A stretch of 63,593 nt of DNA, filler included, from Basidiobolus ranarum (taxonomy: Eukaryota): assembly GCA_040143965.1 (NCBI GenBank). It is 8 parts of 8 records of this genome, joined end to end, with 100 filler letters (N's around TTAATTAATTAA, not from the genome) between each part and the next. Parts side by side here need not be neighbours in the genome. Positions count along the whole stretch, not along the records: positions 39,903 to 47,738 come from JASJQH010001055.1; 7 more parts are not named here. One strand, 5' to 3'. The notes beneath the pieces were generated by a model that saw only the letters and a program-made list of their open reading frames with translations, was not told the origin of the DNA and made no database searches. Of the stretch, positions 1 to 63,593 are shown piece after piece (position 1 is the stretch's first letter; each line of letters opens with the position of its first letter). The translations under genes were made by a program, and so were the position numbers.

Positions 1-111
1 TCTTGACAAAACTATAAATGTCAACTTTCTACTCAATAAATCAACAAGTGAAAACCACCAATTCCTCTAATTCTCCAAACCACTTCCAACAGGCTCCCAA
101 ATACTTTAACA
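1..111 (+). mobile_element. 3' part of a copia-type LTR (family A), truncated by contig start
   Basis: Near-identical reverse complement of 6767-6876; ends ...CTTTAACA; related to copies at 49203-49696. Confidence 0.8.
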
Positions 112-1637
112 AGTAGAGCATTGGTGAAGGTGAAATAGAAATGAATAGAAGATTGAACAAGATTTTCATGTTAGTTCTTTCTGATTGTGATTGTCGTTCA
201 TAAACATGAAGAATCTGAAATGTCTTGAAAATACTCCACAGTCAGATATGGATCTATAACTTTACTGCTTAACCTAAATCTAAATACCTGATTCAACTCA
301 TCATGAATACTCGCAAAAGCTATAATCCAATACTTATTAGCAGATTCCCATATAGGCTAATAAGCATTAACCCTGGGTATTACTGAAGATCAGATCTACA
401 AGGTACACCTTACTTAATATCAGTTTGCGCAAGTAAACCTCACAACAGAAACACACCACCATATAGCCCACTAATCGGAGCCTTTTTTTCCGCGTTCCGG
501 TGAAACAATCTAAAATGACAATACTTGCAACATGTAGATCCAATATCTAGCCTCATTAGTAAGTGCATCAGGTTCGCTTAGACTTAATTGTAGAACACAC
601 GTTAAACACAATTATGTGATTCATGGTTACTCTGGATGGTTGTCATCCTATTTTCAGTTCTAAAATGAATAACTAGTGCAAATACTATACGAACATTCGA
701 CTTCTCCCTACCAGGGTTGCATCAATTGATAACAACTATGTGAGTGAATTTTCCAAAAAGGTCATTTTCACACTGACAAGTTCAGCACCATAGTTGCACA
801 ATGACATTTGTAGTTCCTTCATGGATAGAGGGATTGTTGTTTATTCTCAAGTCGTATAGGGTAGACAATAGTTGTAAAATAGAATGGCAATCGGCGTGAG
901 AGATTTTGCTCATCAAAAAGACCTTCTGTCGTACAAAATCCTCCAATATACTTCTGTAATAGGGTGCGGGTGTTATTATTGAGCCAAAGTTAGACAATTT
1001 GAGATGATTTCAAATGCGTATCATCACCACTTTAACAAAGTAGATATTCTATCATTGCAAATATCATATCACTGCAGACATTATATTGATGTTGTAAAGA
1101 ATCCTTTTTATTATTCTGAATAGAAATAAGACTCGATATGAAACACCAGAACATTAAGAATAAGTCATGTCTTTATTGGCTCTAATAGAATATCATTTTC
1201 AGGAACAGAACTTGTGCTATCGCAGGCACTGTTTTTGTCAATGATCTGCTTCGAAGTCTTAAATAAAGTTGCTTGCGTAAACCCAGAGATTGATTATTAT
1301 GAGATAAATTAATCATCTAATCATGTGCTACTGTGGAACTATTTCCCACCATGACACATACCTGGACTATCATTTTAAAACAAGACTGGTACTACTGTCG
1401 AATGCATACCGTGTGAGCTACTAGGCTGTCACGTGGCTTGGCATGGACGATATCTTGGGAAATTCATGGCATAGAACAGGTTCGTTTGTTGATATCAGCA
1501 AGTACCGTAGTAATATTGTGATCAACAGCACGCCATATCCCATTAGTAAACGGATCACTCAACTAGCTGTAGTGGTATAACCATTGTACAATATACTTTG
1601 AAATATAAAGCGTGCGAAGTATAGAATCAGAATAGCA

Positions 1638-2462
1638 ATGAAGAAATTTACCCTCCTCCTCTTATGTCTTTGCTTACTAGCCCTGTCCCCTGTCAGGGCT
1701 CAAAGCAGTTCAGCTAAATCTTTTGTATTAGGGAAGGTAGAAGAAATCAAGTCTACCATACTGAGAGAGAAAAGAACATTGAACATCTATCTGCCAGAAG
1801 GATACGACCAAAAGAACTCTTCTGGCTACCCAGTGATCTACCTGCTAGATGGCTCGGCAAATGAAGATTTCATCCATATCACTGGCATAGTACAATTTTT
1901 AAATATGATCGAGACCGTGCCTAAATCCATTGTTGTTGGTATAGCCAATGTAGACAGAAAGAGAGATTTCACCTTTCCAACTACCATTGAAGAGGACAAA
2001 AAGGATTTCCCCACCAGTGGAGCCTCGAAGAAGTTTATCAAATTTATCGAAAAAGAGTTGCAGCCTTATGTGCAGAAAAAATACCGGACAAGTGGATCGA
2101 AAACCATTATCGGACAATCTTTAGGCGGCCTCTTGACGACAGAGATCTTGTTGAAAAAACCAACTCTCTTTAACAATTATGTTATTGTCAGCCCAAGCTT
2201 ATGGTGGGATAATGAATCTTTGCTTACAAAGGCCCCGGGGCTTTTAAAAGCCGGTCGCTCAAAAAATATTAAAGTTTTCCTGACTGTTGGTACTGAGGGT
2301 GCTGTTATGGAACAAGATGCTGCAAAACTTGCGGCAATATTGAAGGAGATTGCATCTGAAAAGATACAGCTAAATTTCTCTCCACTACCGGAAGAAAACC
2401 ACCTGACCATATTGAACCGCGCTGCTTACAAAGCATTGGGATCCTTAAATTCTAAGTTATAA
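1638..2462 (+). CDS. Secreted IroE/Fes-like alpha/beta hydrolase (putative esterase), bacterial type, intronless
   Basis: 274-aa ORF with signal peptide ending VRA-Q; YPVIYLLDG, IVVGI...RKRDFT, nucleophile elbow GQSLGG, SPSLWW and C-terminal ENH; TATAAA at ~1604. Confidence 0.9.
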   Translation: MKKFTLLLLCLCLLALSPVRAQSSSAKSFVLGKVEEIKSTILREKRTLNIYLPEGYDQKNSSGYPVIYLLDGSANEDFIHITGIVQFLNMIETVPKSIVVGIANVDRKRDFTFPTTIEEDKKDFPTSGASKKFIKFIEKELQPYVQKKYRTSGSKTIIGQSLGGLLTTEILLKKPTLFNNYVIVSPSLWWDNESLLTKAPGLLKAGRSKNIKVFLTVGTEGAVMEQDAAKLAAILKEIASEKIQLNFSPLPEENHLTILNRAAYKALGSLNSKL

Positions 2463-2938
2463 TCCCTAAATTAAATTTTTAAGTCGGATACGAACGGTGG
2501 TAGCAATAAAGATACTTTTGAACCAGTTGTGCAGATCAAATTCTATGTTACACCTTGCAGTTGTTCCGTACCAACAGCAAATCTATTTCCACCCAGATAT
2601 TGAATTATCAAGTCATGTTTTCAATAAATCTGTCGATAGATATACATGAAGCGTAATGAATCTAGTGATACTATTATTGTTCTAAAAATGAGCAGATGTT
2701 CATGGAATTCTTCTTAGAGGCTGTTCAGCTTTATACTTGCATATAAAAATCATGATCGTTGAATCCATTAGCCGAGAATATTTATTTCGCGAAAATGGTT
2801 TAGAAAATAGTTTAGCCTCATGTCATAAATATATAGAGTAGGATGGATAGATCTTTCTAATCAAGGTATGAAGTGGTTGGAAGTATAGAGTCGGGGTTAT
2901 AATCCATTATAAAGTTGGGGCTGTAATCCATTCATTAA

Positions 2939-3895
2939 TCACTCCTTAGCTTGGTTCAACCATACAACGTTCAAGGTAGATGTATGTGGTTTGGTAAATA
3001 TCTCACTGTAGAGCTCGGGACGTCTGGCATTCCTATACCGGAATCCACCGGCCAAACTCAATTTTTCTTTGGTCAGAGTGCTGCAACAAATTTCATCCTC
3101 GAACGAACGGCATTCTGCTAAAATCTCGCCAAATGGATCGAGTATCATAGAATTGCCGCATTTGAGTTGATCATGATCCATTCCAATGGGGTTGGTAAAT
3201 ACAACATATACCCCGTTATCGTAGGCTCTTGCAGGCAACCACCGCATTAACCATCCTCTTCCTTTAGGTCCATCGAATTCTTGGCGCAAAGACACAGGAT
3301 CTAGCACTCGATTCTCCCATAGGGTGTGATCCACAAATCCTCGGCCTGGCATTGGTGATGGCGTACAACCTGTCACATGTGGCATAAAAATGATTTCAGC
3401 TCCTAGTAAAGTGGTTGCCCTCACATTTTCAATGACATTGTTGTCATAGCAAATCAAAATGCCGCATTTCCAACCAAGCAATTCAAAAGTCACATACTCA
3501 TTACCAGCAGAAAGATATTGGCTAATGAAGGGATGGAGTTTACGATATTTAGCAACTAACTTGGAGCCTTGCACACAAACATAAGTGTTATAGATGTTCT
3601 CTTCCGAGTCTTTTTCGAATAAACCCGCCAAAATGGCGACTCCGGTTTTCGCTGAGATGTCCATTAGTCTCTGAATACTTGGGCCGGATGGTACAAATTC
3701 GGAGATACTTAAAAGTTCAGCTTTGGACAGATACTTGGCGAACGTGTATCCTTGAATGCAACACTCATGAAAGCTGATAACCTGACATCCCTGGGATCGA
3801 GCTTGGATCGTTAAGCGTTCAATGATATCAAGATTTGGCTCAACTACCCCATTATAGGTTTGGAATTGAGTGGATGCGATTTTAAGAGTGGTCAT
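2939..3895 (-). CDS. Nitrilase-superfamily carbon-nitrogen hydrolase, bacterial type, intronless
   Basis: 318-aa ORF with the E-K-C triad in FHECC, YRKLH and ICYD; GNSMILDPFG and RRPELY motifs; TATATAA on the minus strand ~40 nt upstream of the ATG. Confidence 0.9.
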   Translation of the reverse strand: MTTLKIASTQFQTYNGVVEPNLDIIERLTIQARSQGCQVISFHECCIQGYTFAKYLSKAELLSISEFVPSGPSIQRLMDISAKTGVAILAGLFEKDSEENIYNTYVCVQGSKLVAKYRKLHPFISQYLSAGNEYVTFELLGWKCGILICYDNNVIENVRATTLLGAEIIFMPHVTGCTPSPMPGRGFVDHTLWENRVLDPVSLRQEFDGPKGRGWLMRWLPARAYDNGVYVVFTNPIGMDHDQLKCGNSMILDPFGEILAECRSFEDEICCSTLTKEKLSLAGGFRYRNARRPELYSEIFTKPHTSTLNVVWLNQAKE

Positions 3896-5253
3896 AGTGG
3901 CTTTTGTTGGTCGTTGAGTGCTGGAATATCCGAGCTTATATACAATTTCTCAAGTCTAGAAAGCTTGTTATGTCAGTTGCGGAGTACCACTTTCACCCTA
4001 AAATAGACTGAGCCATCCAATCATCCCAACATCTAAATTTAGCTTGCTTGATAATTTCTTTTAAAGAGTATCAATGCGTGCCAATACCGCTGCCGATACA
4101 ATCTCTTAGTTTATGCTGCCTCTATGCAGTCATTTGATGGTTAGTCATTCTACATTTTGTTCGTATGGTAGGATCGTGAGAGGTTTGATTATCGGTTGCA
4201 ATAGAGTGAAATAGGCTCCTAAAAGTTGATAACAAAATGAACATTAAATAATAATGTTATAGATTTGGATATACATGCAGATTTGTGTGATAGTCATGGT
4301 CTTTTTAGTTTATGGCTGATACAATTAACATTGGAAAAATATAGTGAAGTAACTACATAACGAGTGTATATATATATTTCAGCAATGCTTTGAAATCAAA
4401 GTGTGTATAATGAGCCGATGCACTAGTGCTCAAACTAATCCACTTGTTTGATAGATGCTAGTATGCCGATTGTAGTGGATTCAAAGCAGTTTTCTAGGTG
4501 AATTGTACCTTATTGCGAAAGAACAAATATATTGAAAATTTGTCTTATTTTCATAGTTATAGAAACCAGTGGTGCCAGCTCGGCATATTTAATGTCATAA
4601 AATTTATGACTTTCGTGCCATAGAACCCTTGATATATGCAGGATGAAAATTCATATGAGTGAACAATTCATTATGCCATGATTCTGACTCAGTAAAAGAG
4701 CACTATCTTAATTCCGTAACATATGGCGTATCCAGAGGATGCAATAGTCACTGTTGTATAACCCTGATATGGGTTTGATATGTGTCTGTTCACTGCCACT
4801 TGAGTGTTTGTAAATGGGGAACACACCTCAGGTATTTTAGAACTTATCAAGCCTTCTGTTGAATAGTGATAGTGGTTGAAGCTTCAGTTGAGAATGCCCA
4901 GATGAAGGAACCATAAACCATGATACAACTGTAAACTCAACTGGCTCTCTGTTGAACAGGTATACTGAATTAATAATTTATCCAATGCTAGAGAAGCAAG
5001 TTGCGAATACAGACAAATTAAGGAACCAATATATAAAGTATTAGAAGCATAAAATCCACTCAATACAATATTCATTTAGTTGGTCACACTTATTATAGAC
5101 TCTTCAAGCACTCAAAAAGTTTTCCAGTAGTCTGTTCTGAGTTATTGTTAGGATGGTCTTGTAAGGGGTGGGGAAGTTTCAGGAAGCTTACAAATAATAC
5201 ATAGTCTTTTAAAACTAGAATTCATTTCATTGCAGGCATGTGAATCCTCTTTC

Positions 5254-5691
5254 AGCTTCTTGGGAGGTGATATCAATTACTGATACTAATTTAGCTTCTC
5301 GGAAGGTGATATCAATTACTGATACAAATTTCTAGAAAGTTATAATGGATATTCCAAGGTGCATATCTGATGGCTGACCAGCAAGCTAAACACGAGTTGC
5401 ATTGACTAAGTAGGCTATTCAATTGTGCATGGACTAAGACCTAAGAATAATTCCATGTGTGTATCTGGCATATTCTACTAGCCGATCAAATACAGAATAC
5501 GTGAAACAGATGTAAAATTCTATTAGCTTCGCAAATACGTTACCTAGGAGCAGCATTGATTGTACCCGCAGATTGTACCCGCACATACATATATCCAATG
5601 CAGAGTATTTCAACGAAGTCCTAAGTAAAACTGGTGGGTACTCTTCATACGCTACTATCTACTGGTGGGTACTCCTCATACGCTACTACCT
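5254..5691. repeat. Three short tandem duplications (39 bp x2, 13 bp x2, 31 bp x2)
   Basis: 5254-5292/5293-5331; 5558-5570/5571-5583; 5630-5660/5661-5691. Confidence 0.85.
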
Positions 5692-6766
5692 ATATATTAG
5701 CTATCAACTAGTTTCCTTCCCAAAGTTGGTAATATGTCAGGGCTTACATGTCAAATCTATTCATTTCTAAATATATCTTTTGTGCGTCAACATTATCAGT
5801 GTTCTACAACCATAAGTGCTTCACAATCATTTAAATTACAACATATACTAGCACTACGCTAAATCGTGTTGTTGATATACTGTTACAAATTTTACTCGCA
5901 TTCAAAGATAGATAACTCTATTTGCGTGTGTTGCTGATCTTATGAATTCAACAGCATATCTAGTTGATTAGTCGTTAGACAGAATGATTCAACTAATACT
6001 AGAGCTGTTACTTGGTTCTGACATCCATAAGCCTAATAGCAACTATGCCACACCTAAGGTGTCATTGAAGTTAATGATGTTATTTATTTGTATATCGGCC
6101 GGTGCCACTTTAGCCAACTTAGAATCATGGTTAAAAGTTCTTACAAGCTACCGATTAGAGAAAAGCTAAGCAATGATGCATTGGTGGGTATGCTAGTACC
6201 TGAGCTATTGCTTACATTAAAGAATATCGTAGATCAAAGTGTCACAGAAATCCATAATTAGCATCGGTTATATAGGGATTTAGGTATGATTCCATTATGT
6301 GGTTTATCTTGATCAGTTTTACCAAATTCCTCAATAGCATCAAGTTGTAGAAACACTGTTACAACTGATTCTGGAATCTGGCCATGGATTGCACCCAATG
6401 CCTAGTTCAGTTGTGTATTCTAAATCAAAAGAAGCAATTGCCATGGTCTTCTTAGGATGGTGTTTATACAAATCTATATTAATTAAAGTGGCTTCATGTT
6501 CAGCCTTTGAATTGAACCAAGTAGATGTGGGGACTTGGAAGTTTGATTCAATTTGAAGCAGGTGTATTTTTCACCCATTGGTTTATCGAGTAAAAATATG
6601 GCATGCATACTTTTGATAAAGCTTTGTAAAACTAAATATACAAATGGCTGATGGAATATTATGGAAAGGTTTGTGCAAAGATTAGAGTCTTATACATGTT
6701 TTTGCAAGTCATTATGATCTTAGAGCTTCCTTAATTCTGAAGATTTGGAAATATATCCCTTGATAT

Positions 6767-7113
6767 TGTTAAAGTATTTGGGAGCCTGTTGGAAGTGGTT
6801 TGGAGAATTAGAGAAATTTGTGGTTTTCACTATTGATTTATTGAGTAGAAAGTTGACATTTATAGTTTTGTCAAGATATAAACACACTAACGCGTAGAAT
6901 GTGTTTAAAAAGATTCCAGAAACATGTGTGCAAAGTTTAGGGCTGCTAGCATAAGTTTGAAAAATCTATATATCTGAGAACTAATAAATTGGTCAAAATA
7001 TTCAAAGTAAATACCGATGGAGAATAATGGATAATATCTTAGTGAATTATAAGATAACTAAGTACTAAGCTATATATGACTACATAGGTGCTTAGGCAAT
7101 GCTAATTTTAACA
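6767..7113 (-). mobile_element. Solo LTR (family A) with imperfect 5-bp TSD
   Basis: TGTTAAAG...TTTTAACA termini, 347 bp; flanks gatat (6762-6766) and aatat (7114-7118); termini resemble the family B copia LTRs, which is how orientation was assigned. Confidence 0.8.
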
Positions 7114-7560
7114 AATATTCGATTTTTAGGGATTGACTAAACATAGGTCACAATATAGAAATATATGGGTGTAAACACATCTATATTTTAGTGCTACAAG
7201 CCTCAACTAAAGGAAAAACCCTTGACTTTCAGTTAATAAATCTACAAGTGAAAATCACACTTATTTCTTAATACACCGAATCACTTCTGCTTTTTCAACC
7301 AGCGAATAAGCTCTAGCATGGATGCAATTGAAAATACTCATTTAGCTATTTCATTGCTTTGATAATGCAAATTCTGAACGCATTATTTGTTTACTGGTGG
7401 TGCATATAAATGGGTCCAGGGATTATTGTAGATTTAAAAGAACTTTAATTGATATTTATAAATATTATCTACTTGGCAGTCTGTACCTATAGTTAAGGGG
7501 TTCTACTATGTAACAACGCTATTTAGTACTATTGAAAGGCAACTATGTATACTGTACTAT

Positions 7561-7896
7561 CTATGATTTATCTGCCTTTTCGTCGCTGGTAGCACCACCT
7601 CCGAACATGTAATCGATTTGCTCAAGACTCTTGCCCTTGGTCTCGGGAACGAAGAAGATAATGAAAATGAGCATTATTACACCACATGCACCAAAGATGA
7701 TGTACAATCCCCAATTGATTGACTTCATCAAAGGAGGAACGACCTCACCAATGATGAAGTTGAAGATCCAGTTGGAGGCAGTGGAAACACTCATGCACTT
7801 GGCACGCACACGGTTAGGATAGATCTCAGATGGATAGATCCAGCCAATGGGTCCCCAGGTGAAGGCAAAGGCAGCCACGAACAGATAGATCATAGC
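7561..7896 (-). CDS. MFS sugar porter, 3' fragment (truncated by contig end)
   Basis: WGPIGWIYPSEIYP, ASNWIFNF and FFVPETKGKSLEQID signatures. Confidence 0.92.
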   Translation of the reverse strand, partial: AMIYLFVAAFAFTWGPIGWIYPSEIYPNRVRAKCMSVSTASNWIFNFIIGEVVPPLMKSINWGLYIIFGACGVIMLIFIIFFVPETKGKSLEQIDYMFGGGATSDEKADKS

Positions 7897-7996
7897 NNNN
7901 NNNNNNNNNNNNNNNNNNNNNNNNNNNNNNNNNNNNNNNNTTAATTAATTAANNNNNNNNNNNNNNNNNNNNNNNNNNNNNNNNNNNNNNNNNNNN
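7897..7996. other. Artificial contig linker N44-TTAATTAATTAA-N44 (also at 15883-15982, 23860-23959, 31835-31934, 39803-39902, 47739-47838, 55670-55769)
   Basis: Identical 100-nt spacers with stops in all six frames; segment lengths 7896, 7886, 7877, 7875, 7868, 7836, 7831 and 7824 decrease monotonically. Confidence 0.97.
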
Positions 7997-9000
7997 CAGT
8001 CTATATGGATCAGACTAACAAACAAAACTGCCCACTGCTCTATAATCTATAGAGGTGGCTCCATAAAGAACCGCCAGAGAAAAAGTTCATATAGCTTTTT
8101 CTTAAATACATCACTGATATATTGTCTTTTAGCTGCTTCAGCAGTTAGTATGTCTTGCCGCCAATAATCGACACCTCAACTATCGCTCACGAAGTTCAAA
8201 CAGTTCGTCTGACATATCTATAATTTGACCCTCGAGAAAAAGAGGCGGAAAAATGTGTTGAGGCGCATGTTGGGTAGGGTAACAAGCAATATCAAGGCAG
8301 ATATTCTGGATTCTAGTGTTAACAAATGGAGACATGGTATTCAATACAATGCCATAACAGACTGTCAGCTAAATATTGGCTTTTAGCTGGATGTTCCAGG
8401 TCATATTTACATCAAGACTGCATAATATTTGCTGGTATTTTGGGATGTAAACAAGACAAAGGAATGTATAATCTCTAAACCTAGAGTGCGAGGGTGATAG
8501 ATAGATAGAATACTAATGCCAACGTATATTAATTCATTTTAATGAGGTTACCCAACAGGCTTAAGAACAAGAAATAAAACTGAATTTAAAGCCCAAATAT
8601 TACCGAAATCAATTTTTTGCATGGCAAATATTTTCTGGGCTTTAATATTTTCATCTTTGACATATGTGTCATCACAGCTATTCGGTCGATTTTGCTCCAT
8701 GACTGACTTCACGATACATAAGCCACCCAAATACTAACTTTGGCATCTTTTATATCGATAATCTTAGTTTATATACATTAATAATTCTCAAGATCGTGAT
8801 TTATAATATGAACCAAGACGAATAGACAAGATGTCCTTTTTATGGGGCTAATGTTCGAACCAACAGTATTGCAGTTATGGTGGATTAGAACTTCTGATGA
8901 AAAATTTATTAGAGTTTGGGGAATGTAAACAGTTTGTCTCGTATTCCTCACTGCATCAACTATAGCTTCTTGGGCGTAGCTTCTCACTAATCTTCTGACC

Positions 9001-9657
9001 ATGGCTGACGAGCAAACTTTAAATCCTACTCTCTGTTACAATCTTACATATTTCAAAGGTGATTTGCTTCCTTTTTATTCAGAAATCGTCCACTTTAAGT
9101 AACATATCTTTTACTTACACTCTACGTTGCTTAGATTTGATGAAAGGTCTCCGTAAGATTGACGATAATATTATGCTTCAGATGAACACCACTGACATTC
9201 ATTCCGAAAACTCATGTGCAACATTCTTTGGCCAGCTTTCGGAGGCTTACAAAAAGCGTGAAAATACCATACAATATTGCTTGAAGGTAAAGTATTGAAC
9301 GAAAGTGTCTGCCTTGCACTTCGTGTTGATCACAGACTAACTATTTAACAATCGGTGCCTAGGTAATGGACGAGGAGTTAGCTATGAAGCAAAAGGAATT
9401 GCAAGAGGACCCGGATGATTACGATATTCGCGATAGTATCTACACAGATGAATCACAGGTACTTAGAACCTACTAGGCTGAATTTTTATATTTAAATAGT
9501 TACCAAGATTATTGAAATTTTCCAGCGACGTATGATACAGAATGAACTAGTGGTCGAAGATATTGTTCGCGATCGTAGTCTTAAGGTTTTCCGTGAAAAG
9601 TGTAGGTCTCATCGTATTCCAAAGGAATTCAAGAAATTCCTGAAAAGAGAAAACTAG
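9001..9657 (+). CDS. MIX23: Mitochondrial intermembrane-space protein Mix23/CCDC58 (Cid2 family), 4 exons
   Basis: Exons ~9001-9058, 9135-9286, 9363-9458, 9527-9657 give LCYNLTYFKDLMKGLRKIDDNI...IQYCL...ELVVEDIVRDRSLKVFREKC. Confidence 0.85.
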
Positions 9658-11963
9658 TTATGTCTATGTATTGGAATTGTAACGGAAACGCACAAAGTCA
9701 TTGTATTAAAAACCTACATTCATCCTTCATGTTCGCGGTTTCAATTCTAGAGGAATATTTGGTTACTGTATTACTCTTTGATGACTTTTAAACCCCGTCA
9801 ATACCCCACATTATCTAGCATTCCATAAACCTTTTAAAAATATTGCTGTGCAAAGTTATATCAGAAAATAAATGGAAAGAAGCATAGCGACTGAGGAATA
9901 TATTTACTGAGTTCATTGAACTGCTCTGACGAACCTAGGGGTTTAGACCCTTAAATCCACGTCTAGATTATGAGTTTGTGCTGACGTGCCAGACGTACGT
10001 TCCCATAAACAAGTACTAAGGAGAAATCCCCGAACAACTTACGAATCAGTAATCGAATATTTGAACAAACAGGCAGCGTACCATCAAGCAATATCCTTAT
10101 GCATGATAGCGAATCCTTGGGATGAAGAGAGTATCATTTAGCTGACACGGAGGAAGCATCGCCACATTTTGCAACATAGAGCTTGTCTAAACACGCCAAG
10201 CATAGTGCTTGTTCGTTCGGGACTGCTAATGCAGAGATTCAGTCCAATTGAATCTCAAAGGCAGGTTTGCCATCAAATTGGGTGAAATGCAGCAACAATA
10301 TTTCGCTGTCACCTGAAACAGTTATGACTATAGACTGAAGAAGCTCAATTGGCAGCTGGTGTCTGATTAGTAAGATCTAAGAGCAGAATGCAACTAGTAT
10401 CCATGATGCCATCTATTTTTCGATCAGAGATAGCGTTCGATGCCCATGGTCAGTATGAACAATGTCGAGCTAAATGGAGCTGGCGTAGTAAAGATGGAAG
10501 CCAAATGGAAGTAAACCTTTAGTTCGAACTGAAACCACTGACTACTGATTTTGCACTTGAGCTCGATTTCCGCTAAAATCATATGAGGGACACGTGTCTG
10601 TTGCTGTGTATACGGCCGGCCAATCACCTGGAATGTGACTTCAATCCTTTCTGGGAATGGATTTCCGTAGAGAAGCCGTCTTCTGTCTATTGGAGAGGCT
10701 TCTTCATATCTAGACGAACCATGAGCGACGTTGGTTTTGCTACAAATCATGCTAACAAGGAGACTTTCAAATGGAAATGATATTTTACCGATGGGCTGCA
10801 GGTTTTGATTTTGGCCGTGCAGTCGTCATTTGAAATCTGAGTTGCCGTTGAATTAAGCCAACTTTCAATTGACGAAGTTAAGCGACAATAGGCAAATGGT
10901 CTAAGAATTTCTTGATCTGATGTACATCAGTCACGTGGACATGGCTTCCAACCCAGATAGTACAGTGCAGGAATTGATCACTGAGGGATCAAATCATACT
11001 TCGGTTCATCCAAACGATTGTGTGTTTTGACAGTTGCGGACAATCACAATGCAGACGTAGCACAGCAAGTAGCGATGGATCTGAACAACGGTTGGGATCG
11101 AAGACCTGGGTTAATTTCTCAGAACATCGTGAGGGCAAGTCCTAACCTGTGGGGCATACTTGCAATAGGATTACTCGGACAACAGCTCTTGGCTGTAGAA
11201 TCATCATGACCATTTCCAGTGACATCGATGTTTTAGTAAAGCTACAGATCAACCCAATACAAGCCAGCCTACATCCGATTAGATCTTCCAGTTCGGACAA
11301 TGACAAATACGGCTCTGGTCAGATGAGTGCTCGTGAAACCCTAGTTGGTTCATGACATATATGAACGTGTGTATGTGATAATTGACTCACTATTCAGGTC
11401 GTGGCATTACAAGTTCTTGTTGGGATTGGATTATCCCGCAAACATCCAAGCTTGGATGCATCGAAAAAGGAATTCCACAAGATTTGTAGAACCATTTGTG
11501 TTCGTAATGGTCGATCAAAAATGGTGTCTCTTGGACCAAATCCCATTTTGATACCAACCGACGAAATGATCATTTCAGGTTTGCTTTTAACTGGTCGACC
11601 ATATTCTACAGCAATGATCCAAATGCGTGCTAAGTCTGAAGGAATGCTTCTACAAATGGTAAGCGGTCATGTCGAGATGAAGAAAAGTTGACTAGCCATT
11701 CTAATGATTCAACCTCGTAGGTTTTACTTTTACATCAGACCTGCCCTCATTCTTTCTCCCCCTTTGGCTGCATTTGGAAGGTTATGGCATGCTAATCAGG
11801 AATCCAGCTTATATAAAGCCTAAGGATAACTACTGATCAACCAGTGCACACAAACAAACATACTTCATATCTCTCGAGCTTGCTCTTTTAATAAATAGAC
11901 CTTTCTTTTGCACAAAATCATTCTCCTTCAACTAGAGCCATCCCCTAGTATTTAAAGCCCGTT

Positions 11964-13684
11964 ATGTCTCGATCTTTTTTGTACGCATTGGCCTTTTTGG
12001 CACTTATGGTGCTTACAAATGCGAAGCACCTTATAGTCTTTAAACATGGCAAAACGATAACCAAGTCTGCGACGCTAGCAAAATGGATTACTCATTTCAG
12101 CGTCCAGACCTTGCGATCGGAAAAGAGCAATAGCACCGCTGCTGACGAAGTGCCTTCCGAGATACCCATCCAATCGATTGGAAATTTCCAGTGGTCGCAT
12201 GGAGACTTCGAAGATTCCGACTTGGCAGAATTGAGGAAACTCCCCGAGATCGCTTACATTGAGCCTGACGTGCAAGTTAAAGCTTATGAAGTCCAAAATA
12301 AGCCACCGAGCTGGGTAAGTGTCCACAAGTCGTGGTAATTGGGTTTTGATTCTAACTTCCTGATCTAGGGAATTGATCGTATTGACCAACAAAAAGGAAC
12401 CGATGGGAAGTACCATTATCCCGAATCCGCTGGTGAGGGTGTCACGATTTACTCAGTGGACACGTAAGTGTTTGGCCATCATTGTCTAATCATATGTGAT
12501 TCATATGTTGATCAATGAACTTGCATCTCTCTTGTCCTTTCCTTGGCTGATTGATTTTTTTCATTCTGCAGCGGTACCAATATCGATCACGAAGAATTTG
12601 AAGGCCGCGCAACCAATGGGCCGGTGTTTAATGGAGATAATGCACCTGATGATGTCAATGGCCATGGCACTTTTGTTGCTGCTGTAGCTGTAGGAAAGAA
12701 TTTTGGAGTGGCGAAGAAAGCACATTTAGTCTCACTGAAGGCGTTGGATGCAGATGGTTATGGTTCGCTGAGCAATGTTTTACAGGCCGTGGATTGGATA
12801 GTGCAGGAGCATAAAAAAAATCCGAAACAGAAGTCAGTGATCAAGTAAGTATATTCGGTATTGTTTAACCTACGCTGCCGTTTCGAATACATTTTAATGG
12901 TGACTGCTGTTAGCTTATCCTTAGGCGCGATATACAGTCAGGTTGCCAATGATGCTATTGAAGAAGCAATTAAACTCGGTATCCATTTTTCTATCGCTGG
13001 TACGTATCTGGATGTCTTAAGTGGTACTATTATTCCTGATTTCGGTAAAGCTCATCCTCATGTCTTTCGAACCCATAGCTGGAAATGATAGTGATGACGC
13101 TTGTAACTATTCACCATCATCAGTCAAATCAGCCTTAGTAGTTGGAGCCACTACAAGTAAAGATGAGGTTACGTCATTCTCGAATACTGGACCTTGTGTG
13201 TCGATGTACGAACCTGAATTTACCTGATGCATCACTAGTACACCACCTTACTAACCCTCTGTTTAGATATGCACCAGGCGAGAGTATCAAGTCAGCATGG
13301 AAAGACGGCCCCAAATCAACTCACACACTCTCCGGTACGTCCATGGCATCACCCCATGTAAGTACTACTCGTAAACTGCCAATTGTTTAAATCGAATCTA
13401 ATGTTCTTGGGGTCATACAGGTTGCGGGTGTCATAGCATTAGTTTTAGGAGAACACAACATGGATCCGTACAGCATGGCGCAAATGATAAAGAATCAAAC
13501 AATACAACTACAGCCAAAGAAAAATGGGAAAAGTACTCTAGTTTTATCTTCGGGCAATGGACTCCCTCTACTTTATTTAAGCCCTTCAGTTACCGGTGAA
13601 GCAGACACTAGTGACGTTCAAAGATCACTGCCCTATTTGTGGAGATTTTTAGTTTTTACCTTTATACTCTGCTATTGGAACTGA
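11964..13684 (+). CDS. Proteinase K-like subtilisin (S8) with signal peptide, I9 propeptide and hydrophobic C-terminal tail; multi-exon
   Basis: YIEPD, PSWGIDRIDQ, YSVDTG (Asp), NGHGTFVA (His), AGND, SGTSMASPHVAG (Ser); GT-AG introns. Confidence 0.93.
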
Positions 13685-14713
13685 TCACCAACACTATCCA
13701 TGGTGTATTTACCCATTGGAATGCCCCCTCCACCTGTATATATGTATGGTACTCTTTAACAGATTCACTTTCCTAACAAATAATCATTATTGAAGCATTT
13801 CATTTGTAAATTAAAACTGTATGAACATGCATTTTCATCTTAGATAAGTTATTTCTCCAGTGTCTCATAAAATACAAGTTAACATTTATGTTTGATGGCA
13901 TCTCTAGAGTCATTGGATATTGTATCTAAAATTATTGAATCAAGCTGAGCCACTACTTACATAAAGCAGGTTATTAGGCAACTCGAACACCTCTCACTAA
14001 CTTAAAGAAGTTTACATCATTGCCATTGATCTCATTTCATACCAAATTCTAGGACCTGATATACATCAAGGGTCCTTGAGTGACTATAATTTCTGTACAA
14101 GAGCCAGAACAGCCACATTTGCATGCTAAGATGCCAAGTTGGACCAACGTTTTGATACAAAATACGGTGTAGATATTACATCAGGTCTAAGGGGATTTGG
14201 ACGGAGTAGCAGATCATGCCGTGTGTCTGCGTAAACGACCAACTTGGCGTCATCAACTGGCAATAAGCAGCAGAAAAGTAATACATAATGTGATGTTTAT
14301 GTACAGAAGCAGCTGTGACATTCAGTTATACACAAGCTTTAGGAGAGCCTATTGAGAGAACCACTGCAGTTAATATATAGCCCATCCAGATTATTAATCT
14401 TATTGGCCAATAGATCTAATATCAGTGGGGTTACAAAATCACGTAATAAGTGGAGCTCTGGATAGAAAATTTGATTGTTGCCACCAGGACAATAGAACAC
14501 TCCTTACCTAAAGCTGATTTCATGACAATCTTTATGCAAATCCCTATTTTAAATTTAGGTGACCTACTCGCATTCGCCACGTTTTGGGACCCAAAATGGC
14601 TACCTAGTTAGTCACGTGAAACCGGATCCGGAGTAATTTGAATCATTATTGGCTAGTAGGACTTTTAAGTAGATATACTTAAGTGAACGCTAGTTTGGAA
14701 TGTTTTACAAATC

Positions 14714-15882
14714 ATGAGAACTTGGGTTATAGCATTAGGTATCGCACTAGTGAGTACCAGTTTCGCATTAGCCGGAAAACAACTTCCTTTTTACGTGGAA
14801 AACGGTTCAAGGGAGCAAACTTTACGTTTGAAGCACGTCTTACACTTGGGCATTCAACAGGAAAATTTGTTTCGACGTTTAGATTTGGACGAGAAAGATT
14901 CGTTTGTTGTTGATTACTTAAGCGAAGATGAGGAAGTGAAGAATTTTGACATTTTGTCTATTGAACAAACTTCCGGTAATCTGAAAGCTGTTAAGAAACC
15001 ATTTGTGAGGCCAACTACTAAAAGCCAACAATGGGGTAAACTGACTGTTCCAAAAGCCGTTAAATGGGATGAAGAAGAAATATGGGTTCCAGATATGGAA
15101 GACAAAGAAACGGTTTTAACTTTGGCAAAAATGACATATAATACATACTTGGCCCCTAAAACTTCCAGTTGGTATGACTTGGGTGAAAGATGGCAAACGG
15201 TAAATCATCATAAATTGATACTTTTTGTGCTTAAAATTCAAATTAACAGTTTTCGTTGGTGAATGTCGTGGTTTTGGCTTATTTAGAATTCTTCCTTTGG
15301 TTGGGAGAAAGATGGTTTGCGTGGACATGTATTTGGAAATGAAGATAACTCAACGTTAGTTATAGCATTTAAAGGAACTACTGCTGCTTTTTTGTGGATG
15401 GGTGATGGCGAGACCTCTACTCAAGATAAACTCAATGTAGTTGTTTCTTATCTTGACTAGCAACCGTTTTACCTATATCTTACTCAATGCTTTCATTAGG
15501 ATAACCTACTATTCTCTTGCTGTTGTGGTCGTGTAGATCCCACTTGGACTCCTGTTTGTGGATGCTTTACAGGCTCCAACACATGCAATCAAACATGCGT
15601 GGAGGAAAGTTTAAGTGGAAGAAGTCTATATTATCAAGCTGCTATGGTTCGATTTTCAAGTTTTACTTTGTCTTTTTCACACACAAAGTAACCTGATATG
15701 CTATTTAAATATTCAGAAATTGTTTTACGAAGTAACTGACATGTATCCTGCGTCAGAAATCTGGTTTACCGGGCATTCCCTTGGAGGATCGGTTGGTGCA
15801 TTGATAGGACTGACTTTTGGTATACCCACTGTTACCTTTGAAGCACCTGGTGAATTGATGGCAGCCAAACGTTTACATTTGC
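14714..15882 (+). CDS. ATG15: Atg15-like class 3 lipase, 5' part (truncated)
   Basis: [52 protein letters not shown] and FEAPGE motifs across exons. Confidence 0.85.
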
Positions 15883-15982
15883 NNNNNNNNNNNNNNNNNN
15901 NNNNNNNNNNNNNNNNNNNNNNNNNNTTAATTAATTAANNNNNNNNNNNNNNNNNNNNNNNNNNNNNNNNNNNNNNNNNNNN

Positions 15983-16679
15983 GATGCATACAAAGCTACC
16001 TCGGCTGGCAAATTCCCTGAAGCGATCGAGCTCTTCCGCTCACTCTTGCATTCTCTTGCCTTTGTAGTCGTGTCTGAGCCATCCGAGGCTGAGGAAATCA
16101 AGAAAATGATTGGTTTTTGCCGTGAATATCTGCTTGGACTTTCTATGGAGAAGGCAAGACGTGAACTCTCTATGGAGGAGCCAGAGAATGTCAAACGTGC
16201 CTTGGAACTCGCCGCGTACTTCACTCATTGCGAGTTGGAACCTATCCACTCACAGCTCAGTTTAAGATCGGCCATGACGTTAAGTTTCAAAACCAAGAAT
16301 TGCCTCTCAGCATCCATGTTTGCCCGTCGCCTTCTAGAGCTCGCACCACCACCTCAAATTGCCTCTCAGGTTTGATTTTCCATATTCTTATATTTTTGGT
16401 AGGTTAGGAACTAACCAGGTATTATCCACCACACCTTAGGCTCGTAAAGTTCAAACAATTAGTGACCAAACATCTCGCGATGAGATTCCTATTGAATACG
16501 ATCAATACAACCCCTTCACTGTTTGCGCCCATTCTTTCACTCCAATTTATCAGAATAATCCAGTTGCACAATGTCCATACTGCCACGCCTCGTATAAGCC
16601 TGAGTACAACGGTAAATTATGTACTGTCTGTGACATTTCCCAAATTGGTGCTTCCGCCATTGGTTTGAAAGTGATTTAA
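15983..16679 (+). CDS. COPA: Coatomer subunit alpha, C-terminal fragment
   Basis: CREYLLGLSME...LELAAYFTHCEL...FARRLLEL; intron 16370-16439; terminal YDQYNPFTVC...CPYC...CTVC..QIG motif. Confidence 0.95.
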
Positions 16680-17336
16680 GTACTATTATGATGGCGATGT
16701 TTAAGATATTTGACATCTTTCAGTCCACGTTTTATTATAAAAGAGGATTCCCCCTCTTATCGTTGTTTATCGAAGTTCAATTCAGCCCCCCCCTTACTTC
16801 TTACCTCCATACTTTCTCCTCTATAAAATAAAAAATATGGCCACTTGGTTATTGGAACACGTTGAATAATCCCTTCGCACAGCTCGTTCCTGTGATGTAT
16901 ATTCAATGCGAGCAACTATTTGATTCTCAATGGCATAAGCATACTTCACAAACACTAACTAGCCCTCTCGGCTCAATGCCGACACAGACGAATCCTTGGC
17001 TTAAAAAGTATCCTACGAATGGTGGTCATCACATAACACTTATCTATGGTAGAGTAAAAGATGAAACAGAATATTTATTTACAAGATTTTTGAAGGCAAA
17101 GCAACGGAGGGGGCTATTTAGTAAGTGAGAAAAGAACTCAGGCAACTACAGAAACCGAACTGACGAACGTAGTGAGAATAGGTTTCGGTAGATTCAAATG
17201 CATCGAAAATAGGGAGATTCCGGAAGCTTTTTACAAGAAACATGAAATGTAAGTCCCTCAATTTCCGACTCCTCCACATATATCTGTTCCTTTCCTGAGA
17301 TTCTATGACAAGAATTTTAAAAACCAAACGAACCCC

Positions 17337-20300
17337 TTAATTCTCTATTAAGTTAGAATTCCCTTTAACTATCTTGGCGAGTATGTTCTCACTCAATCCA
17401 GCATAAATTAGTTCCTTCGGAGAAACGATCGGACCCTTTGACTTGACATAATCGACAATCTGAAATCAATCATCAGATTCAATATGGAAAACAACACTGG
17501 GCAGATGAAAGAAAAAATCATACCTGACGAGCCCGCTTCTCACCAACCTCTTTCAGGGTTTTTATTAAGCGTAATTTACCACTGTTGACAATGGCCAGTA
17601 TTTCTTTCTCAACATTGGTCAGCTTCTTTTGGACTTCACCCTCATAATCATAGTCACCATCATCATCATCGTCATTCTTGTCCTCATCCGCATCCTTTAT
17701 ATCTTCGTCCATGGGTAAGGTGGAGTTAACAAGCTTTGAACTCTCGAATATCCGTCTTGTAGTGGTCGAAGTACTTCGCGGATAATCAGGATCGCTTACA
17801 ATCGTCTGAATCCCCGATATACGCTTTCGAAGTTTGTCATTATTTGGAACAAAAACAGCAGCTAAACGTAGTAAAACCGAGTAAGAAGGTTGCCTGTTGA
17901 AAAATAACCCCTATAAACACGACCAACTAGATTACCTTTCTCGAAGCATCTCAAGGCTGATTCAAGTTCCCCTTGTTGTTGTAACGATTTGCCGCGCATG
18001 ATGTAAGCTTTAGCATTCTTCGTTTTGGTGCATGGTGTCAGTAAATCGGCAATTTCCATAGCTTCGGAGTTCCCAATTCTGTTAAGAGAATGTTCGACCT
18101 GAATTAATCGATGTGATAGATGTGTGTATGAAAAAATTATGGGATTTACGTCGAGTTAGCCTGTGGATTCTTCTTTAACTGGGCCGTAGAGCTAAGGAAA
18201 TGAAATTGAAATCGGTGAGTTGAATTGAAAATAGCCACTAAATATTCTCAGATATCCACCTGAACTGTGATGTTCCAGATAACTCCTTCATCTTTTGCTC
18301 CAGTATTTTTTGTACCTTTTGCTCAAGATCTTGGTCAGTGATCTTCTTGTTCTTAGCGATCTCCGTCGTTTTAATCACACTATTACTTGGACAAATGGCT
18401 TTGGCGACCTTCTTGAATGATCCTGATGCTGGAGTCGGATCTGAGAGAGTATCACTCAGTCGCTGTCGTTTGATTGGCCCATTGGCTGTGGTAGAAACGT
18501 GGGAAATCGGGGCTACAACTCTCTGAGCCTTTCCCAGACTTGGAAGTGCCACCGGTTTAACAAACTTGGGTTGATCTAATACGATGAGGTCAGACGGGAT
18601 TTTACAAGGGGTCACTAAAGCTGACGAGCTTACCAGTCACTTCATTCACCGTTGCTTTGTTGACGATCTCCTTGGACTTCGTAGCAAAATTGAGAGTGCT
18701 AGATTGGCATGGAATATTGTTCTCAGTAAATTTCATCTTTCTGGGGACCACGTATCACAAACAATCTTACTTATGTGTTTCTAAATAAAATTTCTGCAGG
18801 GGATGATGAGGCTCTGGTCAGTCTACATAAACAAGAGAGTACTCAAGGAAATAGGCCCCTACCTGCCCGGGAGCAACATTCACTATCATCATGGCTAGGC
18901 TTCTACCACCAAGAGAATCCTGCAGAATCCTGGTCATCTTAGAATCACGGTACGGAATCCTCGTCTGAGTAGAAATTCGATCACTGGTTATTACTTGCAA
19001 ACTTTCCATACTGATAAGAGCCAACACCACTTACCGCGCCAGCATTGAGTGCCTCCACAACTTGACCTAATACGAAGAGGGACTTATTGATGGCTGCACT
19101 TTCAGCCATACGATCTTTTCCGTTCCCAGTTCTTCGATTGTCTTCAGATCCAGCCAAATCAATCAAATGAGCCTTCCCAGTGATGGTTTTTTGCTTTTCC
19201 TCGTCTCGCCACTGTACCTTATTCAATAGTACCAGATTAATCACACAACCTAGACAATGCTACTTGAGAAAACCTACTTGGAGTGACAGAATTGCATGTG
19301 ATCTACTTGAGGCAAGATTTAACTTCGTGCTGGCCGTTGATCGGCTTTTACAAGCAGTGCTAAATATACTATGAGTAAGAAATCACAAACACTGCTGGTG
19401 ATCGAGGCTTGACACTGCAAAATATGAACCATTACTTACGCATAGATCTTCTCGAATTGATCGTATGAAGTCAGAGTTTTCTATGTTATCCAAGTATGTT
19501 AATAACTGATCCAGAGACGCGATAGAGCCATGAATACACGTACCTCTGACAAATTGGCTACAAATATATTTCGATTAGAATCCTCACGAATAGACAAACC
19601 AACGTTCTAAATATTCCAATTCCCAAAATCAGTATGAGGACTGCTGGTAAATTAAAATGGATTGCTTGAGATGTACCGATTCCCGTGGCACAAGTAGATC
19701 GTAGACATTTTCTTTATAAATCTCCATATAAGAGATTTTGATGTCTAATCCTGGACGTTTCTTTTTCTCTTTAAAAACCAATTGAAGTGTGCGTGGAATG
19801 ATGCCTGGTTCTTTGTCGCTCCCTTGAATTGTATGGGTTTTGCCTATGGATTGAAGTGGAGAAGATTACTTAAATGGAGCATTGGTTGTCACTTGGTAGT
19901 TTTCAACGAATTTTACCTGCACCAGTCACACCGTAGCAAAAAACGGTAGTATTCTAGACGTGAGGTATAAAGAAATGTTAACATCACTGTATTTCTAATG
20001 TTAAAATATCGCGAGACCCAAACATACAAGTCCCTTGAATATATTTTGTACTAGTGGCTTCACGTCTTTATCAAAAATCGAGCGCTGTTTCCCCTCAGGT
20101 CCATAGCATGAGTCAAAGCTAAATAACACAATAAAGTTAATGACGTATGAATCTAACCGTGGAGTACGAGTTAGTACCTGTATTTCAGATTCTCGCTTTT
20201 GTTTCGTTGATTTACAATTACTACGGAGTTCTCTTCCACCGTAACCGACTCGTCCGATTCTTCGTGTGGTAGAAAAGGACGCACTCTGCATACGACTCTA

Positions 20301-20365
20301 ACTTTATACTCCTTGGTCTTTTCTGTACCGTTGCTCAGTCGCTTAGGGCCTCCGTGTAATACCAT
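17337..20365 (-). CDS. KIF22: Kinesin-10 (KIF22/Kid-like): N-terminal motor, TPR-like segment, C-terminal helix-hairpin-helix; many introns
   Basis: [59 protein letters not shown]-terminal IVNSG...[12 protein letters not shown] HhH region. Confidence 0.85.
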
Positions 20366-21378
20366 TTCTTTTCTTCTCAGTAGTGTACAATTATTACGCA
20401 AATAGGTAAACTTGATAGCCAAAAGAAATCCGCCCAAGATTCAAGTGGAGTTTTTAAATTGTTGATATGGATTTAAAGAGGTGAGTAAGAAATGGACTTG
20501 AATTCACTGTGTTATCAATACAAAGTAGAAGCCCTCACCGTTTGGCTAAAAACTACAGGCTATCCTATAACCTACATCTGTCATTTACCAATGTTTGTTT
20601 ACACTTCACTCACAAATCAAATATTCAATTGGTCCATATGCAAATACGGGGAGTGTGATTTATTCCAGTAATTAACCAACTTTCAGGATCTACTTCTTCA
20701 TCTTGAATTATGCAGAAGTCAACCACTAATCATCGTTTGTGACCATTATCCTCTGGTTTGTCTAGATCCAAACATCAACAAAACTGAGAATCCCATTGGA
20801 ATATTTTCCGGAATAAAGTAAACCGGAAGATAGTGAATCGAGTTGGAATTTCATTGGACCGATTGAATACAAAGGAGATGCGAGAGAAGTAGAAGCGAGT
20901 TTCCGTAAATGACCGAGAATTATCCAAAAAGAAAAGCATCATGGATCAATGAATATTTTCGTCAAGTTCAAGTACCCAAATTGCCGTCTTGGATCACTTT
21001 CTCCCCAGAAGATAGTCACAAATCTGGCCACTGTTTGCATAGCAATTAAACATTGGAATCTCTTCTAGATGAATGTAACACCACCAATCAGCTCCAGCAT
21101 GATCTTGAGTGCAACCAAACCATCAACCTTGAGACATACATCTTTATGGAATGACATGCATCTGTCTCAACCTTGGAAACTAAATTGGGTGTGACCCAAA
21201 AGTGGAACAAGGGGATCTTTGTCCCCAACCTCTAAAGTCAAATTAGTACTTGTTTCCTTCCAAAGACCTCCATTTGGGCGACTCCTGGTATGCGGGTTCC
21301 AGACTACAAAAATGACGTCTACACACGCCATCTGATGCCAGACTAGGAAGAAGCATATGCGTCGTATTTAAACTTTCT

Positions 21379-21728
21379 CTAGCGCTCAGTAGCGTCAAGA
21401 AGCGACTGCAGATAATGTTGTTGTTCCTGGTCATTTCGTGAGCACTTAATCTAACAAACTACTGAGGCCGAAAAAATGAAGTGGTTAATATCTGAGCCGG
21501 TTTGATGATACAAATAGCTTCTCCACCTATGGGGGTTAGAACCAAAGTTACTAACCCTTTTACGTACATTTTCCAATGCAGCCTCCAACGCTTTGTGGTG
21601 GTCAGACAATGCTGTGAGGTGAGAGAATATGTACTATACCATTTCCAAATCTGAATCCTCAGCTTGCCCTGGGAAAGTTCAATCGGGCTGCTGGCGGGTG
21701 AGGTATCGATGGCGTTGATTGGCTGCAT
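21379..21728 (-). CDS. Possible small spliced gene (~62 aa, helical) divergent from Virilizer
   Basis: Can be assembled with one GC-AG and one GT-AG intron (MQPINAIDTS...ALSDHHKALEAALENVRKRIKC...LLDATER*); no recognised family and alternative splice models are possible. Confidence 0.25.
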
Positions 21729-22034
21729 CCTAAGGCTCCATGGAATATTTATATTGTTAGAATTAAGAGACCATTTAGCGATGTTTCATTGATTGTTTGT
21801 TTCATTATTTGGATTAAAAAGATCGAACTTTCAGGATATATTCGAATTATAGCCAAAAACGAACTGATCTGGTATATTTCCGGTGAAAATTGATTGGAGA
21901 AAAGATTTATCGTAAAGTTCGTTCGTGGTAGTACACCACCTAGAGTCTTGAGATTTTATAAGTGACGGCGAGTTGTTAAAAACAACTGCCGAGTATTGCT
22001 CTTCTATACCTAGCCAACTTTGACCAACTAGATT

Positions 22035-23859
22035 ATGGGAAATAAAACTTTAATCTATTTCAACACTTTGAAGCCACCCAAATGTCACAGCAGCGACGAT
22101 ACCGATTTTACCCACTGTATAAGATTTCGAAAAAATGTAGTATTATCGAACCTGGTGATCATTCCGCGGGATACCTCTCCATTTCCCAACTCTCCTCTAG
22201 TCGAGCGTAAAGGGTATGTACACAAACCTACTGGGTCAGTCTTTTCAAACTACACTTAGACACGTATCCTCACATGAGCGCGTTTAATTGTAGACAGGTG
22301 GTTCTTTTTCTAACTTATTGCCATGTCAATCCAGCCTCACTTTGCCCTCCAAGTTCACTTTTCAAGTATTGATACATAAGAGAGACATGCTCAAGAAGGA
22401 CTATTCGAATACGCGTAGACAGTACTCTCATAACGGTGATACGTCCTGCATACAACCACTTGACACTTTTGATATCGAATATGATCGGGATTCTGGGATC
22501 CAAGGATGCCAATTCAACTATCAACAAAAGGTATTCATCATATCTACTACTCTTGTCTTTACCCACTGTTAGCTTTTATTGTCTCTCATTCGTATTCATA
22601 GATTGCCACGCGTTTTTTGTTGGTTAGAGGGGGATTTGAGGCCCTCACACTGTGTTTATATGGTTACGTTCTAGATGATTTCCTCCCAAGGATTAATAGT
22701 TTTAGTGTATATAATAGGGTAATTATAATGGCGAAATCGGGTTGAAAGATTCCTGACACAGATGCCTAATCGATGTCATTTGTATAGAGGGATGAATCCG
22801 AGACTGGGGCAGAGACTGAGAGTAAAGGGGACTGTAGGGAAATTTTGACACCCTTCTCCTAGCTTAATTTAACTAACATGTTTTACTTGTCTGGATTAGT
22901 AGACGAAGAGATGTATTTGGAACCAATCTATAGCTGTCATAATTCCAAATTCCGAGTGAGCAAGTTGAATGAAGTTCGGGATCTACACAAAGAAATTCAG
23001 AGCTTAACAGACTCACTTCGTGACGACGATTTAATTGATCCACTACTCAATGGCACTCTAAACCGCCTTTTGAATGATTACTCCTATATCTCACAGAGTC
23101 AGACTCAATCCGTGAGTTCATTGAATTTTGTTACTATTATGCCAGGTTGAGCGCAAATCTAATGTCTTATAATATTTAGCAACCCACGTCTCAGGGATTA
23201 TTTAAATCGACACCTCAATCGATGATAGGCCTACATTGCCAAAAGGCATGGGTAGAGTTGAAGCAACAAATTTGTGAAGTCGAGGAAATTGCTAAAAAGC
23301 GAGTAGATCTCTCGGTCAACAGCAGTGAGCAGCTCCGAAGTCTTCAACAATTACTACATCGAATCAACCAATTGCTTGTAGACGCATTGACATTCGTGAG
23401 AAGCAACCGAGTCCCATATGAAGGTAAGGAATTGGATCGTTCTATTGTAAGTCCCGACCTTCTAACAGGGTGTATTTATTTTCAAGATGACCTTAAGAAG
23501 TTAATGAGAGTGATGTGCAAGTCAATGAGCATCACTTTGGGCTTGGTAAGTGATGATTCTATTTAAATGGATATATAATGTGGTGCTGATCATCTTCTCA
23601 GTTTTCTTTGGCGGTGTTCAGAAGTTGCCTGAGCTTAGTATGCACGTTGTGTTCGTGTGGAGATGATATATCAAAGTTAGTCCTTGTAAGTTGATAGTTT
23701 ATGGAGGAGGTTGGTTTGTTGTCATTGATTTATTGATCGGCGTTCTATTTCTAGGATTACGATTTAGTCCACGCTTTATTTTTCCCGTTGCATTCCGCGA
23801 ATTCTAGTACCAATCTTAAGATTCAGATTCTTGAAGCTGCCACCGTATGCATTTATGAC
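22035..23859 (+). CDS. VIRMA: Virilizer/VIRMA (KIAA1429) homologue, N-terminal VIR_N domain; m6A writer accessory subunit (truncated)
   Basis: Spliced translation LIYFNTLK...CIRFRKNVVLSNLVIIP...GLTLPSKFTFQV...IEYD...IATRFLLVRGGFEALTLCLYG parallels the recalled VIR_N pattern LLFLDTFK...VVRFP.VV.I.EVRVIP...GETSPHTFQL...LEYD...VNTDGLVLRGWYNCLTLAIYG. Confidence 0.75.
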
Positions 23860-24359
23860 NNNNNNNNNNNNNNNNNNNNNNNNNNNNNNNNNNNNNNNNN
23901 NNNTTAATTAATTAANNNNNNNNNNNNNNNNNNNNNNNNNNNNNNNNNNNNNNNNNNNNTAATATAATTGTGGGCTTTGATGGAGATATTGATACAAACT
24001 TGTGCTGGGTATGAGCCAAACCTTGGGTATGAAGAACTCTATTAAAATATTCAGGAGAATATATCAAAGAAACCAGGGAGTTCAAAGGTGACTAATTAGC
24101 ATTCAAGTGGTAATGGTGTAAATTTGAGTTACGTTTTTTGCACATGTGTTGATCCATAGTTCTCTGAGATTGTAGCCAATCATGTGCAACAATTTTGCAA
24201 AATCTTGAAATTTCACTCCTGACACTGGAAAAATTGATTAAAATCAAATCTAACTTGACAACTTTATGGTGGTAAGTAGATGGTCAATCCCAAATCAATT
24301 AAAATTGTGATGGTTTTCCTTCAATAACAATCCTTTAATTTCTGCTAGGGTTTGGGCAA

Positions 24360-26159
24360 ATGCTGCTAGATGTTGACCTTGGTTATTCCAATACTGATGG
24401 CAGTATACCAGAAGTGGAAGAAGACAATGGTTTAGCTACAGATTTTTTGTTATTGGCAAGCATTAGTCCACTCATAGCACTTACAGTAAAGGAAGCAGCT
24501 TTGATTATTGAGGAGTGGAGAGTTCAATTCAATCCTTGCAGCCAGGTGTTTATTGGATTTCTTACACTTTTACTGCAGTTGATTGGCAACTGTTACTTGC
24601 CACAGACCTGGTCCAAGTCAAAAGCACTTGACAATTGTCTGACTTATAGTCCTTCAGTAATAAAACTACCTTCATGTTCAAATGGTTGTTTGGCTTTCAC
24701 TGGTGATCTGAAAAACCTGAAGATATGTGCTGTTTGCACACAATTAGCAATCACTAAATCAGGTAAATATTGTGCATATTTAGCTACATACTGTGGATTC
24801 CCCATCTTAAACTTTGGATGAAATCATCCTAATATAGATCATTGATCCAATACCTAAGTACCCACCATAAAGCCAATGGTATTACCAATATAGCTGATGA
24901 ATATTACTATCATAGTCTGAAAAGTCAAGGTTTCTTTGAGAACACATATGCTCATGCATTTGCATTGGCACTGGATGGTTTCTCACAAAACAAATACCAT
25001 TTGAGAAAGGCTTGCTAGCCAATAATTGTAATTAACTTAAATCCTCCTACTTCTGAATGATATAAGAGTCATAATATTTTGATTTTATACATCATATCTG
25101 GACCTATATCACAAGTGCTTCTAGATAGCTTATTGGAGCCTTTGATTTTGGAATTTGAATGGTTATCTAAAGCGGTTCAGATGGGTGAATATTTCATTAA
25201 AGCTAATATCATTCTATGAATTGGTAACTATCCTGCCATCTGTAAGTTTGGAGGTATTTGCAGGCACAATGCACTATCTTGCTGTAGATTTTGTCAAATC
25301 AATGGAGTTTACTCCACTGGCATATGCATTATTACTATCCAAATACAAAACTAAACTCAATGATTATACCATCAAGAGCCTGGTCAGATTTCAACATACT
25401 CATTGATATCAAATCACCAAATAGTCAGTCTAACATCAAAGTTGGTATTAGCCATAAGCCTAAGAGTACATTGCTGAGGGGGATCAGCTGGAGCCAGAGC
25501 TTCCCATTAGGCACTATGCACTTACTATTCAACAATATTCCAATACTACTTACTCAGCTATATAGTGGAGAATTCAATATGAATGAGCCATTTGCAATAG
25601 GATTAAAGTTTGAATCAATTAGGAAAATGTTTGAAAATGTCAAGATATCATCATAATTTACAAGGACTCCCATCCATATTCACTCATCTCAACATTTATT
25701 CATATTCAAAGACTGGAAGTATTGGATTTGTATATATTCAAGTGGAATTTTGAAAATATTTCTGCCTGAGAAGTATTGACAACATTGTGGGTTGTTTGTA
25801 TATACTATTAATAAATTCTTACAGCATCAACTTACATTGGCAGACACAGTGACTGTGCAGAGATTTTAAATTGGCTATGAAAAACTTTATTACAGGCTTA
25901 AAGAAGATAGACTGAATCTATGCCAGTATTCAATACATTTCCTGCTGCATCTTTCACAATGCTTAGAGATTACAGGCCCTTGCTATACATTCTGGCAGCC
26001 CCCAAGGAGCACAACTGTGCTGAAATGATGCTCTGTGTGAAATCTTCAGTATTACTAAATGCTAATCTGATTAACAATGTATCAGCAAGATCAGTGATGA
26101 ATGTCATGAAACAGGTTAAGGAGACATTTCTTGACTGCAAGTTAGGGATATTTAGCTGA
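24360..26159 (+). pseudogene. Degenerate CACTA/EnSpm tnp2 (Transposase_21-like) transposase
   Basis: CSNGCLAFTG...CAVC, LALDGF, PIIVINLNPP, IISGP and FPLGTMHLLFNNI motifs, interrupted by stops and frameshifts. Confidence 0.75.
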
Positions 26160-27002
26160 ATTCTCTATGGGAATTTGCCAAAATCCAAGAGCTTATTCTC
26201 ATTGCAAATGGTAACAAGAGGCAGCTATCTGCCAAAGTGTCGCTGCTATTCAAAATCTCTTGCACAGATACTCTATCTGCCTGAGATCTGCCAATGGGAG
26301 TTGATGCCTTGGAATACAAATAAAGAGAGATATCAAGAGAGTGAAACCTAATCAAAAAAAAAATAATACTAAATTGGTCAAGATGCATCCTAGACATCCT
26401 AAAATGCTTTGACTTGCAACTAGACATCCCAAAACACTTAACATGGAGAGTAGCAAGCTGGCATCAGCATCAAAGCTTCTCAATGTGAAATTAATTAAAA
26501 TTTCATATCATTTAGCCCAAAATGACTCACAACAAAGCCAGGAGCTCTCTTTCAGGCCATGATGGGTAGCTTAGCATATCCAATGCTTGGAACATGCCAA
26601 GATATTGCCCTGGCAATGGGAAATGTCAGCCAATATCTCAAATATCCAGGATTTGAGCACCAAGCAGTAGTAAGAAGAATTTTCAGATATTTGAAAAGAA
26701 TTGTAGTTCCAGTTCTGGATTGTTCTGGCACACCTGATGCCCAAGATTCTGAAGCCTACAGTGAAGCTGATAGGGAAGAAACCTTGATGCTTAAAATCAA
26801 CTACTGGATACATTTTTCTGTATGGTCAAGGAGCCATGACCTGGAATAGTTACAGGAAACCAGCCATAGCACCTTCAACTACAGAAGCTGTGTATATGGC
26901 TACCTCTGCTACTACACAATAAGATATGCAGCTAACAAAGTAAGTTAATGTTTTATGATACATGCAGAATGTGCTATTACTGTATTTGAAGATAATAAAA
27001 TT
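26160..27002 (+). mobile_element. Ty1/copia RT/RNase H relic
   Basis: GSLAYPMLGTCQDIALA, RRIFRYLK, IAPSTTEAVYMA and VFEDN remnants. Confidence 0.8.
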
Positions 27003-30000
27003 TGTTGAGATTAGATAACAGCAACTTGTTACTTAGTATTTGTTCATTCATATTCTGTTTATTTAGCATTTAATTCTGACATTCAAAAGTGTGTGTTTAT
27101 TGCTCTAATTGTTAGATATATCAATTACATCACTTTTACCAATTTTCACTATTTTCTCTAATCTTCTCCAAATTGCCTCAAACTTTCACCTATGCTTTAC
27201 AGACATCAGCATTATATTCTAAACTCATGCAAAAGTTCTATTTCATGGTAAACCATATATGGGATGTATTCTAGTCAATAAATATTCAGGGTCTAATTTT
27301 CAAATCCATATCTTGTCTAAAACACTTCCAAATCTCCTATACACTTTTGTCAGGTAGTGAGCCCCAAGCTAGCAGTTAAAGGAATGTCTTCCAGTACTAT
27401 TGCCAATGTTTTTACCTCAATAGAGGAGTTTCATGGGGAATATTTTGACCTTTGCAAGTTGAAGATGCAAGTGGTGCAAGAAGGTGCAGACCTTAGGGGA
27501 TTGGCTATAAGAGAAGAAATAGAGCTAAAGTGACCACCAGAAGCTGTCCTTGCCTTTTGCAAGAAACAGAGAAAAATTCTCCCTATACTTTGTCTACATC
27601 ACAGAGAATCTCAATTGAGGCACATATCACTAAGCCAAAAATATCCATAATATCAGGGAAACAATTGGGGGACCACATGAGTTAAAATTCTAGATAATTG
27701 GCATATCTTAGACAAACATAAATCTCAATTATGATGAGTTCCGGTGATTCTAGGGCTAATCATACTAATCAGGTCTAACCCAAGGCAGATCAGCTCTATT
27801 CCATTGGAGCACCTCTAAGTGAAGATGACATTGTCATGACACTATTTGCAAGCCAGAGCCTGGCAGATGAGTTTGACAGCCTCATCATTGCACTAGGATC
27901 AAGATTAGAGCCAATAACTATAAAATATGTTGGTGCATGGCTTTTGAATGAGTATTCATGAGATCTATTTCTCAGCAGAATAGTACAGCTCAGGCATTTT
28001 TGGGAGCTGTGAAAGACTTCAATTATAGTGCCTCTGATTGAACATTTATCATATGCAAGTATTTCAAGAAACCAGGCAATTTAATCAAAAGTTGCAGAAA
28101 TAGGATTCTCACCAAAAAGCTTTAATCAGAACTGACAGATTAAGTAAGCACTGATAGGGGCTCTCTGTTTGTGTCTGCCTTATTAGTTATTGTTAAGGAA
28201 GACTCAGCCATTTGATAAATTGATTCAGGAGTTCCCCTGGCATATGTGTTTGAGAGCCTTAGAGTTGCCCTAAAATCATGATCAGTGCCATTAACTGGGG
28301 AAGAAGCTGGTGGAAGACTTTAGAATGAGAAATTAATGAGATCTAATTCTCAGCAAATTAAATAAGATCAAGCTTTTTTGGAGCTGTCAAAGGCCCAACA
28401 GCCTCCAATAATAGTACCCTTTATAGGAAGTCAGTCATCTGCAAATATAGCAAGACACCAGGACACTCATTCAAAGATTCCATGAAAAGTGTTATTGGCA
28501 AAATGCTATATTCAGAGCAAGCAAATCAAGTAGGCACTGACAGGAATCATCTATGTGTGTCTGCCCTATTATAAAAACCAAGGAAACATCAGCAACATGG
28601 TAAATTGATTCAGATGCTTCCCAGTATATGTTGAGCAAGAAATATTGGTTTTCCAGCTTATAACCATTTGAAGCAAAGAAAGTTTACTTGGGAGATGACT
28701 CAAAAGACATTGCTGGTTTTACCCTAAAATTTGAATTAAGGAACAAACTCTACTTCCTTCCACTTCACAGCAAAATAGAGTTGCAGCATGTACTGATTGG
28801 ACCATAGTGAATATAGCACAATTAATGTTACAAGATTAAATGTTTGATTTCCAATATTGAGCTGAATTGGACACCCCGGCAGGCTATATCAAAAAATGAT
28901 GCCCATCTATTTTTTCTCGAAATTTCTATCCCATTTGAAGGATGCTGGACCTACCGGCTGCTGATTTAAAGAAATGGAAGTCAGTTGTGTGCTGAGATGT
29001 GATTTTTGATGAACAATCAAAATTTTCACCTGAAATCAACCAAATAATCCGCCCCAAGTACACCAGTGAATGGCACACAGCCTGAATTATCATCTGGAAC
29101 AAGAAATTAGCAAGGGAAGTGGTGCAACAGTTTGAATCATGTTGTTTATGCATATATAGCATTTTATGATAAGACACAGACTTGAGACCAAGCTCAGAAG
29201 TCTCCAAAATCAAAAGGAAGAGAAAAAGCAATGTCTTATTAGTTTTCTTCATTTCAGGACAATAAATAATGGTTATCAGTTCTCTATCAATAGGGAGAAA
29301 GCCAATAGGTTGTAAATAGATCTACATAGTCACAAACCAGGCTGATAGAGCCATAGAAGGTTACATTTCAAGATTAGTCACTGGAGTTCCAAAAATCAAC
29401 AGCAGTTCAAAGAAATTACATCAGTACCCCACCAATGGGATTGTTTTCTTGACACCATATGTGGATGAATTATTCATAGCCACATATTATCTTGAAGCAC
29501 TCAAAGAGATGGAAAATAGTTTACAGTCATCTTATGAAGTCTTATAAGGGAAAACTATAATATTTTCTTTGAACCCAAGCCAAGTGCAATAAGCCAAATC
29601 AGAAAATCATGCTGAAGCAGTCTAAATACATCCTAGACATTCTACAATGCTGCAGCATGAATAATAGCCAGCCTGTAGCAACACCAATGGATCCCAATAC
29701 AAAATTAATCAAGGTTACATTTGATTTAGCCCAAAATAACTTAGACCAAAACCAGGAGTTCCTCTATCAGTCATTGATGGAGAGTTTAATGTATACAATG
29801 ATTGGAACATGTTCAGACATTGCTGCAGGAGTGGGAACTGGTAGCCAATGCCTCAAAAATCCAGAATCTGACCACAAAAAGCGGTAAAACAAATATTTGG
29901 GTACTTGAGAGGAACTGTAGATCTAGTTCTGAAATGCTCTGGCACTGCAGATGCATGAGCTTTTTCAGGCTCCATTGATGCTGCTTGGGGAAGAAACCAT

Positions 30001-30794
30001 GATGATGGAAGAACATCAACTGGGTAAACTTGTGTCTATAGTAATGGAGTTATAACTTGGATTAGTAAGAGAGAGCCAACCATTATATTTTCACTGCAGA
30101 AGCTGAGTGTATGGCTATCTCTGCTACTAAACAAGAAGCTATATGGTTAACACAGTAATATTAGACTTAGGATCCATGCAAAAACATGCTGTTACTGTTT
30201 TCAAACACTATGAAAGTTGTATTTCATTAGCTAAAAGCCCTACATTTCATGCTAGAACAAAATATATAGATATTAGGGATCATTCTGTTGAAGACACAAT
30301 TGAGAAGCACATGTTTGATCTTCTCTGACCTACTCCAGAAATGAATGCTGATACTTTAGCCAAACCTTTAGCTAAAGCTCAATATGAATTTTCAAAAATA
30401 AATATTAGGTTTAAGAGATATATAAAATAATTAGTTAAGTGGGAATGTTGAAATTAGGTAAACAGCAACTCAGTATTTGATAGTTAGTTTTTTCATATAT
30501 TGGTTATTTAGAACTAAATCCCAAAAGCCAAAAATGTGTGTTGATTGCTCTCATTGCTTGTATATCAACTATATCACTTTTGCAAAGATTCAATGCTTTC
30601 TCAAAATTCTCCAAACCACTTTAAGTTTCACTTGTGCTTTACAGGCATGTTTGTTGTGATTGAAACATTTGTGACATGCCTATTTTGTGGTAAGCTGTTA
30701 GTAAAACATATTCTACTCTTAACATTTAGAGTGTCTAATTTTTAAATCCAAATCCTGTCCAAAACACTTCCAAGTCCCATATACACTTTTGACA
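27003..30794 (+). mobile_element. Degenerate, rearranged Ty1/copia element (family B) with LTRs at 27003-27352 and 30446-30794
   Basis: TG..CA LTRs; degenerate PBS ggtagtgagcccc at 27353; duplicated gag/protease remnant; RT and RNase H remnants (TKYIDIR); PPT-like aagtgggaa before the 3' LTR; no clean TSD. Confidence 0.8.
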
Positions 30795-31144
30795 CCATTT
30801 GCATATTATTGCCTATCTTCATGATGGCATGGAACTCAAAACCCATGTTCTATTGTTGCTTGGAAAGAAAACTTAGCAGATATTACCTTTCCCTTGGATA
30901 TTAATGCCTGTTACTCCCAAGCTTTATCTAGGGCCTACAGCTGATTGAAGAATACAATTTAAAAATAGACATTGTTGTTGGAAGTAACAATAGATGTATT
31001 TAGTGCATTTGCAAGTGGTGTTGACAAGATTTGAATTTTTGAGAAATATACTTCACCAAATTGGATATGCCCTATCAGTAGTTGACCACAAAATTGAAAT
31101 TTTGGACAAGTTTAAATCATAAACAGTATGCCTGTGAAGAGTGG

Positions 31145-31478
31145 ATGAAAATATGAGATAATTAGTAGTTAGTTTAGTCATATCCTGATTATTTAGCACT
31201 CAATTCTGCCACTCAAAAACATGTGTTTATTGCTTTAATTAATAGAAATATTAATTAGATCACTTTTACTAATTTTCACTCTTTTCTTAAAACTTCTTCA
31301 AATCACCTAGTTTCATCCATGCATAACAGGCATGTTTGGTATGATATAAGCTTGTCCAATAGTCCTATTTCATAGTAAACTAAAAATTGCACATATTGAA
31401 TTCAATAAAACTTAAGTGTTCAATTCACAAATCTGGTCTTGGCTAAAACACTTCCAAAGCCCCTAAATACTTTTATCA
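31145..31478 (+). mobile_element. Degenerate solo LTR (family B)
   Basis: Similar to 27003-27352; ends ...ACTTTTATCA; 5' end eroded, so the start is approximate. Confidence 0.75.
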
Positions 31479-32484
31479 TGAGATTCATTCTGAATAAGCC
31501 ATACTAGATGGGATCAAAGTTTGAATGGATTGGGAAAATGCTTGAAAACCTCAAGATATCATCAAATTTAACCAGGCCTCCAACCAATATGCACTCATAA
31601 ATGTGTTTATTTAAGGGTTAGCTCAATTTTCCCTTTGTACTAATTATTTAATATTTTACTGTATTGTAATATATATCAAAAATTCAAGTAAAAGTTAAAT
31701 TAATTACAGCTGGTTGCACCATATGGATCTCATCTGATTGATATCAAGTTTTAAACATACCTCTTCATGAACTCTTTGATTAAAACCTAAATCTCATGGG
31801 ATTCTTAGTAAAGTTATCAAAGAGAGTTCAAGTTNNNNNNNNNNNNNNNNNNNNNNNNNNNNNNNNNNNNNNNNNNNNTTAATTAATTAANNNNNNNNNN
31901 NNNNNNNNNNNNNNNNNNNNNNNNNNNNNNNNNNCTACGAATATAGCATCATCGTTTGTAGCATGTACACTTGCTCAACAACCCCCATGAAAATCCCATT
32001 TTGAGTCGTTGGAATCAGTGTTCGCATTTGAATGGGGATCCAAGTTGGACTAGTCACTAAATAGGAAAGAAGCCAGGAAAAAAAATGACATGAAAAAATT
32101 CCATCCAAAGCAAATATTCCTACTAAAATCAATCACTTCAAATGGAAAAAAAAGAAAAAAAAAGTGATGATGAGTAAGTAAAGAAATCTCATCGTTCAAC
32201 TAGTTCGGTAAACTTGGAATTTTTTTTCTTAGTTACTTTTTTGAGGTTGTAGGAGATACTTTCAAACCAAGTTGACCCTCTGTCTATTGCTTCGTTACTA
32301 CCCTTCTTCCCCAACATAGACGCGAACTATTCCGCTTTCGACAGTTGTGGATTGGTTTCAACATTTGAAGAAGTGAATATTTAGAGCTATATTACCGACA
32401 ACAGCATATAGAAGCAAGCAAAATATAGACCAGCTTTACTACATATAACTCCTTCCCTTACACCCGAGAGTAGAATAGTAAAAA

Positions 32485-34607
32485 ATGGCCGACACAGTTC
32501 AATATCACTTGGAAAACATGATCCCCGAGTTGGAAGATCTTGAGAAAAAAAAGATTTTCAACAAGGAGGAGATTCGTTCTATCGTTAAAAAACGCACAAA
32601 CTTCGAATATTCTTTGAAGCGTCGTTCCCCGAAAAAAATCGATTACTTAAGATATATTGAATACGAGTTGAATCTCGAGAATTTACGTAAAAAGCGCAAA
32701 GCAAGACTCGATATCAAAGGAAAGCCTTCAGTAAGCGACTATGCTGGGCCAAGAAGAATCAACTTTATCTTTGAAAGAGCTCTTGTGAAATACAAAGGGG
32801 ATGTTGCCCTTTGGTTGCAATGGGTTGATTTCGCCAAGGGAAACAAAATGAATAAGTTGTTGTCGAAAATATTTGCTAGAGCTATTCAACTTCACCCTGC
32901 CAAGCCCTCCCTTTGGATTTTGGCTGCTTCTTGGGAATTTGAAGATAACTTGAATACTAACGGAGCTAGAATCCTTCTGCAACGTGGCTTACGTTTGAAC
33001 CCCGAATCACAAGATCTCTGGTTGGAGTATTTCAGACTTGAGTTGGTTTACATGGCAAAGATTAGAGAACGTCGTAGAATTTTGGGTATCTTGAAAGATG
33101 GAAAATCTAAACCTAAGGTAGAGCAAGAGAAGAACGAGGAGGATATGATTGTACTACCTACTTTGGATGAAGAGGAAGAGATGGAACCAAAGAGAGAAAT
33201 CACCATATCTGACGGATTAATTCAAACATTAAAAGCTGAGAACAATGCATTTTTATCTGGTGCCGTCGCATTAATTGTCTACGAAAATGCTATCAAATCT
33301 ATTTCGGAGGATCTTGAGTTCCGTAAGAAATTCCTTGAGGTTTTCCAAACCATTCCAGGTACCGAGTCAGGACAAGAAGCAGTATATGAAAGCATCAAGA
33401 ACGATTTCCCATCTAACGAGTCTGCCCGTGCCCTCTATATCGAAAAGAGTTTAGCTGGAGTTGATCCCAATAGTGTAGAGTATGTTAATGGAGTCAAGAT
33501 ATGTACACAAGGCTATAGTGAAGTGATCCAAGAACTTGGTACTGGTACCATGTGGGAAAAATATTGTGACTTTTTGAAAAAATGTCATGCACGAGTTTCT
33601 GAACAGAATCTTAAAACTTACTTTACCAAAGCCTTAAGCAAGGCCTTTAATGCCGCATCTGAACAAGCTTTGATGACTGAAAAATTATATCTTTCTTGGC
33701 TCGAGCATCTCCAAGAAGTCCAAGAAATCAATGAAGCCGTCAAAGTTGCAAGTCAAGCTGTGGCTCAATTCCCTAAGACCCCCGAACTTTGGCTCACTTA
33801 TGCTGATTTGGTAGGTAGCAACGATAGCTCTGATGCTGCCCGATCCACTATTTACGAGATCTACTCCAAAGCTTTGTCATGCAATACGACTCATCAAAGT
33901 CTTTGGGCGTCTTTCTTTCAATGGTTGATCAAAGAATGGAAAGATGAGTCGATATCTAATGAAGAAATGAACTCCAAGTTTATGGTATTGCCGCATCTAC
34001 AGTAACTCGCATTAACGCTAGAATCGCCTTTTAACCAATGTTGTTTTTACAGGATGCTGTCAAGAAAGTTCAATCTTTAACCTCAGAGTACCTTTATGTG
34101 AAGGAGTTTGTTCAATCAGAATATATCAAATGGGTAAGCGAGTGTGAAGGCATTGCTAGGTGTCGTGAGGTGTATACAAGGTAAGTTTTGGAATGAATCG
34201 TATATTGAGAGCTCAAACAGTACTGATATCCCATCCCATCACAGCCTTTCTAAGCAGCTCCCTCTTACCGCACAATTCTTCAAGCAATGCATTGAGCTTG
34301 AAGAGTCTGCCGATTCTAGCAGTTCCATTGAAACTCAAAAGCGTCTTCGCTGGTTATATGAGCATGCTATTCAAGTCAATGAAAAAGATGATCGTAAGTC
34401 TTAATTTCTATGACTGTATACTAGTTGCTGTTTGCTAACTAATTTGTTTGAACAATAGAAATCTGGATTGCTTACTTGGACCATCTTTTGTCCACAAGTC
34501 AATTCGACGAAGCAACACATATTCATTGGAAAGCACAACACGTGGTGACGAACAAGGATCGATTTGAACGAGAGTATTTCCAATTAATAGGTGGAGCTCA
34601 AGTCTGA
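32485..34607 (+). CDS. UTP6: U3 snoRNA-associated protein 6 (HAT repeats), 4 exons
   Basis: MADTVQYHLENMIPELEDL...IVKKRTNFEY...DYLRYIEYE; introns ~33985-34051, 34181-34244, 34394-34458. Confidence 0.93.
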
Positions 34608-34901
34608 AGTAGCATCTCCATTCTCTCTCGCCATACACCGCTTTATTATAATTTCTAGTCTGTTTTCTACTGCAGTTTTTTGTAAGTTAATGAAATAAAC
34701 ACCCAAACCCACGTTTCCTACAAGACATCCCAAAACTAATGTAAGAATAATATGGTTGACATATAAGGAAATTAGCATTACATAAGATGATGTAAAAGGT
34801 GGGGATAGGAGGATGAGAATTTTTTATGCAAGGAAAAAGCACAAGTAGCTGAAGTTTCAACTATTTCTCTTTCGACGCCACGTAAAAAACTCGCTGCAAA
34901 A

Positions 34902-36069
34902 ATGAATGCTTGGAGTCTCTTTCTTCGTCGAGCTACCATTGGTAGAGCGAGAGTACCTGTGACAAAAGCTAGTGTTAGACCAGCCTCAGTTTCTTCCGTC
35001 CTTTTTCCCCGCTCCATCTTACGAAGAGAGCATTCTAGTGTAGATCCGCAAGCGTTTTATGAGCAGAAATATGCCGACAAATTAAAGCGTAAAGCTGAAA
35101 AGTAAGTACAGTATAGTTCACAACAATAGGAATAAGAGTGATACCAAGTGAAATATGTAAAACATATCCAAACTTTATAGAGAAGGTGTTAAAACGGTCC
35201 AAGAACTAAAAGAGAAAGTCCTGAAACCAGTAAACGTTTCCCGTTCGCATTTTCCCAAAGCTACTACCACTAATGCTACCGAGACCAGTACCGACACTTC
35301 CTTATTGGAGCCTCGCAAAAAATCGCCTTCTTCACCCTCCGAATACACCAGCAATGGTCTTCCATCACATGTCAAGGTAAAAAAACAACTAAACTGAATG
35401 CCTAAAGCTCAAACTGGTTTATTTGTGACTGACAGAAATGTTAACTGTACTGCCTAAAATCAATTATGTAGTCGCTTGACAAAATCCTAAAGCTTGATAA
35501 GGTTGGCGCAGAAGATGCCGAGACGATTGGTAAAATTTGGACTGAATACCATGCAAGTAAAGATTGTCTGTCAGCAGTTATTCCTGCCGAAACATATGAC
35601 AAACTTTTCGAACGCTCCAAAAAATATCCATTGGTATGACCTGCATCTTGATTTATCCGCTATTTTAACAACAGAAAACATATGACTAACATATTTACTT
35701 GTTCAGTTTGTTTTACCGGTCCCACGTGAAGAGGGTGCGGAAATGTATTTACTTCAATTCGCATATCATCAATGCTATTTCACCTCATTGTTAGAATACA
35801 AAACTCATGGTGAAAATGCTCGCCCTTACCTGACACTCACACACTATACAGACCTGAAAGACTCCAAAAAGATAGTCTTGATGCATGGCGATATATCTGA
35901 CAAGCCCAGAATCCTGTCACCGCAGGATGCTCAATTCCTGGTTTACGCATTACAACAGTTCTATGTTACTGGCTCAGAACGCAAGATGAAGTTGGTAGAA
36001 AATTTCCACCACGATCCATCATCCTTTGATGTTCAAGAACTAATCCATGAATTGGAGAAATTGGATTAA
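34902..36069 (+). CDS. ATP11: Mitochondrial F1-ATPase assembly factor Atp11 (ATPAF1), multi-exon
   Basis: Presequence; YEQKYADKLKRK, IGKIWTEYH, YPLFVLPVPR, FTSLLEYK, LVENFHHDPSSFD. Confidence 0.9.
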
Positions 36070-38965
36070 CTATCCATTCTCCCATAAATAAATCACTACC
36101 GTGAGCATTATATACAGTATCAAAGTGCTTTATGGACCAATAATAGAGCGTACTCACAATGAAGCTAGATTGAGATAGAATGCTCCAATGGTCTATCCAA
36201 TGAAACATTTTACATCTGTTTCAAGCTGTTACATCGTGGGATAATGGGTAGACTCGTGACCAGCTCTTGTCTCTTGGTCGAGTTAATTTCAAGTAATTAA
36301 TAGTTCCATTAGTTATGAACCTGTTTACGAATTTCGCCTATATTCGGAATCTCGGTAGTCTATGAAAGGCATTTTCATGTCGAATCCTTTACAAAATTGA
36401 GAATTTGAGTGGATTTTCATAAACAGCAAAGACATAGTAAATGGCCTAGAGTCTGTTTGGGGCATCGATGTTTTTCTCTGCACCAGCCATGCTTTATTGG
36501 GTTTCTTTACCATGCTTTTAAATATACGGTGGTTAGACTACGAACCACTTCCCTAAAAAGTCAATCATGTATAGAAATCACTTCACCAAACAATTTGTGT
36601 GCTCTTTCTGTCAAGTCCACAATGCTTGGAAATATATCATCTTACTGGAATTTAATATCCGTAGTGGCAGTATTTCAGAGTAAGTTACATGGCACACTAT
36701 GCGCATTCCCATGAACTCCGATTATTACGGCAGCAGGTGTTTTTATAGATTGTGAACAATCGGGTTTCCAAAACCTCGAAGATCTAAGATAATTCAACTG
36801 ATACTGCGGCTACAACACGACTTAGACTTCCTGTATAGCGATCCCAAGCGACTGATCAGGAAATTCTATTCTCGGGTGCAGTTTTGCCTCGAATTCTAAA
36901 ATAGGCATCAACTGTAAGAAATCTCACACTACACTAAGCGTAAATCCACATCGCCATATACAGTACTTTAGGCTACCTTTAAACATAACCTTACAAGTCG
37001 TGCTCAAACAGGGTGATTGGTCTCAGACAGCAGTCTTATAGGCACAGCTTTCATGTGCAATCCTATCATTGGAAACGGTTCTGATTGGTCACGTAGCGGA
37101 ATGCCCCCAAGATAGCCTATTATTCGATAACTAGAGGAACCTCAATAGTATAGGTGTCCCACCAAGAGGTGCTGATTCTACAATCATAATTCCAGTATTG
37201 ATTAGCGACAACCCCGGAGTGTTCCAGAATTGTCAGTTTTGATTCGTTTAATCAGGATCATGCCTTGTAACAGTACCTTCTACCAGTTCTAGTAAGCACC
37301 AGGAAAGAATTCTAAACTCAACTGGTGTCACGAAGCTAATTCTCCTAATCCTCCCCAGTGTAAGCCCCTGATTTCATTACTTGCAATTATATTTAGATAT
37401 CCCTTAATCTCAGGCAGGCGCAAATCCGTTGATCCTCTTGCTGTACTATGGAAAGATGCTTTGTGTCTACACTGCCCCATCATCATTGGGAGATTGGATT
37501 CCAAAAACCCGACACACCATCTTGTAACACGCGGATGATCCATCACTCTGAAAGCATGCAATGGCTGTTCAAAACGGCTGTAGGTGTATCTTATCAAAAT
37601 ATGGAATGCCATTTACGTTGGACAAAGAACAATAGATTATTCGACACAGCTCATCTGGATTTGAATACAAGTGTAGTGAAAGGTTGAGAATAAGCTTTGA
37701 TAAGACCCGATGCCTGAATTAGTCATGATGGCTCTGGCCCAATCCCAATCGAGTGTCAGTAATATTGGAATCGACCCATCTTGTACTACGAGTGGGATCC
37801 ATTCTCGAACGCCGCCTGTTTCAGTACCCAAGCAACAAGCTGCCGAATATAGATTAATAGATGGCATCTAATATAATTCTTGAGCGAGTCTCTGTAAGTG
37901 AATGTTTTGTAATGATTAACAGGTTATCGTATAGATAGAAATTCTGGAATGGACTCACGTGCCTTCCACAATCGTTGAACATATAATATTCATGACTTCT
38001 CATTTGATTTGATATGAAACTTTATTTTGGATCAGAGAGCATTGATTGGGACTGCAGCACTGAGCAGCCAATAGGTTTGGCGGAGAAAACCATTATGGCT
38101 TGTTGTTGAGTGTGTCAGGCCCCTTTTGCCTGACAGGAGCCTGGTTTGGAGGACTTTGTTGGGTATCGGCATCTCATTCCCACAGTCAGTACTATGTGTA
38201 GACTAATTGATTCCCTGCGAAACTAATTGCTGACAAAGTAACATTGTGTCCTTGAATCGCTTAGTAGAGCCGTCCTGGTCGAATCTTAGCATTTAAGAAA
38301 TCTTCTTGTAACGTACATGATATGAACAATCAAGTTGAAGCTAGTCGCAGGTAGGCTAATAAAAAACCTAAATAAACTAGTCGGCAGTTTTAGATGAGTC
38401 TACCTCATATGATTAAGCTTTAGTCGTATAGATCGAGTGAAGTGCTGTTTCGGCCATCGTCTATACTTTAACGGTCGATATTCGAGACTCACCGCTTGGT
38501 TGAATTGGAAAACTTAATCTATTACTGTCTGGTGGCCTGTCTAGCAATGCCAGGCTTATGGTCTACAAAACAGCACTCAACACATGCCTATTTAATTATA
38601 TTGGATCACTAGTTTTAATTGCATCAATTGTGGTGAAAGTCACGTTATAATCCGCATGATGATCCGGAATCGATAAATCACGAATGGATAGTGTGATCAC
38701 CATCCGTCATCAAATGTCTTTGACCTTCCATTTTAGGATGAGTTGTTCATCAATAGAAGCTTTCGCTATAAATATACACCAGAACTGACTGCTTATGAGA
38801 AAGATATAAAAAGGGACCGATATGGAACTTAAGAAGTATACTTCAAACTCTGTTTGTTCTAGCTTTTATTGATTGGAATAGCTTCTGATTGAAGCTTGTT
38901 TATTTTGACTATTTTATACACTAGTATTGTCTACTCCTGTGACTGTACAAATTCCTTCATACCAT

Positions 38966-39802
38966 ATGGCCAAAGCTGATACGACGATCGACTCCCCTGC
39001 CGTGCCGTACCATACTTACGATGTACGTAAGGTTATCGAAGAACTAAATACTGACATTGATGACGGTCTGTCATCAGACGAAGTCAAATCGCGCACTGAG
39101 CGATATGGCCTCAACCAAATGAGTGGGGATAACGGCGTAAATCCCTGGAAAGTCTTACTCCGCCAACTTGCCAATTATCTAACTGTAATCCTAATCATTG
39201 CTATGGTAAAATCGGTTTCTTTCTAGGTTGGCATTCGAATCATAATTAACCATCTTGTTTAGTCCGTTGCATTTTCTGTCAAAGATTGGGTAGAGGGCGC
39301 CGTAATTGCTCTCGTTGTTGTCCTTAATACCGCCATTGGTTTCTTCCAAGAATATCGTGCAGAGAAAACAATGGACTCTCTTCGTAAAATGGCATCTCCC
39401 ACCTCCCATGTTGTCCGCGATGGTAATCAGATTCATGTATCCACGACCGATGTTGTTCCAGTAAGTTCCAAGTTTGATAGACTCTTTTGTTGTATTTATC
39501 CTAAAATATTCGTGGCGAATTAGGGTGACATTCTGTTATTTGAAAATGGTGACGGGATCGGGGCTGATTGCCGTCTATTTGAGAGTTTCAATTTAGAAGT
39601 GGATGAAGCTCTACTCACCGGTGAGTCTGTCCCTGTCCCCAAAACGCTGGAGCGTGTCCAAAATCCTGAAGAGCCCATAGGTGATCGCCGAAACATGGTA
39701 TATGCTAGTACCACTGTAACTAAGGGACGCGGAAAAGGGATTGTTGCTGCTACTGGCATGGAAAGTGAGATCGGAAAAATCGCCAAGCGACTTATCGAAA
39801 GT
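38966..39802 (+). CDS. ENA1: ENA-type (IID) Na+/K+ efflux P-type ATPase, 5' fragment
   Basis: GLSSDEV..R.ERYGLN, WKVLLRQLAN, FFQEYRAEKTMDSLRKMASPT, DEALLTGESVPV, STTVTKGRG, TGMESEIGKIA. Confidence 0.85.
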
Positions 39803-39902
39803 NNNNNNNNNNNNNNNNNNNNNNNNNNNNNNNNNNNNNNNNNNNNTTAATTAATTAANNNNNNNNNNNNNNNNNNNNNNNNNNNNNNNNNNNNNNNNNN
39901 NN

Positions 39903-40295
39903 CCTCTCTCGTCAAACAACCAGCTACCCCTTTTGTTGCTAATCTCACGACTAGCAAACCTATGATTGGGAGGCGCCGGCTGAATGGGCCCAAAACTATG
40001 GCTCAACCCAATGAATCCGACGAGCAACAATGATCCTCGCTCTGGTTTTTGGTTATTTGATCGACGGGGTCCATTCGGTATCAGTCAAGTCCTAGATCCA
40101 TTTCACTACCATTCACACTGTCATTACTATCGCTAATCACCCCACACTCTGTATATGCCCAGCTCTATTCTGTTACTAAAGTTCACACTGGCGCCCGCAC
40201 TAATTCATTCTCAACAACGATCTACCCATCAGCACTGTCATCTTTACTGAATCTTACCAAATAAAGTCATATTCAATGTCGACATCCCTAACCTT
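39903..40295 (+). repeat. Left arm of a long inverted repeat at the contig start
   Basis: Reverse complement of 47341-47738; first 111 bp identical. Confidence 0.97.
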
Positions 40296-41033
40296 CCATA
40301 TCGCCCGCTACAGTATTTCACTAGAGTGCGTTGTTTCTTATGCTTTACTTGTACGCTACGAATTCAACACTATTATCGAATGTACACATAAGATAGGCAG
40401 TAGAAGTAGAAAGCCTCAAATGATCCTAGTAAGATGATCTTATTAAGCAAGAATTGTGGCTCATTGCGCCAGTCGTATTTCATCTGCTATTTACAGATGA
40501 TTGTGCACTCTCACGAATTGAGTTAGCTCGGTCCTAAGATCCAGTAATAGTACATTTATTGATAGGAGTAGTTCAGGGTAGGGTGAATTGGAATGCCGAT
40601 AAAGTCACCTCACTGGGGAGATTCTTTTTGGAGTTCATAGTCGATATTTAGTATAGTGCATACTCAATGTTTAGCATTGTCGCTTGTTTCAAGACTGGAT
40701 CTATAAATCTGAACTTTATGCAGGCCAAGAATAGTAGTAGCCGATGTCTCTGATATCACCAATTGCCGCCAATATACCGGATAAAAACATTTTACTGAGC
40801 AGTTAATGTCTTATGTATAAGGATAGTAAGATGAAACATGATCCTTCCAATTTAATGCAACTTGAGATCCATATATTGATGTAGCCCTCCATAGAATAGA
40901 ATGAAATGTTTGGGATCCATATCAAATTCACCATTCAGTATCAGCGCAGATTCAGATATAAGACCCTCAGCTCACCACTAATTCTTGCAACCAACATCTC
41001 TCCAATTGTCTCAACAAAAGCATCTTCTACAAA

Positions 41034-41429
41034 ATGAAAATCTCCTCACGCACTAATAACTATCGCAGAAAGCCAGTAACGATAAATTGTTCACTGTGCG
41101 AGAAAACTTTCAATCGCAAAGACAATTATCTACGACATTATCGCTCTCATACCGGTGATCTGCCACACATGTGTCCTCATTCCAGTTGCAAAAAAGGATT
41201 TACTCGTAGCGATCAACTTGTTCGACACATCGCCTCCAAGCATAATGATACTCATTATAGGAATGAGTCTCCAGACAGTTCTTCCTCCGCTTATTCAGAT
41301 GATTCTCTACAGACAGTTCGCATGTATGATCACCTACCCACACTTTCTTCAAAGTTCATCAGCTTCTCTCCACAGCAATGCCACTGCCCAGAGAGTACAC
41401 GCATGAGTTTACAGTTTCTTCTGAATTGA
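41034..41429 (+). CDS. Small two-finger C2H2 transcription factor, paralogue 1 (131 aa, single exon)
   Basis: CSLC...FNRKDNYLRHYRSH-TGDLP-HMCPHSSC...FTRSDQLVRHIASKH; C-terminus RMSLQFLLN; TATAA at 40957. Confidence 0.92.
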   Translation: MKISSRTNNYRRKPVTINCSLCEKTFNRKDNYLRHYRSHTGDLPHMCPHSSCKKGFTRSDQLVRHIASKHNDTHYRNESPDSSSSAYSDDSLQTVRMYDHLPTLSSKFISFSPQQCHCPESTRMSLQFLLN

Positions 41430-42860
41430 ATTTTTATTGCGCATCTTGTTTAAGTTAGTATTTTACCAAAGGACTTTTTTTCATTATCATTCTTCTATGC
41501 CATTCACAATTTGTATATATGTACACCTTTTAATTATCCAGCTCATGACTAGAATACAACTTTTTATTAAAATGGTTCCGTACTTTGCCCAGTACGAAGT
41601 TCAGTGTTATCAATCCTATACGCTTTTATTTGCGCTTATTTTTACTCACTGTGGTAGTAGCCATCTTGAATGGCTGAGTTTTACTTATTTGGCGCCACTA
41701 TTTGATGGCTAATGGTATTGCTAAGCTCTGAATGAACGCCCAATATTATATTAAGACAGTTGGTTGTTTGATAAGTGGTCTGACCGGTACATATCCGCTA
41801 TAGTAATCTTCACCTGTGCCCCAATCCAACATATCAATCATCCCTGTTGTTGCTAAGAGTTTCATCCGAGAGTGACTAAAACTCACTTGTCCAATCTTAT
41901 TAGGCAGTTGAATACCCAGCGCTCGGCTCTGACCCTTAAACACCACCAAGTGACTGTTGCTTTCTAGGTCAGATTATTGGATTGATTGGTAGGTTCCTTA
42001 TAATTTATAAGCTTTAGAATATGTTTTACAAGCAATTTGATCAGCGACTGATTCGTATTGTACATAGCGTATGGTACATAGCTTCGAGATACTAAACTCC
42101 CTTTTACCCACTAATACATATGTCTCTTGTTACACTGAGATATTGTATCAGGTATAGATTGGATAGTCACAAGAATGCCAACAATTAAATTTAATATTTT
42201 AACTATCGGTCTAGAATTGGCCATACATCCTAGACTTGGAGAAATGGTTGGCGTGTTTAAAAAATCCGTACACGCTCTAAGGTTTCTGCTAACACTCTCT
42301 ATTTTCCCAGCCAACCAAATGAAATGAGCTTTGTGGATGGAAGCCCCTGATTGATAGAAACCAATCCGCAGTGTGAACCCAGGATTCTCCGTTGATTAGG
42401 AAATAATTCGGTACTTGAATACTCCGAATGCTTATGTAAAGATTATCTGAGATTTGTTTAGGAAGTGTGTTTATGAAATCAGGATATAATCTAAGCAACT
42501 CAGCCAAACCCTGAATAAATAAGTCGCCCAAACAATCAGAACAAAACGAGGATTCTCACTATACTTGATAAAGATAGATTGCAACGTATTACTTGCAATC
42601 AAATTAGTATTTTTATAACGATGAGGTGAATCGCAATACTTGGCTTCCAAGTATGTTTGGAAGCAAAGACCACTCCTGTCGAATAAGTTCCTACAGCCAA
42701 GCGTTGTTTCAATTATTTTTGGGGTTGAGAGTGCGGGGTTCAATTGGTAAGCCTAGGCTTGGTGTCAGAATTACCAGGTTTGAGTTAATAACCTACTTAA
42801 ATTAAGCCATATCAAATATTTATGAGGCAAAATGACACCATTGGATATTTGAGGGAATTT

Positions 42861-42878
42861 TGATCGGTGTGGAACGTT
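42861..42878 (+). promoter_or_regulatory. Conserved 18-bp upstream element TGATCGGTGTGGAACGTT (second copy at 44989-45006)
   Basis: Exact match upstream of the TATA boxes of paralogues 2 and 3, in otherwise unalignable flanks. Confidence 0.65.
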
Positions 42879-42989
42879 CTATTTTCGAATTAGGAAAGTA
42901 ACTACATATAAGTGCCAGGAAGTGTAATCATTTCCCCACTAACCCATATACATCCTTGGAATTCTAATATTCGGGAATTCTTAGAAGAA

Positions 42990-43421
42990 ATGAAAACTAC
43001 CTCACCCTCCCACAACCATTATCAGCGAAAGGCTGCCAATATCGCTTGTAAGATCTGCTGTAAATCGTTCAATCGTAAAGACAACTATACTCGCCACTAC
43101 CGTGCACACACTGGGGATTTCTTACATGTGTGTCTTTATAGTGACTGTCATAAGGGCTTCACACGAAGTGATCAACTGACAAGACATATCACCTCCAAAC
43201 ATAGGATTGGAACACCCGACAGTGACTGTAACTCTATCGTATCTGACGACTCTATAGCTACGATCAGCGATCACAGCTCTGATATTGATCGATTTGATCG
43301 AGAAATCAAGCAAAATAATCTTATGAGTATACACAACCTTATCCACGTAACCATTTTTAATCCAGCCGCAGCTCAACCTCCATCCAGGATGGAGTTAACA
43401 TTCTTGATGAATTCAGAATGA
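42990..43421 (+). CDS. Small two-finger C2H2 transcription factor, paralogue 2 (probable start MKTTS, 143 aa)
   Basis: CKIC...FNRKDNYTRH / FTRSDQLTRH; MSIHNLI and RMELTFLMN motifs; TATA at ~42906. Confidence 0.9.
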   Translation: MKTTSPSHNHYQRKAANIACKICCKSFNRKDNYTRHYRAHTGDFLHVCLYSDCHKGFTRSDQLTRHITSKHRIGTPDSDCNSIVSDDSIATISDHSSDIDRFDREIKQNNLMSIHNLIHVTIFNPAAAQPPSRMELTFLMNSE

Positions 43422-45161
43422 AAATTCCCCCCCCCTCATTTTTTAGGAATTCTCCAGTTATTATTTCCTCTATTTCACCCTCTTTTTAGATCATTATTTG
43501 TACAGCTTGTGAAAGATATTTATCGATATTGGTGTAAATACGCATTCTCCAATTCATACTGAATAAACCTTCGTTATGACAGTAAAAAAGCATCAGACTT
43601 GAAATTGATTTAAAAAGATCCAGACAGGTTTCTCCTCTTACCTAGTACTACTTACCCAGTAACTAGACAAGTATCCCTCCATATCCAGCATGCATTACGA
43701 AAATCAATGACTTAGGAGCATATGATTGGATACCATTGGGTGACCAGATTTGTCGATTATTAGCCACTAAATTTAGCGCCAATAGAACGACTTTCGTAAT
43801 GAAACAAAGCTTGGTTAATAAATCAAAAGGTGGACAAAAAGCAACTCTACAAAACGTAAGGAGTTTGATTCTTCCTCAGCACATTCACTTGAACAATTCA
43901 TATTGAGAAAGAGTTGGTTACTCTTTAAGTAATTACAGTACATAATTGGCAATGGCTGTATATATGGATATTGTTCTTGAGATAGGATTGGAGGTATGTG
44001 GGAGTTTTACAAATGATGTATATATGGATAGCGACGAGAGATTGAATCAATCTAGATGTAGCCGATACGATTCCTGTGGATTTAGAATGGATGAATTTTA
44101 GTGGCATAAAATACTCTAGTTGACCAATGATATTCAATAATTATATTTGGCAAAAGAAACTCCTGGATGAATTAAGCCACTTTATCGAGGCCGTTCTAAC
44201 AAACATAGCTATAACACAGTTATATTTCGATATAATTTATCCGTGCTGCCGCATCTAGTAGAAGAGAGTGTCGACGTATCTCTAACCATATAGGTGGTTG
44301 TCTCCCCAGGATTGCTCAGACCTTCTAATATAGCCATGGAATGAACACATGCATTCAGAATCCAATTATCAACAAAGCAAGTGCACTTAGTTTTGGTTAA
44401 TCAGGAGCTTTCTTACTTGGTTGTTGATGAGTAGATAAGTTCTTTATAGCAAGATGAAATCTGTATCCTAGATGTATCGTGATCATACTGATAAACTACG
44501 ATTTATGATCATTCTAGACAAGATTACTCTACTCCAAGGCTTTCCAAGTCTCCATATTGTCATCCGTACCATAACGAAAATAAAAATGTTAGTGCGGGAT
44601 AGAGAGTTTCAATTAATAACAAATCTAATCCAGTTCGGTAAAATCCCATTGAACAAATAAAGGATTGGTTTCATTTTATGCAGACGGAATTGTGTTCCAT
44701 TTGTTCCATGCTTGGGTAAGACTTCATTATTGCTAGTACCCTAAGACCAGGTTAATTATCGGAGTCTCAACCATATCTTTGTATATTGATCCAAACTGAT
44801 ACTTTCTTAGCGTATTCACGAATCCTGGATTCAAGTGTGTAAATCTATTCTGTGGATACATCGATATTCATGCACAGGGTCGGGGCTACTAGGACTAGGG
44901 TGAAGTAAAGGGTAGGTTAACAAATTGGGAATAATATGCATGGACTTTCTGCTGTACTCGATCATTGGGGCATCATGCATGACTCCTATGATCGGTGTGG
45001 AACGTTACTCTAAACGAATCATATCGCGCTCAGAGTCACACACAAATGCAAAAAAAGCTTGGCTTGGGTCAATACGATATTCACTAGTATATAAAGGGGG
45101 CGAATCTCAATCATCCAACTCATTCCACATTAATAATTACCACCTTATCCACTACTCTAAG

Positions 45162-45602
45162 ATGAAAGCTGCTACTCGCACCACCTATCGCAGAAAGCCC
45201 ATCCAAATTACTTGCTCTGTCTGCCAAAAGTCTTTCAATCGCAAAGATAACTACATGCGTCACTTTCGTACTCATACAGGGGAATATCCTCATCCTTGTC
45301 CTCATTTCAATTGTGGTAAGGGATTTACACGTAGTGATCAACTGCTAAGACACTTGAACTCCAAGCATTCCGAGTCCTCTCCAAGAAACGGATCCCCAGA
45401 TAGTGATTGCGGATCTGCTACCTCAGAGGATTCTCTCCAAACTGTGACGGATCAGCACCCAGAGTTTTCCACCGTACTTTCACATTATGCCTACAAGAGT
45501 AGTTCCACCTCACCAATGTGTATTCACAATCTTATCAATGACAGCGTGATGATTGCACCACAATCAGAGTCTCGGATGCAGCTTAATTTCTTGTTAAACT
45601 AA
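45162..45602 (+). CDS. Small two-finger C2H2 transcription factor, paralogue 3 (probable start MKAAT, 146 aa)
   Basis: CSVC...FNRKDNYMRH / FTRSDQLLRH; MCIHNLIN and RMQLNFLLN; TATATAAA at ~45088 lies inside the longer called ORF, which supports the downstream ATG. Confidence 0.92.
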   Translation: MKAATRTTYRRKPIQITCSVCQKSFNRKDNYMRHFRTHTGEYPHPCPHFNCGKGFTRSDQLLRHLNSKHSESSPRNGSPDSDCGSATSEDSLQTVTDQHPEFSTVLSHYAYKSSSTSPMCIHNLINDSVMIAPQSESRMQLNFLLN

Positions 45603-47340
45603 GTGACCATTTCAAACAAACCGCATAGAACTCAGTTGTATAATACCGCATCTACACGTCTTGGTGACACTGGCAATTTTTTCCATTACATTTCCAACAT
45701 TCCAATATTTTTTATATTGTACATATGTATTTATTCACATTAAAAATCATTGAAATATCAACTTACAACTTGGTCCAAAGTTCTTTAACTGTTGTTATTA
45801 TTATTATTATTCTTGATTTTTGCACAATAAGTCCTGGAACGTTTCGCGTTATTTCTAAGGTACAATACACAACCATTGGCCCAAAATATGCTGAATCTAA
45901 CACTTTTCTACCAATCATCGAGAGGTGATAAGGTAACTTTGGAAGACTTCGCAACCAACAACCTTTCCTATCTGGCTAGATGAGGATATTATGAAAATGA
46001 GAAGTTGGTGGCTACGATTTCAAATCTACTCAAATCGAAATCATTAGATACGATTTTTAGTTTACTTATTAGTAGAGTGTTTAGGATGTACGGTTCATAT
46101 TTGGCTTAATGTCAACTTCTGATTAACCTTAGAACAAAGAGGTTGGAGTGAAGGTACCATTTTCGGAAATAACTCCGGATCAACTCCGTATCTCGACAGA
46201 GCTAGATTGATTTATCAGTCCAGGTTTATTCTCATAATCGTTTCCTTGTTTATGTAGATATACCGAAGCAGCAATAGTGACAGTATGTAAATGTACGGCG
46301 TGCAGTGAAGTCAGTAATTTGCCATGCTATCTCAGGTATCACAAATCCAGCAGGTGGAAGCATAGAAATGCTATGGTACAAGTTCATAAAAATCGGTATT
46401 TCCAACCAGTGACTCATACACCAATTAAGAATGAGAATATAAAAGGAAGTGATACATATGGTTTCATTTTGAAACCATACAAAAGGAATCAGGTCTGGAA
46501 GATCGGTAGCGCGTCTTTTACCCAATGGATCAGTATTCAGCTAAATATAGTAATTCCGTATTGTGTCGTTCCAAGAACATTCTTAATTCGGTCGGTAGGC
46601 CATAATTAGGGTTTTCATTGATCGAACACCGCATATTCCGTCTAACCTGCATCGTAGCTAGCTTCTAAGATTTCTATCGAAAAATCTCGGATCTTAAGAA
46701 ATCTTAGAGTGGATCGTACGTTGAAGTGATCAAATGGTTGGAGGCAGGTGTAAGTCTGTATTTATTTAGGGGAATCAGCCAAATTTAAATATGCCCATTT
46801 CTTATTAAACTGAACCCATTCGATCCTATTTTAATCACTCTCGAATGAAATTTAAGGGTGAAGAAGCGATGAGGCGATGAAACAACAGCCAATACTTAGA
46901 TTTTGAGCACGCAAGAAATATCACCCGTTCAAAAACAGGCTTCAATATCAAGCTGCTTAACTAATAGCCACGTATTCTTTAAAATCTCGTATTACACGAT
47001 TAAAAACTTGTTTATCCTTGTTTGATGCAAATGAAGACCGTTAAGTGTAATGACGGTTATGAGCCACTAATGGGAATGTCACAGTATATTTTTAATGACT
47101 AGAGAATGCATGTGATTCCGTTCGGACCACTGACTCGGCTGAAACTCAATAGCTTGGATCCTTGAGTGGATTGTCACAACAGAAGCTTCGGAATTTAACC
47201 TGACCTGTCGGTAAAATAGACACCGTTTATCTGGATGGTTAAACGTTCTTGGTTAATTTAATTCATATACGACGATAGGTCGATAAATTATTGATTGCAC
47301 CATTTCCTCTAATTTAGATGAATGTAATAATCGAAATAAA

Positions 47341-47738
47341 AGGTTAGGATGGATATGCACAACGAATATGGCTTTATTTGGTAAGATTCAGTAAAAGGTG
47401 ACAGTGCTGATGGGTAGATCATTGTTGAGAGTGAATTAGTGTGAGCGCCAGTGTGAACTTTAGCAACAGCACAGAATTGGATACACACAATGTGGGGTGA
47501 TTAATGATAGCAATGACTATGCGAATATGAAGAGTGATGAAGTGCATCTTGGTTTAGTTGATACCGAATGGACCCCGTCGATCAAATAACCAAAACCAGA
47601 GCGAGGATCATTGTTGCTCGTCGGATCCATTGGGTTGAGCCATAGTTTTGGGCCCATTCAGCCGGCGCCTCCCAATCATAGGTTTGCTAGTCGTGAGATT
47701 AGCAACAAAAGGGGTAGCTGGTTGTTTGACGAGAGAGG
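47341..47738 (-). repeat. Right arm of the long inverted repeat at the contig end
   Basis: Reverse complement of 39903-40295. Confidence 0.97.
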
Positions 47739-47838
47739 NNNNNNNNNNNNNNNNNNNNNNNNNNNNNNNNNNNNNNNNNNNNTTAATTAATTAANNNNNN
47801 NNNNNNNNNNNNNNNNNNNNNNNNNNNNNNNNNNNNNN

Positions 47839-48809
47839 CGATGATGGTAGAAAAAGAGCTTTTCCCCAGGCTTTACTAAAGCAGAAAGGTTATGCTAAAC
47901 ATCCTAAGTTTAGCCCTTCGGACATTATTGCTTCGTTCAACTCGGATGTTGATTTTTGGTTCAATGTAAGTCGGCTAGAGAGAACTTACTAAATTGTAAT
48001 CGTTTTACTAACTATCTGGTAAATTATTGATGCAGGATGAAAGAGCAATGCAACAAAACCAAAGCGATTTTTTGTTCGTTATAATACACGAGTTGATTCA
48101 TGGCCTAGGAATATCGTCTTCTTGGATGGATTACATTCATGACACAGCCCAGGCTCTTACTCCGAATGTTTTGGTTTCCGCTACTACAGAACTATATATA
48201 TTTGGGGGATTTGTGGAGAATATGTTTGATAAATTCCTAGTGGAATATCCATCCTTGAGGCCGTTAACAGAAACTGTGGATCTTCTCGACCGATTCGCAA
48301 GTGGGCCTGGTACGATTTTTGGTAGTGAAGGAGAATTCAATCGAACCTTTTACTACTCACCCCAATATAGACTTGCTTCCAGAATGTTGAATTTAGCAAC
48401 CACCCCACGAACGTTGGCGTTTCTTCCACAAAATGCAACCAGCAATGAGCCGATCATCCTCGAAACCAGCCTCAACCCATATATTCCTGGGAGTTCAATA
48501 TCACATTTTGATTTTAGAACATTCACTAATTCACCAGATTTCCTGATGCGATTCATGGAGGATCGCGGGGTCTCTTTGGAAGAAGATGTTGTTCGTGGTG
48601 GTAGTTATTTGGGTGGACCAATTGGACCTCAATTGATTAGTATTTTAGAAACATTAGGATATGTTATCAATCCCGATCCAAGACCTCTATCGGAGTTTTT
48701 TTCACCAGTTCCACCCAACTCCAATGACGAGAGAGTTGTATACCCCGCTCTTTGGATCCCTTCTTTCGTGATGGTTTCATTTCTAGTATGTACATCTTTG
48801 TTAGTGTAG
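47839..48809 (+). CDS. Zincin-like HExxH protein with hydrophobic C-terminal tail, 3' part
   Basis: FPQALLKQ, DIIASFN, intron, DFLFVIIHELIHGLG, LETSLNPYIPGSSISHFD, DFLMR; terminal hydrophobic stretch. Confidence 0.75.
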
Positions 48810-49202
48810 TATTCTTGCTTCGATGAAAGCTAATTTATGAATTATCTATATATCTTCACTGGAAGTAAAGCTCATCCTTGTTTGCACATGTTGGTTCCAT
48901 TTTAATTGAATTTCCTTCTTATTTAACGTGGTTCCTGGATCCTATTTTATGACTAGGCATATTGATTTGGGAATATGTATGTTAATATGGGCTTATTCTT
49001 AGATGTTCGTCAATATAGATGGTACAATGTATATCAAGAATATCTGGAGGGGTTTTGGCTTTTATGAGTTATTGAAGAAATGCATTCCATGGGTTTCTCA
49101 ATTTGTATGATTAGAAATGGTGCTCAATCGTGCTAGAAGTTGTGATTATGAAGCCAAGTCGGCGTACATAACAGCTGAAATATACATGGTTTAACTTGAT
49201 GT

Positions 49203-49696
49203 TGTTAAAGTATTTGGGGGCCTGTTGGAAGTGGTTCGGAGAATTAGAGAAATTGGTGGTTTTCACTTATTGAGTTGACATTTCTAGTTTTGTCAAGAGA
49301 TGAACAAACAAATGTGTAGAAAATTCCAATTCTGAGAATAGTAAGTGATATCTTAGGGAAATGTGGAATAACTAAATACTAAGCTATATAGTCACATAGT
49401 TAGCTGCCTTAATTTCACTATGCTATTATTCAGTATCTTAATGAGGAATTTACTTACAATATTTGACCAACTTAGAAGTTCTCAGATATATATATTTTTC
49501 AAACTTATCCTAGAGGCCCCAAACTATGCACACATACTCCTGGGTCTTTTCTTAGCACATTCTACATGTTGGTTTGTTTACTTCTTGACAAAAGTATAAA
49601 TGTCAACTTTCCACTCAATAAATCATTAAGTGAAAACCACCAATTCTTTTAGTTCTCCAAATTACTTCCAACAACCCCCCCAAAAAAACTTCAACA
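49203..49696. mobile_element. Two incomplete family A LTRs fused in inverted orientation
   Basis: 49203-~49420 matches 6767-7113 with an internal deletion; ~49421-49696 matches its reverse complement. Confidence 0.8.
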
Positions 49697-50043
49697 ATTG
49701 CTAGTTGGGCATATATGAATGCATCATCGTGATTTGGCATTGATCTATTCACTCAAATGCTAGTTTATATATCACAAATGCTGGAATAGATATAATTCGA
49801 GTTACTCTCGCAAAGCATTCAAGCATATATATTGTATCTTATAAAACCAAGTGGGATTCATCATATATATGTTCAAGCGTTTAATTTTGTCAAGTGAAAC
49901 ATTGTCAGCATGCAACTAGCTACAAAATCTGACAAAAACTCTATACAAAGTGTGATAATGGATATGAAATGCTACTCACTTCAGGAAACGCTCCTAAATG
50001 GATGTGAGCTGGCACTAAATATGGTTGCTATTGAATGTCACCA

Positions 50044-50343
50044 TCAATTAACAGAACGGAAACGCTTCCTCATGTCGAGCTATAAAATCAAAGAAAAAAT
50101 AATTGAATATTAGAGTGAGCTAGCAACCCACTTAATGGAGATTGCTCTCATTGGAGGATAAGAACTTACCAAGCTACGTTTACAAGCAGAGAAACTTTTA
50201 CGCAGTTGTTGACACTCTTCGGGGACTTTGTCAGCATGTTGAGGCTTAAAGCATTCTTTGATGGGATTACGTTCCACTAGAACACAGTCTGACTTTAGCA
50301 TACAGTCAACAAGTTCTTGTCGGATATTATCACAAGAGGGCAT
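50044..50343 (-). CDS. PET191: Cytochrome c oxidase assembly factor Pet191/COA5
   Basis: SC..IRQELVDCMLKSDCV...C...VPEECQQLRKSFSACKRSL-intron-LDMRKRFR; exact 3' end uncertain. Confidence 0.88.
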
Positions 50344-50592
50344 CTTAGAGAGAAGTGAAGGTATAGTAGTCTGCGGAAGTGAAGCTTAAAACTTGTTAAC
50401 TTGTCTAAAAAATCAAAATATTTCATTTTCAAATTGATAATTAAATCAAGTATGTTTACAACTGTGATTTGATCATTATTAATCGCATATATTTCTTGAT
50501 TTCCGCGGAATCATAATTCATTTGAATTTCATTTAAGGAGCTTTAGCAACTTGTGCATACGTTGTATTGATATTCGCTAGAAGGAAAGTGCA

Positions 50593-53086
50593 ATGACGAC
50601 AGCTGAAGGTTTGTAATAATCTAAAAAAAAGAAATATGTATTGTAAAACGTCGTTAAAATGAGGAGTTAACTGATACAACCAATTATTTGCTGAAACACC
50701 AAATCTTTTAGTGAGTACGAAGCGAAAGATACTGTTAAGTGTATGGGCGGTAGTCTTAATTGGACTCCCATTTTGGTGGAAAACAACTCAGGTATATCGT
50801 GCACATTTACCTTTTGAGGAAATCGCCCACTGGCAGGATTTAGATGTAAGTTGTTTCAAGCGTTTGTACTAAGAAGTAAATGCAGAGTTGAAAACGGGTG
50901 TGATTTTTCGACATTTCTTCAAGAGAAATTATGTTTCGCAGCCTCATCAACCGGTCAGTCATACTTGCATATAAGTTCACTAACGTGCTTTTTACTTCCT
51001 TCGCTATAGGGTTGTTTAAATTTTCCCGTCCGAGTCAATCTTCATCTTCCTTCAACGGAAGAAACTCGTACTTTAGACTTGTCAGATATCACAAGGGATG
51101 TACAAAAATATGTCGACACTCAATCTGAATCCAATATGAATAATCGCCTGATCAATACCTCACTAGGACAAGTTCGAGTTCCTGTTCAACTTTCTAGTCA
51201 AATAGATACTTCAGAGAAAAGTAAGAAATCGATATGGAAGTCTCTATGCTCAAATTTCGAATGGGATCATTAATTATTTTTCGTTGCAACCCTTAGTTGA
51301 AGAGTCAGAAGTTAATGGAGAATATCACATTTATGTTCGGTCTGTGGGGAAAAGCTCTGACTCAAAGCCAAGGGTACTGCTTCACGACTCTCGCAGTATT
51401 ATAATCGAAGCACAATCCATTGACCGAGGTGGGAGGACATCGCTTAGTAATTTCGTAAGGCAACATTCCAATTGACCTCATTTCTTGTAGATACCATCGT
51501 GAAGACAACGTCTACAGTCATCTCAGAGCTCTTCACGGAGGAGGAAACCAAGATCGCCAAAACTTTGAATGATGACCACAACTCTGATAAGGTAAATTTT
51601 CCTAGAGTTACACATAAGAAGAGGTCGATTGTTAAACAGAGTTATCAGGTTGATGCCGAGTCACTTCGCGTGATGAAATATGCATCTTCATATCAGCTCA
51701 CCTTCTCCTTGATGAATGAAGATCCATCCACTCTCCTTGTTTCCTGGGAGATAGATGCTGCTCTTCGAGGTACTATTCTAATCGCACTATCTTCTACTCA
51801 GATGTACTTACATTATCTCTCTCTATAGAGTATCTATACCCATTTTTGTCTGAACTAACGAAGATATCCAACTTTACAGTTGAGTCACAGGTATTGATCA
51901 ATTGAACCTTTCTCATATTTCTGCGATGACTAATGTACATACAATCCGGTTTAGATTCAGAATTATGCTACTCTAACCGTTGAACCTCAGCGCCAAAATA
52001 CGAAGAAATCCCATTATTACTACCTGAACCCAGAATCACTTCCTCATTTTATCAATTCTGCCGAGTGGAACTTAGGTAAGAGGAATTTTGGATGGACTTT
52101 TATCTGACCCTCTTATTCATCCTTCGTCGGATATCTGATAGCCTCCGCTGTATCTACCAGTCCTAGTATCAACTTTCTCATTTATGTTGCTGCTGAAAGA
52201 CATCGACCACTTCGTATTCATAGCGCCAAGGGTAATCAAGATTTTTCAGTATATCAACTGTAATATAGTCATTCTAAAACCGTTTCAGGCCAAAGAATCT
52301 CGAATAGTGCATTTTTAATCCCTAGATATGGTGGAGTGGCGATCAGTAACCCTAAAGTTGGTGCATCCCAAACCTCCCAAAAGTCACACCATTTTACCCC
52401 ACAAGAATTACGACAATATATGCAGACATTTACGGTTCAACTCCGAGAACTCCTAGGAATTGACGAGATCAGGACCATCTTTCAGGTGTGAATTGGTTTC
52501 ATCATGATTTCTCCTTTGATGGTATTTCTCTAAAACAAATTCACTTTGAAATAATAGAGAGCCGAAATCGACGTAGCTTTGGTGTCAACCTCAGGCGTTG
52601 GAGTGACCCAGTGGGAACTAGATAGATTGGCACACAAACGGACAGCTCAAAATATGGTATCTGCAGCCGCTACTCTTAGCTCATTATCAAGATTGATCAA
52701 TCAGATTCCTAACATGGTGGTTTTGGACCATATTCAAACGGAGGTATGTAGCAATATCCCGTGGCAATTTAGGGGATCCATCATTCATTGTTTGCTAATT
52801 ATATGATCCAATCCAGGTTACTGAAGCTCTAGGAAGTTTACAAAAGGCTTGTCATCATGTAAAGAATATGGACTACCAAAAGGCACTTCATTTTAGTAAG
52901 GAGGCTTTAGAGCGTTCAGAATCGGCATTCTTTGATCCAACCATGGTGTCTATGTTATATTTCCCAGATGAACACAAATACGCCATCTATATGCCGTTAT
53001 TCTTCCCCATCTCGGTACCACTGGTGCTTGCTGCCATTAAGGAACTTAAAGAGATGAGAAAGCGTAAGAAGGAAAAAGCAGAGTAA
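50593..53086 (+). CDS. PIGS: GPI transamidase subunit PIG-S/Gpi17, multi-exon
   Basis: GLPFWWKTTQVYRA.LP, YQLTFSLMNEDP, FINSAEWNL, FLIPRYGGV, AFFDPTMVSMLYFPDEHKYAIYMPLF. Confidence 0.93.
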
Positions 53087-53759
53087 TCGAGTTGATAATC
53101 TATACTTCCATTTTATAAACGATAATTTAGTATTATTATCCTTAAGGAACTCACCATCAAGCTCTTCCCTCTTTTACCTTCAAGTTAACTTGACTATTTG
53201 ATTTTATTTAGGATTCTTTATTTGATGTAATAATTTCTTAACCAACAATCATTCTTGTTCATTTGAATAAACTGAAACTGAAAATGCAGAAATATTGGCC
53301 ATCCGCATATCTTACCAAACTAACTCGACTAATGGATACGGTGACAAAGCCACTTCCCTGCTTATCTTACCAGAAATGCTACAGAAACACAAAACACTCG
53401 AGATATATATATATAAACCGAAGTAGTCAAAGATTTGTGTATCAGGATGTTTTGTATTTTTTGTCATCTTGTAAATGTGATAAAAAAAGTGAAGGTTTAA
53501 AGTTTGATATATTAAAAAAATCCAAGCTTGGAAATTTTCCCAGGGCCCAACAATAGATAGACAAAAGAGAAGGGGAGAACTGGAAGGATGTGATAGAATC
53601 GGAATGAACTAAATACCACAAGTAAGCTTACCAAGAATGAAGAAGTATATGTTAATAAGCTTTTTACTAAGGTTAGGAAAACCAAAAGGTGAAATATATT
53701 GATCAAAAGCATAATGTAACATATTGAACAGACCATATGGTTGGACTTCGGTTATTTTT

Positions 53760-54801
53760 TTAAATACTAGTTTGAGTAGTGGTTGTATACTCTGAGGTAG
53801 CCTCAATACAATGCTTAGGGAAAACCCCTTTTACGCGTCCTCGAGTTTCGTTAATCCCTTGCACCCAGCCATCATCATATTCAACTACAACAGTTACTTG
53901 ATCGCCTGGGTATACCTCCAGTTCATCGCCTAACGTAGGCGTATATGTGCTAATCACAGTATAGGTCTTTTGTAGGTGAGGTGGTGGTAATTTTTCATCT
54001 TCAAAAACGTTGGATTCAAATCCTCTACTGTCCCGATCAGATAACTGGGATTGTATACTCTTCTTTGATTGATGTCTACGATACATCAACATAGCAATGC
54101 CAGCAACTCCAACAACAGCCACTCCAGCTATTCCACCAATCACACCAGTAGATACGCCAGTGGAATGAGATTCATTTCCAGCAGAAGACTGATCTTTCGC
54201 TACGTCATTAGGAACGGGTGAAGTGCTGGTATTATCAGTAGGATTAGCAGAAAGAGGTTTCTTGGGAGGAGTACGATCTAAAATAGGATTTCAAATGATG
54301 GGTGAATTACGATCCAATACTTCTAGTAGCCTTGATAGAATATGTTAATTGTTAACTCGAATGAACATTCAACTTACCATTGACTGGAGTGGTTTTCAGA
54401 GCAACGCAGGTAATTAGAGATTTAACTTTGGACGAGTAGCAATTAAAATTCTTATCAGTTCCAGCTGATGAGGAAAAGCAACCATGAACGACAGTGCCAT
54501 TTCCGACATCAGAGCTAGCATCACATTCAACTTCTTGTCCATTAAAACTTCCAGATCGAAGAGGAATGGTACCATCTTGGCAGAACCCCCAGTTATCTTT
54601 GGGAGTAGGTCGGCGTAAAAAGCACCAAGGCTTCCCTTGATTATCAGCCTCTGTGCACCCTTGATATTGAATTCCTTTGTAAAGGTAAGCAGGCGCACAT
54701 TCAGAATACTTAACCGTGGGGTTCGCAGAGACAACTGAAGAGAACTGGGCAGCGAAGAGGAGGAAGGCTGCAATGGGAGAAGTTTGCGAGAATAACTTCA
54801 T
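53760..54801 (-). CDS. Type I membrane protein: signal peptide, fibronectin type II-like domain(s), S/T/P stalk, TM helix, SH3 (313 aa; intron 54278-54377)
   Basis: Splicing GTAAGT...TTTTAG joins the two ORFs in frame; CAPAYLYKGIQYQGCT...GKPWC...NWGFC; TM VIGGIAGVAVVGVAGIAMLMY followed by RRH; SH3 YTPTLGDELEV..GD...DDGWVQG...GVFPKHCI. Confidence 0.85.
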
Positions 54802-55769
54802 ATTGTATAATGAGGTTCGGGCACTATAGATACTCTTTGGAGTTGAGACACAACGACTTCAATATATTTGTCTCCAAATGAATACCGCTATGTATGCTAA
54901 CAGTAGTGAGTGTTGAGAGATTGATTGAAAGTTTCAATTTTGCTCAACAAATAGATAGAAACAAAAGCTTAATTTGCCTTTCCGAGTTCCTGCTCTTGGC
55001 TGGTAATAAATAAGAAGTGAAATTCACCAAGGAATTCACGCAATAAGCTGTAGTGCAAGGACCTGTGAAAGCAAATAAGTATTTGAATAGGTCAATGATC
55101 GATATCCAGCACTGATCTTTGATTCAAACGAAAAGGAAGATTTTCCAATAGCGTAGAGTAACTCAAAAATGGGCTGCAATTATTACGCGTTATTGTTATG
55201 TAGGAGAACAGTAAATATTCTAAACAAAACGAGAGTACAGCAATCCGAGAAGGTAGTAGGGGAACAGCTCCAAGGATCGGTATAAGAGAAGAAAAGAGAT
55301 AGAAAAGAGGGGAGAGAAGGAAAGGATTAGAGCACTGAACGGGAGAGAACTGGGTTTGTTAAAATACTGGCGCACGATCGATTTTGGGAGAAAATCAACT
55401 CAATAAATGATTGCATGAAACCCTGCTTATATGCATGTAACAAAACACAAATGAATTTTACCTATTCTGTCCTATATACTGCCCAGGTTAGATTGAATAT
55501 TTCCAAATACCACAATAATATTGTAGAGCTTAAATGAGCTTGTTCCCAATCTAGGTAAGCTCATAACATAGGAATCAGCTTGAGGCCTGTTTTTCCCAAT
55601 GCATCCAGTCCAGTAAAAGGCAGTTGGCAACAGCCTCGTTAATCCTACACTCATACACGTATGATCCCCNNNNNNNNNNNNNNNNNNNNNNNNNNNNNNN
55701 NNNNNNNNNNNNNTTAATTAATTAANNNNNNNNNNNNNNNNNNNNNNNNNNNNNNNNNNNNNNNNNNNN

Positions 55770-56288
55770 ACATCTGGTAGCTAAGCTTGGCTTGAACTCT
55801 CCACTACTCAATAATCAAAGCTGCTTCCTTTACTGTAAGTGTTATGAGTGGACTAATATTTGCCGATGTAGTTGTTTTAGGGTGTAAGCAGCAACTATAT
55901 TTTACCTGATTCAGTGATTGCCAATTTTGTGCAAACAGTACATGACTTCAGGTTATTCATATCACTGGTGAAAGCCAAACAACTATTTGGACATGAAGCC
56001 AGTTTAATTACTGAAGGATTGCAAGTCATACAATTGACAAGTGTTTTCCACTTGTACAAGGTCTGTGGCAAGCAACAGTTGCCAATCAACTGTGATAAAA
56101 GCATAAGAAAACCAATAAGCATCTGGTTGCCAAGATTGAATTGAACTCTTCACTCCCCAATAATACAGCAGTTTCCTTTACTTAGGTGCTATGGGTAAGC
56201 TAATGCTTGCCAATAACAGAGAGGTGGAAATAAAACCATTGTCCTCTTCTTCATCCTCTGATATACTACTATCAGTACTGGAATAGCC
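55770..56288 (-). pseudogene. CACTA tnp2 relic fragments; the host sequence continues at 60931-~61340
   Basis: Homologous to 24360-24780 (SCPNSCLAFT...CTVC); 55790-55865 is a second partial copy. Confidence 0.8.
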
Positions 56289-59200
56289 TGATAAAAGTGT
56301 TTAGCGGATTTGGAATCGTTTTGGACAAGATTTGGATTTGTGAATTAGACACTTATGTTTTATTGAATTGAATATGTGCTATTTATAGTTTACTATGAAA
56401 TAGGACTGTTGGATGTGCTTTGATCATAACAAACATGCCTGTTAAGCATGGGTGAAAATTTAAAGGTGATTTGGAGAAGATTTGAGAAAATAGTGAAAAT
56501 TTGTAAAAGTGATCTAATTGATATTACTATCAATTAGAGCAATAAACACATGTTTTTGAATGGTAGAATTCAGTACTAAACAAGTAGAATATGAATAAAT
56601 TAACTGCTTAGTAATGAGTTGCCATATACCTAATTTCAACATTTCCACTCACTAATTATTTTGTATTTCTCTTGAACCTTACTGATAACTTGTTAATTTA
56701 AATTGTCTCAGCTAAAGATTTGGTTAAGCTATCAGCTTTCATCTCTTTGGTAGGGCAATAGACAAGTTGAGTTATATTATTCTCTACAGCTTCTCTAACA
56801 AAATGATGTCTAATATCTATATATTTTCTTGTAGCATGAAACTTAGGGCCTTTAGCTAATGAAATATAACTTTGACTATCTTCAAATACAGTAATAACAC
56901 ATTTTTGCATATATCCTGAGCCTGTAAATAACTTACTTAACCATATAGCTTCTTGTGTAGTAGCGGAGTCAGCCATATACTCTGCTTCTGTACTGGAAAG
57001 TGCTATGGTTAGTTGCTTCTTACTATTCCAAGTTATGGCTCCATTACCATAGAGAAAAGTGTACCCAGTCATTGATCTTCTATCATCAAGATTTCTTTCC
57101 CAGTCTGCATCACTTTAGCCTGCAAATTTTGTGCATCAAGCGCAACAGAGTATTCCACAACCAGATCAACAGTTCCTCTCAAACACCTGAATGTTTGTAT
57201 TACTACAGTATTGTGCTCAGATCCTGGATTTTTGAGATATTGGCTGACAGTTCCACTGCCATAGCAACGTCCGGACGTGTTCCAACCATTGTATACATTA
57301 GACCACCCACCATGGATTGAAAAGAGAACTCCTGGATTTGATTTGAGTCATTTTGGGTCAAATCAGATGGAACCTGATTGATTTAACATTGGGATCCTTT
57401 GATGTTGATGCAGGCTTGCTATTCTCCATGTAAAAATGTTTTAGGATATCTGGGATGTATCTAGACTAATTCAGCATGATTTGCTGATTGGGCTTATCTC
57501 TCTTGATTTGGATTCCAAGCAAATAACTTAATTCACCCATACCATTCATCTGAAATTGTTTTGATAAGCTGCTTTTTGTCTTATTAAGTGCTTCTAGATC
57601 ATTTGTGGCTACAATCGAGTCATCAACATAGAGTGCCAAGATAAGGATCCTACATCCAGTTGTTTTGATGTAAATACTGTGATCTGATGTGCATTTTTTT
57701 GCTTTCTAGTGACTTCAAATAGGTATCTATCTTGTTGTACCATGCCCTGGGTGCTTGCTTGAGAGCAATATTTGCAGTTTACAGACCATATCGGGGTGTT
57801 TTAGGTGAAAAAATCCATCTGGTTGCTCCATATAGATCTCATCTTCTGGAATTCCATTCAGCAAGGCTGTTTTTACTTCCATTTGATGTGAATCAAGGTT
57901 ATGGATGTCTGAGAGTGCCAGAGTTGATTGATTGGAGCTAAAGTTAGATACTGAGCCAAAGTTTCATTGTGAACAACTCCTGTTGTCTGCAAATAAGCTT
58001 TTGCAACTATTCTTGCTTTGTACCTTTCTATGGTTCCATCAGCTTGAATTTTGGCTTTGTCAACCCATTTGCAACCTATGGCTTTCTCCCTGATGGTAGA
58101 GGACTTAATACCCATGTTTTATTGTCCTGAAGTGAAGAAAACCCATCAGACTTTGCTTTTTTGCATAGTTCTGGTTTAGGCTATTCCAGAGCTTGATCTA
58201 GAGTCTGTGGCTCATCACAGATTGCTGCATAGGTATTTGCATCATCATGGGAAGTGTTCCACTAGTTTCCAGGCTTATTCTTCCTTCTGGAAGCACTTCT
58301 GGGTCCTGAATCATCCTCTGATGCAGTTAGGACCGGAATTTTGGTTGAACAGGGCTCAGATACAGCTTGATTTTATCAGACACTTCCTGAATAGTGCTGA
58401 TTGTGTTTTCTGATCAAGAACTGTGATTTGAGGTGCAAAATTTTGTTTTTCATCAAAAATCACATCTCTGCACTTAATTAACTTCCAATTCCCAATTTTC
58501 AAACAGTCTGTAGACCTTAGATTCATTGCAGTCACCAAGAAATATGTGTTTTCTGCTTTTGGTATTCAATTTAGAGTGTTTTGAGCTGGAATTAGGCAAT
58601 ATGCTGTGAAACCAAAGATCCTAAGATGATCCACACTTGGTGTTGATCCATGTAGGGCTTCAAGTAGAGTAGAATTCTGTAGGAATTGTGTTGGGCATCT
58701 GGTTTGATGTAGACTGCAGTGGAGGCATATTCAGCCCATTATTGGTAATCTAACTTTTGATCATGCAACATTGATCTTGCCATCTCTACCATGGTCCTAT
58801 TAGCATGTTCTGCAACTGCATCTTGCTGTGGAGTATAAGGTTCAGTAGTTTATTGCTTAATTTCATTGTTAAAACAACAACAAGCAAAGTCTTGTGAGCA
58901 GTATTCTCCACTATTATCACTCCTGAGTACCCTTATTTTTTGTGCAGATTCTTGCTCTACCACTGCTTTGTAGTGCTGGAAAGTAGCCAAGGCTTCAGAT
59001 TTTGATTTAAGAAAGAATAACCAAGTATATCATGTTTAGTCATCAATAATGGTCATAGAGTATCTTTTCCCACCTAGTGAGACATTTATCATTTGCCCAC
59101 ACAGGTCAGAATTAATCAGGGAAAGATTCTGAGTGGATTTGAATGCTCCAGAGCTTAAAAGTGGCTGTCTGTGAAGCTTTTCATATATGCAACCTTCACA

Positions 59201-60930
59201 CAGAATCAATTTAGTGATTTTCCCAATTTCTAAGCATGAAACAAGCAGATTTTGGATCATTTGGGTCAGTATTTGTTCCCTAATGTGGCCTATTCTTCTA
59301 TGCAACATTTGACAGCTTTTTTCACCGGTTTTGGCAAAGTTTGCCTGCTCAGAAGGCAATTTGTTGATTTCTAGCTGTTATAAGTTTTGAATATTGATCC
59401 CAGTAGATGATTTGGTATTATTATGATATGTGATAGCTCATCCATGATTACTGAACACAAAATTTAGTCCTTGAGTTGTTTCTGGGGGTACTGAGAGTAG
59501 ATTCTTGGCTTTAGTTGGTACATAGAGAACATCATCCAATTTTGCTGATGGGGTAGCTGAATTTTGGTCTAAATTGAGTACAATTGTGTCTTTATCAACT
59601 GCAATTAGTGCAGAGTCCTCACCTAACTAGACATTTTCTTTGTTTTTATTGGTTTTAAGCTTGAAAACCAATTGTTCCTGTTTGACAAATGCTGGGAAGC
59701 TCCAAACTCAATATACCACCTTTCTGAGTCTTCTTTAGTGGTTACTGATATGGCAGACACAATTAGATGATATCTGTCAGTGCTTACTTGATTTTCTTGT
59801 TCCAATTTTAGCTTTTCAGCCAAAATCCTTTTTCTGCAATCTTTGATAATATGGCCTGGTTTCTTGCAATACTTGCAGATGACGGATTTCCTATTAGAGG
59901 CTCCATTATTGAAGCCTGTTGGATGTCTTACAGCTCCAAAAATTACCTGTTCTGCATGATTTTGCTGAGAATTAGATCTCCTTGATTCTTCATTCAAAGC
60001 ACAGCACCAACATATTCCATTGTTGATGGCTCTGATCTTGATTCAAGGTCAATTATGAGGTTCCCAAACTCATCTGGCAGGCTCCCAAGTAGTGTCATGA
60101 CTAAGTTATCTTCATCTAGAGGTGCTCCAATGGATGGCAACTGATCTGCCATAGTTTTTATCTGACTTATATGCTTGAGCCTAGAATCATTGGTATCCAT
60201 CTGAATTGAGAATAAATTTCACCTAAGATATCGCCTGTTAGCCACACTATTAGTCTTGAATAGTCCCTCAAGTGTTTCTCAAGCATTTTGGATGTTTCTG
60301 GCTGATTGTATGTGCCTCAATTGAGAGTCTCTGAGATGTAGACAAAGTGTTGAAAGTGCCTCCCTCTGCCTTGTGTGAAAGGCCAGGATAGCTTCTGATG
60401 GTCCCTTTGGCTCTATTTCTTCTCCCATACCAAATCCCCAAAGGTCCTTGTCTTCTAGCACCACTTGCATCTTTAACTCCCAAAGGTGAAAGTCTTTACC
60501 ATCAAACTTCTTGGTGGATGCAAAAACACAGGTAATAGTACTGGTATACATCCTCTAACAGCTAGCATGGGGCTCATAACCTGATAAAAGTGTTTAGGGG
60601 ATTTGGAAGTGTTTTGACAAGATTTGGATTTGTGTATTTGACACTTAAGTTTTATTGAATTGAATATGTGTTAATTATAGCTTACTATGAAATTGGACTA
60701 TTAGACATGTTTTGATCAAAACAACTATGCCTGTTAAGCATGGGTGAAAGTTTGAGGTGATTTGGAGAAGGTTTGAGAAAATAGTGAAAATTGGTAAAAG
60801 TGATCTAATTGGTCTCTCTATCAATAAGAGCAATAAGCACACATTTTTGAATGACAGATTTGAGTACTAGATAATCAGAATATGAATAAACTAACTACCA
60901 AATAATGAGTTGCTATACATAATTTCAATT
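56289..60930 (-). mobile_element. Full-length but pseudogenised Ty1/copia retrotransposon (family B), 4642 bp
   Basis: LTRs 56289-56641 and 60582-60930; TSD tagcc/taacc; PBS 60570-60581; gag knuckle CKYCKKPGHIIKDC, protease WYIEFGASQH, integrase HRRIGH..CEGC, RT RYKARIVA, RNase H IALSSTEAEYM, in copia order PR-IN-RT-RH. Confidence 0.95.
60570..60581 (-). promoter_or_regulatory. Primer-binding site GGTTATGAGCCC, complementary to the tRNAiMet anticodon arm
   Basis: Directly abuts the 5' LTR; degenerate copies at 27353 and 62214. Confidence 0.85.
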
Positions 60931-61344
60931 TAACCAAGGTCAATGTCAAGCAGCATGCCTCAAAGTTGTTGTGACTTACTTGCCCAACCAAAGTGCATTT
61001 CTACCAACATCATTCTACTCATAAAACTCTGGTAACTCCACAGTATCTTGTCTTTTGGCAATGTTACCAAAACTTTGAGACAAAGCACAGCCAGTGGGCA
61101 CAGTGGGCAAAACTCAGGTTGTTTTTGTGCACCTGTTACTGTTGATATTCACTAGGCTTTGTGCAGCTAGTGGCTTTGTACAGTGACTGTTCTTGTGATT
61201 ATTCTTTTCATGAAGCCTCCAGCTTTTGTAGCACAAGAATTTGTGACAATAATAGCAGGGCTTCTTTAAGTGTTTATGTTGTGGCATGAGAGGCATATTG
61301 TAGAAAAACAAACACCTTTTATATGTTTGTGGTATTTTAGGTAT

Positions 61345-61975
61345 TGATAAAAGTATTTGGGGACTTCAAAGTGTTTTGGACGAGATTTGGATATGTGAAA
61401 TAGACACTTATGTTATATAGAATTGAATAAGTATTCTTTATAGTTTACTATGAAATAGGACTATTGGATGTGCTGAAATTATAACAAACAAGCCCGTCAA
61501 GCATGGGTGAAAATTTGAGGTGATTTAAAGAAGTTTCAAGAATATAGTGAAAATTGGTAAAAGTAATCTGGTTGATATTACTATCAATTAGAGAAATAAA
61601 CACATGTTTTTGAGTGGCAGAATTGAGTTCTATATAATCAGAATATGGATAACTAACTACTGAAAAATGACTTGCTATTAACCTAATTTCAATATTCACA
61701 CTCAACTGATTTTTTTGTATTTCTCTTAAACCTAACTTTTATCTTGATGTTTCAAACTTGCTTAAGCTAAAGGTTTAGTTAAGACGTCAGCAAATATTTC
61801 TTCAGTTGGGCAATAAATAAGTTCAATCATATCATTCTTTATTGCTTCTAAATAAAAATGATGCCTAAAATCTATGTGTTTTCTTCTAGCATGAAATGTA
61901 CAGTTGATAGGTAATGAAATAAAAGCTTGATCATGTTCAAATATTGTAATAGCACATTTTTGCATATATCCTAAG
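61345..61975 (-). mobile_element. Copia 3' end fragment: RNase H remnant, PPT and 3' LTR (61345-61694)
   Basis: KHIDFRHHF...ADVLTKPLA; family B LTR sequence. Confidence 0.85.
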
Positions 61976-61984
61976 AATTATCAA

Positions 61985-63593
61985 TAAGATGACTTTTACC
62001 AATGTTTGCTATTTTTCTCAAAACTTGACCAAATCACCTCAAATTTTCACCCATGCTTAACAGGCATGTTTGTTATGATCTAAGTGTTTCCAATAGTCCT
62101 ATTTCATTGTAAGCCATAAATAGGACATATTGAATTCAATAAAACGTAAGTGTCTAATTCACATATCCGAATCTTGTTCAAAACACTTCTAAATCCCCTA
62201 AACACTTTTATCAGGCTATGAGACCCAAGCTAGCTGTTAAACATATGTCAACCAGTACTATGACCAGTGTTTTTGCATCCACAGAGAAGTCTGATGGTGA
62301 ATACTTTCACCTTTGGAAGTTCACTATGCAAATGGTGCTAGAAAACAAGGACCTTTAGGTATTTGTTACAAGAGAATACATGAAGCCAAAGGGACCACCA
62401 GAAGCTATCCTTGCCTTTCACAAGAAGCAGATGAAAGCACTCTCTTCCCTTTGTCTACATATCAGAGACTCTCAATTAAGGCACATACATTCAGCTAAGT
62501 ACATCCAAACTGCTTGGGAAACACATGAGGGACTATATGAGACTAAAAGTCAGGCTAAAGGCTGTATCTTGGGTGAAAATTATACTCAATTTGGATGAAT
62601 CCTGGTGAACATATGCTTAATCATATAAATCAGATATAAACTATGGCATAGCAGCTCTTGTACATTGGAGCATCTCTAAAGGAAGATGACTTTGTCATGA
62701 CACTACTTAGGAGCCTGCAGATGAGTTTGGGAACATCAAAATTGCCCTAGAACAAGAATAGGGCCATCAACAATGCAATGTGTTGGTGCTAGGCTTTTGA
62801 ATGAAAAATCAGAGATCTATTTCTCAGCAAAACAATGCAGAACAGGCATTTTTTGGAGCTGTAAATGTCCAACAGGCTCAATAATGGTTCTCTATTAGGA
62901 AAGCAGTTTTCTGCAAGTATTGCAAGAAAGTATGCCTTATAATCAAAGATTGCAGAAAGAGGACTTTTGCAGAAAAGCTATAATTGAAACAAGAAAATCT
63001 AGTAAGCACCGGCAGGGATCATATTTTTGTGCCTGCCTTATCAGTAACCACTAAAGAAGACTCAGAAATGTGGTGTATTGAGTCAGGAGCTTCCCAGCAT
63101 ATGTCAAACAAGAACGGTCAGTTTTCCAGCCTGGAACCCATCCAAACAAGGAAAGTCTACCTAGGTGATGACTATGCACTGGATGCAGTTGGTAAGGGCA
63201 CAGCTGTGCACAATTTAGACTGAAATTCAGCTACACCATCTGCAACTTTGGATGATGTACTGTATGTACCAAATATGGTCAAAAATCTACTCTCAGTAAG
63301 CCAAGCAACAGCTCAAGAACTAAGTGTTTTGTTCAGCAATGCTGGATGCACTATCACAGATCGGAATAACATCAAAGTAGCTACTGACATCAAAAATTAA
63401 AACTTATTTGAGTCTAAGAAATTGAAAATATCACCAAATTGAATTTGTATCAAGGTTACAAATATGGAAAACATCACAGAGAGCCTTTTTCAAGCTCTGG
63501 AGTAATTAAATCCACTCAGATTTTTGCCCTGATTCATTCTGACCTATGCAGGCCCATGAAAAATATCTCACTAGGTTGAAAAAGGTATTTATG
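61985..63593 (+). mobile_element. Copia 5' part: partial LTR to 62213, PBS, degenerate gag-protease-integrase start
   Basis: LTR ends ACTTTTATCA, then ggctatgagaccc; KGPPEAILAFH, WCIESGASQH; homologous to 59036-60551. Confidence 0.88.

Follow-up and report, generated by a model that had tools for sequence, protein, structure and literature searches.

A 7,836-bp contig of the Basidiobolus ranarum assembly (positions 39903–47738) ends on both sides in inverted copies of one sequence. We estimate at roughly 60% the probability that it represents an inverted segmental duplication around an ancestral cluster of C2H2 zinc-finger genes, with the outer part of its arms homogenised by gene conversion. 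The contig is the sixth of eight in the window, by which we mean the whole 63.6-kb stretch of DNA analysed; the eight contigs are unrelated, follow one another in descending size from 7,896 to 7,824 bp, and are separated by spacers of the form N/TTAATTAATTAA/N. The assembly is highly fragmented, the window being made up of eight contigs of ~7.8 kb, and the base composition of the contig at 39903–47738 resembles that of the other nuclear contigs in the window. It is the only one of the eight with matching ends. Part of the 247 nt given for pair I1 comes from the N spacers, which make the pair look longer than it is.

We aligned positions 39903–40420 with the reverse complement of 47220–47738. 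Columns 1–111 are identical throughout (111/111), and columns 112–181 contain 68 identical columns, one substitution (A/G, at base 112) and a one-base indel in a T run. Identity then falls in columns 182–403, where 174 of 222 columns are identical, with 35 mismatches and 13 gap columns, giving a K2P distance of 0.196 (209 aligned sites, with 27 transitions and 8 transversions). Columns 404–549, with 52 identities, 47 mismatches and 47 gap columns, are read as having no real similarity between the arms. BLAST returned one inverted HSP (39903–40303 versus 47738–47332, 87% over 411 columns, E 7e-140). The longest exact repeat of the window is the 111-bp inverted match, followed by a runner-up of 48 bp; this match is far beyond chance. 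The initial annotation had described the contig ends as inverted copies, with an identical outer 111 bp, a further ~70 bp differing by one substitution and a 1-bp indel, and a more diverged inner ~210 bp, and the alignment and the HSP bear out this description.

The same annotation had seen in the arms an identity gradient suggestive of homogenisation. The sharp outward rise to 99% does fit homogenisation, but the change is a step and not a gradient: per 40-column block, from the outside inwards, identity runs 100, 100, 98, 98, 80, 62, 75, 92, 92, 78, 50 and 25%, and the outer zone (179/181 identical columns) differs from the inner zone (174/222) with a Fisher p of 1.1e-11. At the inner edge, the similarity fades without a sharp stop and is lost at about the same point in both arms. 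Because the inner zone is ~20% diverged (35 mismatches, 13 gap columns), the arms are truly different copies, that is, two distinct genomic copies that form a real inverted repeat. A simple hairpin, chimera or fold-back artefact was considered as a candidate and is ruled out by this divergence. Table 1 lists the positions of the arms and genes.

Table 1. Arms and zinc-finger genes of the contig, in window coordinates.
Feature	Positions	Strand	Supporting data
Left arm, outer near-identical zone (181 bp)	39903..40083	.	179/181 columns identical to right arm; GC 0.50, 10 CpG
Left arm, inner diverged zone	40084..40303	.	174/222 columns identical; K2P 0.196; indels, stops
TF1, 131-aa two-finger C2H2 protein (P0008)	41034..41429	+	Pfam zf-C2H2, E 2.9e-08
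TF2, 143-aa two-finger C2H2 protein (P0010), fast-evolving paralogue	42990..43421	+	Pfam zf-C2H2, E 4.3e-08
TF3, 146-aa two-finger C2H2 protein (P0001)	45162..45602	+	Pfam zf-C2H2, E 1.6e-10
Right arm, inner diverged zone	47332..47558	.	Alignment to left inner zone
Right arm, outer near-identical zone (180 bp)	47559..47738	.	GC 0.51, 10 CpG; same terminal repeat base as left arm

Both contig ends fall on the same repeat base. This coincidence, accurately reported in the initial annotation, had been taken there as the trace of a longer identical repeat collapsed by the assembler. The observation is confirmed, but the conclusion does not follow: both arms would stop at the same base because of a de Bruijn graph with K = 111 in which base 112 is the first mismatch, and the shared stop is thus no proof of a longer collapsed repeat. 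The contig would then correspond to an edge of the graph that starts and finishes at one and the same repeat vertex, and its ends would be set by the assembler and not by biology. The K value of 111, which we infer, is to our knowledge the default of no common assembler, and this counts against it; moreover, no second contig confirms it, and the 112-bp terminal repeat of contig 1 is accounted for by the length of the element there. The contig is nonetheless a useful example of how matching inverted ends can arise from assembler logic, and of the limits of inference.

What the contig shows of the arms does not code for protein and does not resemble a transposon, and its GC and CpG contents are exceptionally high. 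The GC content is 0.50–0.51 in the outer zone, versus 0.39–0.42 in the inner zone and 0.38 in the core, and the outer level is matched by just 0.3% of 2,053 180-bp windows across the whole window. The earlier remark that the arms keep their CpGs is correct, with CpG o/e values of 0.91 and 0.88 in the two outer zones versus 0.04 and 0.08 in the two CpG-poor contigs of the window, one of which carries a gag/pol relic (zf-CCHC above the cut-off, Pol_BBD just below it). The high GC of the outer zone fits GC-biased gene conversion, an established concept, or else a genic or promoter region. The inner zone is non-coding, as judged from the sizes of its indels (1, 1, 6, 2, 1 and 3 bases) and from stops in all frames. 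Only two frames in the arms are open to the contig end, one inward (42 aa) and one outward (59 aa), neither with any relative at E<=10, and the arms match no Rfam family and no tRNA. The outward strand of the outer zone has one ATG versus five on the inward strand and, compared with 200 shuffles, folds with z -3.07 (0/200 as good; opposite strand, z -0.74), which together hint weakly at a transcript running outward from the arms. Neither BLAST nor a window search detected an additional copy of the arm in the 55.7 kb of the window outside this contig; the genome is likely tens of Mb or more in size, and this result excludes only a very high arm copy number. A true dispersed repeat of 112 bp occurs in the same window at five places, four of them full-length and one partial.

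The core contains three co-oriented, paralogous genes, TF1, TF2 and TF3, and these are the only genes on the contig, as the initial annotation had proposed on recognising three paralogous transcription factors that we confirm as C2H2 ORFs. Their PF00096 scores (34.2, 33.6 and 41.3 bits) lie above the Pfam cut-off of 25.2, and the Cys2-His2 ligand columns are invariant in 9/9 aligned sequences, including all ligands of TF2. A transposase had been reported as missing, and none was detected: 0/27 other stop-to-stop ORFs of at least 50 aa reach a Pfam cut-off. Likewise, the contig has no Pfam match to the MAT-type domains HMG, alpha-box or homeodomain and no DNA or RNA polymerase domain, its Pfam matches being C2H2 fingers only, and no telomere-like repeats are present at its ends. 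The three TF copies share 68–71% identity, confined to coding DNA and with no intergenic similarity; judged by their sequences, they are an old tandem duplication.

The nearest relatives of the TF proteins are Basidiobolus proteins, and the TF1 sequence is present in the public protein collection. In the tree, TF1 is sister to B. meristosporus P0007 (support 100/99, 67% identity), and the long TF2 branch (1.69) joins the TF1 clade weakly; TF3 and B. meristosporus P0002 are 78–80% identical across alignments. The B. meristosporus counterparts of TF3 and TF1, ORY07433.1 and ORY07434.1, are consecutive accessions on a 266,172-bp contig, and a second TF3/TF1 pair, ORX64315.1 and ORX64316.1, is likewise consecutive on a 13,008-bp contig, adjacency here being read from accession order and the shared contig and not from coordinates. 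In searches whose queries did not include TF2 itself, no TF2 counterpart was identified in B. meristosporus. Because the TF1 and TF3 counterparts are apparently adjacent in another species, the cluster is probably ancestral and not captured cargo, and would predate the younger arms (K2P 0.196). Characteristic of the family are the motifs RRKP at the N-terminal side and SRMxLxFLLN at the C-terminal side, with a middle part rich in serine and acidic residues, and the best PDB matches are the DNA-binding fingers of ZNF568, PRDM9, WT1 and EGR1. Protein searches returned no full-length relatives outside Basidiobolus, and this uncharacterised family of tiny two-finger proteins, so far seen in Basidiobolus only, may merit a look by specialists of the genus.

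In the reading we prefer, the two arms would have arisen by inverted segmental duplication, each at least ~400 bp long and flanking a single-copy core of ~7 kb. The duplication would be old, its inner 220 bp having diverged by ~20%, whereas the arms are 99% identical over their outer 181 bp and probably further, past the contig ends. Arm-to-arm gene conversion, i.e., non-reciprocal recombination between the copies, would be the likeliest cause of the 99% zone: the two copies match far more closely in one part than in the remainder of the duplication, and the boundary is sharp. Alternatively, the 99% zone could stem from a second, younger duplication or be strongly constrained, for instance as an undescribed structured RNA (folding z -3.07). 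Recombination between the arms would occasionally invert the core. Most likely, the arms would belong to the 5'/regulatory region either of a pair of paralogous genes facing outward or of some other duplicated unit, past the contig ends; such outward genes, the full repeat length and the copy number are what we infer rather than observe. Among the earlier proposals, this reading is closest to the mundane alternative of two outward-facing gene copies in concerted evolution. As it stands, the structure is an ordinary one, with inverted duplicates on either side of an old gene cluster, and nothing indicates a regulated or functional switch.

Instead, a dispersed repeat, be it a transposon end, a solo LTR or part of a multi-copy gene family, may have come to lie independently on either side of the cluster, by chance in opposite orientations, and the contig would break there; we regard this as unlikely. 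Short-read contigs commonly break at repeats, the window holds the 112-bp element at five places together with retroelement relics, and both arms lose similarity near the same inner point, as two copies of one element end would. However, identity within one family is expected to be uniform and here is stepped (99%, then ~78%), and the inner edge fades instead of stopping sharply. Moreover, a CpG o/e of ~0.9 and a GC of 0.50 set the arms apart from the CpG-poor transposon contigs, no other arm copy occurs in the remaining 55.7 kb, and the open arm frames lack protein relatives. An assembly artefact, either a chimeric or mis-joined contig or wrongly joined haplotypes, is very improbable. The high fragmentation of the assembly speaks for it, and the occurrence of the gene pair on two B. 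meristosporus contigs hints at duplicated or multi-haplotype genomes in the genus. It is weakened by the inner zone, where the arms differ at 35 substituted sites and in several indels, so that both copies exist in the DNA. The core also has no long internal repeat on which the graph could be mis-threaded, its self-similarity being the 68–71% TF coding match only, and a systematic artefact does not agree with matching ends in one contig out of eight.

The initial annotation had also envisaged a mobile cassette bounded by terminal inverted repeats (Pack-MULE- or foldback-like) with three captured regulator genes, to which we now give little credence. The inverted ends are long and best conserved in their outermost part, as in some TIR elements, and the contig may stop just short of the true termini. 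Against this, the 27 other ORFs include no transposase, the three TF ORFs carry zinc fingers only, and no second copy exists within the window. The cargo would consist of three intact, long-diverged genes, and the TF1 and TF3 counterparts on consecutive accessions of the 266-kb and 13-kb B. meristosporus contigs, apparently adjacent by accession order, do not point to acquired genes.

It is also highly doubtful that the contig is a regulated flip/flop locus, in which arm recombination inverts the core and places TF1 or TF3 beside an outside silencing or activating neighbourhood. In Ogataea polymorpha, two identical 2-kb inverted repeats invert a 19-kb region beside a centromere, and the centromere beside one repeat silences the nearer of the MATa and MATalpha sets (PMC5720833). 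Our contig is bounded by two inverted repeat copies (39903–40303 versus 47738–47332) with signs of arm-to-arm recombination, and the core has a paralogous regulator towards each end: 731 bp separate the start codon of TF1 from the left arm, and 1,730 bp lie between the stop codon of TF3 and the right arm. However, each of the three TFs has its upstream DNA within the core, so that inversion would rewire no promoter. This leaves a position effect only, and the contig shows no neighbouring centromere, telomere or heterochromatin; the TF genes are not mating-type genes, with C2H2 fingers only in place of alternative MAT gene sets at the two ends, and the visible near-identity spans 181 bp only. 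That the inverted repeats make the 7-kb core flip back and forth in living cultures, so that TF1 and TF3 alternate next to a repressive or activating neighbourhood as a flip/flop cell-state switch with C2H2 regulators replacing MAT genes, is a long shot. If true, it would be a cell-state switch in an early-diverging (zygomycete-grade) fungus, and regulation by inversion would, if both orientations coexisted, no longer be confined to budding yeasts. An invertron, meaning a complete linear plasmid or virus-like element whose physical termini are the inverted repeats, is barely conceivable: both contig ends lie at the same repeat base and 7.8 kb is a typical size for fungal linear plasmids, but the contig encodes no DNA/RNA polymerase or other Pfam domain besides C2H2 fingers, its gene counterparts sit on a 266-kb contig of B. 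meristosporus, the inner repeat part is ~20% diverged, and the composition is that of other nuclear contigs.

Compared with known systems, the contig resembles the flip/flop locus of Ogataea polymorpha (PMC5720833) in having an inverted repeat around a region with regulatory genes at both ends, which recombination could invert; it differs in its lineage, in being a candidate known from sequence only, and in having neither MAT-type domains nor a visible silencing neighbour. The TF proteins share with small fungal two-finger C2H2 regulators the two classical fingers and a TGE-type linker, and differ from them in being very short (131–146 aa) and in their family-specific motifs. Their second finger may resemble the Mig1/CreA type. 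Like Pack-MULE and foldback elements, the contig has long inverted ends with genes between them and no transposase; as a rule, such elements contain pieces of genes and exist as multiple copies with target-site duplications, whereas the genes here are three intact old paralogues with apparently adjacent counterparts in B. meristosporus, and the window holds no further copies. Finally, sex-chromosome palindromes and plastid inverted repeats are kept alike by arm-to-arm gene conversion. Unlike in those systems, the homogenised part is visible here over 181 bp only and is known from one contig sequence; like them, the contig has inverted arms around a unique spacer, 99% identical versus ~78% in the neighbouring, evidently older part, and its GC content is raised where the arms are homogenised.

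In the 7,836-bp contig at 39903-47738, a true inverted duplication, homogenised in its outer part, surrounds an old cluster of C2H2 genes restricted to one lineage. When its left end was aligned with the reverse complement of its right end and scored by column, columns 1-111 were all identical, columns 112-181 had 68 identical positions, one substitution, and one 1-base indel within a T run, and columns 182-403 had 174 identities, 35 mismatches, and 13 gap positions (K2P = 0.196 over 209 sites; 27 transitions, 8 transversions), with similarity gone beyond column 403. BLAST returned one inverted HSP only (39903-40303 vs. 47738-47332; E = 7e-140). The alignment thus bears out the initial annotation, which had described inverted contig ends with an identical outer 111 bp, a near-identical next stretch, and a diverged inner part. 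The fall in identity along the arms is likewise real, although it is a step rather than a smooth gradient, as seen in the identities of successive 40-column blocks (100, 100, 98, 98, 80, 62, 75, 92, 92, 78, 50, and 25%) and in the contrast between outer and inner zones (Fisher p = 1.1e-11). No exact repeat in the window is longer than this 111-bp match, the next reaching 48 bp, and only one of the eight contigs has matching ends. One repeat pair, of 247 nt, had its length inflated by N spacers.

The inverted repeat is probably not an assembly artefact. The 35 substitutions and several indels between the inner zones indicate that two distinct copies are present in the DNA; a fold-back chimera or hairpin artefact, which would yield identical arms, was rejected for the same differences. 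The core lacks any long internal repeat on which an assembly path could be mis-threaded, its sole self-similarity by BLAST being that of the TF coding regions (68-71%). What the assembler probably did determine is where the contig ends. In a de Bruijn graph, a contig is an edge starting at a branching k-mer and including the whole last shared k-mer, and de Bruijn assemblers require an odd k, such as 111. The arms first differ at base 112, and the contig starts 111 bases earlier, matching K = 111; as the arms are mutually reverse complementary, both contig ends attach to the same vertex, the graph shape that a single-copy region flanked by inverted repeats would produce. This logic would fully account for the symmetric ends, however far identity runs outward, so the symmetry alone is no evidence for the longer collapsed repeat that had been read from the shared stop base: K = 111 and the mismatch at base 112 suffice. 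The 112-bp terminal repeat of contig 1 was considered as a second support for K = 111 and set aside, since the element itself is ~112 bp long and provides no test of K. The window, 63,593 bases in all, is not one locus, being made of eight contigs arranged longest first, from 7,896 down to 7,824 bp, and joined by spacers of N, TTAATTAATTAA, N. As 39903-47738 is exactly the sixth contig, the neighboring contigs are uninformative on the flanks of the inverted repeat.

Between the arms lie three co-oriented genes, TF1, TF2, and TF3, whose exact sequences are all present in the public protein collection. Their shared layout runs from an N-terminal RRKP motif through two fingers whose ligands are invariant and a stretch rich in serine and acidic residues to a C-terminal SRMxLxFLLN motif, and their best relatives of solved structure are the plain DNA-binding fingers of ZNF568, PRDM9, WT1, and EGR1. 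Of 27 further stop-to-stop ORFs of at least 50 aa on the contig, none reached a Pfam cut-off, two faint matches (E = 0.097 and 0.034) falling well under theirs; these three paralogues are therefore, as first annotated, the only recognisable genes, and the reported absence of a transposase holds among the contig's ORFs. A tblastn search with eight family proteins for a fourth, decayed TF copy found no match outside TF1-TF3 with an E-value under 0.26. The TFs resemble each other in coding DNA only, with no intergenic similarity, which makes the tandem triplication much older than the arms.

Positions of genes and open reading frames in the window
Feature	Position	Strand	Remarks
TF1, 131 aa	41034-41429		two C2H2 fingers above Pfam cut-off
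TF2, 143 aa	42990-43421		two C2H2 fingers above Pfam cut-off
TF3, 146 aa	45162-45602		two C2H2 fingers above Pfam cut-off
Esterase gene	1602-2459	+	
Carbon-nitrogen hydrolase gene	2942-3949	-	
Coatomer alpha, C-terminus	15983-16372	+	
UTP6 gene	32482-34002	+	
SH3-domain ORF	53763-54290		adjoins fn2 ORF
ORF with borderline Pfam fibronectin type II (fn2)	54355-54858	-	E = 1.1e-4, 22.6 bits vs. cut-off 22.2

A protein search with TF3 found eight proteins, two of them the window's own. Basidiobolus meristosporus CBS 931.73 supplied three (78, 63, and 50% identical), as did B. ranarum (79% along a partial sequence, 61, and 51%), which places the contig in a Basidiobolus-like fungus distinct from both of those strains. 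A tree of nine proteins puts TF1 as sister to P0007 of B. meristosporus (support 100/99), whereas TF2 has a long branch (1.69) and joins the TF1 clade weakly; TF3 is 79% identical to P0002, also from B. meristosporus. The TF3-like ORY07433.1 and the TF1-like ORY07434.1 are on the same 266,172-bp B. meristosporus contig, and a 13,008-bp contig carries a second pair, ORX64315.1 and ORX64316.1; that the accession numbers run consecutively in both pairs suggests that the genes are adjacent. Orthologues and adjacency together imply that the cluster, at least TF1 and TF3, predates the species split. The pair (P0002/P0009 with P0007) is thus present twice in CBS 931.73, on the 266-kb and 13-kb contigs, with identical TF1-like proteins and TF3-like proteins within one 90% cluster, and the doubling may be due to a segmental duplication of recent origin or to a second haplotype.

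Broader searches met mostly generic zinc fingers. A TF-family profile run against metagenome contigs matched 11 loci, all generic C2H2, the best at 44% over residues 1-94 and those at 57-67% spanning merely 18-21 residues; none is Basidiobolus-like, and they were set aside. Against 1.84 billion representatives, the profile gave 60,089 matches at E <= 0.001, swamped by poly-zinc-finger proteins: of the 150 matches listed, 148 were multi-finger proteins of 503-5,807 aa, and only two proteins, P0006 and P0004, matched end to end, which makes this search uninformative on the family's range. Similarly, the ESM Atlas held generic C2H2 clusters only, and none of the listed papers on Basidiobolus and C2H2, judged by title and opening of the abstract, deals with the TF1-TF3 family.

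The arms are non-coding, as indicated by indels of 1, 1, 6, 2, 1, and 3 bases and by stops that interrupt every frame in the inner zone. Two frames are open to the contig end, an inward one of 42 codons and an outward one of 59, and neither had a match at E <= 10 among longer proteins, a weak negative from a word-based search with short queries in a collection that includes this assembly's own gene calls. Rfam (E <= 1) and a tRNA search returned no known RNA in the arms. The outer zone has a GC content of 0.50-0.51, a level reached by 0.3% of 2,053 180-bp windows across the whole stretch, and 10 CpGs (o/e ~0.9); GC is 0.39-0.42 in the inner zone and 0.38 in the core. On the outward-reading strand, the outer zone has one ATG (vs. 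five on the inward strand) and folds better than all 200 shuffles (z = -3.07, vs. -0.74 for the other strand), which hints at a transcript running outward. A consensus fold of the two arms was discarded as evidence for structure, with 2 of 99 predicted pairs compensatory and two sequences to draw on.

In appearance, the arms differ from this genome's transposons, which are methylated and decayed. CpG o/e is 0.04 and 0.08 in the contigs at 23960-31834 and 55770-63593 and 0.57-0.81 in the other six, so that the CpG retention first noted for the arms (~0.9 in the outer zone) does set them apart from the first two. The two CpG-poor contigs, which look like methylation-driven decay of retroelements, contain segments 79-90% similar between each other and within themselves, and contig 8 carries a gag/pol relic at 59626-60042, with zf-CCHC over its Pfam cut-off and Pol_BBD slightly under. 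No further arm copy occurs in the other 55.7 kb of the window, which, within that sample, counts against the arms being copies of an abundant dispersed repeat. An arm 27-mer had no match in metagenome contigs. The same 55.7 kb does hold a true dispersed repeat of ~112 bp, MITE-like by size, at five places, four full-length (1-112, 6766-6876, 49202-49298, and 49583-49697) and one partial (7225-7287). The start of contig 1 coincides exactly with one copy, with an inverted copy 6.6 kb on (96% identical), and contig 7 has two more (82-85%) in opposite orientation, ~285 bp apart. The housekeeping genes on other contigs fit the normal nuclear genome of a fungus; the fn2 domain is chiefly animal.

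Most likely, the locus originated by ordinary duplication and gene conversion, with the contig cut by the assembler at K-mer-determined points. A segment beside the TF cluster would have been duplicated in inverted orientation later than the gene triplication, given an inner-zone K2P of 0.196 against no intergenic similarity left between TF units. The outer part would since have been held 99% alike: the inner-zone rate predicts ~32 differences in the outer 181 bp, against 2 observed. So low a divergence is rarely achieved by purifying selection acting on non-coding DNA. The economical explanation would be arm-to-arm gene conversion whose tract ends near 40083/47559, and the raised outer-zone GC fits GC-biased conversion. 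Alternatively, the outer zone may have arisen by a second, younger duplication, or may be an unknown RNA or promoter under strong constraint; both are conceivable. If conversion occurs, some events should resolve as crossovers that invert the core, making an occasional inversion polymorphism plausible.

The suggestion that the arms bound a mobile cassette carrying the TF genes is weakened: there is no transposase among the contig's ORFs (0/27), no second copy in the window, and no visible terminus on the contig, and the genes it would carry form an ancestral cluster, apparently adjacent in B. meristosporus as well. A regulated invertible switch has a low prior probability. The three genes point one way and each retains its own upstream sequence within the core, where the TF1 start codon is 731 bp from the inner edge of the left arm and the TF3 stop codon 1,730 bp from that of the right arm; inversion could therefore work only by a position effect from flanks outside the contig. 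A linear plasmid is ruled out by gene content and chromosomal orthologues.

Such a position effect is known from the flip/flop system of Ogataea. In contrast to the Basidiobolus core, where Pfam detects no MAT-gene feature, that system acts on MAT genes: as described in PMC5720833, two identical 2-kb inverted repeats invert a 19-kb region, which brings one or the other of two distinct MAT gene sets to lie beside a silencing centromere.
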